DNA from: Eledone cirrhosa
Taxonomy: Eukaryota
Length of the DNA: 64,000 bases
Assembly (NCBI GenBank): GCA_964016885.1
Contig: OZ024754.1
Span: 8,928,001-8,992,000 of the forward strand
Reading direction: 5' to 3'
Shown: positions 1 to 64,000 of the stretch, in pieces
Layout of the letters: each line of letters begins with the position of its first letter
Numbering within the stretch: the first letter of the stretch is position 1
Program-made: the position numbers and the translations under genes
The notes under the pieces: model-generated
Seen by the model: only the letters and a program-made list of their open reading frames with translations
What the model was told of the DNA's origin: nothing
The model's database searches: none

Positions 1-300
1 ACGACCAAATTTTTTATTATTCCACAATGCTTCAAGCAAACTTCAATACCCTCATATATATATAAGTAGAAGGGATATTTAATTTGTTGGAAATTCAACA
101 AATATAAATGTTTATAACTGATTCAGAGCACTCGACAGTTTTCTGGAGTAAATATTCAACTGATAAGGTATGGTTTCCTTGGCTATGTCAACATTTATAA
201 AACACTCTTTGTATTTTATCTGATGAAAGCGTACCAAAATGTTATATTTGTATATATTTGTGTGTGTACATGCTATTAAAACAACTTTACTTCTGTACAG

Positions 301-447
301 ACCTGATAGAATATATGACTAACAAGCTGGTTAGATACAACGTTGAAAACGAGGGTTTCGAATACGAACTGGAAAAAGTGTTGAAAGAAGTAAATTCTAA
401 AAAGACGTTCGTCAATAAACATCGTGAAAGAATTATACAGCTGGGTG
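301..447 (+). CDS. Internal coding exon A (147 bp, phase 1-1) of a coiled-coil protein gene whose start lies upstream of the window
   Basis: Acceptor tttacttctgtacag| and donor |gtaagt; open frame LIEYMTNKLVRYNVENEGFEYELEKVLKEVNSKKTFVNKHRERIIQLG; phase compatible with the exon at 5122. Confidence 0.7.
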
Positions 448-644
448 GTAAGTTTATTGTATCGTGGGTTTCGTAGAACGTCGGGTAACATGCTTTTTGG
501 TATACAATTACGGTAAAATAGAATGCACTCCGTCGGTTACATCATGAAATTAACGTGCAAGTGGATGAGCATTCGACAGTCACGTGTAACCTTACTGTAG
601 TTCTCAGGAAGATTCAACATGACACAAAAGGTACAACTTATTTT

Positions 645-776
645 TGCCAGCTGAGTGGACTGGAGCAGCGTGAAATAAAGTGTCTTGCTCAAGGACACAA
701 CGCACCGCCGATAATCGAACTCACAACCTTACGATTGTAAGACGAATGCCCTAACCCCAAAGCCACGTGCCTTCAC
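645..776 (-). mobile_element. tRNA-head SINE fragment, family B (CORE-like)
   Basis: Reverse complement resembles 11808-11950: gtgagttcgatt B-box, gtgtccttgagcaagacactt core. Confidence 0.65.
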
Positions 777-890
777 TTACGTTAAGATAAAGTACCTGTA
801 ATACGCTGGGAACAATGTAATCGTCTTTCCTCTCCCCCAAGAAACTGTTGGCCTTGTGCCTAAATCAAAAACCGTTATTGATATTGTTGT

Positions 891-1065
891 TAGGGCGGTG
901 GATTGGCAGTATCGGTAGAGGGTCGGACGCCATGCTTTGACGCATAGAGTTACGCCCTTTGCCATTCTGAGGTTAACTTTGCCTTTCATCCTTATGGGGT
1001 CGATAAAATAAAGTACCAGTAATACACTGGGTAATTACTGGCCTTGTGCCAAAAGTAGAAACAGT
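891..1065 (+). mobile_element. tRNA-head SINE, family A
   Basis: agggcggtggattggcagtatcggtag...ttaactttgcctttcatcc...gtcgataaaataaagtaccag...ggccttgtgcc; more than 12 copies in the window. Confidence 0.75.
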
Positions 1066-1395
1066 TATTGATATTGTTGTTGTTGTTGATGATGTTATCA
1101 TTGATGTTGTTGCTGTTGGTGGTGGTGGTGGTGGTGTTGATGTTGATGTTATTGTAGTTGTTGCTGCTGTTATTGTTGTTGGTGTTGTTATTGTTATTGT
1201 TGTTATTGTAATTGTTATTGTAATTGTTATTGTTATTATTGTTATTGTTGTTGGTGTTGTTATTGTTATTGTTATTATTGTTATTGTTGTTGTTATTGTA
1301 ATTGTTATTATTGTTATTGTTGTTGGTGTTAATTGTTATTGTTATTGTTGTTATTGTTATTGTTATTGTTGTTGTTATTGTTGGTGTTGTTATCG
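1066..1395. repeat. Degenerate (GTT/ATT)n microsatellite
   Basis: Visible trinucleotide low-complexity tract. Confidence 0.9.
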
Positions 1396-1561
1396 TTACT
1401 GCTAATGATTTTTTTGTTGGTATTATTTATTTATTTTTTATTTTTCATTCTTTGATTAAGATGGCAGAGTGGTTAGGGTGTCATATTAAAAATGGCTTGT
1501 AATTTGTTCTGGATCACTCCACTTGGGGTTCAAATCCCGACGAGGTTAACTTTGCCTTAAG

Positions 1562-4195
1562 TGTACATGTTTGTATGTGTGTGTGTACATGTGTGTGTCT
1601 GAATTCTTGTTTGTATGTAGATGTGTGTGTCTGAATTCTTGTTTGTATGTGTGTATGTAGATGTGTGTGTCTGAATTCTTGTTTGTATGTGTGTGTGTAC
1701 ATGTGTGTGTCTGAATTCTTGTTTGTATGTGTGTATGTAGATGTGTGTGTCTGAATTCTTGTTTGTATGTGTGTATGTAGATGTGTGTGTCTGAATTCTT
1801 GTTTGTATGTGCGTATGTAGATGTGTGTGTCTGAATTCTTGTTTGTATGTGTGTGTGTACATGTGTGTGTCTGAATTCTTGTTTGTATGTGTGTGTGTAC
1901 ATGTGTGTGTCTGAATTCTTGTTTGTATGTGTGTATGTAGATGTGTCTGTCTGAATTCTTGTTTGTATGTGTGTATGTAGATGTGTGTGTCTGAATTCTT
2001 GTTTGTATGTGTGTATGTAGATGTGTGTGTCTGAATTCTTGTTTGTATGTGTGTGTCTGAATTCTTGTTTGTATGTGTGTATGTAGATGTGTCTGTCTGA
2101 ATTCTTGTTTGTATGTGTGTATGTAGATGTGTGTGTCTGAATTCTTGTTTGTATGTGTGTGTGTAGATGTGTCTGTCTGAATTCTTGTTTGTATGTGTGT
2201 ATGTAGATGTGTGTGTCTGAATTCTTGTTTGTATGTGTGTATGTAGATGTGTGTGTCTGAATTCTTGTTTGTATGTGTGTGTGTACATGTGTGTGTCTGA
2301 ATTCTTGTTTGTATGTGTGTGTGTACATGTGTGTGTCTGAATTCTTGTTTGTATGTGTGTGTGTACATGTGTGTGTCTGAATTCTTGTTTGTATGTGTGT
2401 GTGTACATGTGTGTGTCTGAATTCTTGTTTGTATGTGTGTATGTAGATGTGTGTGTCTGAATTCTTGTTTGTATGTGTGTGTGTACATGTGTGTGTCTGA
2501 ATTCTTGTTTGTATGTGTGTATGTAGATGTGTGTGTCTGAATTCTTGTTTTATGTGTGTATGTAGATGTGTGTGTCTGAATTCTTGTTTGTATGTGTGTG
2601 TGTACATGTGTGTGTCTGAATTCTTGTTTGTATGTGTGTGTGTACATGTGTGTGTCTGAATTCTTGTTTGTATGTGTGTGTGTACATGTGTGTGTCTGAA
2701 TTCTTGTTTGTATGTGTGTATGTAGATGTGTGTGTCTGAATTCTTGTTTGTATGTGTGTATGTAGATGTGTGTGTCTGAATTCTTGTTTGTATGTGTGTA
2801 TGTAGATGTGTGTGTCTGAATTCTTGTTTTATGTGTGTATGTAGATGTGTGTGTCTGAATTCTTGTTTGTATGTGTGTATGTAGATGTGTCTGTCTGAAT
2901 TCTTGTTTGTATGTGTGTATGTAGATGTGTGTGTCTGAATTCTTGTTTTATGTGTGTATGTAGATGTGTGTGTCTGAATTCTTGTTTGTATGTGTGTATG
3001 TAGATGTGTGTGTCTGAATTCTTGTTTGTATGTGTGTATGTAGATGTGTGTGTCTGAATTCTTGTTTGTATGTGTGTATGTAGATGTGTGTGTCTGAATT
3101 CTTGTTTTATGTGTGTATGTAGATGTGTGTGTCTGAATTCTTGTTTGTATGTGTGTGTGTACATGTGTGTGTCTGAATTCTTGTTTGTATGTGTGTATGT
3201 AGATGTGTGTGTCTGAATTCTTGTTTGTATGTGTGTGTGTACATGTGTGTGTCTGAATTCTTGTTTGTATGTGTGTATGTAGATGTGTGTGTCTGAATTC
3301 TTGTTTTATGTGTGTATGTAGATGTGTGTGTCTGAATTCTTGTTTGTATGTGTGTGTGTACATGTGTGTGTCTGAATTCTTGTTTGTATGTGTGTGTGTA
3401 CATGTGTGTGTCTGAATTCTTGTTTGTATGTGTGTGTGTACATGTGTGTGTCTGAATTCTTGTTTGTATGTGTGTATGTAGATGTGTGTGTCTGAATTCT
3501 TGTTTGTATGTGTGTATGTAGATGTGTGTGTCTGAATTCTTGTTTGTATGTGTGTATGTAGATGTGTGTGTCTGAATTCTTGTTTTATGTGTGTATGTAG
3601 ATGTGTGTGTCTGAATTCTTGTTTGTATGTGTGTATGTAGATGTGTCTGTCTGAATTCTTGTTTGTATGTGTGTATGTAGATGTGTGTGTCTGAATTCTT
3701 GTTTTATGTGTGTATGTAGATGTGTGTGTCTGAATTCTTGTTTGTATGTGTGTATGTAGATGTGTGTGTCTGAATTCTTGTTTGTATGTGTGTATGTAGA
3801 TGTGTGTGTCTGAATTCTTGTTTGTATGTGTGTATGTAGATGTGTGTGTCTGAATTCTTGTTTGTATGTGTGTATGTAGATGTGTGTGTCTGAATTCTTG
3901 TTTGTATGTGTGTGTGTACATGTGTGTGTCTGAATTCTTGTTTGTATGTGTGTGTGTACATGTGTGTGTCTGAATTCTTGTTTGTATGTGTGTGTGTACA
4001 TGTGTGTGTCTGAATTCTTGTTTGTATGTGTGTATGTAGATGTGTGTGTCTGAATTCTTGTTTGTATGTGTGTGTGTACATGTGTGTCTGAATTCTTGTT
4101 TGTATGTGTGTATGTAGATGTGTCTGTCTGAATTCTTGTTTGTATGTGTGTATGTAGATGTGTGTGTCTGAATTCTTGTTTTATGTGTGTATGTA
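1562..4195. repeat. 40-bp minisatellite, about 65 copies, one EcoRI site per unit
   Basis: Unit atgtgtgtgtctgaattcttgtttgtatgtgtgt(atgtag/gtgtac), with 39-bp variants. Confidence 0.95.
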
Positions 4196-4329
4196 CACGT
4201 ATGTATATTTATGTATGAGTGTGTATATATGTGTGTGTGACAGCTCACACCAATGCAGGTTTAGCTGGCCTCCTCCAAGGTATATCTCGCTGGAGGTGTC
4301 TTGGGTGATTTAATGATAGGTACCCCAGT

Positions 4330-4790
4330 CCTATCATCTCATTTCTACAGCTGACAGCTGAATAAACTGGAGCAACGTAAAATAAAGTGTCTTGCTCAAG
4401 GAAACAAAACATCACCCGGTCCGAGAATTGAACTCACAACCTTTCGATTGCAAGCCCAATGCTCTAACCACTAGGTCATGCGCCTTCAGAGTGTGTGTTT
4501 ATGCGTGTTGAGGAAGCACATGGCCCAGTGGCAAGAGTGTTGGACTTACGACCATAATGTCGTGGGTTTGATTCCTGAGCTGGGTTGTGCGGTGTGCCCT
4601 TGAGCAATATACTTTATTGCATGTTCCTCCAGTATACTCAGCTGAAAATGAGTTATCTGCAATAACTGGGGGCTTAACACTGCCATGGACTGGCATTCTG
4701 TCCAGGAGAGAATCTTGTATTCTCAGTCGCTTCACGCCATGGAAACCAGGATAAGCAGCAGCTTGATGTGCCCCAGGGCTCGAGACAGAC
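4330..4790. mobile_element. Head-to-head pair of family-B-type SINEs (4330-4488 minus, 4512-4790 plus)
   Basis: tRNA-like heads with gagttcaattc / gggtttgattcc and a ccttgagcaa core. Confidence 0.6.
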
Positions 4791-4844
4791 TTTAGAGTGT
4801 GTATGTGTGTCATTCGTATATCTTTAATTCTGTTATTCTTATGT

Positions 4845-5090
4845 AACTATCATTCTTATATACCTATCATTTTGTTATGTTATTCTTATATACCTATCAT
4901 TCTGTTATGTTATTCTTATATAACTATCATTCTGTTATGTTATTCTTATATACCTATCATTCTGTTATGTTATTCTTATATAACTATCATTCTGTTATGT
5001 TATTCTTATATACCTATCATTCTGTTATGTTATTCTTATATAACTATCATTCTGTTATTCTTATATACCTATCATTCTGTTATGTTATTC
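4845..5090. repeat. 30-bp minisatellite, about 8 copies
   Basis: Unit tattcttatata(c/a)ctatcattctgttatgt. Confidence 0.9.
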
Positions 5091-5121
5091 TGTGCACGTC
5101 TTCTCTCTCCAACCCATCTAG

Positions 5122-5268
5122 AACACTTCAAAACTTTACATCGTAGATTGGCAGATTTATCAGTTGAAATTGCACCTTATCGTGTCAAGTACACCAACTG
5201 TGTTCGGTCATTGGAACCTCTAGAAGATTCCGTAGAGAGAAAATCAAAAATAGTCGAAGAGTTAGAAG
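5122..5268 (+). CDS. Internal coding exon B (147 bp, phase 1-1), coiled-coil
   Basis: Unique-sequence island between two minisatellites; acceptor cttctctctccaacccatctag|, donor |gtaggt; HFKTLHRRLADLSVEIAPYRVKYTNCVRSLEPLEDSVERKSKIVEELE. Confidence 0.7.
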
Positions 5269-5269
5269 G

Positions 5270-6110
5270 TAGGTGTTTGATGTATGTGTATGGTGTGTGA
5301 GTGAGTATCCAGGTGTGTGTATGTGTGTGTGAGTGAGTGTCCACGTGTGTGCATGTGTGTGTGAGTGAGTGTCCAGGTGTGTGTATGAGTGAGTGTCCAG
5401 GTGTGCGCATGTGTGTGTGAGTGAGTGTCCAGGTGTTTGATGTTTGTGTATGGTGTGTGAGTGTCCAGGTGTGTGTATGTGTGTGTGAGTGAGTGTCCAG
5501 GTGTGTGCATGTGTGTGTGAGTGAGTGCCCAGGTGTGTGTATGTGTGTGTGAGTGAGTGCCCAGGTGTGTGTATGAGTGAGTGTCCAGGTGTGTGTATGT
5601 GTGTGTGAGTGAGTGTCCACGTGTGTGCATGTGTGTGTGAGTGAGTGCCCAGGTGTGTGTATGAGTGAGTGTCCAGGTGTGTGAGTGTCCAGGTGTGCGC
5701 ATGTGTGTGTGAGTGAGTGTCCAGGTGTGCGCATGTGTGTGTGAGTGAGTGTCCAGGTGTGCGCATGTGTGTGTGAGTGAGTGTCCAGGTGTTTGATGTT
5801 TGTGTATGGTGTGTGAGTGTCCAGGTGTGTGTATGTTTGTGTGAGTGAGTGTCCAGGTGTGCGCGTGTGTGTGTGAGTGAGTATCCAGGTGTGCGTGTGT
5901 GTGTGTGAGTGAGTGTCCAGGTGTGTGTGTGTGTGTGTGAGTGAGTGTCCAGTTGTGTGCGTCTGTGTGTGAGTGAGTGTCCAGGTGTGTGCATGTGTGT
6001 GTGAGTGAGTGTCCAGGTGTGTGTATGTGTGTGAGTGAGTGTCCGTGTGTGTGTGTGTGTGAGTGCCCAGGTGTGTGTGTATGTGGGTGTGTGTGTGTGT
6101 GTGTGTGTGC
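5270..6110. repeat. GT-rich variable minisatellite (about 20-30 bp)
   Basis: Repeated gagtgagtgtccaggtgtg core. Confidence 0.9.
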
Positions 6111-6282
6111 GTATTTATGTATGTACGTGTGAGTGTTTGTATATATATATATGTATGAGTTTGTGTGTCTGTTTTCTTTCAGTATCTGTTTTTTTTAAAT
6201 GTATTTCCACACACACATAAAAAAAAACAGATACTGAAAGAAAACAGACACACAAACTCATACATATATATATACAAACACT

Positions 6283-6327
<45 letters not shown>

Positions 6328-6520
6328 GAGCCGTGGTTAAACATAACGATCCCACCATTCCACCTCTAATAAATGGTTTCAGATTTAGGCACAAGGCCAA
6401 CAATTTTGGAGATAGGAAAGAGGATTAGATCGACACCATTGTGTCACTGGTACTTTATTTTATCGACCCCTTAAGGGTTAAAATCCCGCCCATGCTAGCT
6501 TTGCCTCTTATCCTAACGGG

Positions 6521-7072
6521 GTCGATAAAATAAAGTACCAGCCACCCCCTGTGGTCGGTAAAATAAAGTACCAGCCACCCCCTGTGGTCGATAAAATAAA
6601 GTACCAGCCACCCCCTGTGGTCGATAAAATAAAGCACCAGCCACCCCCTGTGGTCAGTAAAATAAAGTACCAGCCACCCACTGTGGTCAGTAAAATAAAG
6701 TACCAGCCACCCCCTGTGGTCGGTAAAATAAAGCACCAGCCACCCACTGTGGTCGGTAAAATAAAGTACCAGCCACCCACTGTGGTCGGTAAAATAAAGC
6801 ACCAGCCACCCACTGTGGTCGGTAAAATAAAGCACCAGCCACCCACTGTGGTCGGTAAAATAAAGTACCAGCCACCCCCTGTGGTAGGTAAAATAAAGTA
6901 CCAGCCACCCACTGTGGTCGGTAAAATAAAGCACCAGCCACCCACTGTGGTCGGTAAAATAAAGTACCAGCCACCCCCTATGGTCGGTAAAATAAAGCAC
7001 CAGCCACTCCCTGTGGTCGGTAAAATAAAGCACCAGCCACCCACTGTGGTCGGTAAAATAAAGCACCAGCCA
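6521..7072. repeat. 33-bp minisatellite, about 16-17 copies, amplified inside a family-A SINE
   Basis: Unit ggtcggtaaaataaag(t/c)accagccaccc(c/a)ctgt; SINE sequence continues on both sides. Confidence 0.9.
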
Positions 7073-7149
7073 TGCACTGGGGAAGCTAAAACACTCAAAA
7101 GCAAAATCAATTAAAAAGTAAATCCTAATAAGGAAGGCATCAACATAGA

Positions 7150-7765
7150 ATTGATAAATGTGTCCGAAGACGAAAAAACCGAACTCCCACTGTCATCGCC
7201 TCCATCTCTCTCGCCCTCCCCATCTCTCTGTATTATGAGTAAATGGGGTCCCACGTGCTGGTCGCCTCACGGCCCTGGCGGACAGAATGGAGAAGGCGTT
7301 TCCTCGGAGGATGGTAAGGGAGATGCGCTGGAATCAACTTTCGCCTCCCCCAAAATTGCTGGCCATGTGTCTAAATCAGAAACCAATATTTGTCTATTTA
7401 GAAAAATTGAACGAAGAACGCAAACGAGTAAAGAAGTTGACTGAACAAATTGCGAAAATGCAGGATATTTTAGTGAAATGTCTGAGAATGGATGAAACGG
7501 AAAATCAAGAGATATGTTGTAATGACAATCGTAAGTTCCATTTCACATTTATGGTTAACTCACCCGATCCACAAGACAGGTGTGCAATGTGTCCGAACGC
7601 GGAAGAGCCGAACTCCCACCGTCATCGACCCCCATCTCTCTGTATAGTGAGAAAATGGGGTCCCACGTGCTGGCCGTCCCCACAGCGCCGGTGGACAGAA
7701 TGGAGAAGGTGTTTCTCCGGAGGATGGTAAGGGAGATGCGCTGGAAGAGCCATTCCATCTCGTAA
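7150..7765 (-). mobile_element. Two short CRE-like non-LTR 3' fragments (about 7160-7335 and 7590-7760) flanking exon C
   Basis: Minus-strand WLFQRISLTILRRNTFSIL is similar to FQRVSLAVLRGNAFSIL at 13980-14030. Confidence 0.55.
7402..7530 (+). CDS. Internal coding exon C (129 bp, phase 1-1), coiled-coil
   Basis: Acceptor tttgtctatttag|, donor |gtaagt; KLNEERKRVKKLTEQIAKMQDILVKCLRMDETENQEICCNDN joins exon B in frame. Confidence 0.7.
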
Positions 7766-7886
7766 GTAGAAACACAGAAACAGCGTTCTCATTTCTTTGG
7801 CTTTTCTTTAGTTCTTTCTGTTATTTCATGCGGCCATGGCTAAAACATTCCTCATATTATAACTCTGCACACTTTATTTTCTTCAG

Positions 7887-7942
7887 TTTCAAGTAATACC
7901 AAATTAAGCAGATCAAATAAGAAAGAAACACACAAGGATTAA
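7887..7942 (+). CDS. Probable last coding exon D of the coiled-coil gene
   Basis: Acceptor actttattttcttcag|; phase 1 gives LSSNTKLSRSNKKETHKD then TAA. Confidence 0.5.
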
Positions 7943-7975
7943 CGAAGAAATACCAGGTTTGTGCACAGATAAATA

Positions 7976-8149
7976 CAGTGAAATTCCGTTATAATGAAAT
8001 TCACGGGGTATTAAAAAAATTCGTTGTAACGAAAAATTCTTAATAACGAGATCGACCTAATACATCGAGCATGTAGCCGGGGATTGAAAAAAATTCGTTA
8101 TACTGAAAAATTCGTTATAATGGTATTCGTTATAACGGGATTTTACCTG
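7976..8149. mobile_element. Tc1/mariner-pogo (Tigger-like) MITE
   Basis: TA-flanked imperfect TIRs CAGTGAAATTCCGTTATAATGAA / TTCGTTATAACGGGATTTTACCTG; internal aaaattcgttata repeats. Confidence 0.65.
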
Positions 8150-8620
8150 TATATGAAAATATATGATTGTACACACACACATATATATATGTATGCATGC
8201 ATACACGCTGATTGCTGCTTCTTTTTAGAAGAGAGCCATCCCTTCATTGAACATTGCACGATCTTGTTGGGACTTTTCAGACCCGCTTTTGTTTTGCAGG
8301 TATGTTCACAGATGTGACACTAACTATCTGTCCCCTGGCAATACCGACTGGAGTGTGTCTTCATGCAGTTTGCCATGTCTGTTATACATACTTCATGTTT
8401 TCTCAAATTTTATGTCTTTTATATAACGTCCTTACTTCTTATTTTTATTTTATCCATCTTTGTGTGCCCCGTCCCTTGTATATGCAACTCCCAATGATTA
8501 CAGTATTATATCTACCAGCTTTTGTGACCAATAAAATGATTGTCTGACTGGCCGTGGATTTCTCCAAAAGTGACCTTTGGAAGTGCCCCGTCTCCACTGG
8601 GGCATTTTCTTTTGCTTTAA

Positions 8621-8740
8621 GTTTACAGCCATATCACGCTGAAAACATCGGTTCTCGTCCGATCACCGAAGTTAAGCAACGTCGAGCCTAATTAGTACTT
8701 AGATGGCTGACCGCTTGGGAAACCTAGGAGCTGTAAGCAT
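8621..8740 (+). rRNA. 5S rRNA-like sequence (divergent gene, pseudogene or 5S-SINE head)
   Basis: 120 nt; terminal stem gtttacagc/gctgtaagc; ctcgtccgatcaccgaagttaagca (box A region) and tagtacttagatggctgaccgcttgggaa (box C region). Confidence 0.85.
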
Positions 8741-9247
8741 TTCCTTCAAGGGTGGTACCCCAGCATGGACTCAGCCGGAACAGGTAAAAGAGTAAAAGGA
8801 TATGCTGTTGTTTTTGTTATCTTTGAACACGAAAGACCCCACATTGTAGCGTCCTGTACCATCCTTGATTTTTCTTCATGTAAATCTTTGAGATTAATAA
8901 TGAAATCATCATCATCATTAACATTAACGCACTGAGTTGGATTTAATCGACTTTCTCTTCCCCAAAATTGTTGGCCTTGTGCCTAAATCAGAAATCATTA
9001 TTATTATTATTGTTCTTTATTAAGGGCGGTGGATTGGCAATATCGGTAGAGGGTCGGACGTTATGCTTTAACGTATAGAGTTACGGCCCTTGCCATTCTG
9101 AGTTCAAATCCCGCCGAGGTTAACTTTGCCTTTCATTCTTACGGGGTCGATAAAATAAAGTACCAGTAATGCCCTGGTTAATTGCTGGCCTTGTGCCAAA
9201 CGTAGGAACAATTATTATTATTGTTCTTTGAGTCTCAATCATTAATG

Positions 9248-10718
9248 TTAAAAGTAGAAATAGTTATTTAACTGAAAAGTTTGTTGAAATGAATATGAAG
9301 CCGCTACCTGCAGCCTCAAACATTCAGGACGTATCGGAGGATTCTTGCTGTTCCCAGCAAGCATGCCTGTTGAAGTGTTCCAAAAAAACGGGGCTGAACT
9401 AATCCTCTTTAACCATCCTTGGAAACTCCTTGAGATAGTACCTAGTGCTCCTATGACAATCGGGACGGCCTTGATCTCATGGCAGATCCAAATCCTTTTT
9501 ACCTCCCACTTTAAATCCTGGTATCGGTTAATTTTCTCCCTCTCCTTTTCTTGCACTCCTGTGTCAAATGGGCAGGCTACATCTACAATCAGGCACAATC
9601 TTCTTTCCTTGTCAAAAACCACCAGGTCGGGCCTGTTGTGTTCTAATTTCTTGTCCGTCTGTATCCTAAAATCCCATAGCACCTTCACCTGATCGTTTTC
9701 TATCACCGACTCTGGCTTATGCTCATACCACTTCTCAGAATGTGTTAAATTGTTTAGTTTGCATAGATGCCAGTGAATCACCTTTCCTATCATATCATGT
9801 CTCCAGCCTTTATAGTGAGTCTGGGCTAGATGTTTACACTCGGATACAATGTGAGCCACAGTCTCCTCTCTCTCTCCACAGATCCTACACAGTAAGCTAG
9901 GCTCCTCCTTGTCAATATAGTGTTTCACTCACTTCGTTCTGAGTGCTTGCTCTTGCGCAGCCATTAGCATTCCTTCTGTAGCTTTTTTAAAGTCTCCTCT
10001 TTTTAACCAGTTCCATGTCTGTGGATCTCTGAATTCCGTTTCCTTAAAGAAGGTGCTATGAAGGGATTTTTCATGAAGGTTGCTCTTCCTCCTTGCTGTT
10101 ATTTTTTCCTTGGACATCCCCTGGACTATTGTCTTCTCCTTCAGTACAATTTTGAGCATTGGCTCCCTACTGCCAGACACATATTTGTGCAGACCGTTTT
10201 TCTCCATCTGAACACAGTCCTCTATGCTGATAAGACCTCTTCCACCTTCAGATCTATTTAAGTAGAGCCTATCAACATCTCTCCTCTTGTGAAACATGTT
10301 GTAGATAGTCAATAGCTTCCTAGTCTATCTATCCATTTCTTTTTGTTCGGTAACATTCCATTTAAGAATTCCCGCACTGTACCTAATAATAGACACAGCT
10401 CGGGAATTTACTGCACTTATGACATTCCTACTATTTAGATGTGATTTTAGTATGTTCCTTACTCTCTTTATGTATTCAGATCTTATCAATTCCTTCATTT
10501 TTTGTTCTTGATGGCATCTGCCTCCAGAACACCTAAACATTTGTATGCCTCTTCAGTATCAATTTCCTTTATCATCTCACCTGTTGGTACCTGGATTCCG
10601 TTGCTTCTGCTCAATTTACCCCCTCTTCATCATTATGACTCCACACTTATTAACACCAAATTCCGTACATATATCATTGCTGAAAATACGGACAGTGTCA
10701 ACAAGTACATCCAACTCA
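9248..10718 (-). mobile_element. 5'-truncated, frameshifted RLE-type non-LTR retrotransposon, R4/Dong-like
   Basis: RT C-terminal GGRGL; CCHC knuckle CRICGEREETVAHIVSEC; RHD; RLE motif RPDLVVFDKERRLCLIVDVACP; abuts a (TAA)n tract at 10719-10755. Confidence 0.85.
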
Positions 10719-10977
10719 TTATTACTATTATTATTATTATTATTATTATTATTATGCAGACGACAGTTTTAATCCAGAATCGAAGAATATAAATCATACA
10801 GACATATTAGTACTAGAAAAAGGACTTCGTTAATTCAGCATCAACATTCAACCGCCATTTTAAAACTCATCCTACAGTACACAGAGAAGGCATACAGGGA
10901 AATATATATATATTAAACGTCAATCTGCTTAGTCAATAAAACTCTTTATTCTGTCACATCTTTTTCTTTTACTAATA

Positions 10978-11165
10978 ATTGTTTCTACGTTAGGCACAAG
11001 GCCAGCAATTATCCAGTGTATTACTGGTACTTTATTTTATCGACCCCGTAAGGATGAAAGGCAAAGTTAACCTCGGCGGGATTTGAACTCAGAATGGCAA
11101 GGGCCGTAACTCTTTGCGTCAAAGCATGGCGTCCGACCCTCTACCAATACTGCCAATCCACCGCC
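10978..11165 (-). mobile_element. Family-A SINE; other copies at 9023-9212 +, 12492-12682 -, 14421-14790 + (two), 14876-14975 -, 27043-27232 -, 40590-40962 - (two), 49497-49870 - (two), 63706-64000 -
   Basis: Closely similar dispersed ~190-bp repeat with gagttcaaatcc B-box. Confidence 0.8.
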
Positions 11166-11223
11166 ACTTTTACTAATAATAATGTTATATATACTAGCAG
11201 AAACTAAAAAAAGTCTGTCTTAA

Positions 11224-11444
11224 CACTTTAGCATTTACATTACTCAATATATACTGTTGTATTTTCGCAGTAAGAGCTTTATCTCACTTAAATATGTCAC
11301 ATAATATCGAATCTATTAGATTTTGATATTATTTATTTTGAGAACAATACCTTAACATCAGTATGAGTGGCTAGTAACAGCTGGTTTGAACAGAAAGAGG
11401 TGAGAGAATTCTGGCCGGATATGACCAGTTTTAATGCTAAATGG
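11224..11444. mobile_element. TTAA-flanked MITE (piggyBac-like)
   Basis: ttaa|cactttagcatt ... aatgctaaatgg|ttaa. Confidence 0.6.
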
Positions 11445-11807
11445 TTAAGTCAGAAGGCTCATTAGACCGGTGCTTATCCCGGTTTCATCGCGTGAAGTGA
11501 CTGAGAGTACAAGACTTCCCCCTGGACAGGACGCCAGTCTATCGTTGGGTTAAACCTCCAGCTGTTGCTGTTACGCATTTACAGCAGAAACTAAATTTAG
11601 TCCGGGAATTTTTCATATGCAATTTACCATAACCCACGTGTAATCATCTCCATTACAAATAACATTGTGTGTGCATTCTGAGGTAGAGTTTTGTGTGTTC
11701 CTACTTTCAAATATATGTCTCATTGAGTGAGTAATAGACCGGCTGGGCTATACAGATCCCTATTCCGCAGGCTTCGTTAACACACACATATATATATATA
11801 TATATAT

Positions 11808-12150
11808 GGAGGCACATGGCTTAGTGGTTAGAGCATTGGCCTTGCAATCGAAAGGTTGTGAGTTCAATTCTCAGACCGGGTGATGTGTTGTTTCCTTGAG
11901 CAAGACACTTTATTTCACATTGCTCCAGTTTACTCAGCTGTAGAAATGAGATGATAGGGACTGGGGTCCATATCATTCCACTGTAAAGTGGTCGTGGAGG
12001 TGCCACGGCAAAAAAGCACCCAGCACTCACTGTAAATGAGGTTGGTGTTAGGAAGGGCATCCAGCTGTAGAAATCAAGCCAGAATCAGTTCCCATCCCAC
12101 CCTTGCAAGCAGGGAAAAGCGGACGTAAAATGAAATGAAAAAATGAAATG
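11808..12150 (+). mobile_element. Full-length family-B SINE (tRNA head, CORE-like domain, RTE-derived tail); copies at 24342-24690 and 37884-38230
   Basis: ggcttagtggttagagc A-box and gagttcaattc B-box; tail matches the RTE 3' UTR at 34296-34480. Confidence 0.8.
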
Positions 12151-12199
<49 letters not shown>

Positions 12200-12831
12200 T
12201 ACTTTGGGAGGGTCATGTTGCCAATAAGAAACACACGCACCAGTTGCTTTCACTTCAATTTATTATAATAAATTTATAAATTTAGGAATTTATAAATTTC
12301 TGGTTGGTTGGTTGGTTCCACAACCAGATGGTTGTTTATATATTGTCAAAGTTCTTTCGTCACACATTATTGGCAACATGACCCTCCCAAAGTATAACAA
12401 TATCGGTTTCAACACACGATTTCAGATAAAGAATCTTGCTAAACAAATTCAGAAACGAAATATATATATATATATATATATATAAAGTAATAATTGTTTC
12501 TACGTTAGGCACAAGGCCAGCAATTACCCAGTGCATTACTGGTACTTTATTTTATCGACCCCGTAAGGATGAAAGGCAAAGTTAACCTCGGCGGGATTTG
12601 AACTCAGAATGGCAAGGGCCATAACTCTATGCGTCAAAGCATGGCGTCCGACCCTCTACCGATACTGCCAATCCACCGCCCTTATATATAAAGTAATAAT
12701 AATAGATGTGAAGACTAAAGTCCAAAGAGGGCTCGATAAGGATAAATATATATCAAATATGTAAGAACCATAGAAGATCCCGTTAAGGGTGAAAGCAGCG
12801 ATTCTTTGCTTAAAATTAATCTGCTATTTTA

Positions 12832-12863
<32 letters not shown>

Positions 12864-13014
12864 TTCCGTACAACCACACTCAGACCGAGCTGAAGATCAG
12901 CAAGGTGAAACATTTGTTCCCGGTATGGTGAACAAACTGTTGTGATACTACTTCTATATATATATATATAAATTATAAAAAATAAACCAAAGAAGCCTTC
13001 AATACATCAAAAGT

Positions 13015-13068
13015 CTTTATTAGCCAACAATGTTTTGTCCTATTAAGGACTCATCAGGACAAGTAAAG
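13015..13068 (-). ncRNA. Degenerate type I hammerhead motif (GAAA to AAAA)
   Basis: ctttacttgtc CTGATGA gtcct-taat-aggac AAAA cattg TT ggctaataaag. Confidence 0.6.
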
Positions 13069-13152
13069 CTACAAGAAGCACTATCGTGTACATGCATATA
13101 TATATATATACAATATATTAACAAATGGAAACTATATTTATAAAACCATATT

Positions 13153-13218
13153 TATTTCATTATACATATTTCAAGGACCACCAAAGCAAACTATGGTGCG
13201 CTTTCATCAGATAAAATA
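13153..13218 (-). ncRNA. Minimal type I hammerhead ribozyme; near-duplicate at 15626-15691
   Basis: tattttat CTGATGA aagcgcacca..tggtggtcctt GAAA tatgta TA atgaaata. Confidence 0.7.
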
Positions 13219-13288
13219 TAATATAGGTTAGTTTTATAAATAAATATTGACATACCCTTAAAAAATGCAACCATTCTGGTTGGAATCT

Positions 13289-13339
<51 letters not shown>

Positions 13340-13741
13340 TTACACATTGGGAGGGTCATCGAAGACCTCCTTCGGTCATGAATGATCATGCGATTTGCAA
13401 CCAGAAGGTCTCCCTCCAAGGCTCATCTGGGTAAAGTTGTTTGTGGAAGACCAGCAGTCGCCCATGTATACCAGTCTCCCGTCTTCACGCCACCGATGTT
13501 GTCCAATGGAAAGGCAATGGCCGATACAGCTTGACACCAGTGACGTCACAACTCATTTCTACAGCTGAGTAAACTGGTTTTGCTCAAGGACACAACGCCT
13601 CATCCGGTCCAAGAATCGAACTTACATTTCAATTGCAAGCCCAATGCTCTAACCACTAAGCCATGTGCCATGGGAGGGTCATGCCGCCAATAAAAAAAAC
13701 ACGCACACCGGTTTTCACTTTTATTTATTATAAATTTCCAT

Positions 13742-14062
13742 TTGGTTAGTTTCTCCAGCCGCAACCTGGTGCAGTCTGCGACTAACCCAAGTTCTGGTGC
13801 ACGTCGGGCTGAGGAGGCCAAACTCTTCAAATACCGGTGGCTCTCCGACAGGTTTGCGGTTGTACCCTTGGCAGTGGAGACTTCTGGTGTCCTCGGCCCT
13901 AGGGCTACCACCCTACTCACCACCATAGGCGCTGAGCTGGCCAGCCGCAGGTGTGAGCCTCGCGAGCTGGAATGTCTTTTCCAGCGCGTCTCCCTTGCCG
14001 TCCTCCGGGGAAACGCCTTCTCCATTCTGTCCACCGGGGCTATGTGGAGGCCACCAATATGA
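13742..14062 (+). mobile_element. CRE-clade-like non-LTR retrotransposon 3' fragment (RLE C-terminus)
   Basis: AEEAKLFKY..FAVVPLAVETSGVLG..FQRVSLAVLRGNA. Confidence 0.7.
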
Positions 14063-15090
14063 TTGACTGACTTGTCATTTTATCAGTCAGATGTTGATGG
14101 ATTGGAAAGTCACCTTTACTTTTCATATGGGTTGGTTAGTTTAATAACCGGATGATTGTTTATTTGTTTATTGTCAAAGCTCTTTCGTCACACATTCCGT
14201 GGCCTCCGCCAAAATGGCGTGGGACAGAACAAAGAAGGGACACAAGACAATAAATTAGTCACTGATGAACAACACATGACATTCTTTTTCTATCGACACT
14301 TTTCCATTTAGTGATATAGTGATTTACATGATCGAAGTATTAGTCATCATATCAATCAGAAGTGATTCAATATTCGTTAATACGTTTTCTCGACTCTATT
14401 GAATGTAATATTGTATTATTGGGATTGGCAGTATCGGTAGAGCGTCGGACACCATGCTATAGAGTTACGACCCTTTACGGTCTGAGTTCAAATCCCGCCG
14501 AGGTTAACTTTGCCTTTCATCCTTACAAGGTCGATAAAATAAAGTACCAGTAATGCACTGGGTAATTGCTGGCCTTGTGCCAAAAGTAGAAACAATTATT
14601 GGATTGACAGTATCGGCAGAGCGTCGGACACCATGATATGCAACATAGATACACGTCCCTTTACGGTCCGAGTTCAAATCCCGCCGATGTTAGCTTTACC
14701 TTTCATCATTACAAGGTATTTAACTAAAGTACCAGTAACAAACTGGGTCGATATAATCGACTTTCTCGTCTCCTGGTCTTGTGTCTATAGTAGAATTCAT
14801 CATTTTATTATCATCGCCTTCTAAAGAATTATTGAATGAAGAAGTTCGGAATCTCTTAAAAGCCAGCCTCAGTATAATTGTTTCTACTTTTGGCACAAGG
14901 CCAGCAATTACCCAGTACATTACTGGTACTTTATTTTATCGACCCCGTAAGGATGAAAGGCAAAGTTGACCTCGGCTGTATAACAAAATACGCACCACTA
15001 TATATATATATATATATATAAACAAGGTTTAGCAAATAATGAAAAAGTTTCAAAATAAATTTTAAAAAATTGACTTTACCTACTATAGTT

Positions 15091-15173
15091 ACCTTTACCG
15101 ATCGGTTTCGAATCCCAAAAATAAACGGAGACCATACGGCCTTCGTTGCAAAGAAAGATTCTCGTCAGAAGGT
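15091..15173 (-). ncRNA. Type I hammerhead ribozyme, intact core
   Basis: acctt CTGACGA gaatc...gattc GAAA ccgatcgg TA aaggt; stems I, II and III all pair; palindromic loop III. Confidence 0.8.
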
Positions 15174-15348
15174 TCTTTTCATTCGAAGAATATAAAATTC
15201 TTGAATATATATATATATATAACAAAGGAATTGTGGTAAGGAACCAGATGGACCATCACGCACCAGAGTACTCAATACTTAGGGTAGTAGATTGGGAAAT
15301 AGGAAAAAGTATATATATATATATCAATGATATATCATCATGGGATGA

Positions 15349-15418
15349 TATTTGTATCTGATGAGAACGCAAATATCATCCCATGATGATATTTGTTTGA
15401 AATGCGCATAATAAAATA
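15349..15418 (+). ncRNA. Minimal type I hammerhead ribozyme
   Basis: tatttgtat CTGATGA gaac-gcaaatatcatc-ccat-gatgatatttgt-tt GAAA tgcgca TA ataaaata. Confidence 0.75.
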
Positions 15419-15445
15419 CATGGAACTCTTTTAACCATCTTTTGA

Positions 15446-15476
<31 letters not shown>

Positions 15477-15625
15477 GAGGTTATATTTAATTTGTTGAGA
15501 TACAACAAGCTAAAAATATTTTTATAACTGATAAATTATTGGAGTAAATATACAAAAATTAACAAATTATTGGAGTAAATATACAATATATTAACAAATG
15601 GAAACTATATTTATAAAACCATATT

Positions 15626-15691
15626 TATTTTATTATACATATTTCAAGGGCCACCAAAGCAAACTATGGTGCGCTTTCATCAGATAAAATA
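15626..15691 (-). ncRNA. Minimal type I hammerhead ribozyme
   Basis: tattttat CTGATGA aag..ctt GAAA tatgta TA ataaaata; perfect 8-bp stem I. Confidence 0.7.
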
Positions 15692-15878
15692 TAATATAGG
15701 TTAGTTTTATAAATAAATATTGACATACCCTTAAAAAATGCAACCATTCTGGTTGGAATCTCCTATATATATATATTGTTACACATTGGGAGGGTCATCG
15801 AAGACCTCCTTCGGTCATGAATGATCATATGTATAAAATAAATATGGTTTTATAAATATAGTTTCCATTTGTTAATAT

Positions 15879-15924
<46 letters not shown>

Positions 15925-16432
15925 CATACGTCAAGACGGGCGGTCTCAAAAGTGAAACTAATTTTTGACAGTTACGTAGTGATTACTTTCACACACAATG
16001 TCATTATTTTTTTTAAAAACATACAATTGTGTACATGCATATATATATACATCTACAAATTCATAAAAATGTGTATGTATGCATAAAGATATATATACAT
16101 ACACACATATATATATACAGACACACAAACACATATATATACACACGAACACATATATACACACAAACATATATATACGTCTAAACCCATGCTTGCGTGG
16201 AAGATAGACGTTAAACGATGATGATGACACAAACATATATATATAAAAACACACATATATATATATATATATATACATACACACACACACATATATATAT
16301 ACACACATGTCAAAAATTAGTTTCACTTTTGAGACCGCCCGTCTTGACGTATGCCATATATATATATACCCACACATATATATATTATTCAAAATATTAA
16401 CAAATGAAGATATTCACATAATCAAAATATAT

Positions 16433-16495
16433 GCTTTATTATATATATTTCGAAGGTGTTTTTTGTTTTCCAGTACGTCCTCGTCAGATAAAATA
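16433..16495 (-). ncRNA. Minimal type I hammerhead ribozyme
   Basis: tattttat CTGACGA gga...ttc GAAA tatata TA ataaagc. Confidence 0.65.
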
Positions 16496-16682
16496 TATGA
16501 TTTGATATATGACATACCGCTACGGTCTTGATATTTCAATTCCAGTATTGGCAGTGATATATTTCATCAAATCTCAACATTTATATACCACAAATAATAT
16601 AAACTTTAAGAAGAAAAGGATGTGGAGCGAATTAGAGATATAAGAGAGTGTGTAAAGAAGAGGAGATATATATATATATATA

Positions 16683-16845
16683 TGATATCCCCGAAATATA
16701 TATAATGAAATAAATATGGTTTTATAAATATAGTTTTCCATTTATTTAATATTGTAAATATACTCCAAATATTTGTCGAGTGCTTTTATATCAGTTTATA
16801 AATATTTACTAGTTGTAACCCAACAATTTTAAATATAACTTTACA
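16683..16845 (+). mobile_element. Solo 3'-terminal fragment of the PLE at 50.8-56 kb, inserted in (TA)n
   Basis: Essentially identical to the reverse complement of ~50800-50960; begins inside HHR stem II. Confidence 0.75.
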
Positions 16846-17230
16846 TATATATATATATACGTATATATATAACGTTCTCTGTTTTTTTTATTTTGATGTA
16901 TATATTATATTTATTTACCCCATTTATTTACTACACCACATTTTTCATCTGTGTGATATTTTTGTAATGTTATTTATACAACCGGGAATAAAATAATTCT
17001 TACCCTAACCCTTATTATTCACTGCGAACCTGAACTGTTTCTTTTTCCTGTCTCACCATCTTCCATTCTTTCATCAATCTCTCGTCATTAATTTCCATCA
17101 ATTCCTGTCTCCTTTTCTATATTTTATATTTTCAAGGTATTTCAACAATTTTTATAATTTTTACTTTTCTTTCGTTAATTTATTCAGTTTTATATTTTAA
17201 ATATTTCTGAGTAATTTTCCGTCTAAATAT

Positions 17231-17265
<35 letters not shown>

Positions 17266-17266
<1 letters not shown>

Positions 17267-17740
17267 TCATCATCGTTTTACGTCCGGTTTTCCCTGCTTG
17301 CAAGGGTGGGACGGGTCCTATTAAGCATGGCATATCGCCATTCGTCACGGTCCTTTGTCAACTCCGTGAGCTTCAGCGCCCATGTTTTTCGTGGTCTTCC
17401 TTCTACTGGGAATGTTTGGCACTTCTTTACCCAGCTGTCATCCTCCATGCGCATCACGTGTCCAAACCATCGCAGTCTTCTCTTCCGCACACTACAGCCT
17501 ATCCCTCTTATACAAAGTTTCTCTCTCAACTCATCTATGCTTGGTCGTTCACGAACATGCTTGCTTCATTTCTCTCCAGCCGTCACATATCCTCCACAGT
17601 CGCTGCCCATGTCTCCACTACCATGCAGCATCGCGCATCTCACACAGACATCATATAACCGGCCTTTCGTACGCAAGGAGAAACCCTTCTTTGTCAACAG
17701 AGGAAGCAGCTCCATAAACTTCTTCCAATCCGTCCTTATT
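17266..17740 (-). mobile_element. RTE LINE 3' fragment, degraded
   Basis: RRLRWFGHVMRM..GRPRKTW; (ATG)n tail. Confidence 0.75.
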
Positions 17741-18904
17741 ATAGATACATATATATATATATATATGTAAATGAGACTATATACACACCTAAAACATTAT
17801 ATACATATATATATAAATGAGACTATATACATACCCAAAAGATTATATATATATGTATATTAATGAGACTACACATAACCTAAGATATATATATATATGA
17901 AAAGACTCAGGACATCGACGGCTGAGCTCCAGTTGTTTCAACCGTTAGATCTGGATGATCTAGTTGTCGAAACGGCCGGAGCTCAGCCGTCGATGTCCTG
18001 AGTCTTTTCATATTACCCACTCTACTACCCTAAGTATTGGTCCACCTAGTATCTTACCTCACCCTCTTTGTTATATATATGTGTGTATGTATATATAAAA
18101 ACAGCGATGAACTGGACTCCGCCTGGTGGTAAACGGAGGCGGGCTTGCCCAAGGATCACCTGGTGATGAATGTTCTGGAAGGACCCGATGGCAGTCAACA
18201 TCACCTGGCACGGTCTCGAAAAAGTTGCCGCTGATCTTGACCGTTGGCGAGTACTTACTGCTCGATGCGCCGAACGGCGCGGAAGAATCTAAGACTAAGA
18301 TATATATATATATATATATATTCTATACATAATAGACAATATATGACGCATCCACATCTGATATATACACTTGTAATATAAGAGTAGGTATAGGCTATAG
18401 CCGGTAAAACCGAAAGGGTCGCAACAGATATCGCTATAGTGTTTCACCAGCCCTTCCTCAATCATTCATAGATGTGTCTGTATGTAATAATTATTTTGTA
18501 TAATGTGTATTTAATAATATGTATGAGTAGATGTGTGTGTGTGTGTAATTCAGTAGATGTGTATGTAACTCAAATAACCTTCCCCCACCCTCGCTTTGGT
18601 CTCAAATAATCGTCACAACAAAAAGTACCCAGTCAACACTCTAAAGTGGTTATATAGTTGTCAACAAAAAGCACCCAGCAACACTATAAAGTTGTCCTGT
18701 AGGAGTCACGGTAAAAAGCACCCAGCATACACCGTAAATGTGGTTTGTGTTAGGAAGGACATCCGGCTGTGGAAAATAAGCCAGAAACAGTTCTGTGTGA
18801 GTAAGACATGGTCACCTGGCCTAGCATTGCCTTAAATGGGACAACCCAAGATAGCATGGAAAATGGCTGTTAAATGCAAAACGATGTATGTGTGTATGCA
18901 TATC

Positions 18905-20975
18905 ATCATCATCACCATCGTTTAACGTCTATCTTCCACACTAGCATGGGTTTAGACTGGAATTGTCCCACTTGAGGCAAGATTGGTCGGGTGACCGTGT
19001 CTCGCTCATATAGGACTGTCTGGAAGGTTTTCTACGGCTGGATGCCCTTCCTAACACCAACCACATTTACAGTGTGGACTGGGAGCTTTTACTGTGATAC
19101 CTACACGACCTCATTAGTTTGGACTGGGTGTTGTGGTACCAACATAACTTTACAGAGAAAGGGTGGTGTTGGGAGTGGGAGGATAGGGTAGGGATAGTGG
19201 ATTGGGGTGTATATTTGGTTAAGAGGTGCCTACTGACTGTAGGTTTCGCTTTGTACATAGGCAAGGCGGGTCTTCTGTATTACTGCATGGTGCCAAAGAT
19301 CTCGATCCAGTGACATTGTCTTAGAGAAGTGCAAGTGTGTAAGGTTGGAATTTATCAGATCGTCCCAGGTTTTTCTGGGTCTACCTACTCCGTAACTTCC
19401 ATCAATTTTGATCGCCCTGCACTTTTTTTATACAACTGTCGTCTTTCATGCGCATCATGTGACCATAGCAACGTAGTCTTCTCTCAAGTAAACAGCATCT
19501 GATCCCTCTTATTCCTAATTTCTCACTTAGTTCATTTATGTTTTGCCGTTCGCGTATATATTACACATCCAACGGAGCATGCATGCTTCATTCCTCTCCA
19601 GTCTGCGCAGGTCCTCTGCACACAATGCCCATGTCTCACTGCTGTCTCACTGCCATGTAACATTGCTGTTCATATACAGGCATCATACAATCTGCCTTTC
19701 ATTTTTAGAGAGAAACCTTTAGTGGTATAAGCTCTCTGAACTTTTCCCATCCTGTTCTGACTCAGGCTACTGTACTTTCAGAGCACCCTCGACCACTGCT
19801 GATTTTGTCACCCAGGTAACGGAAAGTGTCCACTATTTCTATAGAACCATCTAGGCAATATCCTGTGGACACTTGCTACTTATTGCACCTGAGCATTGGC
19901 CACATATAAAATCTACGTTCTTAGATAGTTTACCTGTGATCCCACTACATCTTTTATGTACCCATAGTTTGCATTTGGGACATAAAATGAAATTTCTTCC
20001 TACTCCTTTCCTACACACTGAGCATGGCCATTTCCCTGAGGGCACCTGTGCTCTATTTTCCTTTCTACAAACGAGAACTTTAGTCTTAGACAAGTTAACT
20101 TTAAGGCCTTTTGATTCTAGGCCATACTTCCATGTTTGGAATTTCTTCTCTAGTTCAGCCACCGATTCAGCTATGAGAGTTACATCATCCGCGTATAGAA
20201 GTTTCCATGGGCAGCTGGTCTTGAACTCCTCTATTATAGCCTGAAGGGCAATAACAAAAAGGAAGGGGCTAAGGACAGAACATTGATGAACACCAACTTT
20301 TATGCTAAATTCTTCACTATATTCATTGTTAATTCTAACCTTCCTGACTGTTTCTTTATACATGGCTTGTATAGCTCTCACAAGCCATTCATCTACACCT
20401 AGTTTTCTAAGAGCCCACCAGATAATGGTGCGGAGGATTCTGTCAAAGGTTTTCTCCAAGTCAACAAAAGCTAAATAAAGGGGTTTACTTTTAGCTAGGT
20501 ACTTCTCCTGGAGTTGCCGTACAAGGAAAAGAGCATCTGTGGTACTTTTACGTGACACAAACTCAAACTGCATTTCATCTAGATCAATTCGCTCTCTGAT
20601 TAGTTATGCTATAACTCTTTCTGTGATCTTTATGACCTGGTCAACTAAATTAATGCCTCTATAGTTTCCTCTATCTACAGCATCTCCTTTACCCTTGTAG
20701 CAGTTAATGATTATGCTACTATGCCAGTCATTTGGTATGACACCATTCTGTATTACTTGGTTTACTATCCGCGTGACCATAGTATGTCCCACCATTCCAG
20801 ATGCTTTCTGGCATCTCAGCAACTATCTCCAAAGGCCCAGCTGCTTTGCCTGTCTTCATAATCTTTGATTGCCTTACTTATTATACTACCATTAACTTGC
20901 ACCGCTGGTCCCTCTATTGGATCGATTTGGGGCATACTATCTTTTCCCCATTTATTCTCCTCATTTAGTAGTCTT
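18905..20975 (-). mobile_element. Older degraded RTE LINE (RT and PHD-like finger), 5'-truncated
   Basis: AFVDLEK, GVHQCSVLSP, LLYADD, CSVC..CPKC..H..C..CGQC; multiple frameshifts. Confidence 0.85.
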
Positions 20976-21591
20976 TCTCTATATATATGTATATATACAT
21001 ATATAGATATGTATATATTTGTATATATCATTATCAACATCTTAGACAATTGAAATAGAAACTGGTACAGGGTAGAGAGGGCTCTTAGATCCAGTAAAAC
21101 AACCCCTCTAGTGGCACAACTAATACACCCAGTCTTTGCTAGAAAGTGGTTGATGAGGGGAAGAGCATCCAACCAGAAAAGAAAAAAAACCTCCAAAATT
21201 ATCTCATACTGTTTCTTTCTTATTTCAGAATATCAGATGACATTGGGATATATTGATTTTTAATCTTGAATATATCACCTATATTTATCATCATTTCAAG
21301 ACTAAACTTTTCATACGGAACTGATATAACATTCTTTATATTAGAATTACTGTGAAAAAATGTTTCAGAACTGTATTTATTGGAAAAATTTTGTTTCCTC
21401 ACCAGCCAAAATATTTACAAGATGATTTTGAATCTTAACTAAAATTTGATCACAAAGAAGTTTGCATCATCTTCAGATCTTGACTGAGATCACAGTTGGG
21501 GGAAATATAGCAGAAGAAATATCTTCAGGAATATAATATATAAAATAATACAAGAATAACATCTGTAAACTCGGTCACGGGAAGAAGAAAC

Positions 21592-22950
21592 ATGGAAAAT
21601 AAATTGAGTGGGAAGATTAAATGTGAAACATTGTCTGAAGATATTATTAATCCAGAAGACATGCCAAACGATAGAGGAGAGAAGCCATATCACTGTGATA
21701 TCTGTCGTAAATCATTCACTCAAAGTAGCACCTTAACTACACACAAACGTATACATACAGGTGAGAAACCATATGACTGTGATATCTGTGGTAAATCATT
21801 CTCTCGAAGTAATCATTTATCTAGACACAAACATATACATACAGGAGAGAAGCCATATCACTGTGATATCTGTGGTAAATCATTCTCAGAAAGTAGTGCA
21901 TTAAATTCTCACATACGTACCCACACAGGAGACAAGCCATATCACTGTGATTTCTGTGGTAAATCATTCTTTGTAAGTAGTACCTTAACTAGACATATAT
22001 GTACCCATACAGGTGAGCAATCAAACCACTGCAATATCTGTGGTAAATCATTCTATCGAAGTAGTAACTTAACTAGACACAAACGTACACATACAGGAGA
22101 GAAGCCGTATCACTGTGATATCTGTGGTAAATCATTCTCAGAAAGTAGTGCATTAATTTCTCACATACGTACCCATACAGGTGAGAAACCATACCACTGT
22201 GACATCTGTGGTAAATCATTCTCTAAATCAGATACATTAACTATTCACAAACGTATACATACAGGAGACAAGCCATATCACTGTGATATCTGTGGTAAAT
22301 CTTTCTCAGTAAGTGGTACATTAACTTCTCACATACGTACCCATACAGGTGAGAAACCATTCCACTGTGACATTTGTGGTAAATCATTCCTTGTCAGTAG
22401 TCACGTAACTAGACACAAACGTATTCATACAGGAGACAAGCCATATCACTGTGATATCTGTGGTAAATCATTCTCAGACAGTGGTGCATTAAATTCTCAC
22501 ATACGTACCCATACAGGTGAGAAACCATACCACTGTGATATCTGTGGTAAATCATTCTCTAAATCGGGTGATTTAACTAGTCACAAACGTATACATACAG
22601 GAGAGAAGCCATACCACTGTGACATCTGTGGTAAATCATTCTCTAAATCGGGTGATTTAACTAGTCACAAACGTATACATACAGGAGAGAAGCCATACCA
22701 CTGTGACATCTGTGGTAAATCATTCTCTGTATCGTGTGCTTTAACTATTCACAAACGTATACATACAGGAGAGAAGCCATACCACTGTGACATCTGTGGT
22801 AAATCATTCTCTGTATCGTGTGGTTTAACTAGTCACAAACGTATACATACAGGAAAAAAGCCATATCACTGTGATATCTGTGGTATATCATTCTCTGTAT
22901 CAAGTAGGTTAACTAGACACAAATATACCCATACAGGTGAGAAACCATAA
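21592..22950 (+). CDS. C2H2 zinc-finger protein 1 (452 aa, 15 fingers)
   Basis: 15 x 28-aa [12 protein letters not shown]...HTGEKP; strong acceptor tttctttcttatttcag ending at 21228 upstream of the ATG. Confidence 0.92.
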
Positions 22951-23790
22951 CAACATCATATCTCTTTATCTCAAAATGGTGAATTAATTAGACACAAATA
23001 CATTCATATCAGTGAGAAGCCATACTGTGATATTCAGGAGAAATTATTCTCTTTCATTGCTATATTAACTACACAAACATATTCATAAAGGAGAAAAGCC
23101 ATATCACTGTAATACTTGTGGTAAATCATTATCTATGGTGGATTGGCAGTATCGGTAGAGGGTCGGACGCCATGCTTTCCAGCATAGTTACGTCCCTTTA
23201 CGATCTGAGTTCAAATCCCGCCGAGGTTGACTTTGCCTTTCATCCTTACGGGGTCGATAAAATAAAGTGCCAGTAATGCACTGGGTAATTGCTGGCCTTG
23301 TGCCTAAAGTAGAAACAATTATCTATAAAAGCTAGATTAACTAGGATAAACATATACATACAGGAGAGAAACCATATCACTGTGATATCTGTGGGAAATC
23401 ATTCTCTGAAATTTGTCACTTCATAGACACTAACATTTACAGAAAAGCAACCATATCACTCTGGTGTCTGGAGTAAATCATTCTCTAATAATTGTTTCTG
23501 CTTTTAGCACAAGGCCATCAATTACCCAGTGCATTACTGATACTTTATTTTGTTAACCTCGGCAGAATTTGAAGAACTCAGATCATAAAGGGCCATAATA
23601 TTCTCTAATAATTGTGGCTTCATTACACACTGACATATTCAGGAGAGAACCATATCACTGTGATAAATCATTCTCTAAATGTTGTGGCTTCAGTAGACAC
23701 TGACATATACAGCAGAGGAACCACATCAGTGTGATGTCTGTGGTAAATGATTCTTTTGGACAGGTTACTTAATGCAAGACAATCAGACAA
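22951..23790 (+). pseudogene. Fossil zinc-finger repeats downstream of the stop (similar tails after ZNF2-4)
   Basis: Decayed ccatatcactgtgatatctgtgg..aaatcattctct units with indels. Confidence 0.75.
23137..23317 (+). mobile_element. Family-A SINE with 9-bp TSD, unit 1 only
   Basis: TSD attatctat at 23128-23136 and 23318-23326; empty site near 33303 in unit 2. Confidence 0.85.
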
Positions 23791-25999
23791 GATAAAAACC
23801 ATATCACTCACCCAAAATAGTGCCACCAATGTTGTAAGTGTTTCGAATAAAACTTGTTTATTCAGAAATTATTCTCCTTTAATTTTATTTGTAAAAGTTG
23901 TAACCAACACTAGTTGTGACAAAACTGCATGGTACAGAATTTACAAACACTATATATATATGAGTGTATATAGAAATTATTATCCTTGAATATGATAGTA
24001 TCTGTATGTGTGTATAATTATGTGTATCTGTGTGTACGTATGTGTTCTTATATACATGTGTGCATATCTGCAGTGTCTGTTCTAGCTCTCAGAGTACAAA
24101 TCCCACTGAGGTGAAGTTGCTTCTATATTTTGAGATCCATAAATGAAATACCAATGAAATACTGGGGTTGATTCTTCTTTGTCATTGTCTGTCTATTCTT
24201 CTCTCTTTCTATATATATATCATCATGATCAACGTCTACCTTCCACACTAATATGGGTTAGCTGGGAGCTGTCCCACTTGAGGAAAAAATTGGTCGGGTG
24301 ACCATGTCTCGCTTGTATAGGGCTATGTATATATATATGATGGAGGCACATGGCTTAGTGGTTAGAGCATTGGCCTTGCAATCGAAAGGTTGTGAGTTCC
24401 ATTCTCAGACCGGGTGATGTGTTGTTTCCTTGAGCAAGACACTTTATTTCACATTGCTCCAGTTTACTCAGCTGTAGAAATGAGATGATAGGGACTGGGG
24501 TCCCTATTATTCCACTACAAAGTGGTCGTGGAGGTGCCACGGCAAAAAAAGCACCCAGCACTCACTGTAAATGAGGTTGGTGTTAGGAAGGGCATCCAGC
24601 TGTAGAAATCGAGCCAGAATCAGTTCCCGTCCCACCCTTGCAAGCAGGGAAAAGTGTACGTAAAATGAAATGATGATGATGATGATGATATATATACCCA
24701 GGAGTGAGACACGATCTCCTGACCCAACTTATCTCTAAATGGGCCAAACAAAATGAAGACATAACAAATCGTCCTTTATATATATATATATATATTTGTG
24801 TTGGTGCTCTAAAATAGTGATGTATATTGTATGTTTATTTAAAACACTTTGAAGGCCTTTCGCTATAAATTTAAGGTAGTGAATATAGTCATATACCTAG
24901 CTTCAGTGAAACCAAAGGGAAATAACCAATGATCGTTTCTCACATTTTAGTGCTTATCAAGGTTATATATCCCTTCTTTTTGCTGTGAGCTGTAGAAGCT
25001 GGATTCTTATAGAATTCCAATTATGTGTATGAGCTGTTTAATCTCATTAACATACAGAGTGGTTGCCTTAAGCAAGGTATGTAACATCTGTAACTATCTT
25101 GAATTCATAGCGAAAGGGCTTCAAAATGTTATTTAGAAAAACTATATTATTAACTATAAAATATGTACATTCATATATATATAAACTTAAGCAAATTAAG
25201 AAGGAGAAGACCAGACAAATTAGAACAATATTTTAAGGGGAATCCTTAAAGAATAATTTTTGAAAATAAAAATACAAATGAATGAAATAGAACTCCAGAT
25301 TCATTGGCTGTTGAGATGGACTTGGCCAATTTCAACCCCTACCAATGGTACTGCTGGTCACAGCATCTGTCACAAGCCAATGCGCTGTCCTCTGGTGTAA
25401 GAGATGAGACAACACAATAATTTTTTAGCAATTGAGCTACAACAAGTAAACATGGATTTATGTGCTGTCAGGAAAAAGGTATTGTACTTTCATACAACAA
25501 AACTCATGAGTGAAACAAAGAAAAAGTCGGAAAAAAGGCAAGATGAAGAAAGTAAGATATTGTGTTAAAATATGTAAGCCATTGAAATTAATGAGGGGAC
25601 GCGGAGAACAAGTTTATCACAGATTAGTAATGATTAACCTAGGTAATTTTAACAAAAGGGGCAAAACATGATACAATTTTTTAAGAGGAAACCTTAAAAT
25701 ATTATTTCTTGAAAATATATACATATATCTTTTTCATTTGATTTATATATATATGTTCAGTAGAGATTGTTTCGGTAAAAACAAGCGCATTGCCTGCGGC
25801 ATATCACAAATTTTGGATTTTCATCGAGGATTTCATTCTCATAACAAATGCATGGACTACATCTTGGATTGCATAAGAGAACCGTTGAAATAATTATTAT
25901 GAATGAGCGGTTTATATCACATCAGCATCTTAATGTTATTCTTATATATATATATATATATATACATATATGTAGGTTTTATATGTGGCTGATGCTCAG

Positions 26000-26920
26000 G
26001 TGCAGTAAGTAGCAAGTGCCCACTGGATACTAGCTCTTTCAACTACCCAGATGGTTCTATAGAAATAGTAGGCACTTTCTGTTATCAGGGTGACAAAATC
26101 AACAGTGGAGGAGAGTGTACTGAAAGTACAGTAGCCAGAAAAAGAACGGGATGGAAAAAGTTCAGAGAGCTAATACCACTGTTAGCCGCAAAAGGTTTCT
26201 CTCTAAAAATGAAAGGCCAATTGTATGATGCTTGTATACAAACAACAATGTTACATGGTAGTTAGACCTGGGTATTGTGTGCACAGATTGGAAAGGAATG
26301 AAGCATGCATGCTCCGATGGATGTAATAGTAATATAGACAAAGGGTAAGTGTACTAAGTGAAAAATTAGGCATAAGAGGGATTAGATGTAGTTTACTAGA
26401 GAGGAGATTATGTTGGTATGATCATGTGATGCATATGAAGAACGACAGCTCTATAGGGCGTTCAAAATTGATGGAAGACTCATAACGAGGTGATAAAAGC
26501 TGACCTTGCACACTTGAACCTCTCTAAGACAATGACACAGGATCGAGATGTTTGGCGCTATGCAGTAATACAGAAGCCAACCTTCCTTTGTGCACGGACT
26601 TCTAGGCACCTTTTAATCCAATATAGATTCCACACACACCTCCCTTCCACTACCACCCACACCACCTTTACTCTGTAAAGTTATGTTGGTACCACAAAAC
26701 ATCCAGCTCACACTGGAAATTGATCGTGTAGGTGTCACGACAAAATGCACCCAGTCCACATTGTAAAATAGTCATGTAGGTTTCGTGACAAAAAGATCTT
26801 AGTCTGCACTGTATGAACAAGGCATGGTCACCTGACCTAGCATTGCAAACAACAGGGCACTCGTTAAACCCATGCTAGCGTGGAAAAATGGATGTAAAGT
26901 GGTGATGATGATGATTATAT
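26000..26920 (+). mobile_element. Old RTE 3' fragment present in every unit (also ~39540-40460, 48450-49370, 62660-63575)
   Basis: GWKKFRELIPLLAAKGFSLKMKG and IKADLAHLNLS..DRDVWRYAVIQ; (ATG)n tail. Confidence 0.8.
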
Positions 26921-27512
26921 ATATATATATTATTGTTTTAACTTCACCTGTTGCAAATTTTTTTATATTGTTTTTGTAAAAAAAAACAATCTTTTGTGCA
27001 CACACACACATTATATATATATATATATATATTTCTTTATTGAGTTTCTACTTTGGGCACAAGGCCAGCGAAATACCTCAGTGCACCACTGGTACTTTAT
27101 TTTATCGACCCCGTAAGGATGAAAGGCAAAGTTAACCTTGGTGGGATTTGAACTCATATTGGCAAGGGCCGTAACTCTTTGCATCAAAGCATGGCGTCCG
27201 AGCCTCTACCGATACTGCCAATCCACCGCCCTTGTATATATATAAATAGATAATCCCGTTCATTTCTCTTATAATATATATACATATATATAACGTTCTC
27301 TTTTTTTTGTTTTATTTCAAGTAACTTACAAGGGATATTCTATGATTGACTAGAATCACTTCCAGTGTGTGTATTTATTTACAACATTGATATTCTACAC
27401 CACATTCGTCATCTATGTGACACTTGTAATGTTATTTTTACAACCAGGAATAAAATTGTTCTTGAGATATTCACTGCGAACCTGTACTTTCTCTATTTCT
27501 TGTTCGGACTTG

Positions 27513-27543
<31 letters not shown>

Positions 27544-28226
27544 ATTTACTACACCACATTTTTCATCTGTGTGATATTTTTGTAATGTTATTTATACAAC
27601 CGGGAATAAAATAATTCTTACCCTAACCCTTATTATTCACTGCGAACCTGAACTGTTTCTATTTCCTGTCTCACCATCTTCCATTCTTTCATCAATCTCT
27701 CGTCATTAATTTCCATCAATTTCTGTCTCCTTTTCTATATTTTATATTTTCAAGGTATTTCAACAATTTTTATAATTTTTACGTTTCTTTCGTTAATTTA
27801 TTCAGTTTTATATTTAAAATATTTCTGAGTAACTTTTCCTGTATTTTCCGTCTAAATATTGTTTATATATATATATATAAATGAGGTATAGAGATTGTTT
27901 TAGCGAGAAGCTAATAGTATTCTATAACATATATGCGACTATAACGTCAAGATGGGAAAAGTAGTTAACGTAAGATTTAGGAAAAATAAAGATATATAGA
28001 TATATATAATTAGAAAGTGAACAACACAAAATATAACTACTCCATTACCAAAGCTTTCTGGATCCCAGATAATAATGATATACGTCTTTTCCTTCGGAAT
28101 TACCTAATACATATATATATATATATTTGTAGTAATGTTGCTTTGATGCGTCCATAGGTGGTATGCCGTTTGAGCACTATGCCCCTCGATGGAAAGCGAA
28201 GAATCAGTGAAACAATTTATTACGTA

Positions 28227-29149
28227 CTAGCAGTAAAGCCCGGCGTTGCTCGGGGTCGCTCAGTAGCTGTGTTAAAGTTACAATGTTAAGTTTCTTTCTT
28301 GACTTAAAAACTGTAGTGTCTACTGTGCAGACTTGCATGTGGTGTTTTTGATTAATATTCCCTCAACCAACAATATGCCTTATGAAGTTAAGAAAACAGC
28401 GATAACCCGAATGTTATAACCAAAGAGGATGCTGGGGATAGAAACTGCACTGGTTATTTATTAACAAAGATCGAAAATGTAAACACTGCAACGCAGAGAA
28501 AAACATTAGCGTAACCAAATTATCAGTTATGTCTGTCTGCACGCCTATATCACCTCTCTGCACGACTATCTGTCTGCACGCCTATATCACCTCTCTGCAC
28601 GCCTATATCACCTCTCTGCACGACTGTCTGTCTGCACGCCTATATCACCTCTCTGCACGACTATCTGTCTGCACGCGTATATCACCTCTCTGCACGACTG
28701 TCTGTCTGCACGCCTAACGACGAAATATTTGCTTGTTTTACGTAGTCTTTAAATAGACTTGTTTTCAAGTAAAAATATTGTTTTAAAATGCTTTTAAATG
28801 GAAATGAAGCAAAACGGAAGCTTAGTGTTCGAACTGATGAATTTTGCAGGTCAATATTTTGCTGGCTCGACAACTGTTCGTGAGAAAGCCAGCGTAATTT
28901 TTTACGTAAGACGCTCAATGTAAACAGAACAAAGGGAAATAACTGATAACTTACGCTCAAAAATCGATACATTATATTCGATTTCGTCACATAGGGTGGG
29001 TCAATTTGAAATTTTTTTTTTCCGATGTCTTCGCTAGGGCTCAATGTACAAGTATAGCAATTTCGGTGCAATTCCGTGAGAGATTCTGAGAGGAGATGTG
29101 TGCCAAAAATCGATAGACAGACAGACAACCACAGTTTTATATATATAGA
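28227..29149 (-). mobile_element. Non-autonomous Helitron, 923 bp, unit 1 only; contains a ~36-bp minisatellite at 28531-28715
   Basis: Minus strand 5'-TCtatatatataaa; 3' hairpin cccgagcaacgccggg then CTAG; inserted between A and T without TSD; empty sites at 41950 and 56173. Confidence 0.9.
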
Positions 29150-29830
29150 TTACAATTGTTTTTCCAGCGAAAAGCTCCAGGTGTGATCTATTCGCCAGAG
29201 AAACAATTGTAATACGTAATTGTGTTCCGATACATCACTGATTCTTCGTTTTCCATATATAAATATATATATATAAGTTTATCACAGTTCAATCGGGGGT
29301 AACCACAGTAAGTAAGGTACTCAATACAAAGCAGAGTATAAATATTTAATATAGAAAAGGCTTCTACAGGACTAGAACCGTTTCCTTCGGGAAAAATTAT
29401 CAGGAAGCCCTATATATATATATGAAAAGTGAAGGCGCGTGGCTGAGTAGTTAGTGAATTGGACTCTCAATCGTAAGGTTGTGAGTTCGATTCCCGGACC
29501 GAGCTATGCGTTATGTCCTTGGGCAAGACACTGTATTTCACGTTGCTCCTTCTACCTGGGGTTGCGACCGATAGAAAGTATTAGCAATTGGAAAGACCAG
29601 TATATGAAAAGAGTCAGGGCTCCGGCCGTTTTAACAGCTATATGCGAAACGGCCGGAGCTCAGCCGTCGATGTCCTGACTATTTTCATATTACCCACTCT
29701 ACTACCCAAAGTATTGGTAGACCTGGTATCTTACCTCACCCTCTTTGTTATATAAATATATATATCCAGCGAACCTCAACCGTTAAGACTGTCTTTATGC
29801 GGGTATGTCAATATTTATAAAACAAATTTG

Positions 29831-29896
29831 TATTTTATCTAATGAAAGCGCACCATAATTTGCCTTGGTTGCCCTTGAAATATATATAATAAAATA
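29831..29896 (+). ncRNA. Hammerhead motif with G5A core change (CTAATGA); copy at 42632-42697
   Basis: tattttat CTAATGA aag..ctt GAAA tatata TA ataaaata, inside a PLE-end remnant at ~29800-30010. Confidence 0.6.
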
Positions 29897-31763
29897 ATTA
29901 TGGTATAATTAATATATTGAATATTTACTCCACTAACTTGTTGAGTGCTTTATATCAGTTATAAAAATGTTTAAGCTTGTTGAATCCCAACAAATTAAAT
30001 ATAACCTCTGCATATATATATATATGTGTGTGTGTGTATTTATAAATATATATATAAGTTAGACAATATATATAATAGACAATATATTACACCTCCACAT
30101 CTGATATATACGAATAGGCTATGTAGCCGGTAAAACCAATAGGGTCGCAACACACATCGCTATAGTGTTTCACCAGCCCTTCCTCAATCATTCATAGATG
30201 TGTGTGTATGTAATAATTATTTTGTATAATGTGTCTATAAATATATATCAGTAGATGTGTATGTATCACAAATATTCATCCCCCATCCTTGCTTTGGTCT
30301 CAATCTTCCCCCACCCTCGCTTATTTATTTTTCAGATTTTTCTCACCGCCTCCCCGTACTTAATACACCCATCCTCTGTTTATTACATTTTTATTTTAAG
30401 TGGTAGCATTTCGGCGACAATTTTCTTTAGACATTAAAAAACATTATACATGACAAAAAAAAAGTACATTATTAGAAATCCCATATGTTATAAAATAAAT
30501 AAGATGGGTTGGGGCTCTCACTATGTAAACTAAATGACAGATTCTGGTTTTCTATCTCTGGTGAAATTTTGAAAAATTATCGATTTTCCACCCACCCCTT
30601 GCTTATTTCTGTTTCAATGTATTTAATATGACAAAAAACACGTGGTCATGTAGGTGTCACACCAAAATGCACACAGTTCACACTCTAAAGTGGTTATGTA
30701 GGTGTCACAACAAAAAGCACCCATGCTTCACTGTAAAGTTGTCCTGTAGGAGTCACGGTAAAAAGCACCCAGCATACACCGTAAATGTGGTTTGTGTTAG
30801 GAAGGACATCCGGCCATGGAAAAGAAGCCAGAAACAGTTCTGTGTGAGTTAGACATGGTCACCTGGCCTAGCATTGCCTTAAATGGGACAACCCGTCTAA
30901 TCCAGGCTAACATGGAAAATGGCCATTAAATGATAACTATATGTTTTTGTGTGTGTGTAAAGCCCTGCAAATATACTTCCCACTAATTGTGTCTACAGGA
31001 ATAACACAAGTCATGTTAGTGGGGTGCCTAGAGTAGCCATGTGTGAGGATCCCTTGACTGTTATCAAGCAATTGCACAGCATTTTCCCCTTCCAGGTAGA
31101 AAGAACTGTTACTCAAGGAACTGTCAAGTTACACATCTCAGGTCTCAGACAATTACTATGTTGGAAAGTCCTATAAGAATGAATTTTGGGGTAAAGACTA
31201 TAGGGAAGACCTCCCAAGAGATAAAAGGCTAAAATATATATAGAGCATGCTGGAATACCACTGCTCACATTGGAGAGTATTGCTCTGGACAGGAAAGATA
31301 TCTAGTTTACCAATATAGAAATATAAAATTTCCACTGTTAAATCTATCTCTGCTTCTTAAGTATTCTCTATTATCTCATACCGTTTCTTTCTTATTTCAG
31401 AATATCAGATGACATTGGGATAAATTAATTTTTAATCTTGAATATATCACCTATATTTATCATCATTTCAAGACTAAACTTTTCATACGGAACTGATATA
31501 ACATTGTTTATATTAGAATTACTGTGAAAAATTTCTTCAGAACTGTGTTTATCGGAAAAATTTTGTTTCCTCACCAGCCAAAATATTTACAAGATGATTT
31601 TGAATCTTAACTAAAGTTGGATCACAAAGAAGTTTGCATCATCTTCAGATCTTGACTGAGATCACAGTTGGGGGAAATATAGCAGAAGAAATATCTTCAG
31701 GAATATAATATATAAAATAATACAAGAATAACATCTGTAAATTCAGTCAAGGGAAGAAGAAAC

Positions 31764-33125
31764 ATGGAAAATAAATTGAGTGAGAAGAAGATTAAATGTG
31801 AAACATTGTCTGAAGATATTACTAATCCAGAAGACATGCCAAACGATAAAATAAGGAAGTCATATCACTGCGATATCTGTGGTAAATCATTCACTCAAAG
31901 TAGTACCTTAACTAGACACAAACGTATACATACAGGAGAGAAACCATATCACTGTGATATCTGTGGTAAATCATTCTCAGTAAGTGATAAATTAACTTCT
32001 CACAAATATACACATACAGGAGAGAAGCCATATCACTGTGATATCTGTGGTAAATCATTCGCTAAATCGGATGCATTAACTATTCACAAACGTATACATA
32101 CAGGAGACAAGCCACATCACTGTGATATCTGTGGTAAATCTTTCTCAGTAAGTGGTACATTAACTTCTCACATGCGTAGCCATACAGGTGAGAAACCATA
32201 CCACTGTGTCATCTGTGGTAAATCATTCTCTCAAAGTGGTCACTTAAGTACACACAAACGTATACATACAGGAGACAAGCCACATCACTGTGGTATCTGT
32301 GGTAAATCTTTCTCAGTAAGTGCTACATTAAATTCTCACATACATACCCATACAGGTCAAAAACCATACCACTGTGACATCTGTGGTAAATCATTCTCTA
32401 TATCGGGTAGTTTAACTATTCACAAACATAAACATACAGGAGACAAGCCATATCTCTGTGATATCTGTGGTAAATCATTCTCAGTAAGTGATAAATTAAC
32501 TTCTCACATGCGTAGCCATACAGGTGAGAAACCATACCACTGTGATATCTGTGGTAAATCATTCTCATTAAATGGTACATTAAATTCTCACATGCATACC
32601 CATACAGGTCAGAAACCATACCACTGTGACATCTGTGGTAAATCATTCTCTATATCGGGTAGTTTAACTATTCACAAACGTACACATACAGGAGATAAGC
32701 CATATCACTGTGATATCTGTGGTAAATCGTTCTCTGTATCGAGTGGTTTAACTAGTCACAAACGTATACATACAGGAGAGAAGCCATATCACTGTGATAT
32801 CTGTGGTAAATCATTCTCTAAATCGTGTGCTTTAACTAGTCACAAACGTATACATACAGGAGAGAAGCCATACCACTGTGACATCTGTGGTAAATCATTC
32901 TCTGTATCATGTGCTTTAACTATTCACAAACGTATACATACAGGAGAGAAGCCATACCACTGTGACATCTGTGGTAAATCATTCTCTGTATCGTGTGCTT
33001 TAACTAGTCACAAACGTATACATACAGGAAAAAAGCCATATCACTGTGATATCTGTGGTATATCATTCTCTGTATCAAGTAGGTTAACTAGACACAAATA
33101 TACCCATACAGGAGAGAAACCATAA
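31764..33125 (+). CDS. C2H2 zinc-finger protein 2 (453 aa, 15 fingers)
   Basis: 33-aa leader plus 15 x 28 aa. Confidence 0.92.
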
Positions 33126-34295
33126 CAACATCATATCTCTTTATATCAAAATGGTGAATTAATTAGACACAAATACATTCATAACAGTGAGAAGCCATAC
33201 TGTGATATTCAGGAGAAATTATTCTCTTTCATTGCTATATTAACTACACAAACATATTCATAAAGGAGAAAAGCCATATCACTGTAATACTTGTGGTAAA
33301 TCATTATCTATAAAAGGATAAACATATACATACAGGAGAGAAACCATATCACTGTGATATCTGTGGGAAATCATTCTCTGAAATTTGTCACTTCATAGAC
33401 ACTAACATTTACAGAAAAGCAACCATATCACTCTGGTGTCTGGAGTAAATCATTCTCTAATAATTGTTTCTGCTTTTAGCACAAGGCCATCATTTACCCA
33501 GTGCATTACTGATATTTTATTTTGTTAACCTCGGCAGAATTTGAACTCAGATCATAAAGGGCCATAATATTCTCTAATAATTGGGGCTTCATTACACACT
33601 GACATATTCAGGAGAGAACCATATCACTGTGATAAATCATTCTCTAAATGTTGTGGCTTCAGTAGACACTGACATATACAGGAGAGGAACCACATCAGTG
33701 TGATGTCTGTGGTAAATGATTCTTTTGGACAGGTTACTTAATGCAAGACAATCAGACAAGATAAAAACCATATCACTCACCCAAAATAGTGCCACCAATG
33801 TTGTAAGTGTTCTGAATAAAACTTGTTTATTCAGAAATTATTCTCCTTTAATTTTATTTGTAAAAGTTGTAACCAACACTAGTTGTGACAAAACTGCATG
33901 GTACAGAATTTACAAACGCTATATATATATGAGTGTATATAGAAATTATTATCCTTGAATATGATAGTATCTGTATGTGTGTATAATTATGTGTATCTGT
34001 GTGTACGTATGTGTTCTTATATACATGTGTGCATATCTGCAGTGTCTGTTCTAGCTCTCAGAGTACAAATCCCACTGAGGTGAAGTTGCTTCTATATTTT
34101 GAGATCCATAAATGAAATACCAATGAAATACTGGGGTTGATTCTTCTTTGTCATTGTCTGTCTATTCTTCTCTCTTTCTATATATATATCATCATGATCA
34201 ACGTCTACCTTCCACACTGATATGGGTTAGCTGGGAACTGTCCCACTTGAGGAAAAAATTGGTCGGGTGACCATGTCTCGCTTGTATAGAGCTAT

Positions 34296-37200
34296 CATCA
34301 TCACCGTTTTACGTCCGTTCTTCCACGCTAGCATGGGTTAGACGGGTTGTCCTGTTGTGGGCAGTGTCTGGTCGGCTGACCATGCCTTGCTCATACAGGA
34401 ACTGATCTGGCTTGATTTCTACAGCTGGATGCCCTTCCTAACACCAACCTTATTTACAGTGAGTGCTGGGTGCTTTTTCGTGGCGCCTACACGTCCACTT
34501 TACAGTGTGGGCTGGGTGCTTTTTGCGGTGGGGGGGGGGGGGGGGGGGGGGGCATATTGTTTATATGCTTCAGCATGTACCCATGGGAGGTCGGGTACCC
34601 TGTATTACTGCGTGACGCCAGAAGTCACGGTCGTGTGTCATTGACTTTGAGAGGTGTAGTTGGGTAAGGTCGGCTTTTATCACCTCATCCCAAGTCATCT
34701 TGGGTCTCCCCACTCCGCGGTTTCCATCAACTTCTAGTGCTCTGCACCTTTTTATGCAGCTGTCATCCTTCATACGCATCACATGTCCATACCAGCGTAA
34801 CCGCCTCTCCTGCACGCAGCATTTGATTCCTCTTATGCTCAGTCTCTCTCTCAATTCCTTTATGCTTTGTCGTTCACGTATATTACTGTTACACATCCAT
34901 CGGAGCATGCAGGCTTCGTTTCTCTCTAATCTACGTAAGTCTTCCACCTTCAGCGCCCAGGTCTCACTACCATGCAACATCGCTGTTCGGATACACGCAT
35001 CATACAGTCTGCCTTTCATTCTGAGGGAGAAGCCTTTTGCAGCTAGCAGTGGTAGTAGTTCCCTAAACTTCTTCCATCCCGTTCTTACCCTAGTTATTGT
35101 ACTTTCTGAGCACCCACCTCCGCTGCTAATTCGGTCACCTAGGTAGCAGAAGCTGTCTACTGTTTCTACAGGGCCCTCCCAGAGATTGGTGGTACTTGTT
35201 TCCTGTGGCTGTTTGCTTGCTGTTTCAGCACAGCTGCTGCATGTGAATCCTACATTCTTAATTAAGCTTCCTGAGATCCCGCTACATCTCTTGTGTACCC
35301 ATTGTTTGCATTTGGGGCAGAGAATGGAGTTCCTACCTACACCTTTCCTACATACTGAGCAAGGCCATTTCCCTGAGGGGATCTGGGTTCTGTTTTCTCG
35401 TCTACTTATAAGGACCTTAGTCTTTGTCATGTTGACTTTGAGGCCCTTTCTCTCTAGTCCCTGCTTCCAGGTTTGGAATTTATTCTCTAGTTCTACCATA
35501 GATTCAGCTATGAGTGCGAGGTCATCAGCATACAGGAGTTCCCATGGGCATCCGGTCTTAAACTCCTCCGTTATTGCCTGCAGGACTATGATGAACAGGA
35601 GAGGGCTAAGAACAGAGCCCTGGTGGACCCCAACCTGTACGCTAAATTCCTCGCTATACTCATTGCCAATCCTAACTTTGCTGACTGCTCCCCTATACAT
35701 GGCTTGTACCGCTTTCACAAGCCATTCATCTACTCCTAGTTTTCTAAGAGCCCACCAGATTACTGCACGTGGAACTCTGTCAAAGGCTTTCTCAAGGTCG
35801 ACAAATGCCAAGTAGAGTGGCTTACTTTTAGCTAGGTACTTTTCCTGTAATTGCCTCACAAGGAAGAGGGCATCAGTGGTGCCTTTCCCTGGTACAAACC
35901 CAAATTGCATCTCGTCTATATTCACCCGGTCCCTAATCAGCTGTGCTATAACTCTTTCTGTTACTTTCATGACCTGGTCCATCAACTTTATACCTCTATA
36001 GTTTCCTCTATCTAGTGCATCGCCTTTACCTTTGTAGCAGTTGACAATGATGCTACTGCACCAATCTTTTGGTATGGCCCCCTCTAGTATTACCTGGTTA
36101 ACGATACGTGTGGTTATAGTGTGACCTACAGACCCAGATGCCTTCAGCATCTCGGCAGCTATACCCGATGGACCGGTTGCCTTCCCTATCTTCATATCTC
36201 TGATTGCCTTACTTACTACGCTGCCGCTGACTTGTACTGCTGGTCCCTCTATAAGGTCTACGTGGGGTAGGGTCTCTTCTTCCCATGCATTCTCCTCATT
36301 TAGTAATCTATCATAATGACTCTTCCATGCATCTTTCTTCTCAGCACTTGTGAGGACAAGCTCACCTTTATCATTCCGGATACACTTCTCTCCAATGACA
36401 TCACAACTATCTCTGACACACTGCCTCGCAATCTTGAATACCTCCTGTTTCTGGTCCTCACGTTGTAAAACATGCTTGAATTTTCTATCCTCTGCTTCCC
36501 TCCTAGCTAAGTATACTTGTCGCCTAGCTTCCCTCTTGGTCTCTATGTAATGTACCCTGCTCCCCCCGTTCTTCCATTCTTTCCATGCCTGTCTCTTGGC
36601 CTTGACTGCTTCATCTACCTTATTGTTCCACCACCAAGTCACTCTCCTCCTGCTTGAGGTCTTACTCCAGCCACAAACCTCATCCGTCGCCTCTAGTAAG
36701 TTATTTTTTAGGAACTCCCAGTTCTCTTCTACGTTAAATGTCTCTATCTGTTCTTCTTTACTGTCGTAGGCGTTGAGTAAAATATCTTTAAATCTGTTAC
36801 TGGTTGAAGGGACTTTCAGCTTCCAGATCTTTCTTCTCCAGGTTGGCCTCTGTTTCAGGGCTCATCTAGTTCTGACCGTGAGGTCGCTGACAACTAAGCT
36901 ATGTTGGGATGTACATTCCTCACTAGGGAAGGCTTTTGTGTTTACGACCGTCCATCTGTCACGTCCTCTGATGAGGATAAAATCTAACTGACTAGAGTGC
37001 TCCCCTGATCTATAGGTGATCAGGTGGTTGTCGGGTTTTTTAAAGTTTGTGTTACATATCGACATGTCATTGGCGTCGCAGAATTCTAGAAGTCTGAATC
37101 CTTCCTCATTCCTTGTGCCAACTCCATGGCCTCCATGTACTCTATTGAAGCCGTCGCAGTGTTTACCTACGTGTCCGTTAAAATCTCCTGCAATGATTAG

Positions 37201-37858
37201 GAAGTCCTTGTCGTCTGTTAGAGCAGTAGTGTGTATTAGGGACTCGTAAAACCTATCCTTAAGTTCGTCTGGCAGCCCCGATTGGGGTGCGTAAGCTGAT
37301 ATTATTGTGGTAATTGTCTTATTCAGGACTAGTCTGAGTTTAATGATTCTTGCATTTACCCTGTACACTGAGATTACTTTATCTACCCACTTGTCAGCTA
37401 ATAGTATACCTACACCACCCATCCCATCGTCATTTCCCACCCAGAAAAATTTGTAGCACTGGCTTTTTCCTACAAGGACTCTAGCAGACCCTCCTCTCCA
37501 TCTAGTCTCTTGCACACAGCATACATCAACTTCCTTTCGTTCTACGATTTCTCCTGCTCTTCCTTTCATTGAGCCTACATTGATGGTACCAACTCGGAGT
37601 TTTGGGCATTTGTCGACACTCGTAGGGGAGGGTCTCTGGGTTGGCGCTTCACGTGGGTGCTTGGTAGCTCGCAGATTCATATTTCATCTATTGATTCAGA
37701 GTTGTTCGTGTATTCCCAGCTCATCCATCCATAACGGTGGGAAAATTGAGGGCTAGAAGAACAGTGGTGGTGGGGTAATGGCAGGGTGTGTTGGGATGCG
37801 CCAGAGGAGGAGAGAGTTAGTTAGGCAGGTAGTAGCAGCAGCAGTGGAAATGGCATGC
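34296..37858 (-). mobile_element. Near-intact, apparently full-length RTE-clade LINE (APE, RT, PHD-like finger), unit 2 only
   Basis: Single frame 37680-34570 broken only by TGA at 36864-36862; QET, GDFNGHVG, LDFIL, AFVDLEKAFD, GVHQGSVLSP, YADD; (ATG)n tail; short TSD gctat; empty sites near 24320 and 47125. Confidence 0.92.
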
Positions 37859-40800
37859 TAGGCTATGTATATATATATATGATGGAGGCACATGGCTTAG
37901 TGGTTAGAGCATTGGCCTTGCAATCGAAAGGTTGTGAGTTCAATTCTCAGACCGGGTGATGTGTTGTTTCCTTGAGCAAGACACTTTATTTCACATTGCT
38001 CCAGTTTACTCAGCTGTAGAAATGAGATGATAGGGACTGGGGTCCCTATTATTCCACTACAAAGTGGTCGTGGAGGTGCCACGGCAAAAAAAGCACCCAG
38101 CACTCACTGTAAATGAGGTTGGTGTTAGGAAGGGCATCCAGCTGTAGAAATCGAGCCAGAATCAGTTCCCGTCCCACCCTTGCAAGCAGGGAAAAGTGGA
38201 CGTAAAATGAAATGATGATGATGATGATGATATATATACCCAGGAGTGAGACACGATCTCCTGACCCAACTTATCTCTAAATGGGCCAAACAAAATGAAG
38301 ACATAACAAATCGTCCTTTATATATATATATATATATTTGTGTTGGTGCTCTAAAATAGTGATGTATATTGTATGTTTATTTAAAACACTTTGAAGGCCT
38401 TTCGCTATAAATTTAAGGTAGTGAATATAGTCATATACCTAGCTTCAGTGAAACCAAAGGGAAATAACCAATGATCGTTTCTCACATTTTAGTGCTTATC
38501 AAGGTTATATATCCCTTCTTTTTGCTGTGAGCTGTAGAAGCTGGATTCTTATAGAATTCCAATTATGTGTATGAGCTGTTTAAACTCATTAACATACAGA
38601 GTGGTTGCCTTAAGCAAGGTACGTGACATCTGTAACTATGAATTCATAGTGAAAGGGGTTCAAAATGTTATTTAAAAAAACTATATTATTAACTATAAAA
38701 TATGTACATTCATATATATATATAAACTTAAGCAAATTAACAAGGAGAAGACCAGACAAATTAGAACAATATTTTAAGGGGAATCCTTAAAGAATAATTT
38801 TTGAAAATAAAAATACAAATGAATGAAATAGAACTCCAGATTCATTGGCTGTTGAGATGGACTTGGCCAATTTCAACCCCTACCAATGGTACTGGTGGTC
38901 ACAGCGTCTGTCACAAGCCAATGCGCTGTCCTGTGGTGTAAGAGATGAGACAACACAATAATTTTTTAGCAATTGAGCTACAACAAGTAAACATGGATTT
39001 ATGTGCTGTCAGGAAAAAGGTATTGTACTTTCATACAACAAAACATGAGTGAAACAAAGAAAAAGTCGGAAAAAAGGCAAATTGAAGAAAGTAAGATATT
39101 GTGTTAAAATATGTAAGCCATTGAAATTAATGAGGGGAGGGGGAGAACAAGTTTATCACAGATTAGTAATGATTAACCTAGGTAATTTTAACAAAAGGGG
39201 CAAAACATGATACAATTTTTTAAGAGGAAACCTTAAAATATTATTTCTTGAAAATATATACATATATCTTTTTCATTTGATTTATATATATATATGTTCA
39301 GTAGAGATTATCTCGGTAAAAACAAGCGCATTGCCTGCGGCATATCACAAATTTTGAATTTTCATCGAGGATTTCATTCTCATAACAAATGCATGGACTA
39401 CATCTTGGATTGCATAAGAGAACCGTTAAAATAATTATTATGAATGAGCGGTTTATATCACATCAGCATCTTAATGTTATTCTTATATATATATATATAC
39501 ATATATGTAGGTTTTATATGTGGCTGATGCTCAGGTGCAGTAAGTAGCAAGTGCCCACTGGATACTAGCTCTTTCAACTACCCAGATGGTTCTATAGAAA
39601 TAGTAGGCACTTTCTGTTATCAGGGTGACAAAATCAACAGTGGAGGAGAGTGTACTGAAAGTACAGTAGCCAGAAAAAGAACGGGATGGAAGAAGTTCAG
39701 AGAGCTAATACCACTGTTAGCCGCAAAAGGTTTCTCTCTAAAAATGAAAGGCCAATTGTATGATGCTTGTATACAAACAACAAAGTTACATGGTAGTTAG
39801 ACCTGGGTATTGTGTTCAGAGGATCTGCACAGATTGGAAAGGAACGAAGCATGCATGCTCCGATGGATGTAATAGTAATATAGACAAAGGGTAAGTGTAC
39901 TAAGTGAAAAATTAGGCATAAGAGGGATTAGATGTAGTTTACTAGAGAGGAGATTATGTTGGTATGATCATGTGATGCATATGAAGAACGACAGCTCTAT
40001 AGGGCGTTCAAAATTGATGGAAGACTCATAACGAGGTGATAAAAGCTGACCTTGCACACTTGAACCTCTCTCAGACAATGACACAGGATCGAGATGTTTG
40101 GCGCTATGCAGTAATACAGAAGCCAACCTTCCTTTGTGCACGGACTTCTAGGTACCTTTTAATCCAATATATATTCCACACACTTACACCTCCCTTCCAC
40201 TACCACCCACACCACCTTTACTCTGTAAAGTTATATTGGTACCACAAAACATCCAGCTCACACTGGAAATTGATCGTGTAGGTGTCACGACAAAATGCAC
40301 CCAGTCCACATTGTAAAATAGTCATGTAGGTTTCGTGACAAAAAGATCTTAGTCTGCACTGTATGAACAAGGCATGGTCACCTGACCTAGCATTGCAAAC
40401 AACAGGGCACTCGTTAAACCCATGCTAGCGTGGAAAAATGGATGTAAGGTGGTGATGATGATGATTATATATATATATATATTATTGTTTTAACTTCACC
40501 TGTTGCAAATTTTTTTATATTGTTTTTGTAAAAAAAAACAATCTTTTTCGCACACACACACATTATATATATATATATATTTCTTTATTGAGTTTCTACT
40601 TTGGGCACAAGGCCAGCGAAATACCTCAGTGCACCACTGGTACTTTATTTTATCGACCTCGTAAGGATGAAAGGCAAAGTTAACCTCGGCGGATTTGAAC
40701 TCAGAACGCAAAGGGCCATAACTATGCTACAAAGCATGGTATCTGACGCTCTATCGATACTGCCAAATCACTATATATATATACTTTTGGCACAAGGCCA

Positions 40801-43800
40801 GCAAATAGCCAGTGCATTACTGGTACTTTATTTTATCGACCCCGTAAGGATGAAAGGCAAAGTTAACCTTGGTGGGATTTGAACTCATAATGGCAAGGGC
40901 CGTAACTCTTTGCATCAAAGCATGGCGTCCGAGCCTCTACCGATACTGCCAATCCACCGCCCTTGTATATATATAAATAGATAATCCCGTTCATTTCTCT
41001 TATAATATATATACATATATTTAACGTTCTCTTTTTTTTTTTTTTTTTTATTTCAAGTAACTTACAAGGGATATTCTATGATTGACTAGAATCACTTCCA
41101 GTGTGTGTATTTATTTACAACATTGATATTCTACACCACATTCGTCATCTATGTGACACTTGTAATGTTATTTTTACAACCAGGAATAAAATTGTTCTTG
41201 AGATATTCACTGCGAACCTGTACTTTCTCTATTTCTTGTTCGGACTTGGTATATATATATAATATTTATTTACTACACCACATTTTTCATCTGTGTGATA
41301 TTTTTGTAATGTTATTTATACAACCGGGAATAAAATAATTCTTACCCTAACCCTTATTATTCACTGCGAACCTGAACTGTTTCTATTTCCTGTCTCACCA
41401 TCTTCCATTCTTTCATCAATCTCTCGTCATTAATTTCCATCAATTCCTGTCTCCTTTTCTATATTTTATATTTTCAAGGTATTTCAACAATTTTTATAAT
41501 TCTTACGTTTCTTTCGTTAATTTATTCAGTTTTATATTTAAAATATTTCTGAGTAACATTTCCTGTATTTTCCGTCTAAATATTGTTTACATATATATAT
41601 AAATGAGGTATAGAGATTGTTTTAGCGAGAAGCTAATAGTATTCTATAACATATATGCGACTATAACGTCAAGATGGGAGAAGTAGTTAACGTAAGATTT
41701 AGGAAAAATAAAGATATATAGATATATATAATTAGAAAGTGAACAACACAAAATATAACTACTCCATTACCAAAGCTTTCTGGATCCCAGATAATAATGA
41801 TATACGTCTTTTCCTTCGGAATTACCTAATACATATATATATATATATATTTGTAGTAATGTTGCTTTGATGCGTCCATAGGTGGTATGCCGTTTGAGCA
41901 CTATGCCCCTAGATGGAAAACGAAGAATCAGTGAATCAATTTATTACGTATTACAATTGTTTTTCCAGCGAAAAGCTCCAGGTGTGATCTATTCGCCAGA
42001 GAAACAATTGTAATACGTAATTGTGTTCCGATACATCACTGATTCTTCGTTTTCCATATATAAATATATATATATAAGTTTATCACAGTTCAATCGGGGG
42101 TAACCACAGTAAGTAAGGTACTCAATACAAAGCAGAGTATAAATATTTAATATAGAAAAGGCTTCTACAGGACTAGAACCGTTTCCTTCGGGAAAAATTA
42201 TCAGGAAGCCCTATATATATATATGAAAAGTGAAGGCGCGTGGCTGAGTAGTTAGTGAATTGGACTCTCAATCGTAAGGTTGTGAGTTCGATTCCCGGAC
42301 CGAGCTATGCGTTATGTCCTTGGGCAAGACACTGTATTTCACGTTGCTCCTTCTACCTGGGGTTGCGACCGATAGAAAGTATTAGCAATTGGAAAGACCA
42401 GTATATGAAAAGAGTCAGGGCTCCGGCCGTTTTAACAGCTATATGCGAAACGGCCGGAGCTCAGCCGTCGATGTCCTGACTATTTTCATATTACCCACTC
42501 TACTACCCAAAGTATTGGTAGACCTGGTATCTTACCTCACCCTCTTTGTTATATAAATATATATATCCAGCGAACCTCAACCGTTAAGACTGTCTTTATG
42601 CGGGTATGTCAATATTTATAAAACAAATTTGTATTTTATCTAATGAAAGCGCACCATAATTTGCCTTGGTTGCCCTTGAAATATATATAATAAAATAATT
42701 ATGGTATAATTAATATATTGAATATTTACTCCACTAACTTGTTGAGTGCTTTATATCAGTTATAAAAATGTTTAAGCTTGTTGAATCCCAACAAATTAAA
42801 TATAACCTCTGCATATATATATATATATATGTGTGTGTGTGTATTTATAAATATATATATAAGTTAGACAATATATATAATAGACAATATATTACACCTC
42901 CACATCTGATATATACGAATAGGCTATGTAGCCGGTAAAACCAATAGGGTCGCAACACACATCGCTATAGTGTTTCACCAGCCCTTCCTCAATCATTCAT
43001 AGATGTGTGTGTATGTAATAATTATTTTGTATAATGTGTCTATAAATATATATCAGTAGATGTGTATGTATCACAAATATTCATCCCCCATCCTTGCTTT
43101 GGTCTCAATTAATCTTCCCCCACCCTCGCTTATTTATTTTTCAGATTTTTCTCACCGCCTCCCCGTACTTAATACACCCATCCTCTGTTTATTAAATTTT
43201 TATTTTAAGTGGTAGCATTTCGGCGACAATTTTCTTTAGACATTAAAAAACATTATACATGACAAAAAAAAAGTACATTATTAGAAATCCCATATGTTAT
43301 AAAATAAATAAGATGGGTTGGGGCTCTCACTATGTAAACTAAATGACAGATTCTGGTTTTCTATCTCTGGTGAAATTTTGAAAAATTATCGATTTTCCAC
43401 CCACCCCTTGCTTATTTCTGTTTCAATGTATTTAATATGACAAAAAACACGTGGTCATGTAGGTGTCACACCAAAATGCACACAGTTCACACTCTAAAGT
43501 GGTTATGTAGGTGTCACAACAAAAAGCACCCATGCTTCACTGTAAAGTTGTCCTGTAGGAGTCACGGTAAAAAGCACCCAGCATACACCGTAAATGTGGT
43601 TTGTGTTAGGAAGGACATCCGGCCATGGAAAAGAAGCCAGAAACAGTTCTGTGTGAGTAAGACATGGTCACCTGGCCTAGCATTGCCTTAAATGGGACAA
43701 CCCGTCTAATCCAGGCTAACATGGAAAATGGCCATTAAATGATAACTATATGTTTTTGTGTGTGTGTAAAGACCTGCAAATAAACTTCCCACTAATTGTG

Positions 43801-44575
43801 TCTACAGGAATAACACAAGTCATGTTAGTGGGGTGCCTAGAGTAACCATGTGTGAGGATCCCTTGACTGTTATCAAGCAATTGCACAGCATTTTTCCCTT
43901 CTAAGTGGAAAGAACTGTTACTCAAGGAACTGTCAAGTTACACATCTCAGGTCTCAGACAATTACTATGTTGGAAAGTCCTATAAGAATGAATTTTTGGG
44001 GTAAAGACTATAGGGTAGACCTCCCAAGAGATAGAAGGGTAAAATATATATAGAGCATGCTGGAATACCACTGCTCACATTGGAGAGTATTGCTCTGGAC
44101 AGGAAAGATATCTACAGTTTACCAATATAGAAATATAAAATTTCCACTGTTAAATCTATCGCTGCTTCTTAAGTATTCTCTATTATCTCATACTGTTTCT
44201 TTCTTATTTCAGAATATCAGATGACATTGGGATAAATTAATTTTTAATCTTGAATATATCACCTATATTTATCATCATTTCAAGACTAAACTTTTCATAA
44301 GGAACTGATATAACATTGTTTATATTAGAATTACTGTGAAAAATTTCTTCAGAACTGTGTTTATCGGAAAAATTTTGTTTCCTCACCAGCCAAAATATTT
44401 ACAAGATGATTTTGAATCTTAACTAAAGTTGGATCACAAAGAAGTTTGCATCATCTTCAGATCTTGACTGAGATCACAGTTGGGGGAAATATAGCAGAAG
44501 AAATATCTTCAGGAATATAATATATAAAATAATACAAGAATAACATCTGTAAATTCAGTCAAGGGAAGAAGAAAC

Positions 44576-46348
44576 ATGGAAAATAAATTGAGTGAGAAGA
44601 AGATTAAATGTGAAACATTGTCTGAAGATATTACTAATCCAGAAGACATGGCAAACGATAAAATAAGGAAGTCATATCACTGCGATATCTGTGGTAAATC
44701 ATTCACTCAAAGTAGTACCTTAACTAGACACAAACGTATACATACAGGAGAGAAACCATATCACTGTGATATCTGTGGTAAATCATTTTCAGTAAGTGAT
44801 AAATTGACTTCTCACAAATATACACATACAGGAGAGAAGCCATATCACTGTGATATCTGTGGTAAATCATTCGCTAAATCGGATGCATTAACTATTCACA
44901 AACGTATACATACAGGAGACAAGCCACATCACTGTGATATCTGTGGTAAATCTTTCTCAGTAAGTGGTACATTAACTTCTCACATGCGTAGCCATACAGG
45001 TGAGAAACCATACCACTGTGTCATCTGTGGTAAATCATTCTCTCAAAGTGGTCACTTAAGTACACACAAACGTATACATACAGGAGACAAGCCACATCAC
45101 TGTGATATCTGTGGTAAATCTTTCTCAGTAAGTGCTACATTAAATTCTCACATACATACCCATACAGGTCAGAAACCATACCACTGTGACATCTGTGGTA
45201 AATCATTCTCTATATCGGGTAGTTTAACTATTCACAAACGTAAACATACAGGAGACAAGCCATATCACTGTGATATCTGTGGTAAATCATTCTCAGTAAG
45301 TGATAAATTAACTTCTCACATGCGTAGCCATACAGGTGAGAAACCATACCACTGTGATATCTGTGGTAAATCATTCTCATTAAGTGGTACATTAAATTCT
45401 CACATGCATACCCATACAGGTCAGAAACCATACCACTGTGACATCTGTGGTAAATCATTCTCTATATCGGGTAGTTTAACTATTCACAAACGTACACATA
45501 CAGGAGACAAGCCATATCACTGTGATATCTGTGGTAAATCGTTCTCTGTATCGAGTGGTTTAACTAGTCACAAACGTATACATACAGGAAAGAAGCCATA
45601 TCACTGTGATATCTGTGGTAAATCATTCTCTGTATCGTGTGCTTTAACTAGTCACAAACGTATACATACAGGAGAGAAGCCATACCACTGTGACATCTGT
45701 GATAAATCATTCTCTGTATCGTGTGGTTTAACTAGTCACAAACGTATACATACAGGAGACAAGCCATATCACTGTGATATCTGTGGTAAATCATTCTCTA
45801 ATTTAACTAGTCACAAACGTATACATACAGGAGAGAAGCCATACCACTGTGACATCTGTGGTAAATCATTCTCTGTATCGTGTGGTTTAACTAGTCACAA
45901 ACGTATACATACAGGAGACAAGCCATATCACTGTGATATCTGTGGTAAATCATTCTCTAAATCGGGTGATTTAACTAGTCACAAACGTATACATACAGGA
46001 GAGAAGCCATATCACTGTGATATCTGTGGTAAATCATTCTCTAAATCGTGTGCTTTAACTAGTCACAAACGTATACATACAGGAGAGAAGCCATACCACT
46101 GTGACATCTGTGGTAAATCATTCTCTGTATCATGTGCTTTAACTATTCACAAACGTATACATACAGGAGAGAAGCCATACCACTGTGACATCTGTGGTAA
46201 ATCATTCTCTGTATCGTGTGGTTTAACTAGTCACAAACGTATACATACAGGAAAAAAGCCATATCACTGTGATATCTGTGGTATATCATTCTCTGTATCA
46301 AGTAGGTTAACTAGACACAAATATACCCATACAGGTGAGAAACCATAA
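44576..46348 (+). CDS. C2H2 zinc-finger protein 3 (590 aa, 20 fingers, one with a 3-aa deletion)
   Basis: First ~11 fingers nearly identical to ZNF2. Confidence 0.92.
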
Positions 46349-47127
46349 CAAAGTCATATCTCATTATCTCAAAATGGTGAATTAATTAGACACAAATACA
46401 TTCATATAAATGAAAAGCCATACCATTGCTACATTAATTACACCCAAACTGTGATGTCTGTGATAAATCATTCTCTAAATGTTGTGGCTTCAGTAGACAC
46501 TAACATATACAGGAGAGGAACCACATCAGTGTGATGTCTGTGGTAAATGATTCTTTTGGACAGGTTACTTAATGCAAGAGAATCAGACAAGATAAAAACC
46601 ATATCACTCACCCAAAATAGTGCCACCAATGTTGTAAGTGTTTTGAATAAAACTTGTTTATTCAGAAATTATTCTCCTTTAATTTTATTTGTAAAAGTTG
46701 TAACCAACACTAGTTGTGACAAAACTGCATGGTACAGAATTTACAAACACTATATATATATATATGAGTGTATATAGAAATTATTATCCTTGAATATGAT
46801 AGTATCTGTATGTGTGTATAATTATGTGTATCTGTGTGTACGTATGTGTTCTTATATACATGTGTGCATATCTGCAGTGTCTGTTCTAGCTCTCAGAGTA
46901 CAAATCCCACTGAGGTGAAGTTGCTTCTATATTTTGAGATCCATAAATGAAATACCAGTGAAATACTGGGGTTGATTCTTCTTTGTCATTGTCTGTCTAT
47001 TCTTCTCTCTTTCTATATATATATCATCATGATCAACGTCTACCTTCCACACTAACATGGGTTAGCTGGGAACTGTCCCACTTGAGGAAAAAATTGGTCG
47101 GGTGACCATGTCTCGCTTGTATAGGGC

Positions 47128-47164
<37 letters not shown>

Positions 47165-50100
47165 CCAGGAGTGAGACACGATCTCCTGACCCAAACAAAA
47201 TGAAGACATAATAAATCGTCCTTTATATATATATATATATATTTGTGTTGGTGCTCTAAAATAGTGATGTATATTGTATGTTTATTTAAAACACTTTGAA
47301 GGCCTTTCGCTATAAATTTAAGGTAGTGAATATAGTCATATACCTAGCTTCAGTGAAACCAAAGGGAAATAACCAATGATCGTTTCTCATATTTTAGTGC
47401 TTATCAAGGTTATATATCCCTTCTTTTTGCTGTGAGCTGTAGAAGTTGGATTCTTATAGAATTCCAATTATGTGTATGAGCTGTTTAAACTCATTAACAT
47501 ACAGAGTGGTTGCCTTAAGCAAGGTATGTGACATCTATAACTATGAATTCATAGCGAAAGGGCTTCAAAATGTTATTTTAAAAAACTATATTATTAACTA
47601 TAAAATATGTACATTCATATATATATAAACTTAAGCAAATTAACAAGGAGAAGACCAGACAAATTAGAACAATATTTTAAGGGGAATCCTTAAAGAATAA
47701 TTTTTGAAAATAAAAATACAAATGAATGAAATAGAACTCCAGATTCATTGGCTGTTGAGATGGACTTGGCCAATTTCAACCCCTACCAATGGTACTGCTG
47801 GTCACAGTGTCTGTCACAAGCCAATGCGCTGTCCTGTGGTGTAAGAGATGAGACAACACAATAATTTTTTAGCAATTGAGCTACAACAAGTAAACATGGA
47901 TTTATGTGCTGTCAGGAAAAAGGTATTGTACTTTCATACAACAAAACTCATGAGTGAAACAAAGAAAAAGTCGGAAAAAGGCAAAATGAAGAAAGTAAGA
48001 TATTGTGTTAAAATATGTAAGCCATTGAAATTAATGAGGGGAGGGTGAGAACAAGTTTATCACAGATTAGTAATGATTAACCTAGGTAATTTTAACAAAA
48101 GGGACAAAACAAAGCAAAACATGATACAATTTTTTAAGAGGAAACCTTAAAATATTATTTCTTGAAAATATATACATATATCTTTTTCATTTGATTTATA
48201 TATATATATGTTCAGTAGAGATTGTTTCGGTAAAAACAAGCGCATTGCCTGCGGCATATCACAAATTTTGGATTTTCATCGAGGATTTCATTCTCATAAC
48301 AAATGCATGGACTACATCTTGGATTGCATAAGAGAACCGTTGAAATAATTATTATGAATGAGCGGTTTATATCACATCAGCATCTTAATGTTATTCTTAT
48401 ATATATATATATATATATACATATATGTAGGTTTTATATGTGGCTGATGCTCAGGTGCAGTAAGTAGCAAGTGCCCACTGGATACTAGCTCTTTCAACTA
48501 CCCAGATGGTTCTATAGAAATAGTAGGCACTTTCTGTTATCAGGGTGACAAAATCAACAGTGGAGGAGAGTGTACTGAAAGTACAGTAGCCAGAAAAAGA
48601 ACGGGATGGAAAAAGTTCAGAGAGCTAATACCACTGTTAGCCGCAAAAGGTTTCTCTCTAAAAATGAAAGGCCAATTGTATGATGCTTGTATACAAACAA
48701 CAATGTTACATGGTAGTTAGACCTGGGTATTGTGTGCACAGATTGGAAAGGAATGAAGCATGCATGCTCCGATGGATGTAATAGTAATATAGACAAAGGG
48801 TAAGTGTACTAAGTGAAAAATTAGGCATAAGAGGGATTAGATGTAGTTTACTAGAGAGGAGATTATGTTGGTATGATCATGTGATGCATATGAAGAACGA
48901 CAGCTCTATAGGGCGTTCAAAATTGATGGAAGACTCATAACGAGGTGATAAAAGCTGACCTTGCACACTTGAACCTCTCTCAGACAATGACACAGGATCG
49001 AGATGTTTGGCGCTATGCAGTAATACAGAAGCCAACCTTCCTTTGTGCACGGACTTCTAGGTACCTTTTAATCCAATATAGATTCCACACACTTACACCT
49101 CCCTTCCACTACCACCCACACCACCTTTACTCTGTAAAGTTATATTGGTACCACAAAACATCCAGCTCACACTGGAAATTGATCGTGTAGGTGTCACGAC
49201 AAAATGCACCCAGTCCACATTGTAAAATAGTCATGTAGGTTTCGTGACAAAAAGATCTTAGTCTGCACTGTATGAACAAGGCATGGTCACCTGACCTAGC
49301 ATTGCAAACAACAGGGCACTCGTTAAACCCATGCTAGCGTGGAAAAATGGATGTAAAGTGGTGATGATTATATATATATATATATTATTGTTTTAACTTC
49401 ACCTGTTGCAAATTTTTTTATATTGTTTTTGTGAAAAAAAAACAATCTTTTTCGCACACACACACACATTATATGTGTATATATATTTCTTTATTGAGTT
49501 TCTACTTTGGGCACAAGGCCAGCGAAATACCTCAGTGCACCACTGGTACTTTATTTTATCGACCTCGTAAGGATGAAAGGCAAAGTTAACCTCGGCGGAT
49601 TTGAACTCAGAACGCAAAGGGCCATAACTATGCTACAAAGCATGGTATCTGACGCTCTATCGATACTGCCAAATCACTATATATATATACTTTTGGCACA
49701 AGGCCAGCAAATAGCCAGCAAATAAACTGGTACTTTATTTTATCGACCCCGTAAGGATGAAAGGCAAAGTTAACCTTGGTGGGATTTGAACTCATAATGG
49801 CAAGGGCCGTAACTCTTTGCATCAAAGCATGGCGTCCGAGCCTCTACCGATACTGCCAATCCACCGCCCTTGTATATATATAAATAGATAATCCCGTTCA
49901 TTTCTCTTATAATATATATACATATATATAACGTTCTCTTTTTTTTTTTTGTTTTATTTCAAGTAACTTACAAGGGATATTCTATGATTGACTAGAATCA
50001 CTTCCAGTGTGTGTATTTATTTACAACATTGATATTCTACACCACATTCGTCATCTATGTGACACTTGTAATGTTATTTTTACAACCAGGAATAAAATTG

Positions 50101-50493
50101 TTCTTGAGATATTCACTGCGAACCTGTACTTTCTCTATTTCTTGTTCGGACTTGGTGTATATATATATATATATATAATATTTATTTACTACACCACATT
50201 TTTCATCTGTGTGATATTTTTGTAATGTTATTTATACAACCGGGAATAAAATAATTCTTACCCTAAACCTTATTATTCACTGCGAACCTGATCTGTTTCT
50301 ATTTCCTGTCTCACCATCTTCCATTCTTTCATCAATCTCTCGTCATTAATTTTTATCAATTCCTGTCTCCTTTTCTATATTTTCAAGGTATTTCAAATTT
50401 TTTTATAATTTTTACGTTTCTTTCGTTAATTTATTCAGTTTTATATTTAAAATATTTCTGAGTAACTTTTCCTGTATTTTCCGTCTAAATATT

Positions 50494-50538
<45 letters not shown>

Positions 50539-50624
50539 AACAAGTAAGACCCCGACGGTTGAGCTCAAGCCGTTTCGACGGCTAATTCTGGACTTTGAGC
50601 TCAGCCGTCGGGGTCTTACTTGTT

Positions 50625-50667
<43 letters not shown>

Positions 50668-50930
50668 AATATTTAGACGGAAAATACAAAATATAACTAT
50701 TCCATTACCAAAGGTTTCTGGATCCCAGATAATAATGATATACGTCTTTTCCTTCGGAATTACCTAATACACATATATATATATATATATATATATATGT
50801 ATAGTTATATTTAAAATTGTTGGGTTACAACTAGTAAATATTTATAAACTGATATAAAAGCACTCGACAAATATTTGGAGTATATTTACAATATTAAATA
50901 AATGGAAAACTATATTTATAAAACCATATT

Positions 50931-50996
50931 TATTTCATTATATATATTTCGGGGATATCATATTAACAATATGCTATGCCTTCATCAGACAAAATA
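50931..50996 (-). ncRNA. Hammerhead ribozyme in the left inverted arm of the PLE
   Basis: Reverse complement of 55945-56010. Confidence 0.7.
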
Positions 50997-51240
50997 CAAT
51001 ATAAACAGTTTTATAGATAAATATATTCGACATACCGTAATAAACATCGACTTCATTTGAAGAGGTTTACGCTAGCAGTGAAAATACAGAGAGAAAGAAA
51101 GAGAGAAAAAAAAAAAAAGAGAAAAAAGAAAGAAAGACAAAACGAAGAAAAGGAACAAAAAGAAGAAATGCATGGAACAAAATAGAGAGATGGAAAAATA
51201 GATAAAGCGAAGAGCTTCATGTAAAGAAACAGAAAGATAT

Positions 51241-52457
51241 CATCATCATCATCATCATCACCGTTTTACGTCCGTTCTTCCACGCTAGCATGGGTTAGAC
51301 GGGTTGTCCTGTTGTGGGCAGTGTCTGGTCGGCTGACCATGCCTTGCTCATACAGGAACTGATCTGGCTTGATTTCTACAGCTGGATGCCCTTCCTAACA
51401 CCAACCTCATTTACAGTGAGTGCTGGGTGCTTTTTCGTGGCGCCTACACGTCCACTTTACAGTGTGGGCTGGGTGCTTTTTTGCCGTGGCACCTCCACGA
51501 CCACCTTGCGGTGGGGGGGGGGGGGCATATTGTTTATATGCTTCAGCATGTACCCATGGGAGGTCGGGTACCCTGTATTACTGCGTGACGCCAGAAGTCA
51601 CGGTCGTGTGTCATTGACTTTGAGAGGTGTAGTTGGGTAAGGTCGGCTTTTATCACCTCATCCCAAGTCATCTTGGGTCTCCCCACTCCGCGGTTTCCAT
51701 CAACTTCTAGTGCTCTGCACCTTTTTATGCAGCTGTCATCCTTCATACGCATCACATGTCCATACCAGCGTAACCGCCTCTCCTGCACGCAGCATTTGAT
51801 TCCTCTTATGCTCAGTCTCTCTCTCAATTCATTTATGCTTTGTCGTTCACGTATATTACTGTTACACATCCATCGGAGCATGCAGGCTTCGTTTCTCTCT
51901 AATCTACGTAAGTCTTCCACCTTCAGCGCCCAGGTCTCACTACCATGCAACATCGCTGTTCGGATACACGCATCATACAGTCTGCCTTTCATTCTGAGGG
52001 AGAAGCCTTTTGCAGCTAGCAGTGGTAGTAGTTCCCTAAACTTCTTCCATCCCGTTCTTACCCTAGTTATTGTACTTTCTGAGCACCCACCTCCGTTGCT
52101 AATTCGGTCACCTAGGTAGCAGAAGCTGTCTACTGTTTCTACAGGGCCCTCCCAGAGATTGGTGGTACTTGTTTCCTGTGGCTGTTTGCTTGCTGTTTCA
52201 GCACAGCTGCTGCATGTGAATCCTACATTCTTAATTAAGCTTCCTGAGATCCCGCTACATCTCTTGTGTACCCATTGTTTGCATTTGGGGCAAAGAATGG
52301 AGTTCCTACCTACACCTTTCCTACATACTGAGCAAGGCCATTTCCCTGAGGGGATCTGGGTTCTGTTTTCTCGTCTACTTATAAGGACCTTAGTCTTTGT
52401 CATGTTGACTTTGAGGCCCTTTCTCTCTAGTCCCTGCTTCCAGGTTTGGAATTTATT
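51241..52457 (-). mobile_element. 5'-truncated young RTE copy nested in the PLE left arm
   Basis: Near-identical to 34296-35484; sits in a (TA)n that is uninterrupted in the right arm (55675-55691). Confidence 0.9.
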
Positions 52458-52858
52458 TGGAATATATATATATATAGAGAGAGAGAGAGGAAATAGAGAT
52501 AGATACATATATATATATAGAAAATTAGGTAGTGGGAGGTCATTTTGAGTAAGTGTATCAATGATACATTTATTTATTTATTTATTTATTTATTTAGCTC
52601 AAGTATTAATGTAAGGGAGAAATATAGAGAGATATAGAGAGAGACAAAAAAATTTAAAAATAGCCAGACATATTCGAGGCGTAGAAAACCCTATGTTTTA
52701 ATGTATTAGTATTTATAAAACTTACACTATATTGTAAATATCAGTATTCCTGAATGAAACAAGTATCCATAATGTGTGAAAATTCATTATCTTATGTTTA
52801 GTTTTAAAAAATTCATATGTTTATGTGACAGCTACAAACATCAATGTGAATCCAACTC

Positions 52859-54437
52859 ATTCTTGACAGGGTGATACAGCAAATTAAGAACTTGGATTGT
52901 GTATCTAACCTGAGCTTGTGGAAGGGAACTGGAGAGGTTGTTGAGTGGCTTAGGCAAATTAAATATAACAATAATAATAGGTTTATTCAACTTGATATAG
53001 CTAACTATTATTCTTCTATTACCCCTAGTCTACTAAATAAGGCACTAAATTACGCATTCAAACATACGGACCTAACTAGCAAAGAAATGCATATTATATT
53101 ATCGGCTAGGAAAACTTTGATAGAATTTAATGACAAATTATGGACCAGAGCAGATAGAGATAGCAATTTTGACATAACTATGGGATCTTCCGACTCAGCT
53201 CAGGTAACTGACCTTGTGGGCTTATTTTTAATCAATTCGCTACATAGGAAAATACCTGGTACTACCGGAGGTTTATATAGGGATGACATGCTTTTACTTA
53301 TTAATAATAATAACCCTGAACTAAATAGAAAATGTAAACAAATTACAAAATTTTTTAATTACTTTAACCTTAAAATAGAAATTGAGAACAACCATAGAAT
53401 AGTCAATTTCCTAGATATAACATTAAATCTCAACACATGTCTCCACTATCCTTTTCACAAGTTGAATGAAAACTTAAACTATGTCAACTTTAACTCTAAC
53501 CACCCCAGATCTGTCAAAAACACTATAGTAAACTCAGTCCAAAAACGTATCTCTAGGATCTCGTCGAATAGAAAGATTTTTGACGAAAAGGCCCAGTACT
53601 ATAATGATGCACTAGCTAGGGCAGGGTATGCTGATAAGATTGTGTACATAGATAATGATAGACAAACTAAACAAAGTAACAACTTTTTTAATTACGGCAA
53701 CAACATTAACAACTATAATAGAAAGCATTACAATAATTCCAAAGGACAAAAAAGAAATAGAACTAGGAACATAATTTGGTTTGCCCCCCCCTTTCTCACT
53801 AAACATTAAAACCCACATTGCTAAATTATTTTTCAAAGCTCTTGATAATCGCTTCCCTAGAACACATAGGTATCACTCAATCTTCAATAGGCATACAATT
53901 AAATTAACCTACTCATCCACCAAAAATTTAGCACAAAATATTAATAGAATAAATAATAGGAACTTAAAACCTACTGATAATAGCATAAACAATATACAAG
54001 TTAACAAATGTAACTGTAGAGATAGATCTAAATGTCCGTTAAATAACAACTGCTTAGTTAAAAATATAGTATACAATTGTAATGTTAATACTGACTCTAA
54101 TTCTTTTAACTATGTCGGTTCCACATCGACGGAATTTAAACTTCGCTATAATAACCACAAGAATTCTTTCACAGATCCAAATAAAAAATCTTCAACGGCA
54201 CTATCAGGCGTACTCTGGCAACTTAAGCTAGATAACGTTAGATATTCGACGGCTTGGAATATAGTCTCAAGAGGGATTCCTTTTAATTCATCCTCTGAGA
54301 CATGTGACCTCTGCGCAGAGGAGATATTCTTTATACTAAAATCTAAAAATTCCCTTAACCTACGGACAAATTTATTCAGTTGTTGCAAACATAGATTAAA
54401 CTCAACGTTTAAATATAAATTTAAATTTAAAATGTAG
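52859..54437 (+). CDS. PLE polyprotein remnant: RT plus C-terminal GIY-YIG endonuclease, one frameshift at the C8 run near 53784-53791
   Basis: FIQLDIANYYSSI, MGSSDSAQ, GGLYRDD, NFLDI, SNHP; WFAPPF/SLNIKT; CNCRDRSKCPLNNNC; NIVY..NYVGST..FKLRYNNH; CDLC..E..LN..CKH. Confidence 0.88.
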
Positions 54438-55944
54438 TATATTTAATTTGATTTATATTTATATGAGAACTAGCCGATAAATTTTTGATTCCTAAATCTT
54501 TGATTCCCTCTTTTTACTCTTTTTTTTTTTTATTGTTTATTTTATTTTTTTTATTTTTATCTAAACATTCCTCATGAAAAATTAAGCTACCCTAAAAGCC
54601 GATGCTCCAAATTTTTTGAATTAACCTTACACTAGATAAACTTCTATATTAAATATAGGAACATATGTAGACATAATTGGACATCATAATCTTTTTGAGA
54701 TGTTCTTTGCTAGATGTGATTTGATAGATAATTTTTGGCTTTGTCTTGTAATGAACTTGGCAATATATTGTCAATTAACTTTGAAGGGTTGTTCTTTGTG
54801 GTTTATCTTTATTTTTATTTTTATTTTTATTCTTTTAGTATTGTAGTATTCTATATTTTTTTATTTTTATTTTTATTTTATTTTATTTTTAATATTTTTA
54901 ATATCTTTAATATGTAAATTTTTAATACGTAATATTTTTTAATACGTAGTATTTTTAATATGCAATATTTTTATTATGTAATATTCTTTCGTAATATTTT
55001 TTCAGTTTTCTATTCTATATTTTTACTTATTATTATTATTATGTAATATTCTTTCGTAATATTTTTTCAGTTTTCTATTCTATATTTTTACTTATTATTA
55101 TTATTATTATTGTTATCTTTTTATTTTTAGTTTTGTTTATAATATAATATATATTTTTGATTAGTATATTGAAATCTGCTCTCTATTTCTGCTTGATTGA
55201 TAATCTTGTAGAGTAATCGCAAGAATAATAATACGCTCAAATTTTTATACCACATTGAGAATGTTTTCCGGTAACTTAGAGTTTGCAGAGTGAATCAGTT
55301 GGATTCACATTGATGTTTGTAGCTGTCACATAAACATATGAATTTTTTAAAACTAAACATAAGATAATGAATTTTCACACATTATGGATACTTGTTTCAT
55401 TCAGGAATACTGATATTTACAATATAGTGTAAGTTTTATAAATACTAATACATTAAAACATAGGGTTTTCTACGCCTCGAATATGTCTGGCTATTTTTAA
55501 ATTTTTTTTTTCTCTCTCTATATCTCTCTATATATCTCCCTTACATTAATACTTGAGCTAAATAAATAAATAAATAAATAAATAAATGTATCATTGATAC
55601 ACTTACTCAAAATGACCTCCCACTACCTAATTTTCTATATATATATATGTATCTATCTCTATTTCCTCTCTCTCTATATATATATATATATCTTTCTGTT
55701 TCTTTACATGAAGCTCTTCGCTTTATCTATTTTTCCATCTCTCTATTTTGTTCCATGCATTTCTTCTTTTTCTTTTTCTTCTTTTTCTTCCTTTTCTTCG
55801 TTTTGTCTTTCTTTCTTTTTTCTCTCTTTTTTTTTTTTTCTCTCTTTCTCTCTGTATTTTCACTGCTAGCGTAAACCTCTTCAAATGAAGTCGATGTTTA
55901 TTACGGTATGTCGAATATATTTATCTATAAAACTGTTTATATTG

Positions 55945-56010
55945 TATTTTGTCTGATGAAGGCATAGCATATTGTTAATATGATATCCCCGAAATATATA
56001 TAATGAAATA
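55945..56010 (+). ncRNA. Minimal type I hammerhead ribozyme near the PLE 3' end, sense to the ORF
   Basis: tattttgt CTGATGA aggcatag-catatt-gtt-aatatg-atatcccc GAAA tatata TA atgaaata. Confidence 0.72.
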
Positions 56011-57297
56011 AATATGGTTTTATAAATATAGTTTTCCATTTATTTAATATTGTATATATATATATATATATTTGTAATAAGGTTGCTTTGATGCGTCCAT
56101 AGGCGGTATGCCGTTTGAGCACTCTATGCCCCTCGATGGAAAACGAAGAATCAGTGAAACAATTTATTACGTATTACAATTGTTTTTCCAGCGAAAAGCT
56201 CCAGGTGTGATCTATTCGCCAGAGAAACAATTGTAATACGTAATTGTGTTCCGATACATCACTGATTCTTCGTTGTCCTGTAGGAGTCACGGTAAAAAGC
56301 ACCCAGCATACACCGTAAATGTGGTTTGTGTTAGGAAGGACATCCGGCCATGAAAAAGAAGCCAGAAACAGTTCTGTGTGAGTAAGACATGGTCACCTGG
56401 CCTAGCATTGCCTTAAATGGGACAACCCGTCTAATCCAGGCTAACATGGAAAATGGCTATTAAATGATAACTATATGTTTTTGTGTGTGTGTAAAGCCCT
56501 GCAAATATACTTCCCACTAATTGTGTCTACAGGAATAACACAAGTCATGTTAGTGGGGTGCCTAGAGTAGCCATGTGTGAGTATCCCTTGACTGTTATCA
56601 AGCAATTGCACAGCATTTTCCCCTTCCAGGTAGAAAGAACTGTTACTCAAGGAACTGTCAAGTTACACATCTCAGGTCTCAGACAATTACTATGTTGGAA
56701 AGTCCTATAAGAATGAATTTTGGGGTAAAGACTATCGGGAAGACCTCCCAAGAGATAAAAGGGTAAAATATATATAGAGCATGCTGGAATACCACTGCTC
56801 ACATTGGAGAGTATTGCTCTGGACAGGAAAGATATCTAGTTTACCAATATAGAAATATAAAATTTCCACTGTTAAATCTATCTCTGCTTCTTAAGTATTC
56901 TCTATTATCTCATACCGTTTCTTTCTTATTTCAGAATATCAGATGACATTGGGATAAATTAATTTTTAATCTTGAATACATCACCTATATTTATCATCAT
57001 TTCAAGACTAAACTTTTCATACGGAACTGATATAACATTGTTTATATTAGAATTACTGTGAAAAATTTCTTCAGAACTGTGTTTATCGGAAAAATTTCGT
57101 TTCCTCACCAGCCTAAATATTTACAAGATGATTTTGAATCTTAACTAAAATTTGATCACAAAGAAGTTTGCATCATCTTCAGATCTTGACTGAGATCACA
57201 GTTGGGGGAAATATAGCAGAAGAAATATCTTCAGGAATATAATATATAAAATAATACAAGAATAACATCTGTAAATTCAGTCAAGGGAAGAAGAAAC

Positions 57298-60234
57298 ATG
57301 GAAAATAAATTGAGTGAGAAGAAGATTAAATGTGAAACATTGTCTGAAGATATTACTAATCCAGAAGACATGGCAAACGATAAAATAAGGAAGTCATATC
57401 ACTGCGATATCTGTGGTAAATCATTCACTCAAAGTAGTACCTTAACTAGACACAAACGTATACATACAGGAGAGAAACCGTATGACTGTGATATTTGTGG
57501 TAAATCATTCTCTAAATCGGATACATTAACTATTCACAAACGTATACATTCGGGAGAGAAGCCATATCACTGTGATATCTGTGGTAAATCATTCTCAGTA
57601 AGTGATAAATTAACTTCTCACAAATATACACATACAGGAGAGAAGCCATATCACTGTGATATCTGTGGTAAATCATTCGCTAAATCGGATACATTAACTA
57701 TTCACAAACGTATACATACAGGAGAGAAGCCATATCACTGTGATATCTGTGGTAAATCATTCTCTCAAAGTGGTCACTTAAGTACACACAAACGTATACA
57801 TACAGGAGAGAAACCATATCACTGTGGTATCTGTGGTAAATCATTCTCAGTAAGTGATCATTTATCTAGACACAAATATACACATACAGGAGACAAGCCA
57901 TATCACTGTGGTATCTGTGGTAAATCTTTCTCAGTAAGTGGTACATTAACTTCTCACATGCGTAGCCATACAGGTGAGAAGCCATTCCACTGTGACATTT
58001 GTGGTAAATCATTCTCTGTATTGTGTGGTTTAACTAGTCACAAACGTATACATACAGGAGACAAGCCATATCACTGCGATATCTGTGGTAAATCATTCGC
58101 TAAATCGGATACATTAACTATTCACAAACATATACATACAGGAGACAAGCCGTATCACTGTGATATCTGTGGTAAATCTTTCTCAGTAAGTGGTACATTA
58201 ACTTCTCACATAAGTCGCCATACAGGTGAGAAACCATTCCACTGTGACATCTGTGGTAAATCATTCTCTCAAAGTGGTCACTTAAGTACACACAAACGTA
58301 TACATACAGGAGAGAAACCATATCACTGTGGTATCTGTGGTAAATCATTCGCAGTAAGTGATCATTTATCTAGACACAAATATACACATACAGGAGAGAA
58401 GCCATATCACTGTGATATCTGTGGTAAATCATTCTCTCAAAGTAGTACCTTAACTACACACAAACGTATACATACAGGAGAGAAACCATATCACTGTGGT
58501 AAATCATTCTCAGTAAGTGATAAATTAACTTCTCACAAATATACACATACAGGAGAGAAGCCATATCACTGTGATATCTGTGGTAAATCATTCGCTAGAT
58601 CGGATACATTAACTATTCACAAACGTATACATACAGGAGACAAGCCATATCACTGTGGTATCTGTGGTAAATCTTTCTCAGTAAGTGGTACATTAACTTC
58701 TCACATGCGTAGCCATACAGGTGAGAAGCCATTCCACTGTGACATTTGTGGTAAATCATTCTCTGTATCGTGTGGTTTAACTAGTCACAAACGTATACAT
58801 ACAGGAGACAAGCCATATCACTGCGATATCTGTGGTAAATCATTCGCTAAATCGGATACATTAACTATTCACAAACATATACATACAGGAGACAAGCCGT
58901 ATCACTGTGATATCTGTGGTAAATCTTTCTCAGTAAGTGGTACATTAACTTCTCACATAAGTCGCCATACAGGTGAGAAACCATTCCACTGTGACATCTG
59001 TGGTAAATCATTCTCTCAAAGTGGTCACTTAAGTACACACAAACGTATACATACAGGAGAGAAACCATATCACTGTGGTATCTGTGGTAAATCATTCGCA
59101 GTAAGTGATCATTTATCTAGACACAAATATACACATACAGGAGAGAAGCCATATCACTGTGATATCTGTGGTAAATCATTCTCTCAAAGTAGTACCTTAA
59201 CTACACACAAACGTATACATACAGGAGAGAAACCATATCACTGTGGTAAATCATTCTCAGTAAGTGATAAATTAACTTCTCACAAATATACACATACAGG
59301 AGAGAAGCCATATCACTGTGATATCTGTGGTAAATCATTCGCTAGATCGGATACATTAACTATTCACAAACGTATACATACAGGAGACAAGCCATATCAC
59401 TGTGGTATCTGTGGTAAATCTTTCTCAGTAAGTGGTACATTAACTTCTCACATGCGTAGCCATACAGGTGAGAAGCCATTCCACTGTGACATTTGTGGTA
59501 AATCATTCTCTGTATCGTGTGGTTTAACTAGTCACAAACGTATACATACAGGAGACAAGCCATATCACTGTGATATCTGTGGTAAATCATTCTCTAATTT
59601 AACTAGTCACAAACGTATACATCCAGGAGAGAAGCCATACCACTGTGACATCTGTGGTAAATCATTCTCTCAAAGTGGTCACTTAAGTACACACAAACGT
59701 ATACATACAGGAGAGAAACCATATCATTGTGGTATCTGTGGTAAATCATTCTCAGTAAGTGATAAATTAACTTCTCACAAATATACACATACAGGTGAGA
59801 AGCCATTCCACTGTGACATTTGTGGTAAATCATTCTCTGTATCGTGTGTTTTAACTAGTCACAAACGTATACATACAGGAGACAAGCCATATCACTGTGA
59901 TATCTGTGGTAAATCATTCTCTAAATCGGGTGATTTAACTAGTCACAAACGTATACATACAGGAGAGAAGCCATATCACTGTGATATCTGTGGTAAATCA
60001 TTCGCTAGATCGGATACATTAACTATTCACAAACGTATACATACAGGAGACAAGCCATATCACTGTGGTATCTGTGGTAAATCTTTCTCAGTAAGTGGTA
60101 CATTAACTTCTCACATGCGTACCCATACAGGTGAGAAGCCATTCCACTGTGACATTTGTGGTAAATCATTCTCTGTATCGTGTGGTTTAACTAGTCACAA
60201 ACGTATACATACAGGAGACAAGCCATATCACTGA
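57298..60234 (+). CDS. C2H2 zinc-finger protein 4 (978 aa, 34 finger units), cut by a 2-bp deletion; 6 more fingers continue out of frame to 60721
   Basis: cactgtgat to cactgat near 60230 creates TGA; the downstream frame ends in the shared ..[15 protein letters not shown]. Confidence 0.88.
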
Positions 60235-61312
60235 TATCTGTGGTAAATCATTCTCTAATTTAACTAGTCACAAACGTATACATACAGGAGAGAAGCCATA
60301 CCACTGTGACATCTGTGGTAAATCATTCTCTGTATCGTGTGGTTTAACTAGTCACAAACGTATACATACAGGAGACAAGCCATATCACTGTGATATCTGT
60401 GGTAAATCATTCTCTAAATCGGGTGATTTAACTAGTCACAAACGTATACATACAGGAGAGAAGCCACATCACTGTGATATCTGTGGTAAATCATTCTCTA
60501 AATCGTGTGCTTTAACTATTCACAAACGTATACATACAGGAGAGAAGCCATACCACTGTGACATCTGTGGTAAATCATTGTCTGTATCGTGTGGTTTAAC
60601 TAGTCACAAACGTATACATACAGGAAAGAAGCCATATCACTGTGATATCTGTGGTATATCATTCTCTGTATCAAGTAGGTTAACTAGACACAAATATACC
60701 CATACAGGTGAGAAACCATAACAAAGTCATATCTCATTATCTCAAAATGGTGAATTAATTAGACACAAATACATTCATATAAATGAAAAGCCATACCATT
60801 GCTACATTAATTACACCCAAACTGTGATGTCTATGATAAATCATTCTCTAAATGTCGTGGCTTCAGTAGACACTAACATATACAGCAGAGGAACCACATC
60901 AGTGTGATGTCTGTGGTAAATGATTCTTTTGGACAGGTTACTTAATGCAAGAGAATCAGACAAGATAAAAACCATATCACTCACCCAAAATAGTGCCACC
61001 AATGTTGTAAGTATTTTGAATAAAACTTGTTTATTCAGAAATTATTCTCCTTTAATTTTATTTGTAAAAGTTGTAACCAACACTAGTTGTGACAAAACTG
61101 CATGGTACAGAATTTACAAACACTATATATATATGAGTGTATATAGAAATTATTATCCTTGAATATGATAGTATCTGTATGTGTGTATAATTATGTGTAT
61201 CTGTGATCAACGTGATCAACGTCTACCTTCCACACTAATATGGGTTAGCTGGGAGCTGTCCCACTTGAGGAAAAAATTGGTCAGGTGACCATGTCTCGCT
61301 TGTATAGGGCTA

Positions 61313-61368
<56 letters not shown>

Positions 61369-64000
61369 CAGGAGTGAGACACGATCTCCTGACCCAACTT
61401 ATCTCTAAATGGGCCAAACAAAATGAAGACATAACAAATCGTCCTTTATATATATATATATATATTTGTGTTGGTGCTCTAAAATAGTGATGTATATTGT
61501 ATGTTTATTTAAAACACTTTGAAGGCCTTTCGCTATAAATTTAAGGTAGTGAATATAGTCATATACCTAGCTTCAGTGAAACCAAAGGGAAATAACCAAT
61601 GATCGTTTCTCACATTTTAGTGCTTATCAAGGTTATATATCCCTTCTTTTTGCTCTGAGCTGTAGAAGCTGGATTCTTATAGAATTCCAATTATGTGTAT
61701 GAGCTGTTTAATCTCATTAACATACAGAGTGGTTGCCTTAAGCAAGGTATGTAACATCTGTAACTATCTTGAATTCATAGCGAAAGGGCTTCAAAATGTT
61801 ATTTAAAAAAACTATTATTAACTATAAAATATGTACATTCATATATATATATAAACTTAAGCAAATTAACAAGGAGAAGACCAGACAAATTAGAACAATA
61901 TTTTAAGGGGAATCCTTAAAGAATAATTTTTGAAAAGAAAAATACAAATGAATGAAATAGAACTCCAGATTCATTGGCTGTTGAGATGGACTTGGCCAAT
62001 TTCAACCCCTACCAATGGTACTGCTGGTCACAGCGTCTGTCACAAGCCAATGCGCTGTCCTGTGGTGTAAGAGATGAGACAACACAATAATTTTTTAGCA
62101 ATTGAGCTACAACAAGTAGACATGGATTTATGTGCTGTCAGGAAAAAGGTATTGTACTTTCATACAACAAAACTCATAAGTGAAACAGAAAAAGTCGGAA
62201 AAAAGGCAAAATGAAGAAAGTAAGATATTGTGTTAAAATATGTAAGCCATTGAAATTAATGAGGGGAGGGGGAGAACAAGTTTATCACAGATTAGTAATG
62301 ATTAACCTAGATAATTTTAACAAAAGGGGCAAAACATGATACAATTTTTTAAGAGGAAACCTTAAAATATTATTTCTTGAAAATATATACATATATCTTT
62401 TGCATTTGATTTATATATATATGTTCAGTAGAGATTGTTTCGGTAAAAACAAGCGCATTGCCTGCAGCATATCACAAATTTTGGATTTTCATCGAGGATT
62501 TCATTCTCATAACAAATGCATGGACTACATCTTGGATTGCATAAGAGAACCGTTGAAATAATTATTATGAATGAGCGGTTTATATCACATCAGCATCTTA
62601 ATGTTATTCTTATATATATATATACACATATATGTAGGTTTTATATGTGGCTGATGCTCAGGTGCAGTAAGTAGCAAGTGCCCACTGGATACTAGCTCTT
62701 TCAACTACCCAGATGGTTCTATAGAAATAGTAGGCACTTTCTGTTATCAGGGTGACAAAATCAACAGTGGAGGAGAGTGTACTGAAAGTACAGTAGCCAG
62801 AAAAAGAACGGGATGGAAGAAGTTCAGAGAGCTAATACCACTGTTAGCCGCAAAAGGTTTCTCTCTAAAAATGAAAGGCCAATTGTATGATGCTTGTATA
62901 CAAACAACAATGTTACATGGTAGTTAGACCTGGGTCTTGTGTGCACAGATTGGAAAGGAATGAAGCATGCATGCTCCGATGGATGTAATAGTAATATAGA
63001 CAAAGGGTAAGTGTACTAAGTGAAAAATTAGGCATAAGAGGGATTAGATGTAGTTTACTAGAGAGGAGATTATGTTGGTATGATCATGTGATGCATATGA
63101 AGAACGACAGCTCTATAGGGCGTTCAAAATTGATGGAAGTCTCATAACGAGGTGATAAAAGCTGACCTTGCACACTTGAACCTCTCTCAGACAATGACAC
63201 AGGATCGAGATGTTTGGCGCTATGCAGTAATACAGAAGCCAACCTTCCTTTGTGCACGGACTTCTAGGTACCTTTTAATCCAATATAGATTCCACACACT
63301 TACACCTCCCTTCCACCACCACCCACACCACCTTTACTCTGTAAAGTTATGTTGGTACCACAAAACATCCAGCTTACACTGGAAATTGATCGTGTAGGTG
63401 TCACGACAAAATGCACCCAGTCCACATTGTAAAATAGTCATGTAGGTTTCGTGACAAAAAGATCTTAGTCTGCACTGTATGAACAAGGCATGGTCACCTG
63501 ACCTAGCATTGCAAACAACAGGGCACTCGTTAAACCCATGCTAGCGTGGAAAAATGGATGTAAAGTGGTGATGATTATATATATATATATATATTATTGT
63601 TTTAACTTCACCTGTTGCAAATTTTTTTATATTGTTTTTGTGAAAAAAAACAATCTTTTTCGCACACACACACACATTATATGTATATATATATTTCTTT
63701 ATTGAGTTTCTACTTTGGGCACAAGGCCAGCGAAATACCTCAGTGGACCACTGGTACTTTATTTTATCGACCTCGTAAGGATGAAAGGCAAAGTTAACCT
63801 CGGCGGATTTGAACTCAGAACGCAAAGGGCCATAACTATGCTACAAAGCATGGTATCTGACGCTCTATCGATACTGCCAAATCACTATATATATATACTT
63901 TTGGCACAAGGCCAGCAAATAGCCAGCAAATAAACTGGTACTTTATTTTATCGACCCCGTAAGGATGAAAGGCAAAGTTAACCTTGGTGGGATTTGAACT

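Follow-up and report, generated by a model that had tools for sequence, protein, structure and literature searches.

The window analysed in this work, a 64,000-nt stretch of Eledone cirrhosa DNA, contains seven hammerhead (HHR) motifs, numbered #1 to #7, within 3.6 kb, a Penelope-like element (PLE) with an HHR of its own, and an array of ZNF units (Table 1). Homology among the ZNF units begins near 16860 and the coding exon near 21230; a possible first-exon donor is located near 17137. Judging from these positions, the cluster is likely situated immediately upstream of unit 1. The cluster region also contains SINEs, a nested RLE-type fragment, the second TA-inserted family (family B) and a 48-bp-TIR element, which makes it a general insertion sink. 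We presume the SINE label for 13360-13670 and the CRE/RLE label for about 13755-14130. A Pfam search with six proteins, including the nested non-LTR fragment and the window's PLE, returned no families.

Table 1. Features of the window (positions are those of the window)
Feature	Position	Strand	Remarks
Element 1, ~90 nt between TA tracts	12864..12954	+	Decayed type I HHR #1 at 12884-12924
Element 2, ~125 nt	12972..13095	-	HHR #2 at 13015-13068, 5-bp stem II, G12→A core
Family A end with intact-core HHR #3	13110..13290	-	HHR 13153-13218
Family B, TA-inserted repeat, PLE-like end	13337..14196	-	Abundant in reads (loose ends at 15798)
Nested tRNA-SINE (presumed) in family B repeat	13360-13670		12-bp TSD
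Nested RLE-type non-LTR fragment (presumed) in family B repeat	about 13755-14130		
Element 4, ~185 nt	15021..15204	-	Intact HHR #4 at 15091-15173
Family A-related end with HHR #5	15326..15448	+	HHR 15349-15418
Family A end with intact-core HHR #6	15474..15828	-	HHR 15626-15691, 160-nt tail
Inverted family A tail	15833..15890	+	Attached to 5′ end of #6 insertion
Family A-related end with intact-core HHR #7	16386..16665	-	HHR 16433-16495
3′ half of family A HHR + 140-nt tail	16683..16845	+	Absent from the first-pass annotation
Family A HHR, G5→A core change	29831..29896	+	Paralogous copy 42632-42697 in duplicated ZNF units
Inverted upstream copy of PLE-end HHR	50931-50996	-	
ORF assigned to a Hydra-clade PLE, RT + C-terminal GIY-YIG	52850..54437	+	5′-truncated, frameshifted; parent type of family A
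HHR at 3′ end of window's PLE	55945..56010	+	50-nt tail to (TA)n

Detection and state of the seven motifs

A descriptor scan found all seven motifs (7/7) with the coordinates and strands that the first-pass annotation had given, and each of them lies, as it had said, between (TA)n tracts. With a permissive descriptor, exactly these seven were recovered from 12860-16520, and the shuffled control proposed in that annotation gave a mean of 0.02 and a maximum of 1 in 500 dinucleotide shuffles. In the whole window the same descriptor found 11 motifs vs. a mean of 0.37 (30 shuffles), the four outside the cluster starting at 29831, 42632, 50931 and 55945. Stricter descriptors gave 5-6 motifs vs. means of 0-0.008 in 2000 shuffles; for one of them 5 motifs were observed against a mean of 0.0005, and 0/2000 shuffles reached 5. 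The results clearly showed that the seven motifs are far above the chance expectation. The location of 7/11 motifs inside 3.6 kb has P=4e-5 for uniform placement, P=0.002 when placement is restricted to the window's 96 TA tracts (17 of them in the cluster), and P=0.0015-0.004 after duplicates are collapsed, all three values applying to a window that was itself chosen because of the cluster. Since a P of about 0.002 survives TA weighting, TA density alone is not the full cause of the clustering. At the Rfam gathering threshold none of the seven motifs was matched (the sole match in the window is a 5S rRNA at 8621-8739); #2 gives a weak match to HH9 (E 0.014), and no other motif of the seven gets one.

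The type I core (CUGANGA / GAAA / UH) is intact in 6/7 motifs; the exception is #2, which reads AAAA for GAAA, a change that had not been flagged. In the hammerhead, G12 serves as the general base; as the AAAA hits this very position, #2 is predicted to be dead. The stems I and II flanking the core are fine in #2, #3, #4 and #6, weak in #7 and broken in #1, while those of #5 are sequestered in context. Loop III had been described as palindromic or nearly so; full self-complementarity is found in five motifs, whereas in #1 and #2 it is imperfect. The "six families" of the first-pass annotation can be kept at the level of stem II, i.e., as subfamilies; otherwise there are four unrelated groups, because #3/#6, #5 and #7 have a common stem I and common flanks.

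The hammerhead-fold probabilities given below are monomer secondary-structure estimates at 37 °C, which leave out tertiary contacts and dimers. The value for the HHR of the parent PLE itself is just 9e-4, so low values alone are no proof of inactivity; those of #1 and #5 in context are far below it. The motif #1 has an intact core, a GUU site and a Hydra-style U·U at 10.1/11.1; its stem II, already noted as weak, has 1-2 bp, a mismatch in stem I adjoins the core, and the predicted fold probability in context is about 1e-6. Neither #1 nor #2 has a second copy elsewhere in the window. The motifs #3 and #6, which are 99% identical over 201 nt, are intact, with an 8-bp AU-rich stem I, a fold probability of 0.04-0.05 and a loop III self-duplex of only -2.2 kcal/mol. 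In #3 the AUA site, with its predicted cleavage after 13161, is followed by a 50-nt tail to (TA)n; its element is about 81% identical to the 3′ end of the window's PLE. The insertion carrying #6 has the same upstream flank as #3, namely a TA tract, the family B tail and about 30 nt of the SINE 3′ end, combined with a longer tail, which a simple independent insertion leaves unexplained. The SINE piece in this flank is rare in reads (X21 depth of about 7 at 15805-15833). The inverted tail attached to #6 begins at the cleavage site or within a few nt of it.

The motif #4 has a GUA site, a 7-bp stem II with a 38-nt insert, and a 10-nt perfect palindrome whose dimer is predicted at -16.6 kcal/mol; by prediction, the monomer could form a stem III as well (2 bp with a tetraloop). 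By these predictions, #4 is the best candidate for activity among the seven. The motif #5 is 5′-truncated near 15355, where its stem II is preceded by a second, inverted copy of itself (15332-15354), which forms with 15370-15392 a perfect 23-bp inverted repeat of -41 kcal/mol. Its core is intact, yet the predicted fold probability in context is 7e-17. In reads, the upstream sequence of the #5 family departs at 15355 (loose ends of runs X1, X4 and X5), indicating that the 23-bp hairpin is private to this copy. The motif #7 has a weak stem II, a 54-nt tail and a predicted fold probability of 2.5e-5. The half motif at 16683..16845 is 98% identical to 50773-50963. Taken together, the predictions suggest that three of the seven copies (#1, #2, #5) are dead.

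The Penelope-like element, its relatives and the copies in reads

The RT + GIY-YIG element lies at 52850-56060. Its ORF has a CxCX5C linker, CxxC and CxH near the C-terminus and no CCHH cysteines inside GIY-YIG; the region of the N-terminal RWK and DKT, present in 63/72 and 71/72 long homologs, respectively, is missing from the window's copy. The best-scoring named homolog comes from Argonauta hians, which together with the C2H2 array would point to an octopod. By the motifs of its ORF, which match the Hydra-clade marks set out in PMC8557442, the element is assigned to the Hydra clade, the reference sequences having been compared by eye. Naiad and Nematis were rejected as the clade on domain order and motifs; in the case of Naiad, the EN here is C-terminal, not N-terminal, an HHR is present, and DKA is found in just 2/72 homologs. 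The stop codon is separated from the HHR by about 1.5 kb, a spacer exceeding what the under-3-kb Hydra elements described would hold.

The motifs #3, #5, #6 and #7 have a stem I, a loop III register and flanks in common with the HHR at 55945-56010. The earlier reading of the motifs as PLE ends in TA repeats with a dimer-type loop III is supported, and for these four it can be narrowed to the Hydra clade. As no ORF is linked to #1, #2 and #4, it is their motif style and anatomy that suggest a PLE origin for them. In the six family A copies of the window, 93% of 100 stem cells pair vs. 35-59% in slid controls, so the stem covariation that the first-pass annotation had put up for checking is observed; 7/17 pairs change on both sides, as counted in n=6 related sequences with stem II loosely aligned. 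For #4, one pair-keeping change is seen in reads.

The hammerheads of relatives were characterised at 79 metagenome loci that encode related RTs, taken from the best 80 of 331. A type I HHR is present in 61/79 of these loci, giving 53 distinct HHRs, of which 44 have GUA, none AUA, and 15 a U·U; in 48/53 the segment between GAAA and UH is 7-8 nt long. A near-palindrome of this length together with GUA, the form of #4, prevails among these loci. The stem II span is 10-25 nt in relatives, 29-33 nt in family A and 52 nt in #4. Family A combines U15.2-A16.2, an AUA site, a TA repeat as loop III and a stem II mismatch at the fourth position. According to this survey, #4 and #1 look like ordinary Hydra-type motifs, and family A is a variant. 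The family A DNA pattern had no matches in metagenome contigs, and the patterns for #2 and #4 had 0 and 0 matches in viral contigs.

Four public DNA runs were compared with 15022-15878, a segment comprising #4, #5 and #6 (3/7 motifs). All three are covered in 4/4 runs, with 27,154 reads in X21, and are multi-copy families. In X1, the summed depth is 40-67k for the #4 core, 54-281k for #5 and about 1.0M for the 5′ core of #6; the single contigs listed have depths of 7-17, and the summed depth is no copy number. Read roughly, the depth possibly corresponds to a copy number in the thousands for #4 and of 10^4-10^5 for family A. This rough reading agrees with the remaining 60 kb of the window, where family A has inserted independently about three times. 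According to the loose ends (9478 + 2049 reads), the stem II found in the window's PLE is that of the commonest subfamily. Going 5′-ward from the tail, the X1 depth drops from 2.77M through 1.39M, about 1.0M and 0.68M to 0.23M; 6220 X21 reads enter (TA)n at 15593, many copies ending about 50 nt past the cleavage site.

Variation in reads is seen in the stems and loops and, apart from one change in #5, preserves the structure; no substitution falls on the core bases of #4, #5 and #6 among the 40 rows listed. In #4, a G·U of stem II is changed to A-U in 257/561 X21 reads, and the palindrome has a central one-base insertion in 145/692 reads. Loop III of #6 is perfected to a TA repeat in 7492/16,397 reads. 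In #5, two extra T in 553/846 reads bring back the stem II mismatch at the fourth position. A palindrome-breaking change in #5 occurs in 1180/1988 reads of one direction and 1/405 of the other, likely representing one RAD stack.

Origin of the cluster

Most probably, the cluster consists of type I hammerheads on short 5′-truncated 3′ ends of PLEs of several families, with the Hydra clade as the source of four motifs, and these ends accumulated by repeated (TA)n insertion. The polarity is the same for every motif: the cleavage site is followed by 36-75 or 123-160 nt and then by (TA)n. In six motifs the downstream TA tract is 36-75 nt from the cleavage site, in #6 160 nt, and two end classes of 50-54 and 123-160 nt can be distinguished. 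This polarity and the 5′-ward drop in depth fit target-primed reverse transcription from internal starts with early 5′ truncation, a process demonstrated in vitro with a Poseidon element (PMC11167929). In the mechanism we propose, the GIY-YIG endonuclease of the element would nick (TA)n, and synthesis by the RT would begin at an internal position 36-75 or 123-160 nt beyond the hammerhead. With synthesis ending after about 90-350 nt, nearly every stub would keep its hammerhead. At the 5′ joint, some stubs would acquire an inverted piece. Each insertion would divide a TA tract in two and, leaving TA on both sides, would offer more targets, thereby feeding nested insertion and a local cluster. 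The nicking and priming steps, the TA feedback and any catalysis are inferred. For the element itself, the hammerhead likely acts on its tandem RNA, either as a dimer or with the help of protein, and the hammerheads in the cluster would be passengers.

An origin of the motifs by chance, from the base composition of AT-rich repeats, is so improbable that it can practically be dismissed: the poor pairing of #1 and the lack of any motif at the Rfam threshold would fit it, but shuffle means of 0.0005-0.02 stand against 5-7 observed motifs, the stems covary, and there is homology to a PLE end; for #3-#7, chance is already refuted. Another idea is that the cluster was co-opted as an RNA-cutting zone by which read-through transcripts of either strand around the ZNF array are terminated or degraded. 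The clustering above the TA-weighted expectation, the end of the cluster about 0.4 kb before the shared ZNF-unit sequence and the four intact minus-strand cores speak for it. The ZNF ORFs, however, run on the plus strand, which bears just #1, #5 and one half motif; both plus-strand motifs are predicted not to fold, and the earlier suggestion of cutting on either strand is thus unsupported. Moreover, three of the seven copies are damaged, as expected without selection, and in the paralogous ZNF units no such cluster precedes the shared block. The same units were rejected as an empty site of the whole cluster, since their homology begins only at about 16860. Published animal PLE hammerheads are described as inactive or weak as monomers (PMC4209133) or protein-dependent (PMC11167929); for a Poseidon element in vitro, the HHR needed protein and was dispensable for insertion, with no RNA ends at the site (PMC11167929). 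Co-option is therefore very improbable in our estimation, and the finding provides no evidence of ribozyme-based gene control. Cutting of host (UA)n in trans by the TA-repeat loop III found no support, since with a strict substrate pattern 5/5 sites in the window belong to copies of the element itself; a looser substrate pattern has 45 sites.

It is less far-fetched, yet still unlikely, that the short elements are non-autonomous retrozyme-like units, i.e., self-cleaved circular RNAs copied by the PLE RT, and not just aborted ends. Tail and core depths far above the upstream depth would be consistent with this, #6 resembles a re-mobilised copy of the #3 locus with flanking DNA, and animal retrozymes are argued to derive from PLE pLTRs (bioRxiv 10.64898/2026.07.22.740005). 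On the other side, no head-to-tail tandem units each with an HHR, which define a retrozyme, are found within the window, where single stubs have different 5′ ends, and among the 24 loose-end rows listed, the 5′ joints do not accumulate at the cleavage site. A bolder reading, to which we give a comparably small chance, assumes about 10^5 octopod hammerheads of a variant Hydra-PLE whose dimerisation palindrome is the target TA repeat, with stubs of different subfamilies completing each other, such that a retrozyme is born from a microsatellite pile-up. Minus-strand read-through RNA would then form mixed double hammerheads of #7, #6 and #3, which share stem I, thereby releasing 0.8-kb and 2.5-kb pieces that the PLE RT would re-insert with host flank, as #6 may record. 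Loop III of #3, #6 and #7 is predicted to be cross-compatible at 8/8 positions; the cross-pairing is weak, about -3 kcal/mol at 37 °C and about -7 at 15 °C.

Relation to known elements and significance

Accumulation of truncated PLE ends, the reading we prefer, is in line with what is described for Hydra-clade PLEs (Craig et al. 2021, PMC8557442): a C-terminal GIY-YIG EN with the CxCX5C linker and no CCHH, a type I HHR near the 3′ end with a near-palindromic stem/loop III, and (TA)n insertion with inverted 5′-truncated copies. A Hydra PLE with a hammerhead and (TA)n preference, Hydra-1_Obim, is known from Octopus bimaculoides (PMC8557442); the HHR listed there matches 0/7 motifs when compared by eye, and so represents a different family. 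Unlike the relatives' HHRs, family A has U15.2-A16.2 with AUA (0/53), a TA-repeat loop III and a 29-33-nt stem II span.

The minimal hammerheads of PLEs (Cervera and De la Peña 2014, PMC4209133) resemble the motifs here as thousands of dispersed single motifs on truncated PLEs of sequence-diverse families, with a palindromic 15.2-16.2 region and opposite-strand pairs 100-700 bp apart. Unlike them, the motifs here are not minimal, their loop III segments having 5-8 nt, and #4 could form a monomer stem III. Poseidon PAc of Anolis (Frangieh et al. 2024, PMC11167929) likewise has an internal RT start downstream of the HHR and AT-rich targets, and its two RT start sites are paralleled by the two end classes found here. 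In contrast, the Poseidon PAc ORF starts in stem II and the tail has 30-40 bp (PMC11167929), whereas here the tail contains no ORF start and about 75-110 nt separate the two ends. The non-LTR retrozymes of animals (PMC7229834; bioRxiv 10.64898/2026.07.22.740005) are also short, non-coding, high-copy repeats with a type I HHR, but, as these sources present them, they are tandem repeats expressed as circRNA, whereas here we see single stubs of unrelated families between TA tracts.

We found no paper on the hammerhead load of cephalopods beyond Craig et al., and the main text of two cephalopod repeat papers (PMC13282606, PMC8967140) contains 0 occurrences of "ribozyme"; Repbase, Dfam, supplements and subscription journals may already contain these families. 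What is new, in this scope, are PLE end families of a clade described in 2021 and a mildly unusual hammerhead. The clade thus gains several PLE end families from octopods, together with a variant hammerhead that has an AUA site, a TA-repeat loop III and a long stem II, and the cluster clearly illustrates how insertions nest in TA repeats. For the axolotl, up to 120,000 retrozyme copies are reported (PMC7229834); if our rough estimate of copies is right, the hammerhead load of octopods would be on a par with it. The motif #4, which is predicted to be able to fold as a monomer, may be an easy candidate for an assay, and thousands of natural variants, if the copy estimate holds, would help test what PLE hammerheads do.

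Further family A pieces and the ZNF array

Additional pieces of family A, the PLE-end family to which hammerheads #3 and #6 of the cluster belong, were observed within the window. At 54-236, a minus-strand family A tail (the sequence from the hammerhead cleavage site to the (TA)n) adjoins the 5′ half of a plus-strand hammerhead of the same family, and this is another insertion of the family, inverted and broken. Two family A hammerheads on the plus strand, 29831-29896 and 42632-42697, likely lie on the sense strand within intron 1 of ZNF units 2 and 3. Both carry the G5→A substitution, which reflects a single event with duplication afterwards. In ZNF unit 4, the family A hammerhead at 55945, also on the sense strand, is intact. 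The C2H2 zinc-finger units are arranged in tandem over 21544-60721 (at least four, with a period of about 12.8 kb), each bearing TE insertions of its own, and a near-full RTE-like element (34570-37683) is found inside this region.

Other elements in the window

A second, abundant TA-inserted family is represented by copies at 12196-12403 and 13337-14196 (−), one of which bears an inverted tail of 37 nt. A further hammerhead may be represented in both copies by its 3′ half (12340-12366 and 14168-14194); no 5′ hammerhead core was found in cis to these half motifs. The TA tracts also harbor MITE-like short elements, and a short TA-flanked repeat lacking the hammerhead core lies at 15221-15309 and has similar copies.

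Short repeats other than hammerheads
Feature	Positions	Property
MITE-like short elements	15923-15970 and 16308-16355; 50537-50628; 17900-18010	perfect or near-perfect terminal inverted repeats
Repeats similar to 15221-15309	18005-18039, 29682-29768, 42483-42569	

A fragment at 13755-14130 (+), flanked on both sides by a short direct repeat within a GGTT-rich tract, codes for the C-terminal end of a non-LTR element of RLE type, which we take to be CRE-like; further fragments are at 7256-7333 and 7668-7762. A single 5S rRNA match (99.8 bits) was detected at 8621-8739 (+).

A similar pile-up in another organism

A metagenome locus encoding an RT relative (L016, 136-360) contains two unlike hammerheads separated by 175 nt, each followed by a TA tract. 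This is a small-scale version, in another organism, of the hammerhead pile-up in the window.

Follow-up and report, generated by a model that had tools for sequence, protein, structure and literature searches.

Short fold-back elements in (TA)n tracts, as found at five sites in a 64,000-nt stretch of Eledone cirrhosa DNA (contig OZ024754.1, positions 8,928,001 to 8,992,000; here called the window), raise the question whether they derive from a DNA transposon or from reverse transcription. The window consists of AT-rich animal DNA with pieces of RTE-type LINEs and many (TA)n tracts. An earlier note had explained the hairpins as minimal insertions of Penelope-like elements (PLEs) in which reverse transcription repeatedly switched strand at or near the hammerhead ribozyme. 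Our analysis agrees on the retro origin and on inner ends lying near a hammerhead-like 3' half, but "repeatedly" applies to three insertions, not five. It is likely that the hairpins are insertions of PLEs that target (TA)n, that they were dead on arrival and extremely truncated at the 5' end, and that their cDNA probably folded back near the hammerhead hairpins.

Insertions and families at the five sites

Sequence comparison resolved the five sites into three insertions of two families, here named E and F. The sites at 29604 and 42405 lie inside a segmental duplication found by self-comparison (4357 bp, 96%; 29149-33458 versus 41950-46294). They hold E2 (29600..29752, plus strand), a paralog of the hairpin at 17898 (E1) with a left arm shorter by 14 nt and a shortened centre, and its segmental duplicate E2b (42401..42553, plus strand, offset 12801). 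The region around E1 is collinear with both, as 17968-18088, 18301-18540, 18612-18898, and 21198-23136 correspond to 29645, 30041, 30656, and 31370. E1 shares its tail with the two others (6 differences per 105 nt), all three carry common minority letters, compared to reads of an organism A (see below), at 17993, 17994, 18010, and 18059, and a 19-nt deletion in the tail is common to them. Their downstream flanks align once differing inserts in the TA tracts are set aside. These shared private letters, the tail deletion, and the aligned flanks indicate that E1, E2, and E2b are one insertion. The sites at 29604 and 42405 are thus of the same family as 17898, as had been proposed, but as segmental duplicates. 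Their left end abuts a SINE-like piece, with TATA alone in between.

A 24-nt core of the E family occurs five times in the window and was found in none of 100 shuffles. It is also present in the hairpin at 50537 (E3; 50537..50626, minus strand), which has the majority letters at 17993-17994 and lies within (TA)20/(TA)19 with both arms at the short end. Core match and paralog comparison place this hairpin in the E family, although 50536-50628 had been taken for a family of its own. A solo E-family tail was detected by self-comparison between (TA)n tracts at 15218..15307 (minus strand). Adjoining it, at 15332-15392, is a perfect inverted repeat (23 bp, loop of 15 nt) that is unrelated to the E arms.

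The hairpin at 41914 had been described as of the same design; it does have a one-sided tail, but self-comparison assigned it to the second family, F. Here, the hairpin (41913-42057) carries a tail of ~63 nt on its left (41850..42057 in total, minus strand), and paralogs are located at 56138 (56071-56278) and at 28171/29149 (28126-28229/29149-29259). The latter is split by a ~920-bp insertion with GTCT-type repeats (28230-29148), which, we presume, resembles Helentron/DINE-1-like elements. The adjacency to (TA)n was borne out: the E and F sites lie in TA tracts, while 5.7% of window positions are within 3 nt of a TA run, and (AT)n ends are also seen in the reads.

Anatomy and fold of the E1 hairpin

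For E1, the arms quoted for 17898-18010 proved to be exact over 33 bp, including a right arm that reads GAAA-CGGC/GCCG-TC. The hairpin is real, but it is larger and more asymmetric than the extent of 17898..18012 given for it, since a tail of ~60 nt follows the right arm and pairing runs to the centre (57 pairs, 5-nt loop). A (TA)n tract at the left junction (17885..17898) is followed by the inverted arm (17895..17951, minus strand), which ends there at a "short" end without tail, and by a 5-nt palindrome turn (17952..17956) with GATC on either side. The direct arm (17957..18013, plus strand), at the start of which family homology in reads begins, leads into the one-sided tail (18014..18072, plus strand) that ends at (TA)n. 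E1 lacks 19 nt in the tail that the solo tail and most reads have, and folding predicts a small hairpin within it. The fold of 17895-18075 reached -95 kcal/mol (z -14.66), a stability equaled by 0 of 200 shuffles.

Mismatches between the E1 arms are unevenly distributed, with 0 in 36 outer and 7 in 21 inner pairs (Fisher p=0.0004). At position 18002, the two arms of E1 both have G, but C is found in the two arms of E2 and in most reads of organism A. This pattern and the uneven mismatches suggest, at the level of sequence, an arm-to-arm conversion after the duplication.

An asymmetric inverted repeat combined with a tail hairpin at T-rich sites, as reported for second-type Helitrons (PMC8969392), could also point to Helentron-type non-autonomous elements, whose subterminal inverted repeats are asymmetrical and which carry a hairpin at the 3' end. 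We regard this origin as extremely improbable, as the long arms seen here run up to the centre, solo tails exist, E3 is tailless, and the architecture matches that of neighbouring hammerhead-bearing Penelope-like ends.

Hammerhead content

A hammerhead-like 3' half consisting of GAAA, helix III, and a UH triplet is present in E1, F, and E3. In E1, a motif scan located it at 17969..17991 (plus strand), with a 4-bp helix III and a 9-nt loop. Its form with at least 4 bp was found in 0.4% of 5000 arm shuffles and 20 of 1185 window tiles. The palindromic form in F occurred in 2.2% of 5000 shuffles and 61/1185 tiles, and the E3 half in 9.1% of 5000 shuffles and 36/1185 tiles. The 3' half exceeds chance expectation in E1, yet it is half a motif, and the motif by itself is weak in E3 (50537) and F (41914). 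A window scan for complete type I motifs, which detected five hammerheads (55953+, 50988-, 16487-, 15683-, and 13210-), found neither a CUGANGA box nor the 5' strand of helix I in E and F. In their present form, E and F are thus no hammerhead ribozymes, and, lacking the catalytic 5' box, the copies would not be expected to self-cleave. The proposal that the antisense arm sequesters the ribozyme is not supported, as the copies contain no complete ribozyme.

Several candidates for the missing part were rejected. The letters ctggatga do occur in the E1 loop, as had been pointed out, but they span the palindrome turn and have no helix I partner, which excludes them as a CUGANGA box or a decayed core. 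A type II permutation, with the core after the cleavage site, was discarded by eye, because the following letters are not CUGANGA and form no helix I. Seven upstream scans yielded two boxes with one mismatch, one of them from a misplaced anchor, and neither had a helix I by eye. At gathering level, Rfam reported no hammerhead for the window, and at E<=10 none for 15400-18200; the latter region contains two complete minimal hammerheads, so this blank is uninformative. Rfam matches of E1 to mir-1199 and mir-1305 were far below threshold and were dismissed. By eye, the letters that reads have just upstream could form a helix II with its loop at the centre of the fold-back.

Minimal type I hammerheads of metazoan PLEs, as described in PMC4209133, have a C before GAAA and a palindromic helix III/loop 3. 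E has both and F shares the palindrome, whereas the CUGANGA box and the helix I 5' strand of the published motifs are absent from E and F. The same source ascribes paired opposite-strand motifs 100-700 bp apart to truncated PLEs. In the Hydra clade (PMC8557442 File S2), helix III has 4 bp, begins with A, and ends in UH, and F reads like the tabulated cases.

Copies in public reads

Four of seven listed read runs were mapped on 17940-18092 at 80% likeness, three of them from organism A (X1 and X2, from one sample, and X5) and one from organism B (X4). They comprise three contig sets from two organisms and one set of RAD raw reads, which are locus-biased. X1 contains 0.33 of the sampled words, and organism A may differ from the species of the window. 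The E family is present in high copy number, with 6437, 6890, 351, and 13956 mapped records in the four runs, which include subfamilies with private letters; summed contig depth was not taken as copy number. Scans for exact patterns in metagenome, prokaryote genome, and viral contigs gave 0 loci.

The right ends of the reads fall into two classes. Among the best-supported rows, a short end with loose (AT)n directly behind 18013 was found in at least 132, 147, and 16 contigs and at least 1198 reads, and a tailed end continuing behind 18037-18039, with ends at 18037-18080, in at least 244, 265, and 73 contigs and at least 6303 reads. Depth in X1 was 2.8 times higher at the start of the tail (1.42 million at 18012-18017) than in the core (0.51 million at 17976-17981), as 5' truncation predicts.

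In the raw reads, a depth of 3559 at 17958-17963 plus 2938 reads starting 8 letters before 17966 compares with 8132 at 17970-17975. This indicates, for the locus-biased RAD data, that some 80% of copies reach 11 nt or more past GAAA in the upstream direction. The arms therefore do not begin at GAAA itself. Upstream of 17957, unlike loose ends sharing their last 8 letters were observed in 235, 254, and 54 contigs and 2821 reads. Over 30 letters, their agreement was 0.42, 0.42, and 0.45 in the contigs and 0.79 in the RAD reads, and none of the four 30-letter consensuses contained CUGANGA.

Joints to the opposite strand were found in 11, 11, and 3 contigs and 70 reads. Perfect fold-backs at the GATC of 17957-17960 (joints 17957/17961) account for 4, 1, and 1 contigs and 36 reads from 2 starts, and occur in both organisms, while the remaining joints are probably due to alignment clipping. 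Joints at 17966, 17995-17998, and 18004-18007 were rejected as variable breakpoints, as they lie just behind mismatch clusters. Visible fold-backs are thus a minority beside the unlike upstream ends, although contigs collapse palindromes.

These data would also be compatible with E being a non-autonomous element of ~150 nt in its own right, with its own 5' end just upstream of 17957, a Penelope-like protein mobilising it in trans and its hammerhead-derived hairpin fixing the place of the snap-back. Thousands of records, an agreement that in all three contig sets, which represent two organisms, is lost ~8 letters before 17957, 11 of 11 rows of opposite-strand joints with one side at 17950-17958, and the subfamilies with private letters all speak for it. 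The fixed side of the joints is, however, where the reference stops resembling the family and therefore partly forced; RAD reads share upstream sequence, and core copies are outnumbered by tail-only copies. Non-autonomous PLEs would moreover be nothing new, given MRC1 (PMC8557442) and the Heliconius case (PMC6685494). We consider this reading unlikely. Its furthest form, a self-standing element of ~150 nt in tens of thousands of copies that lost the catalytic box and kept the hairpins of helices II and III, which would act as a programmed signal to stop and snap back, strikes us as similarly doubtful. If true, a dead ribozyme fold would set the turning point of Penelope cDNA and produce MITE-like palindromes without transposase.

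Penelope-like ends in the same window

Penelope-like ends with complete hammerheads served as controls for the favoured reading, truncated PLE insertion. The tailed end at 15475..15890 (minus strand), identified by motif scan and by mapping of its family (A), has a complete minimal hammerhead with its core at 15683. An inverted short-end copy is joined to it head to head (15827-15890, plus strand), with its start 9 nt before the cleavage site; a further family A copy starts at -25. With TA-only matches removed from the mapping, family A ends were found to carry complete hammerheads, to lie in (TA)n, and to stop either ~50 nt or 132-159 nt past the cleavage site. Only two of ~7 independent 5' ends (-9 and -25) fall inside the hammerhead 3' half. 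At 54-244, a tail-only piece and an upstream piece of family A stand in opposite orientation with no overlap, the region of the hammerhead core being skipped.

A 5'-truncated PLE with reverse transcriptase (RT) and GIY-YIG domains, which belongs to neither E nor F, was located at 52461..56052 (plus strand) by its ORFs and a motif scan. It shows the CxCX5C, CxxC, and CxH motifs that PMC8557442 (section 11) gives for the Hydra clade, and has a hammerhead at 55953-56002. Its piece 52461-52862 (~400 bp) is inverted, joined to the RT frame at a microhomology of 8 of 9 nt, and ends at an internal TA tract. Pfam did not recognise its ORFs, and a protein search with it gave 2 relatives among 85 candidates. 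A frameshift is present near 53790. The hairpins and these Penelope-like ends thus form a continuum within the window, with E and F at its short extreme.

An insertion with empty paralogous sites

E3 is missing from the paralogous TA tracts at 27864 and 41592. Comparison with these paralogs revealed, at 50665..50688 (minus strand), that 24 bp of the left flank of E3 (50473-50496) are repeated in inverted orientation, and the filled site is joined by a 3-nt microhomology after a loss of ~146 bp relative to both paralogs. The whole 216-bp region 50473-50688 is palindromic, including 24 bp of flank from another repeat. This scar fits a synthesis that folded back, traversed first the element and then its TA target, reached the flank, and was rejoined there. 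With its empty paralogs, E3 provides a clean single case favouring fold-back at the DNA level; a scar of this kind could also result from subsequent host repair.

The latter leads to a further explanation, in which an ordinary truncated retroelement end would have supplied the direct arm and tail, and the fragility of (TA)n would have led host repair, or a template switch during replication, to create the inverted arm afterwards. The E3 palindrome indeed reaches into non-element flank and comes with a deletion, and the change of 18002 in both E1 arms since the duplication as well as the arm deletions in E2 demonstrate that remodelling at the DNA level occurs. We nevertheless find a later, host-made arm decidedly unlikely, since the same centre recurs in independent records, the inverted arms stop at the element-defined short end in E1, F, and the 15475 control, and the empty paralogs lack E3 in its entirety.

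The E3 site likewise bears on the question whether the hairpins are MITEs with long terminal inverted repeats from a TA-targeting DNA transposon of the Tc1/mariner type. Like MITEs, they are short, hairpin-shaped, and high in copy number; their arms end in TA, and E3 is symmetrical. Fixed inverted ends with a target site duplication would be the mark of such a transposon, but E3 displays an inverted flank and the ~146-bp loss instead of a simple TA duplication (one site), and the ends are unequal in E1, E2, and F. In addition, tails are one-sided or occur solo, and the interior varies, with inner junctions differing among E1, E2, and E3 and no internal spacer common to copies. On the sequence evidence, the tail and the empty site largely refute a MITE origin, which we hold to be very improbable.

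Proposed mechanism and relation to described systems

Taken together, the one-sided tail, the two classes of right ends, the solo tail, the differing inner junctions, the empty site, and the controls with full hammerheads support a retro (Penelope-like) origin. According to the proposed mechanism, the endonuclease of the element would nick (TA)n, and reverse transcription would start at either of two sites near the RNA end, resulting in a tailed or a short end. After 50-130 nt, the RT would cross helix III and GAAA and halt in the region of helix II. The 3' end of the cDNA could then serve as its own primer, by way of a short palindrome or of microhomology, and copy back, or a second nick could prime a second cDNA. 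The product would be joined to the target via TA microhomology, and copies would later be spread by segmental duplication and remodelled.

This anatomy is on record for PLEs, and an unrecognised class is therefore not supported. Insertions of EN+ PLEs consist of an inverted 5'-truncated copy and a one-sided tail (PMC8557442, Fig. 2), palindromes at inverted junctions have been argued to reflect self-priming of cDNA (PMC3846280), and for an anole element in vitro, two RT start sites bound the tail and hammerhead cleavage was dispensable (PMC11167929). Hydra clade elements, including the Octopus family Hydra-1_Obim, target (TA)n and have a hammerhead near the 3' end (PMC8557442, section 11). The head-to-head inverted copy (E1, E3, and F), the tail at one end, the two 3' end classes, the junction palindrome, and the AT-rich target are shared with EN+ Penelope-like insertions. 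At 90-210 bp, however, E and F are far shorter and have no complete hammerhead, and a sequence link to the ORF of a parent was not found. The helix III loop of 9 nt in E versus 1-3 nt in the tabulated Hydra clade entries (PMC8557442 File S2) and tails of 60-80 nt versus the 30-40 nt reported for EN+ insertions count against the favoured reading, as do the small number of fold-back joints in the reads and the few control 5' ends inside the hammerhead 3' half. No parent element was found, as the window held no upstream match and scans of the contig collections were empty, and probes with 13- to 14-letter motifs had no match among the Naiad/Chlamys/Hydra consensuses of Craig et al. With no parent and no CUGANGA upstream, the hammerhead identity rests on half a motif.

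Two described systems offer partial parallels. In snap-back 5' junctions of R2 cDNA, an antisense copy of cDNA or target precedes the 5' junction (PMC11371274), similar to the flank copy at E3; that work concerns engineered R2 in human cells and not PLEs, while a fold-back is here inferred from genomic structure alone. Non-LTR retrozymes, as summarised in bioRxiv 10.64898/2026.07.22.740005, are non-coding, hammerhead-related, and PLE-derived, as the elements in question probably are, but they form head-to-tail tandem units with complete hammerheads, whereas E and F are head to head with half a motif. Membership among the retrozymes was therefore excluded, as E and F are not built of tandem units that carry a complete hammerhead of type I apiece.

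Our literature search retrieved no paper on the E family, nor one that treats fold-back PLE ends of such small size in cephalopods. In Octopus vulgaris, PLEs amount to 6.83% of the genome in 190 families (PMC13282606), and the repeat library of that work may already contain the E family. We conclude that the E family is real, of high copy number, and probably uncatalogued, and that it most probably represents a known insertion pattern in miniature.

Genomic setting and implications

The hairpins are located among four C2H2 zinc-finger ORFs that are duplicated in tandem, become progressively longer (21544-22950, 31716-33125, 44528-46348, and 57250-60721 in the ORF list), and have a zinc-finger style suggestive of an octopus, and the duplication units have acquired different young insertions in their TA tracts. 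Within this gene cluster, the hairpins seed palindromes and small rearrangements. In genome annotation, they can be mistaken for MITEs or microRNA precursors. As very short insertions in high copy number, they are usable data on how the inverted 5' ends of PLEs arise, by snap-back or by second priming, and on a possible role of the hammerhead fold in setting the turning point.

Two further features were noted in the window. A (TA)n-flanked unit at 12196-12458 has perfect inverted arms of 32 bp, a 139-nt spacer, and a one-sided extension of ~60 nt, and was negative in the hammerhead scan. The other is a lone 5S rRNA sequence of full length at 8621-8739 (99.8 bits), either a gene or a copy derived from 5S.
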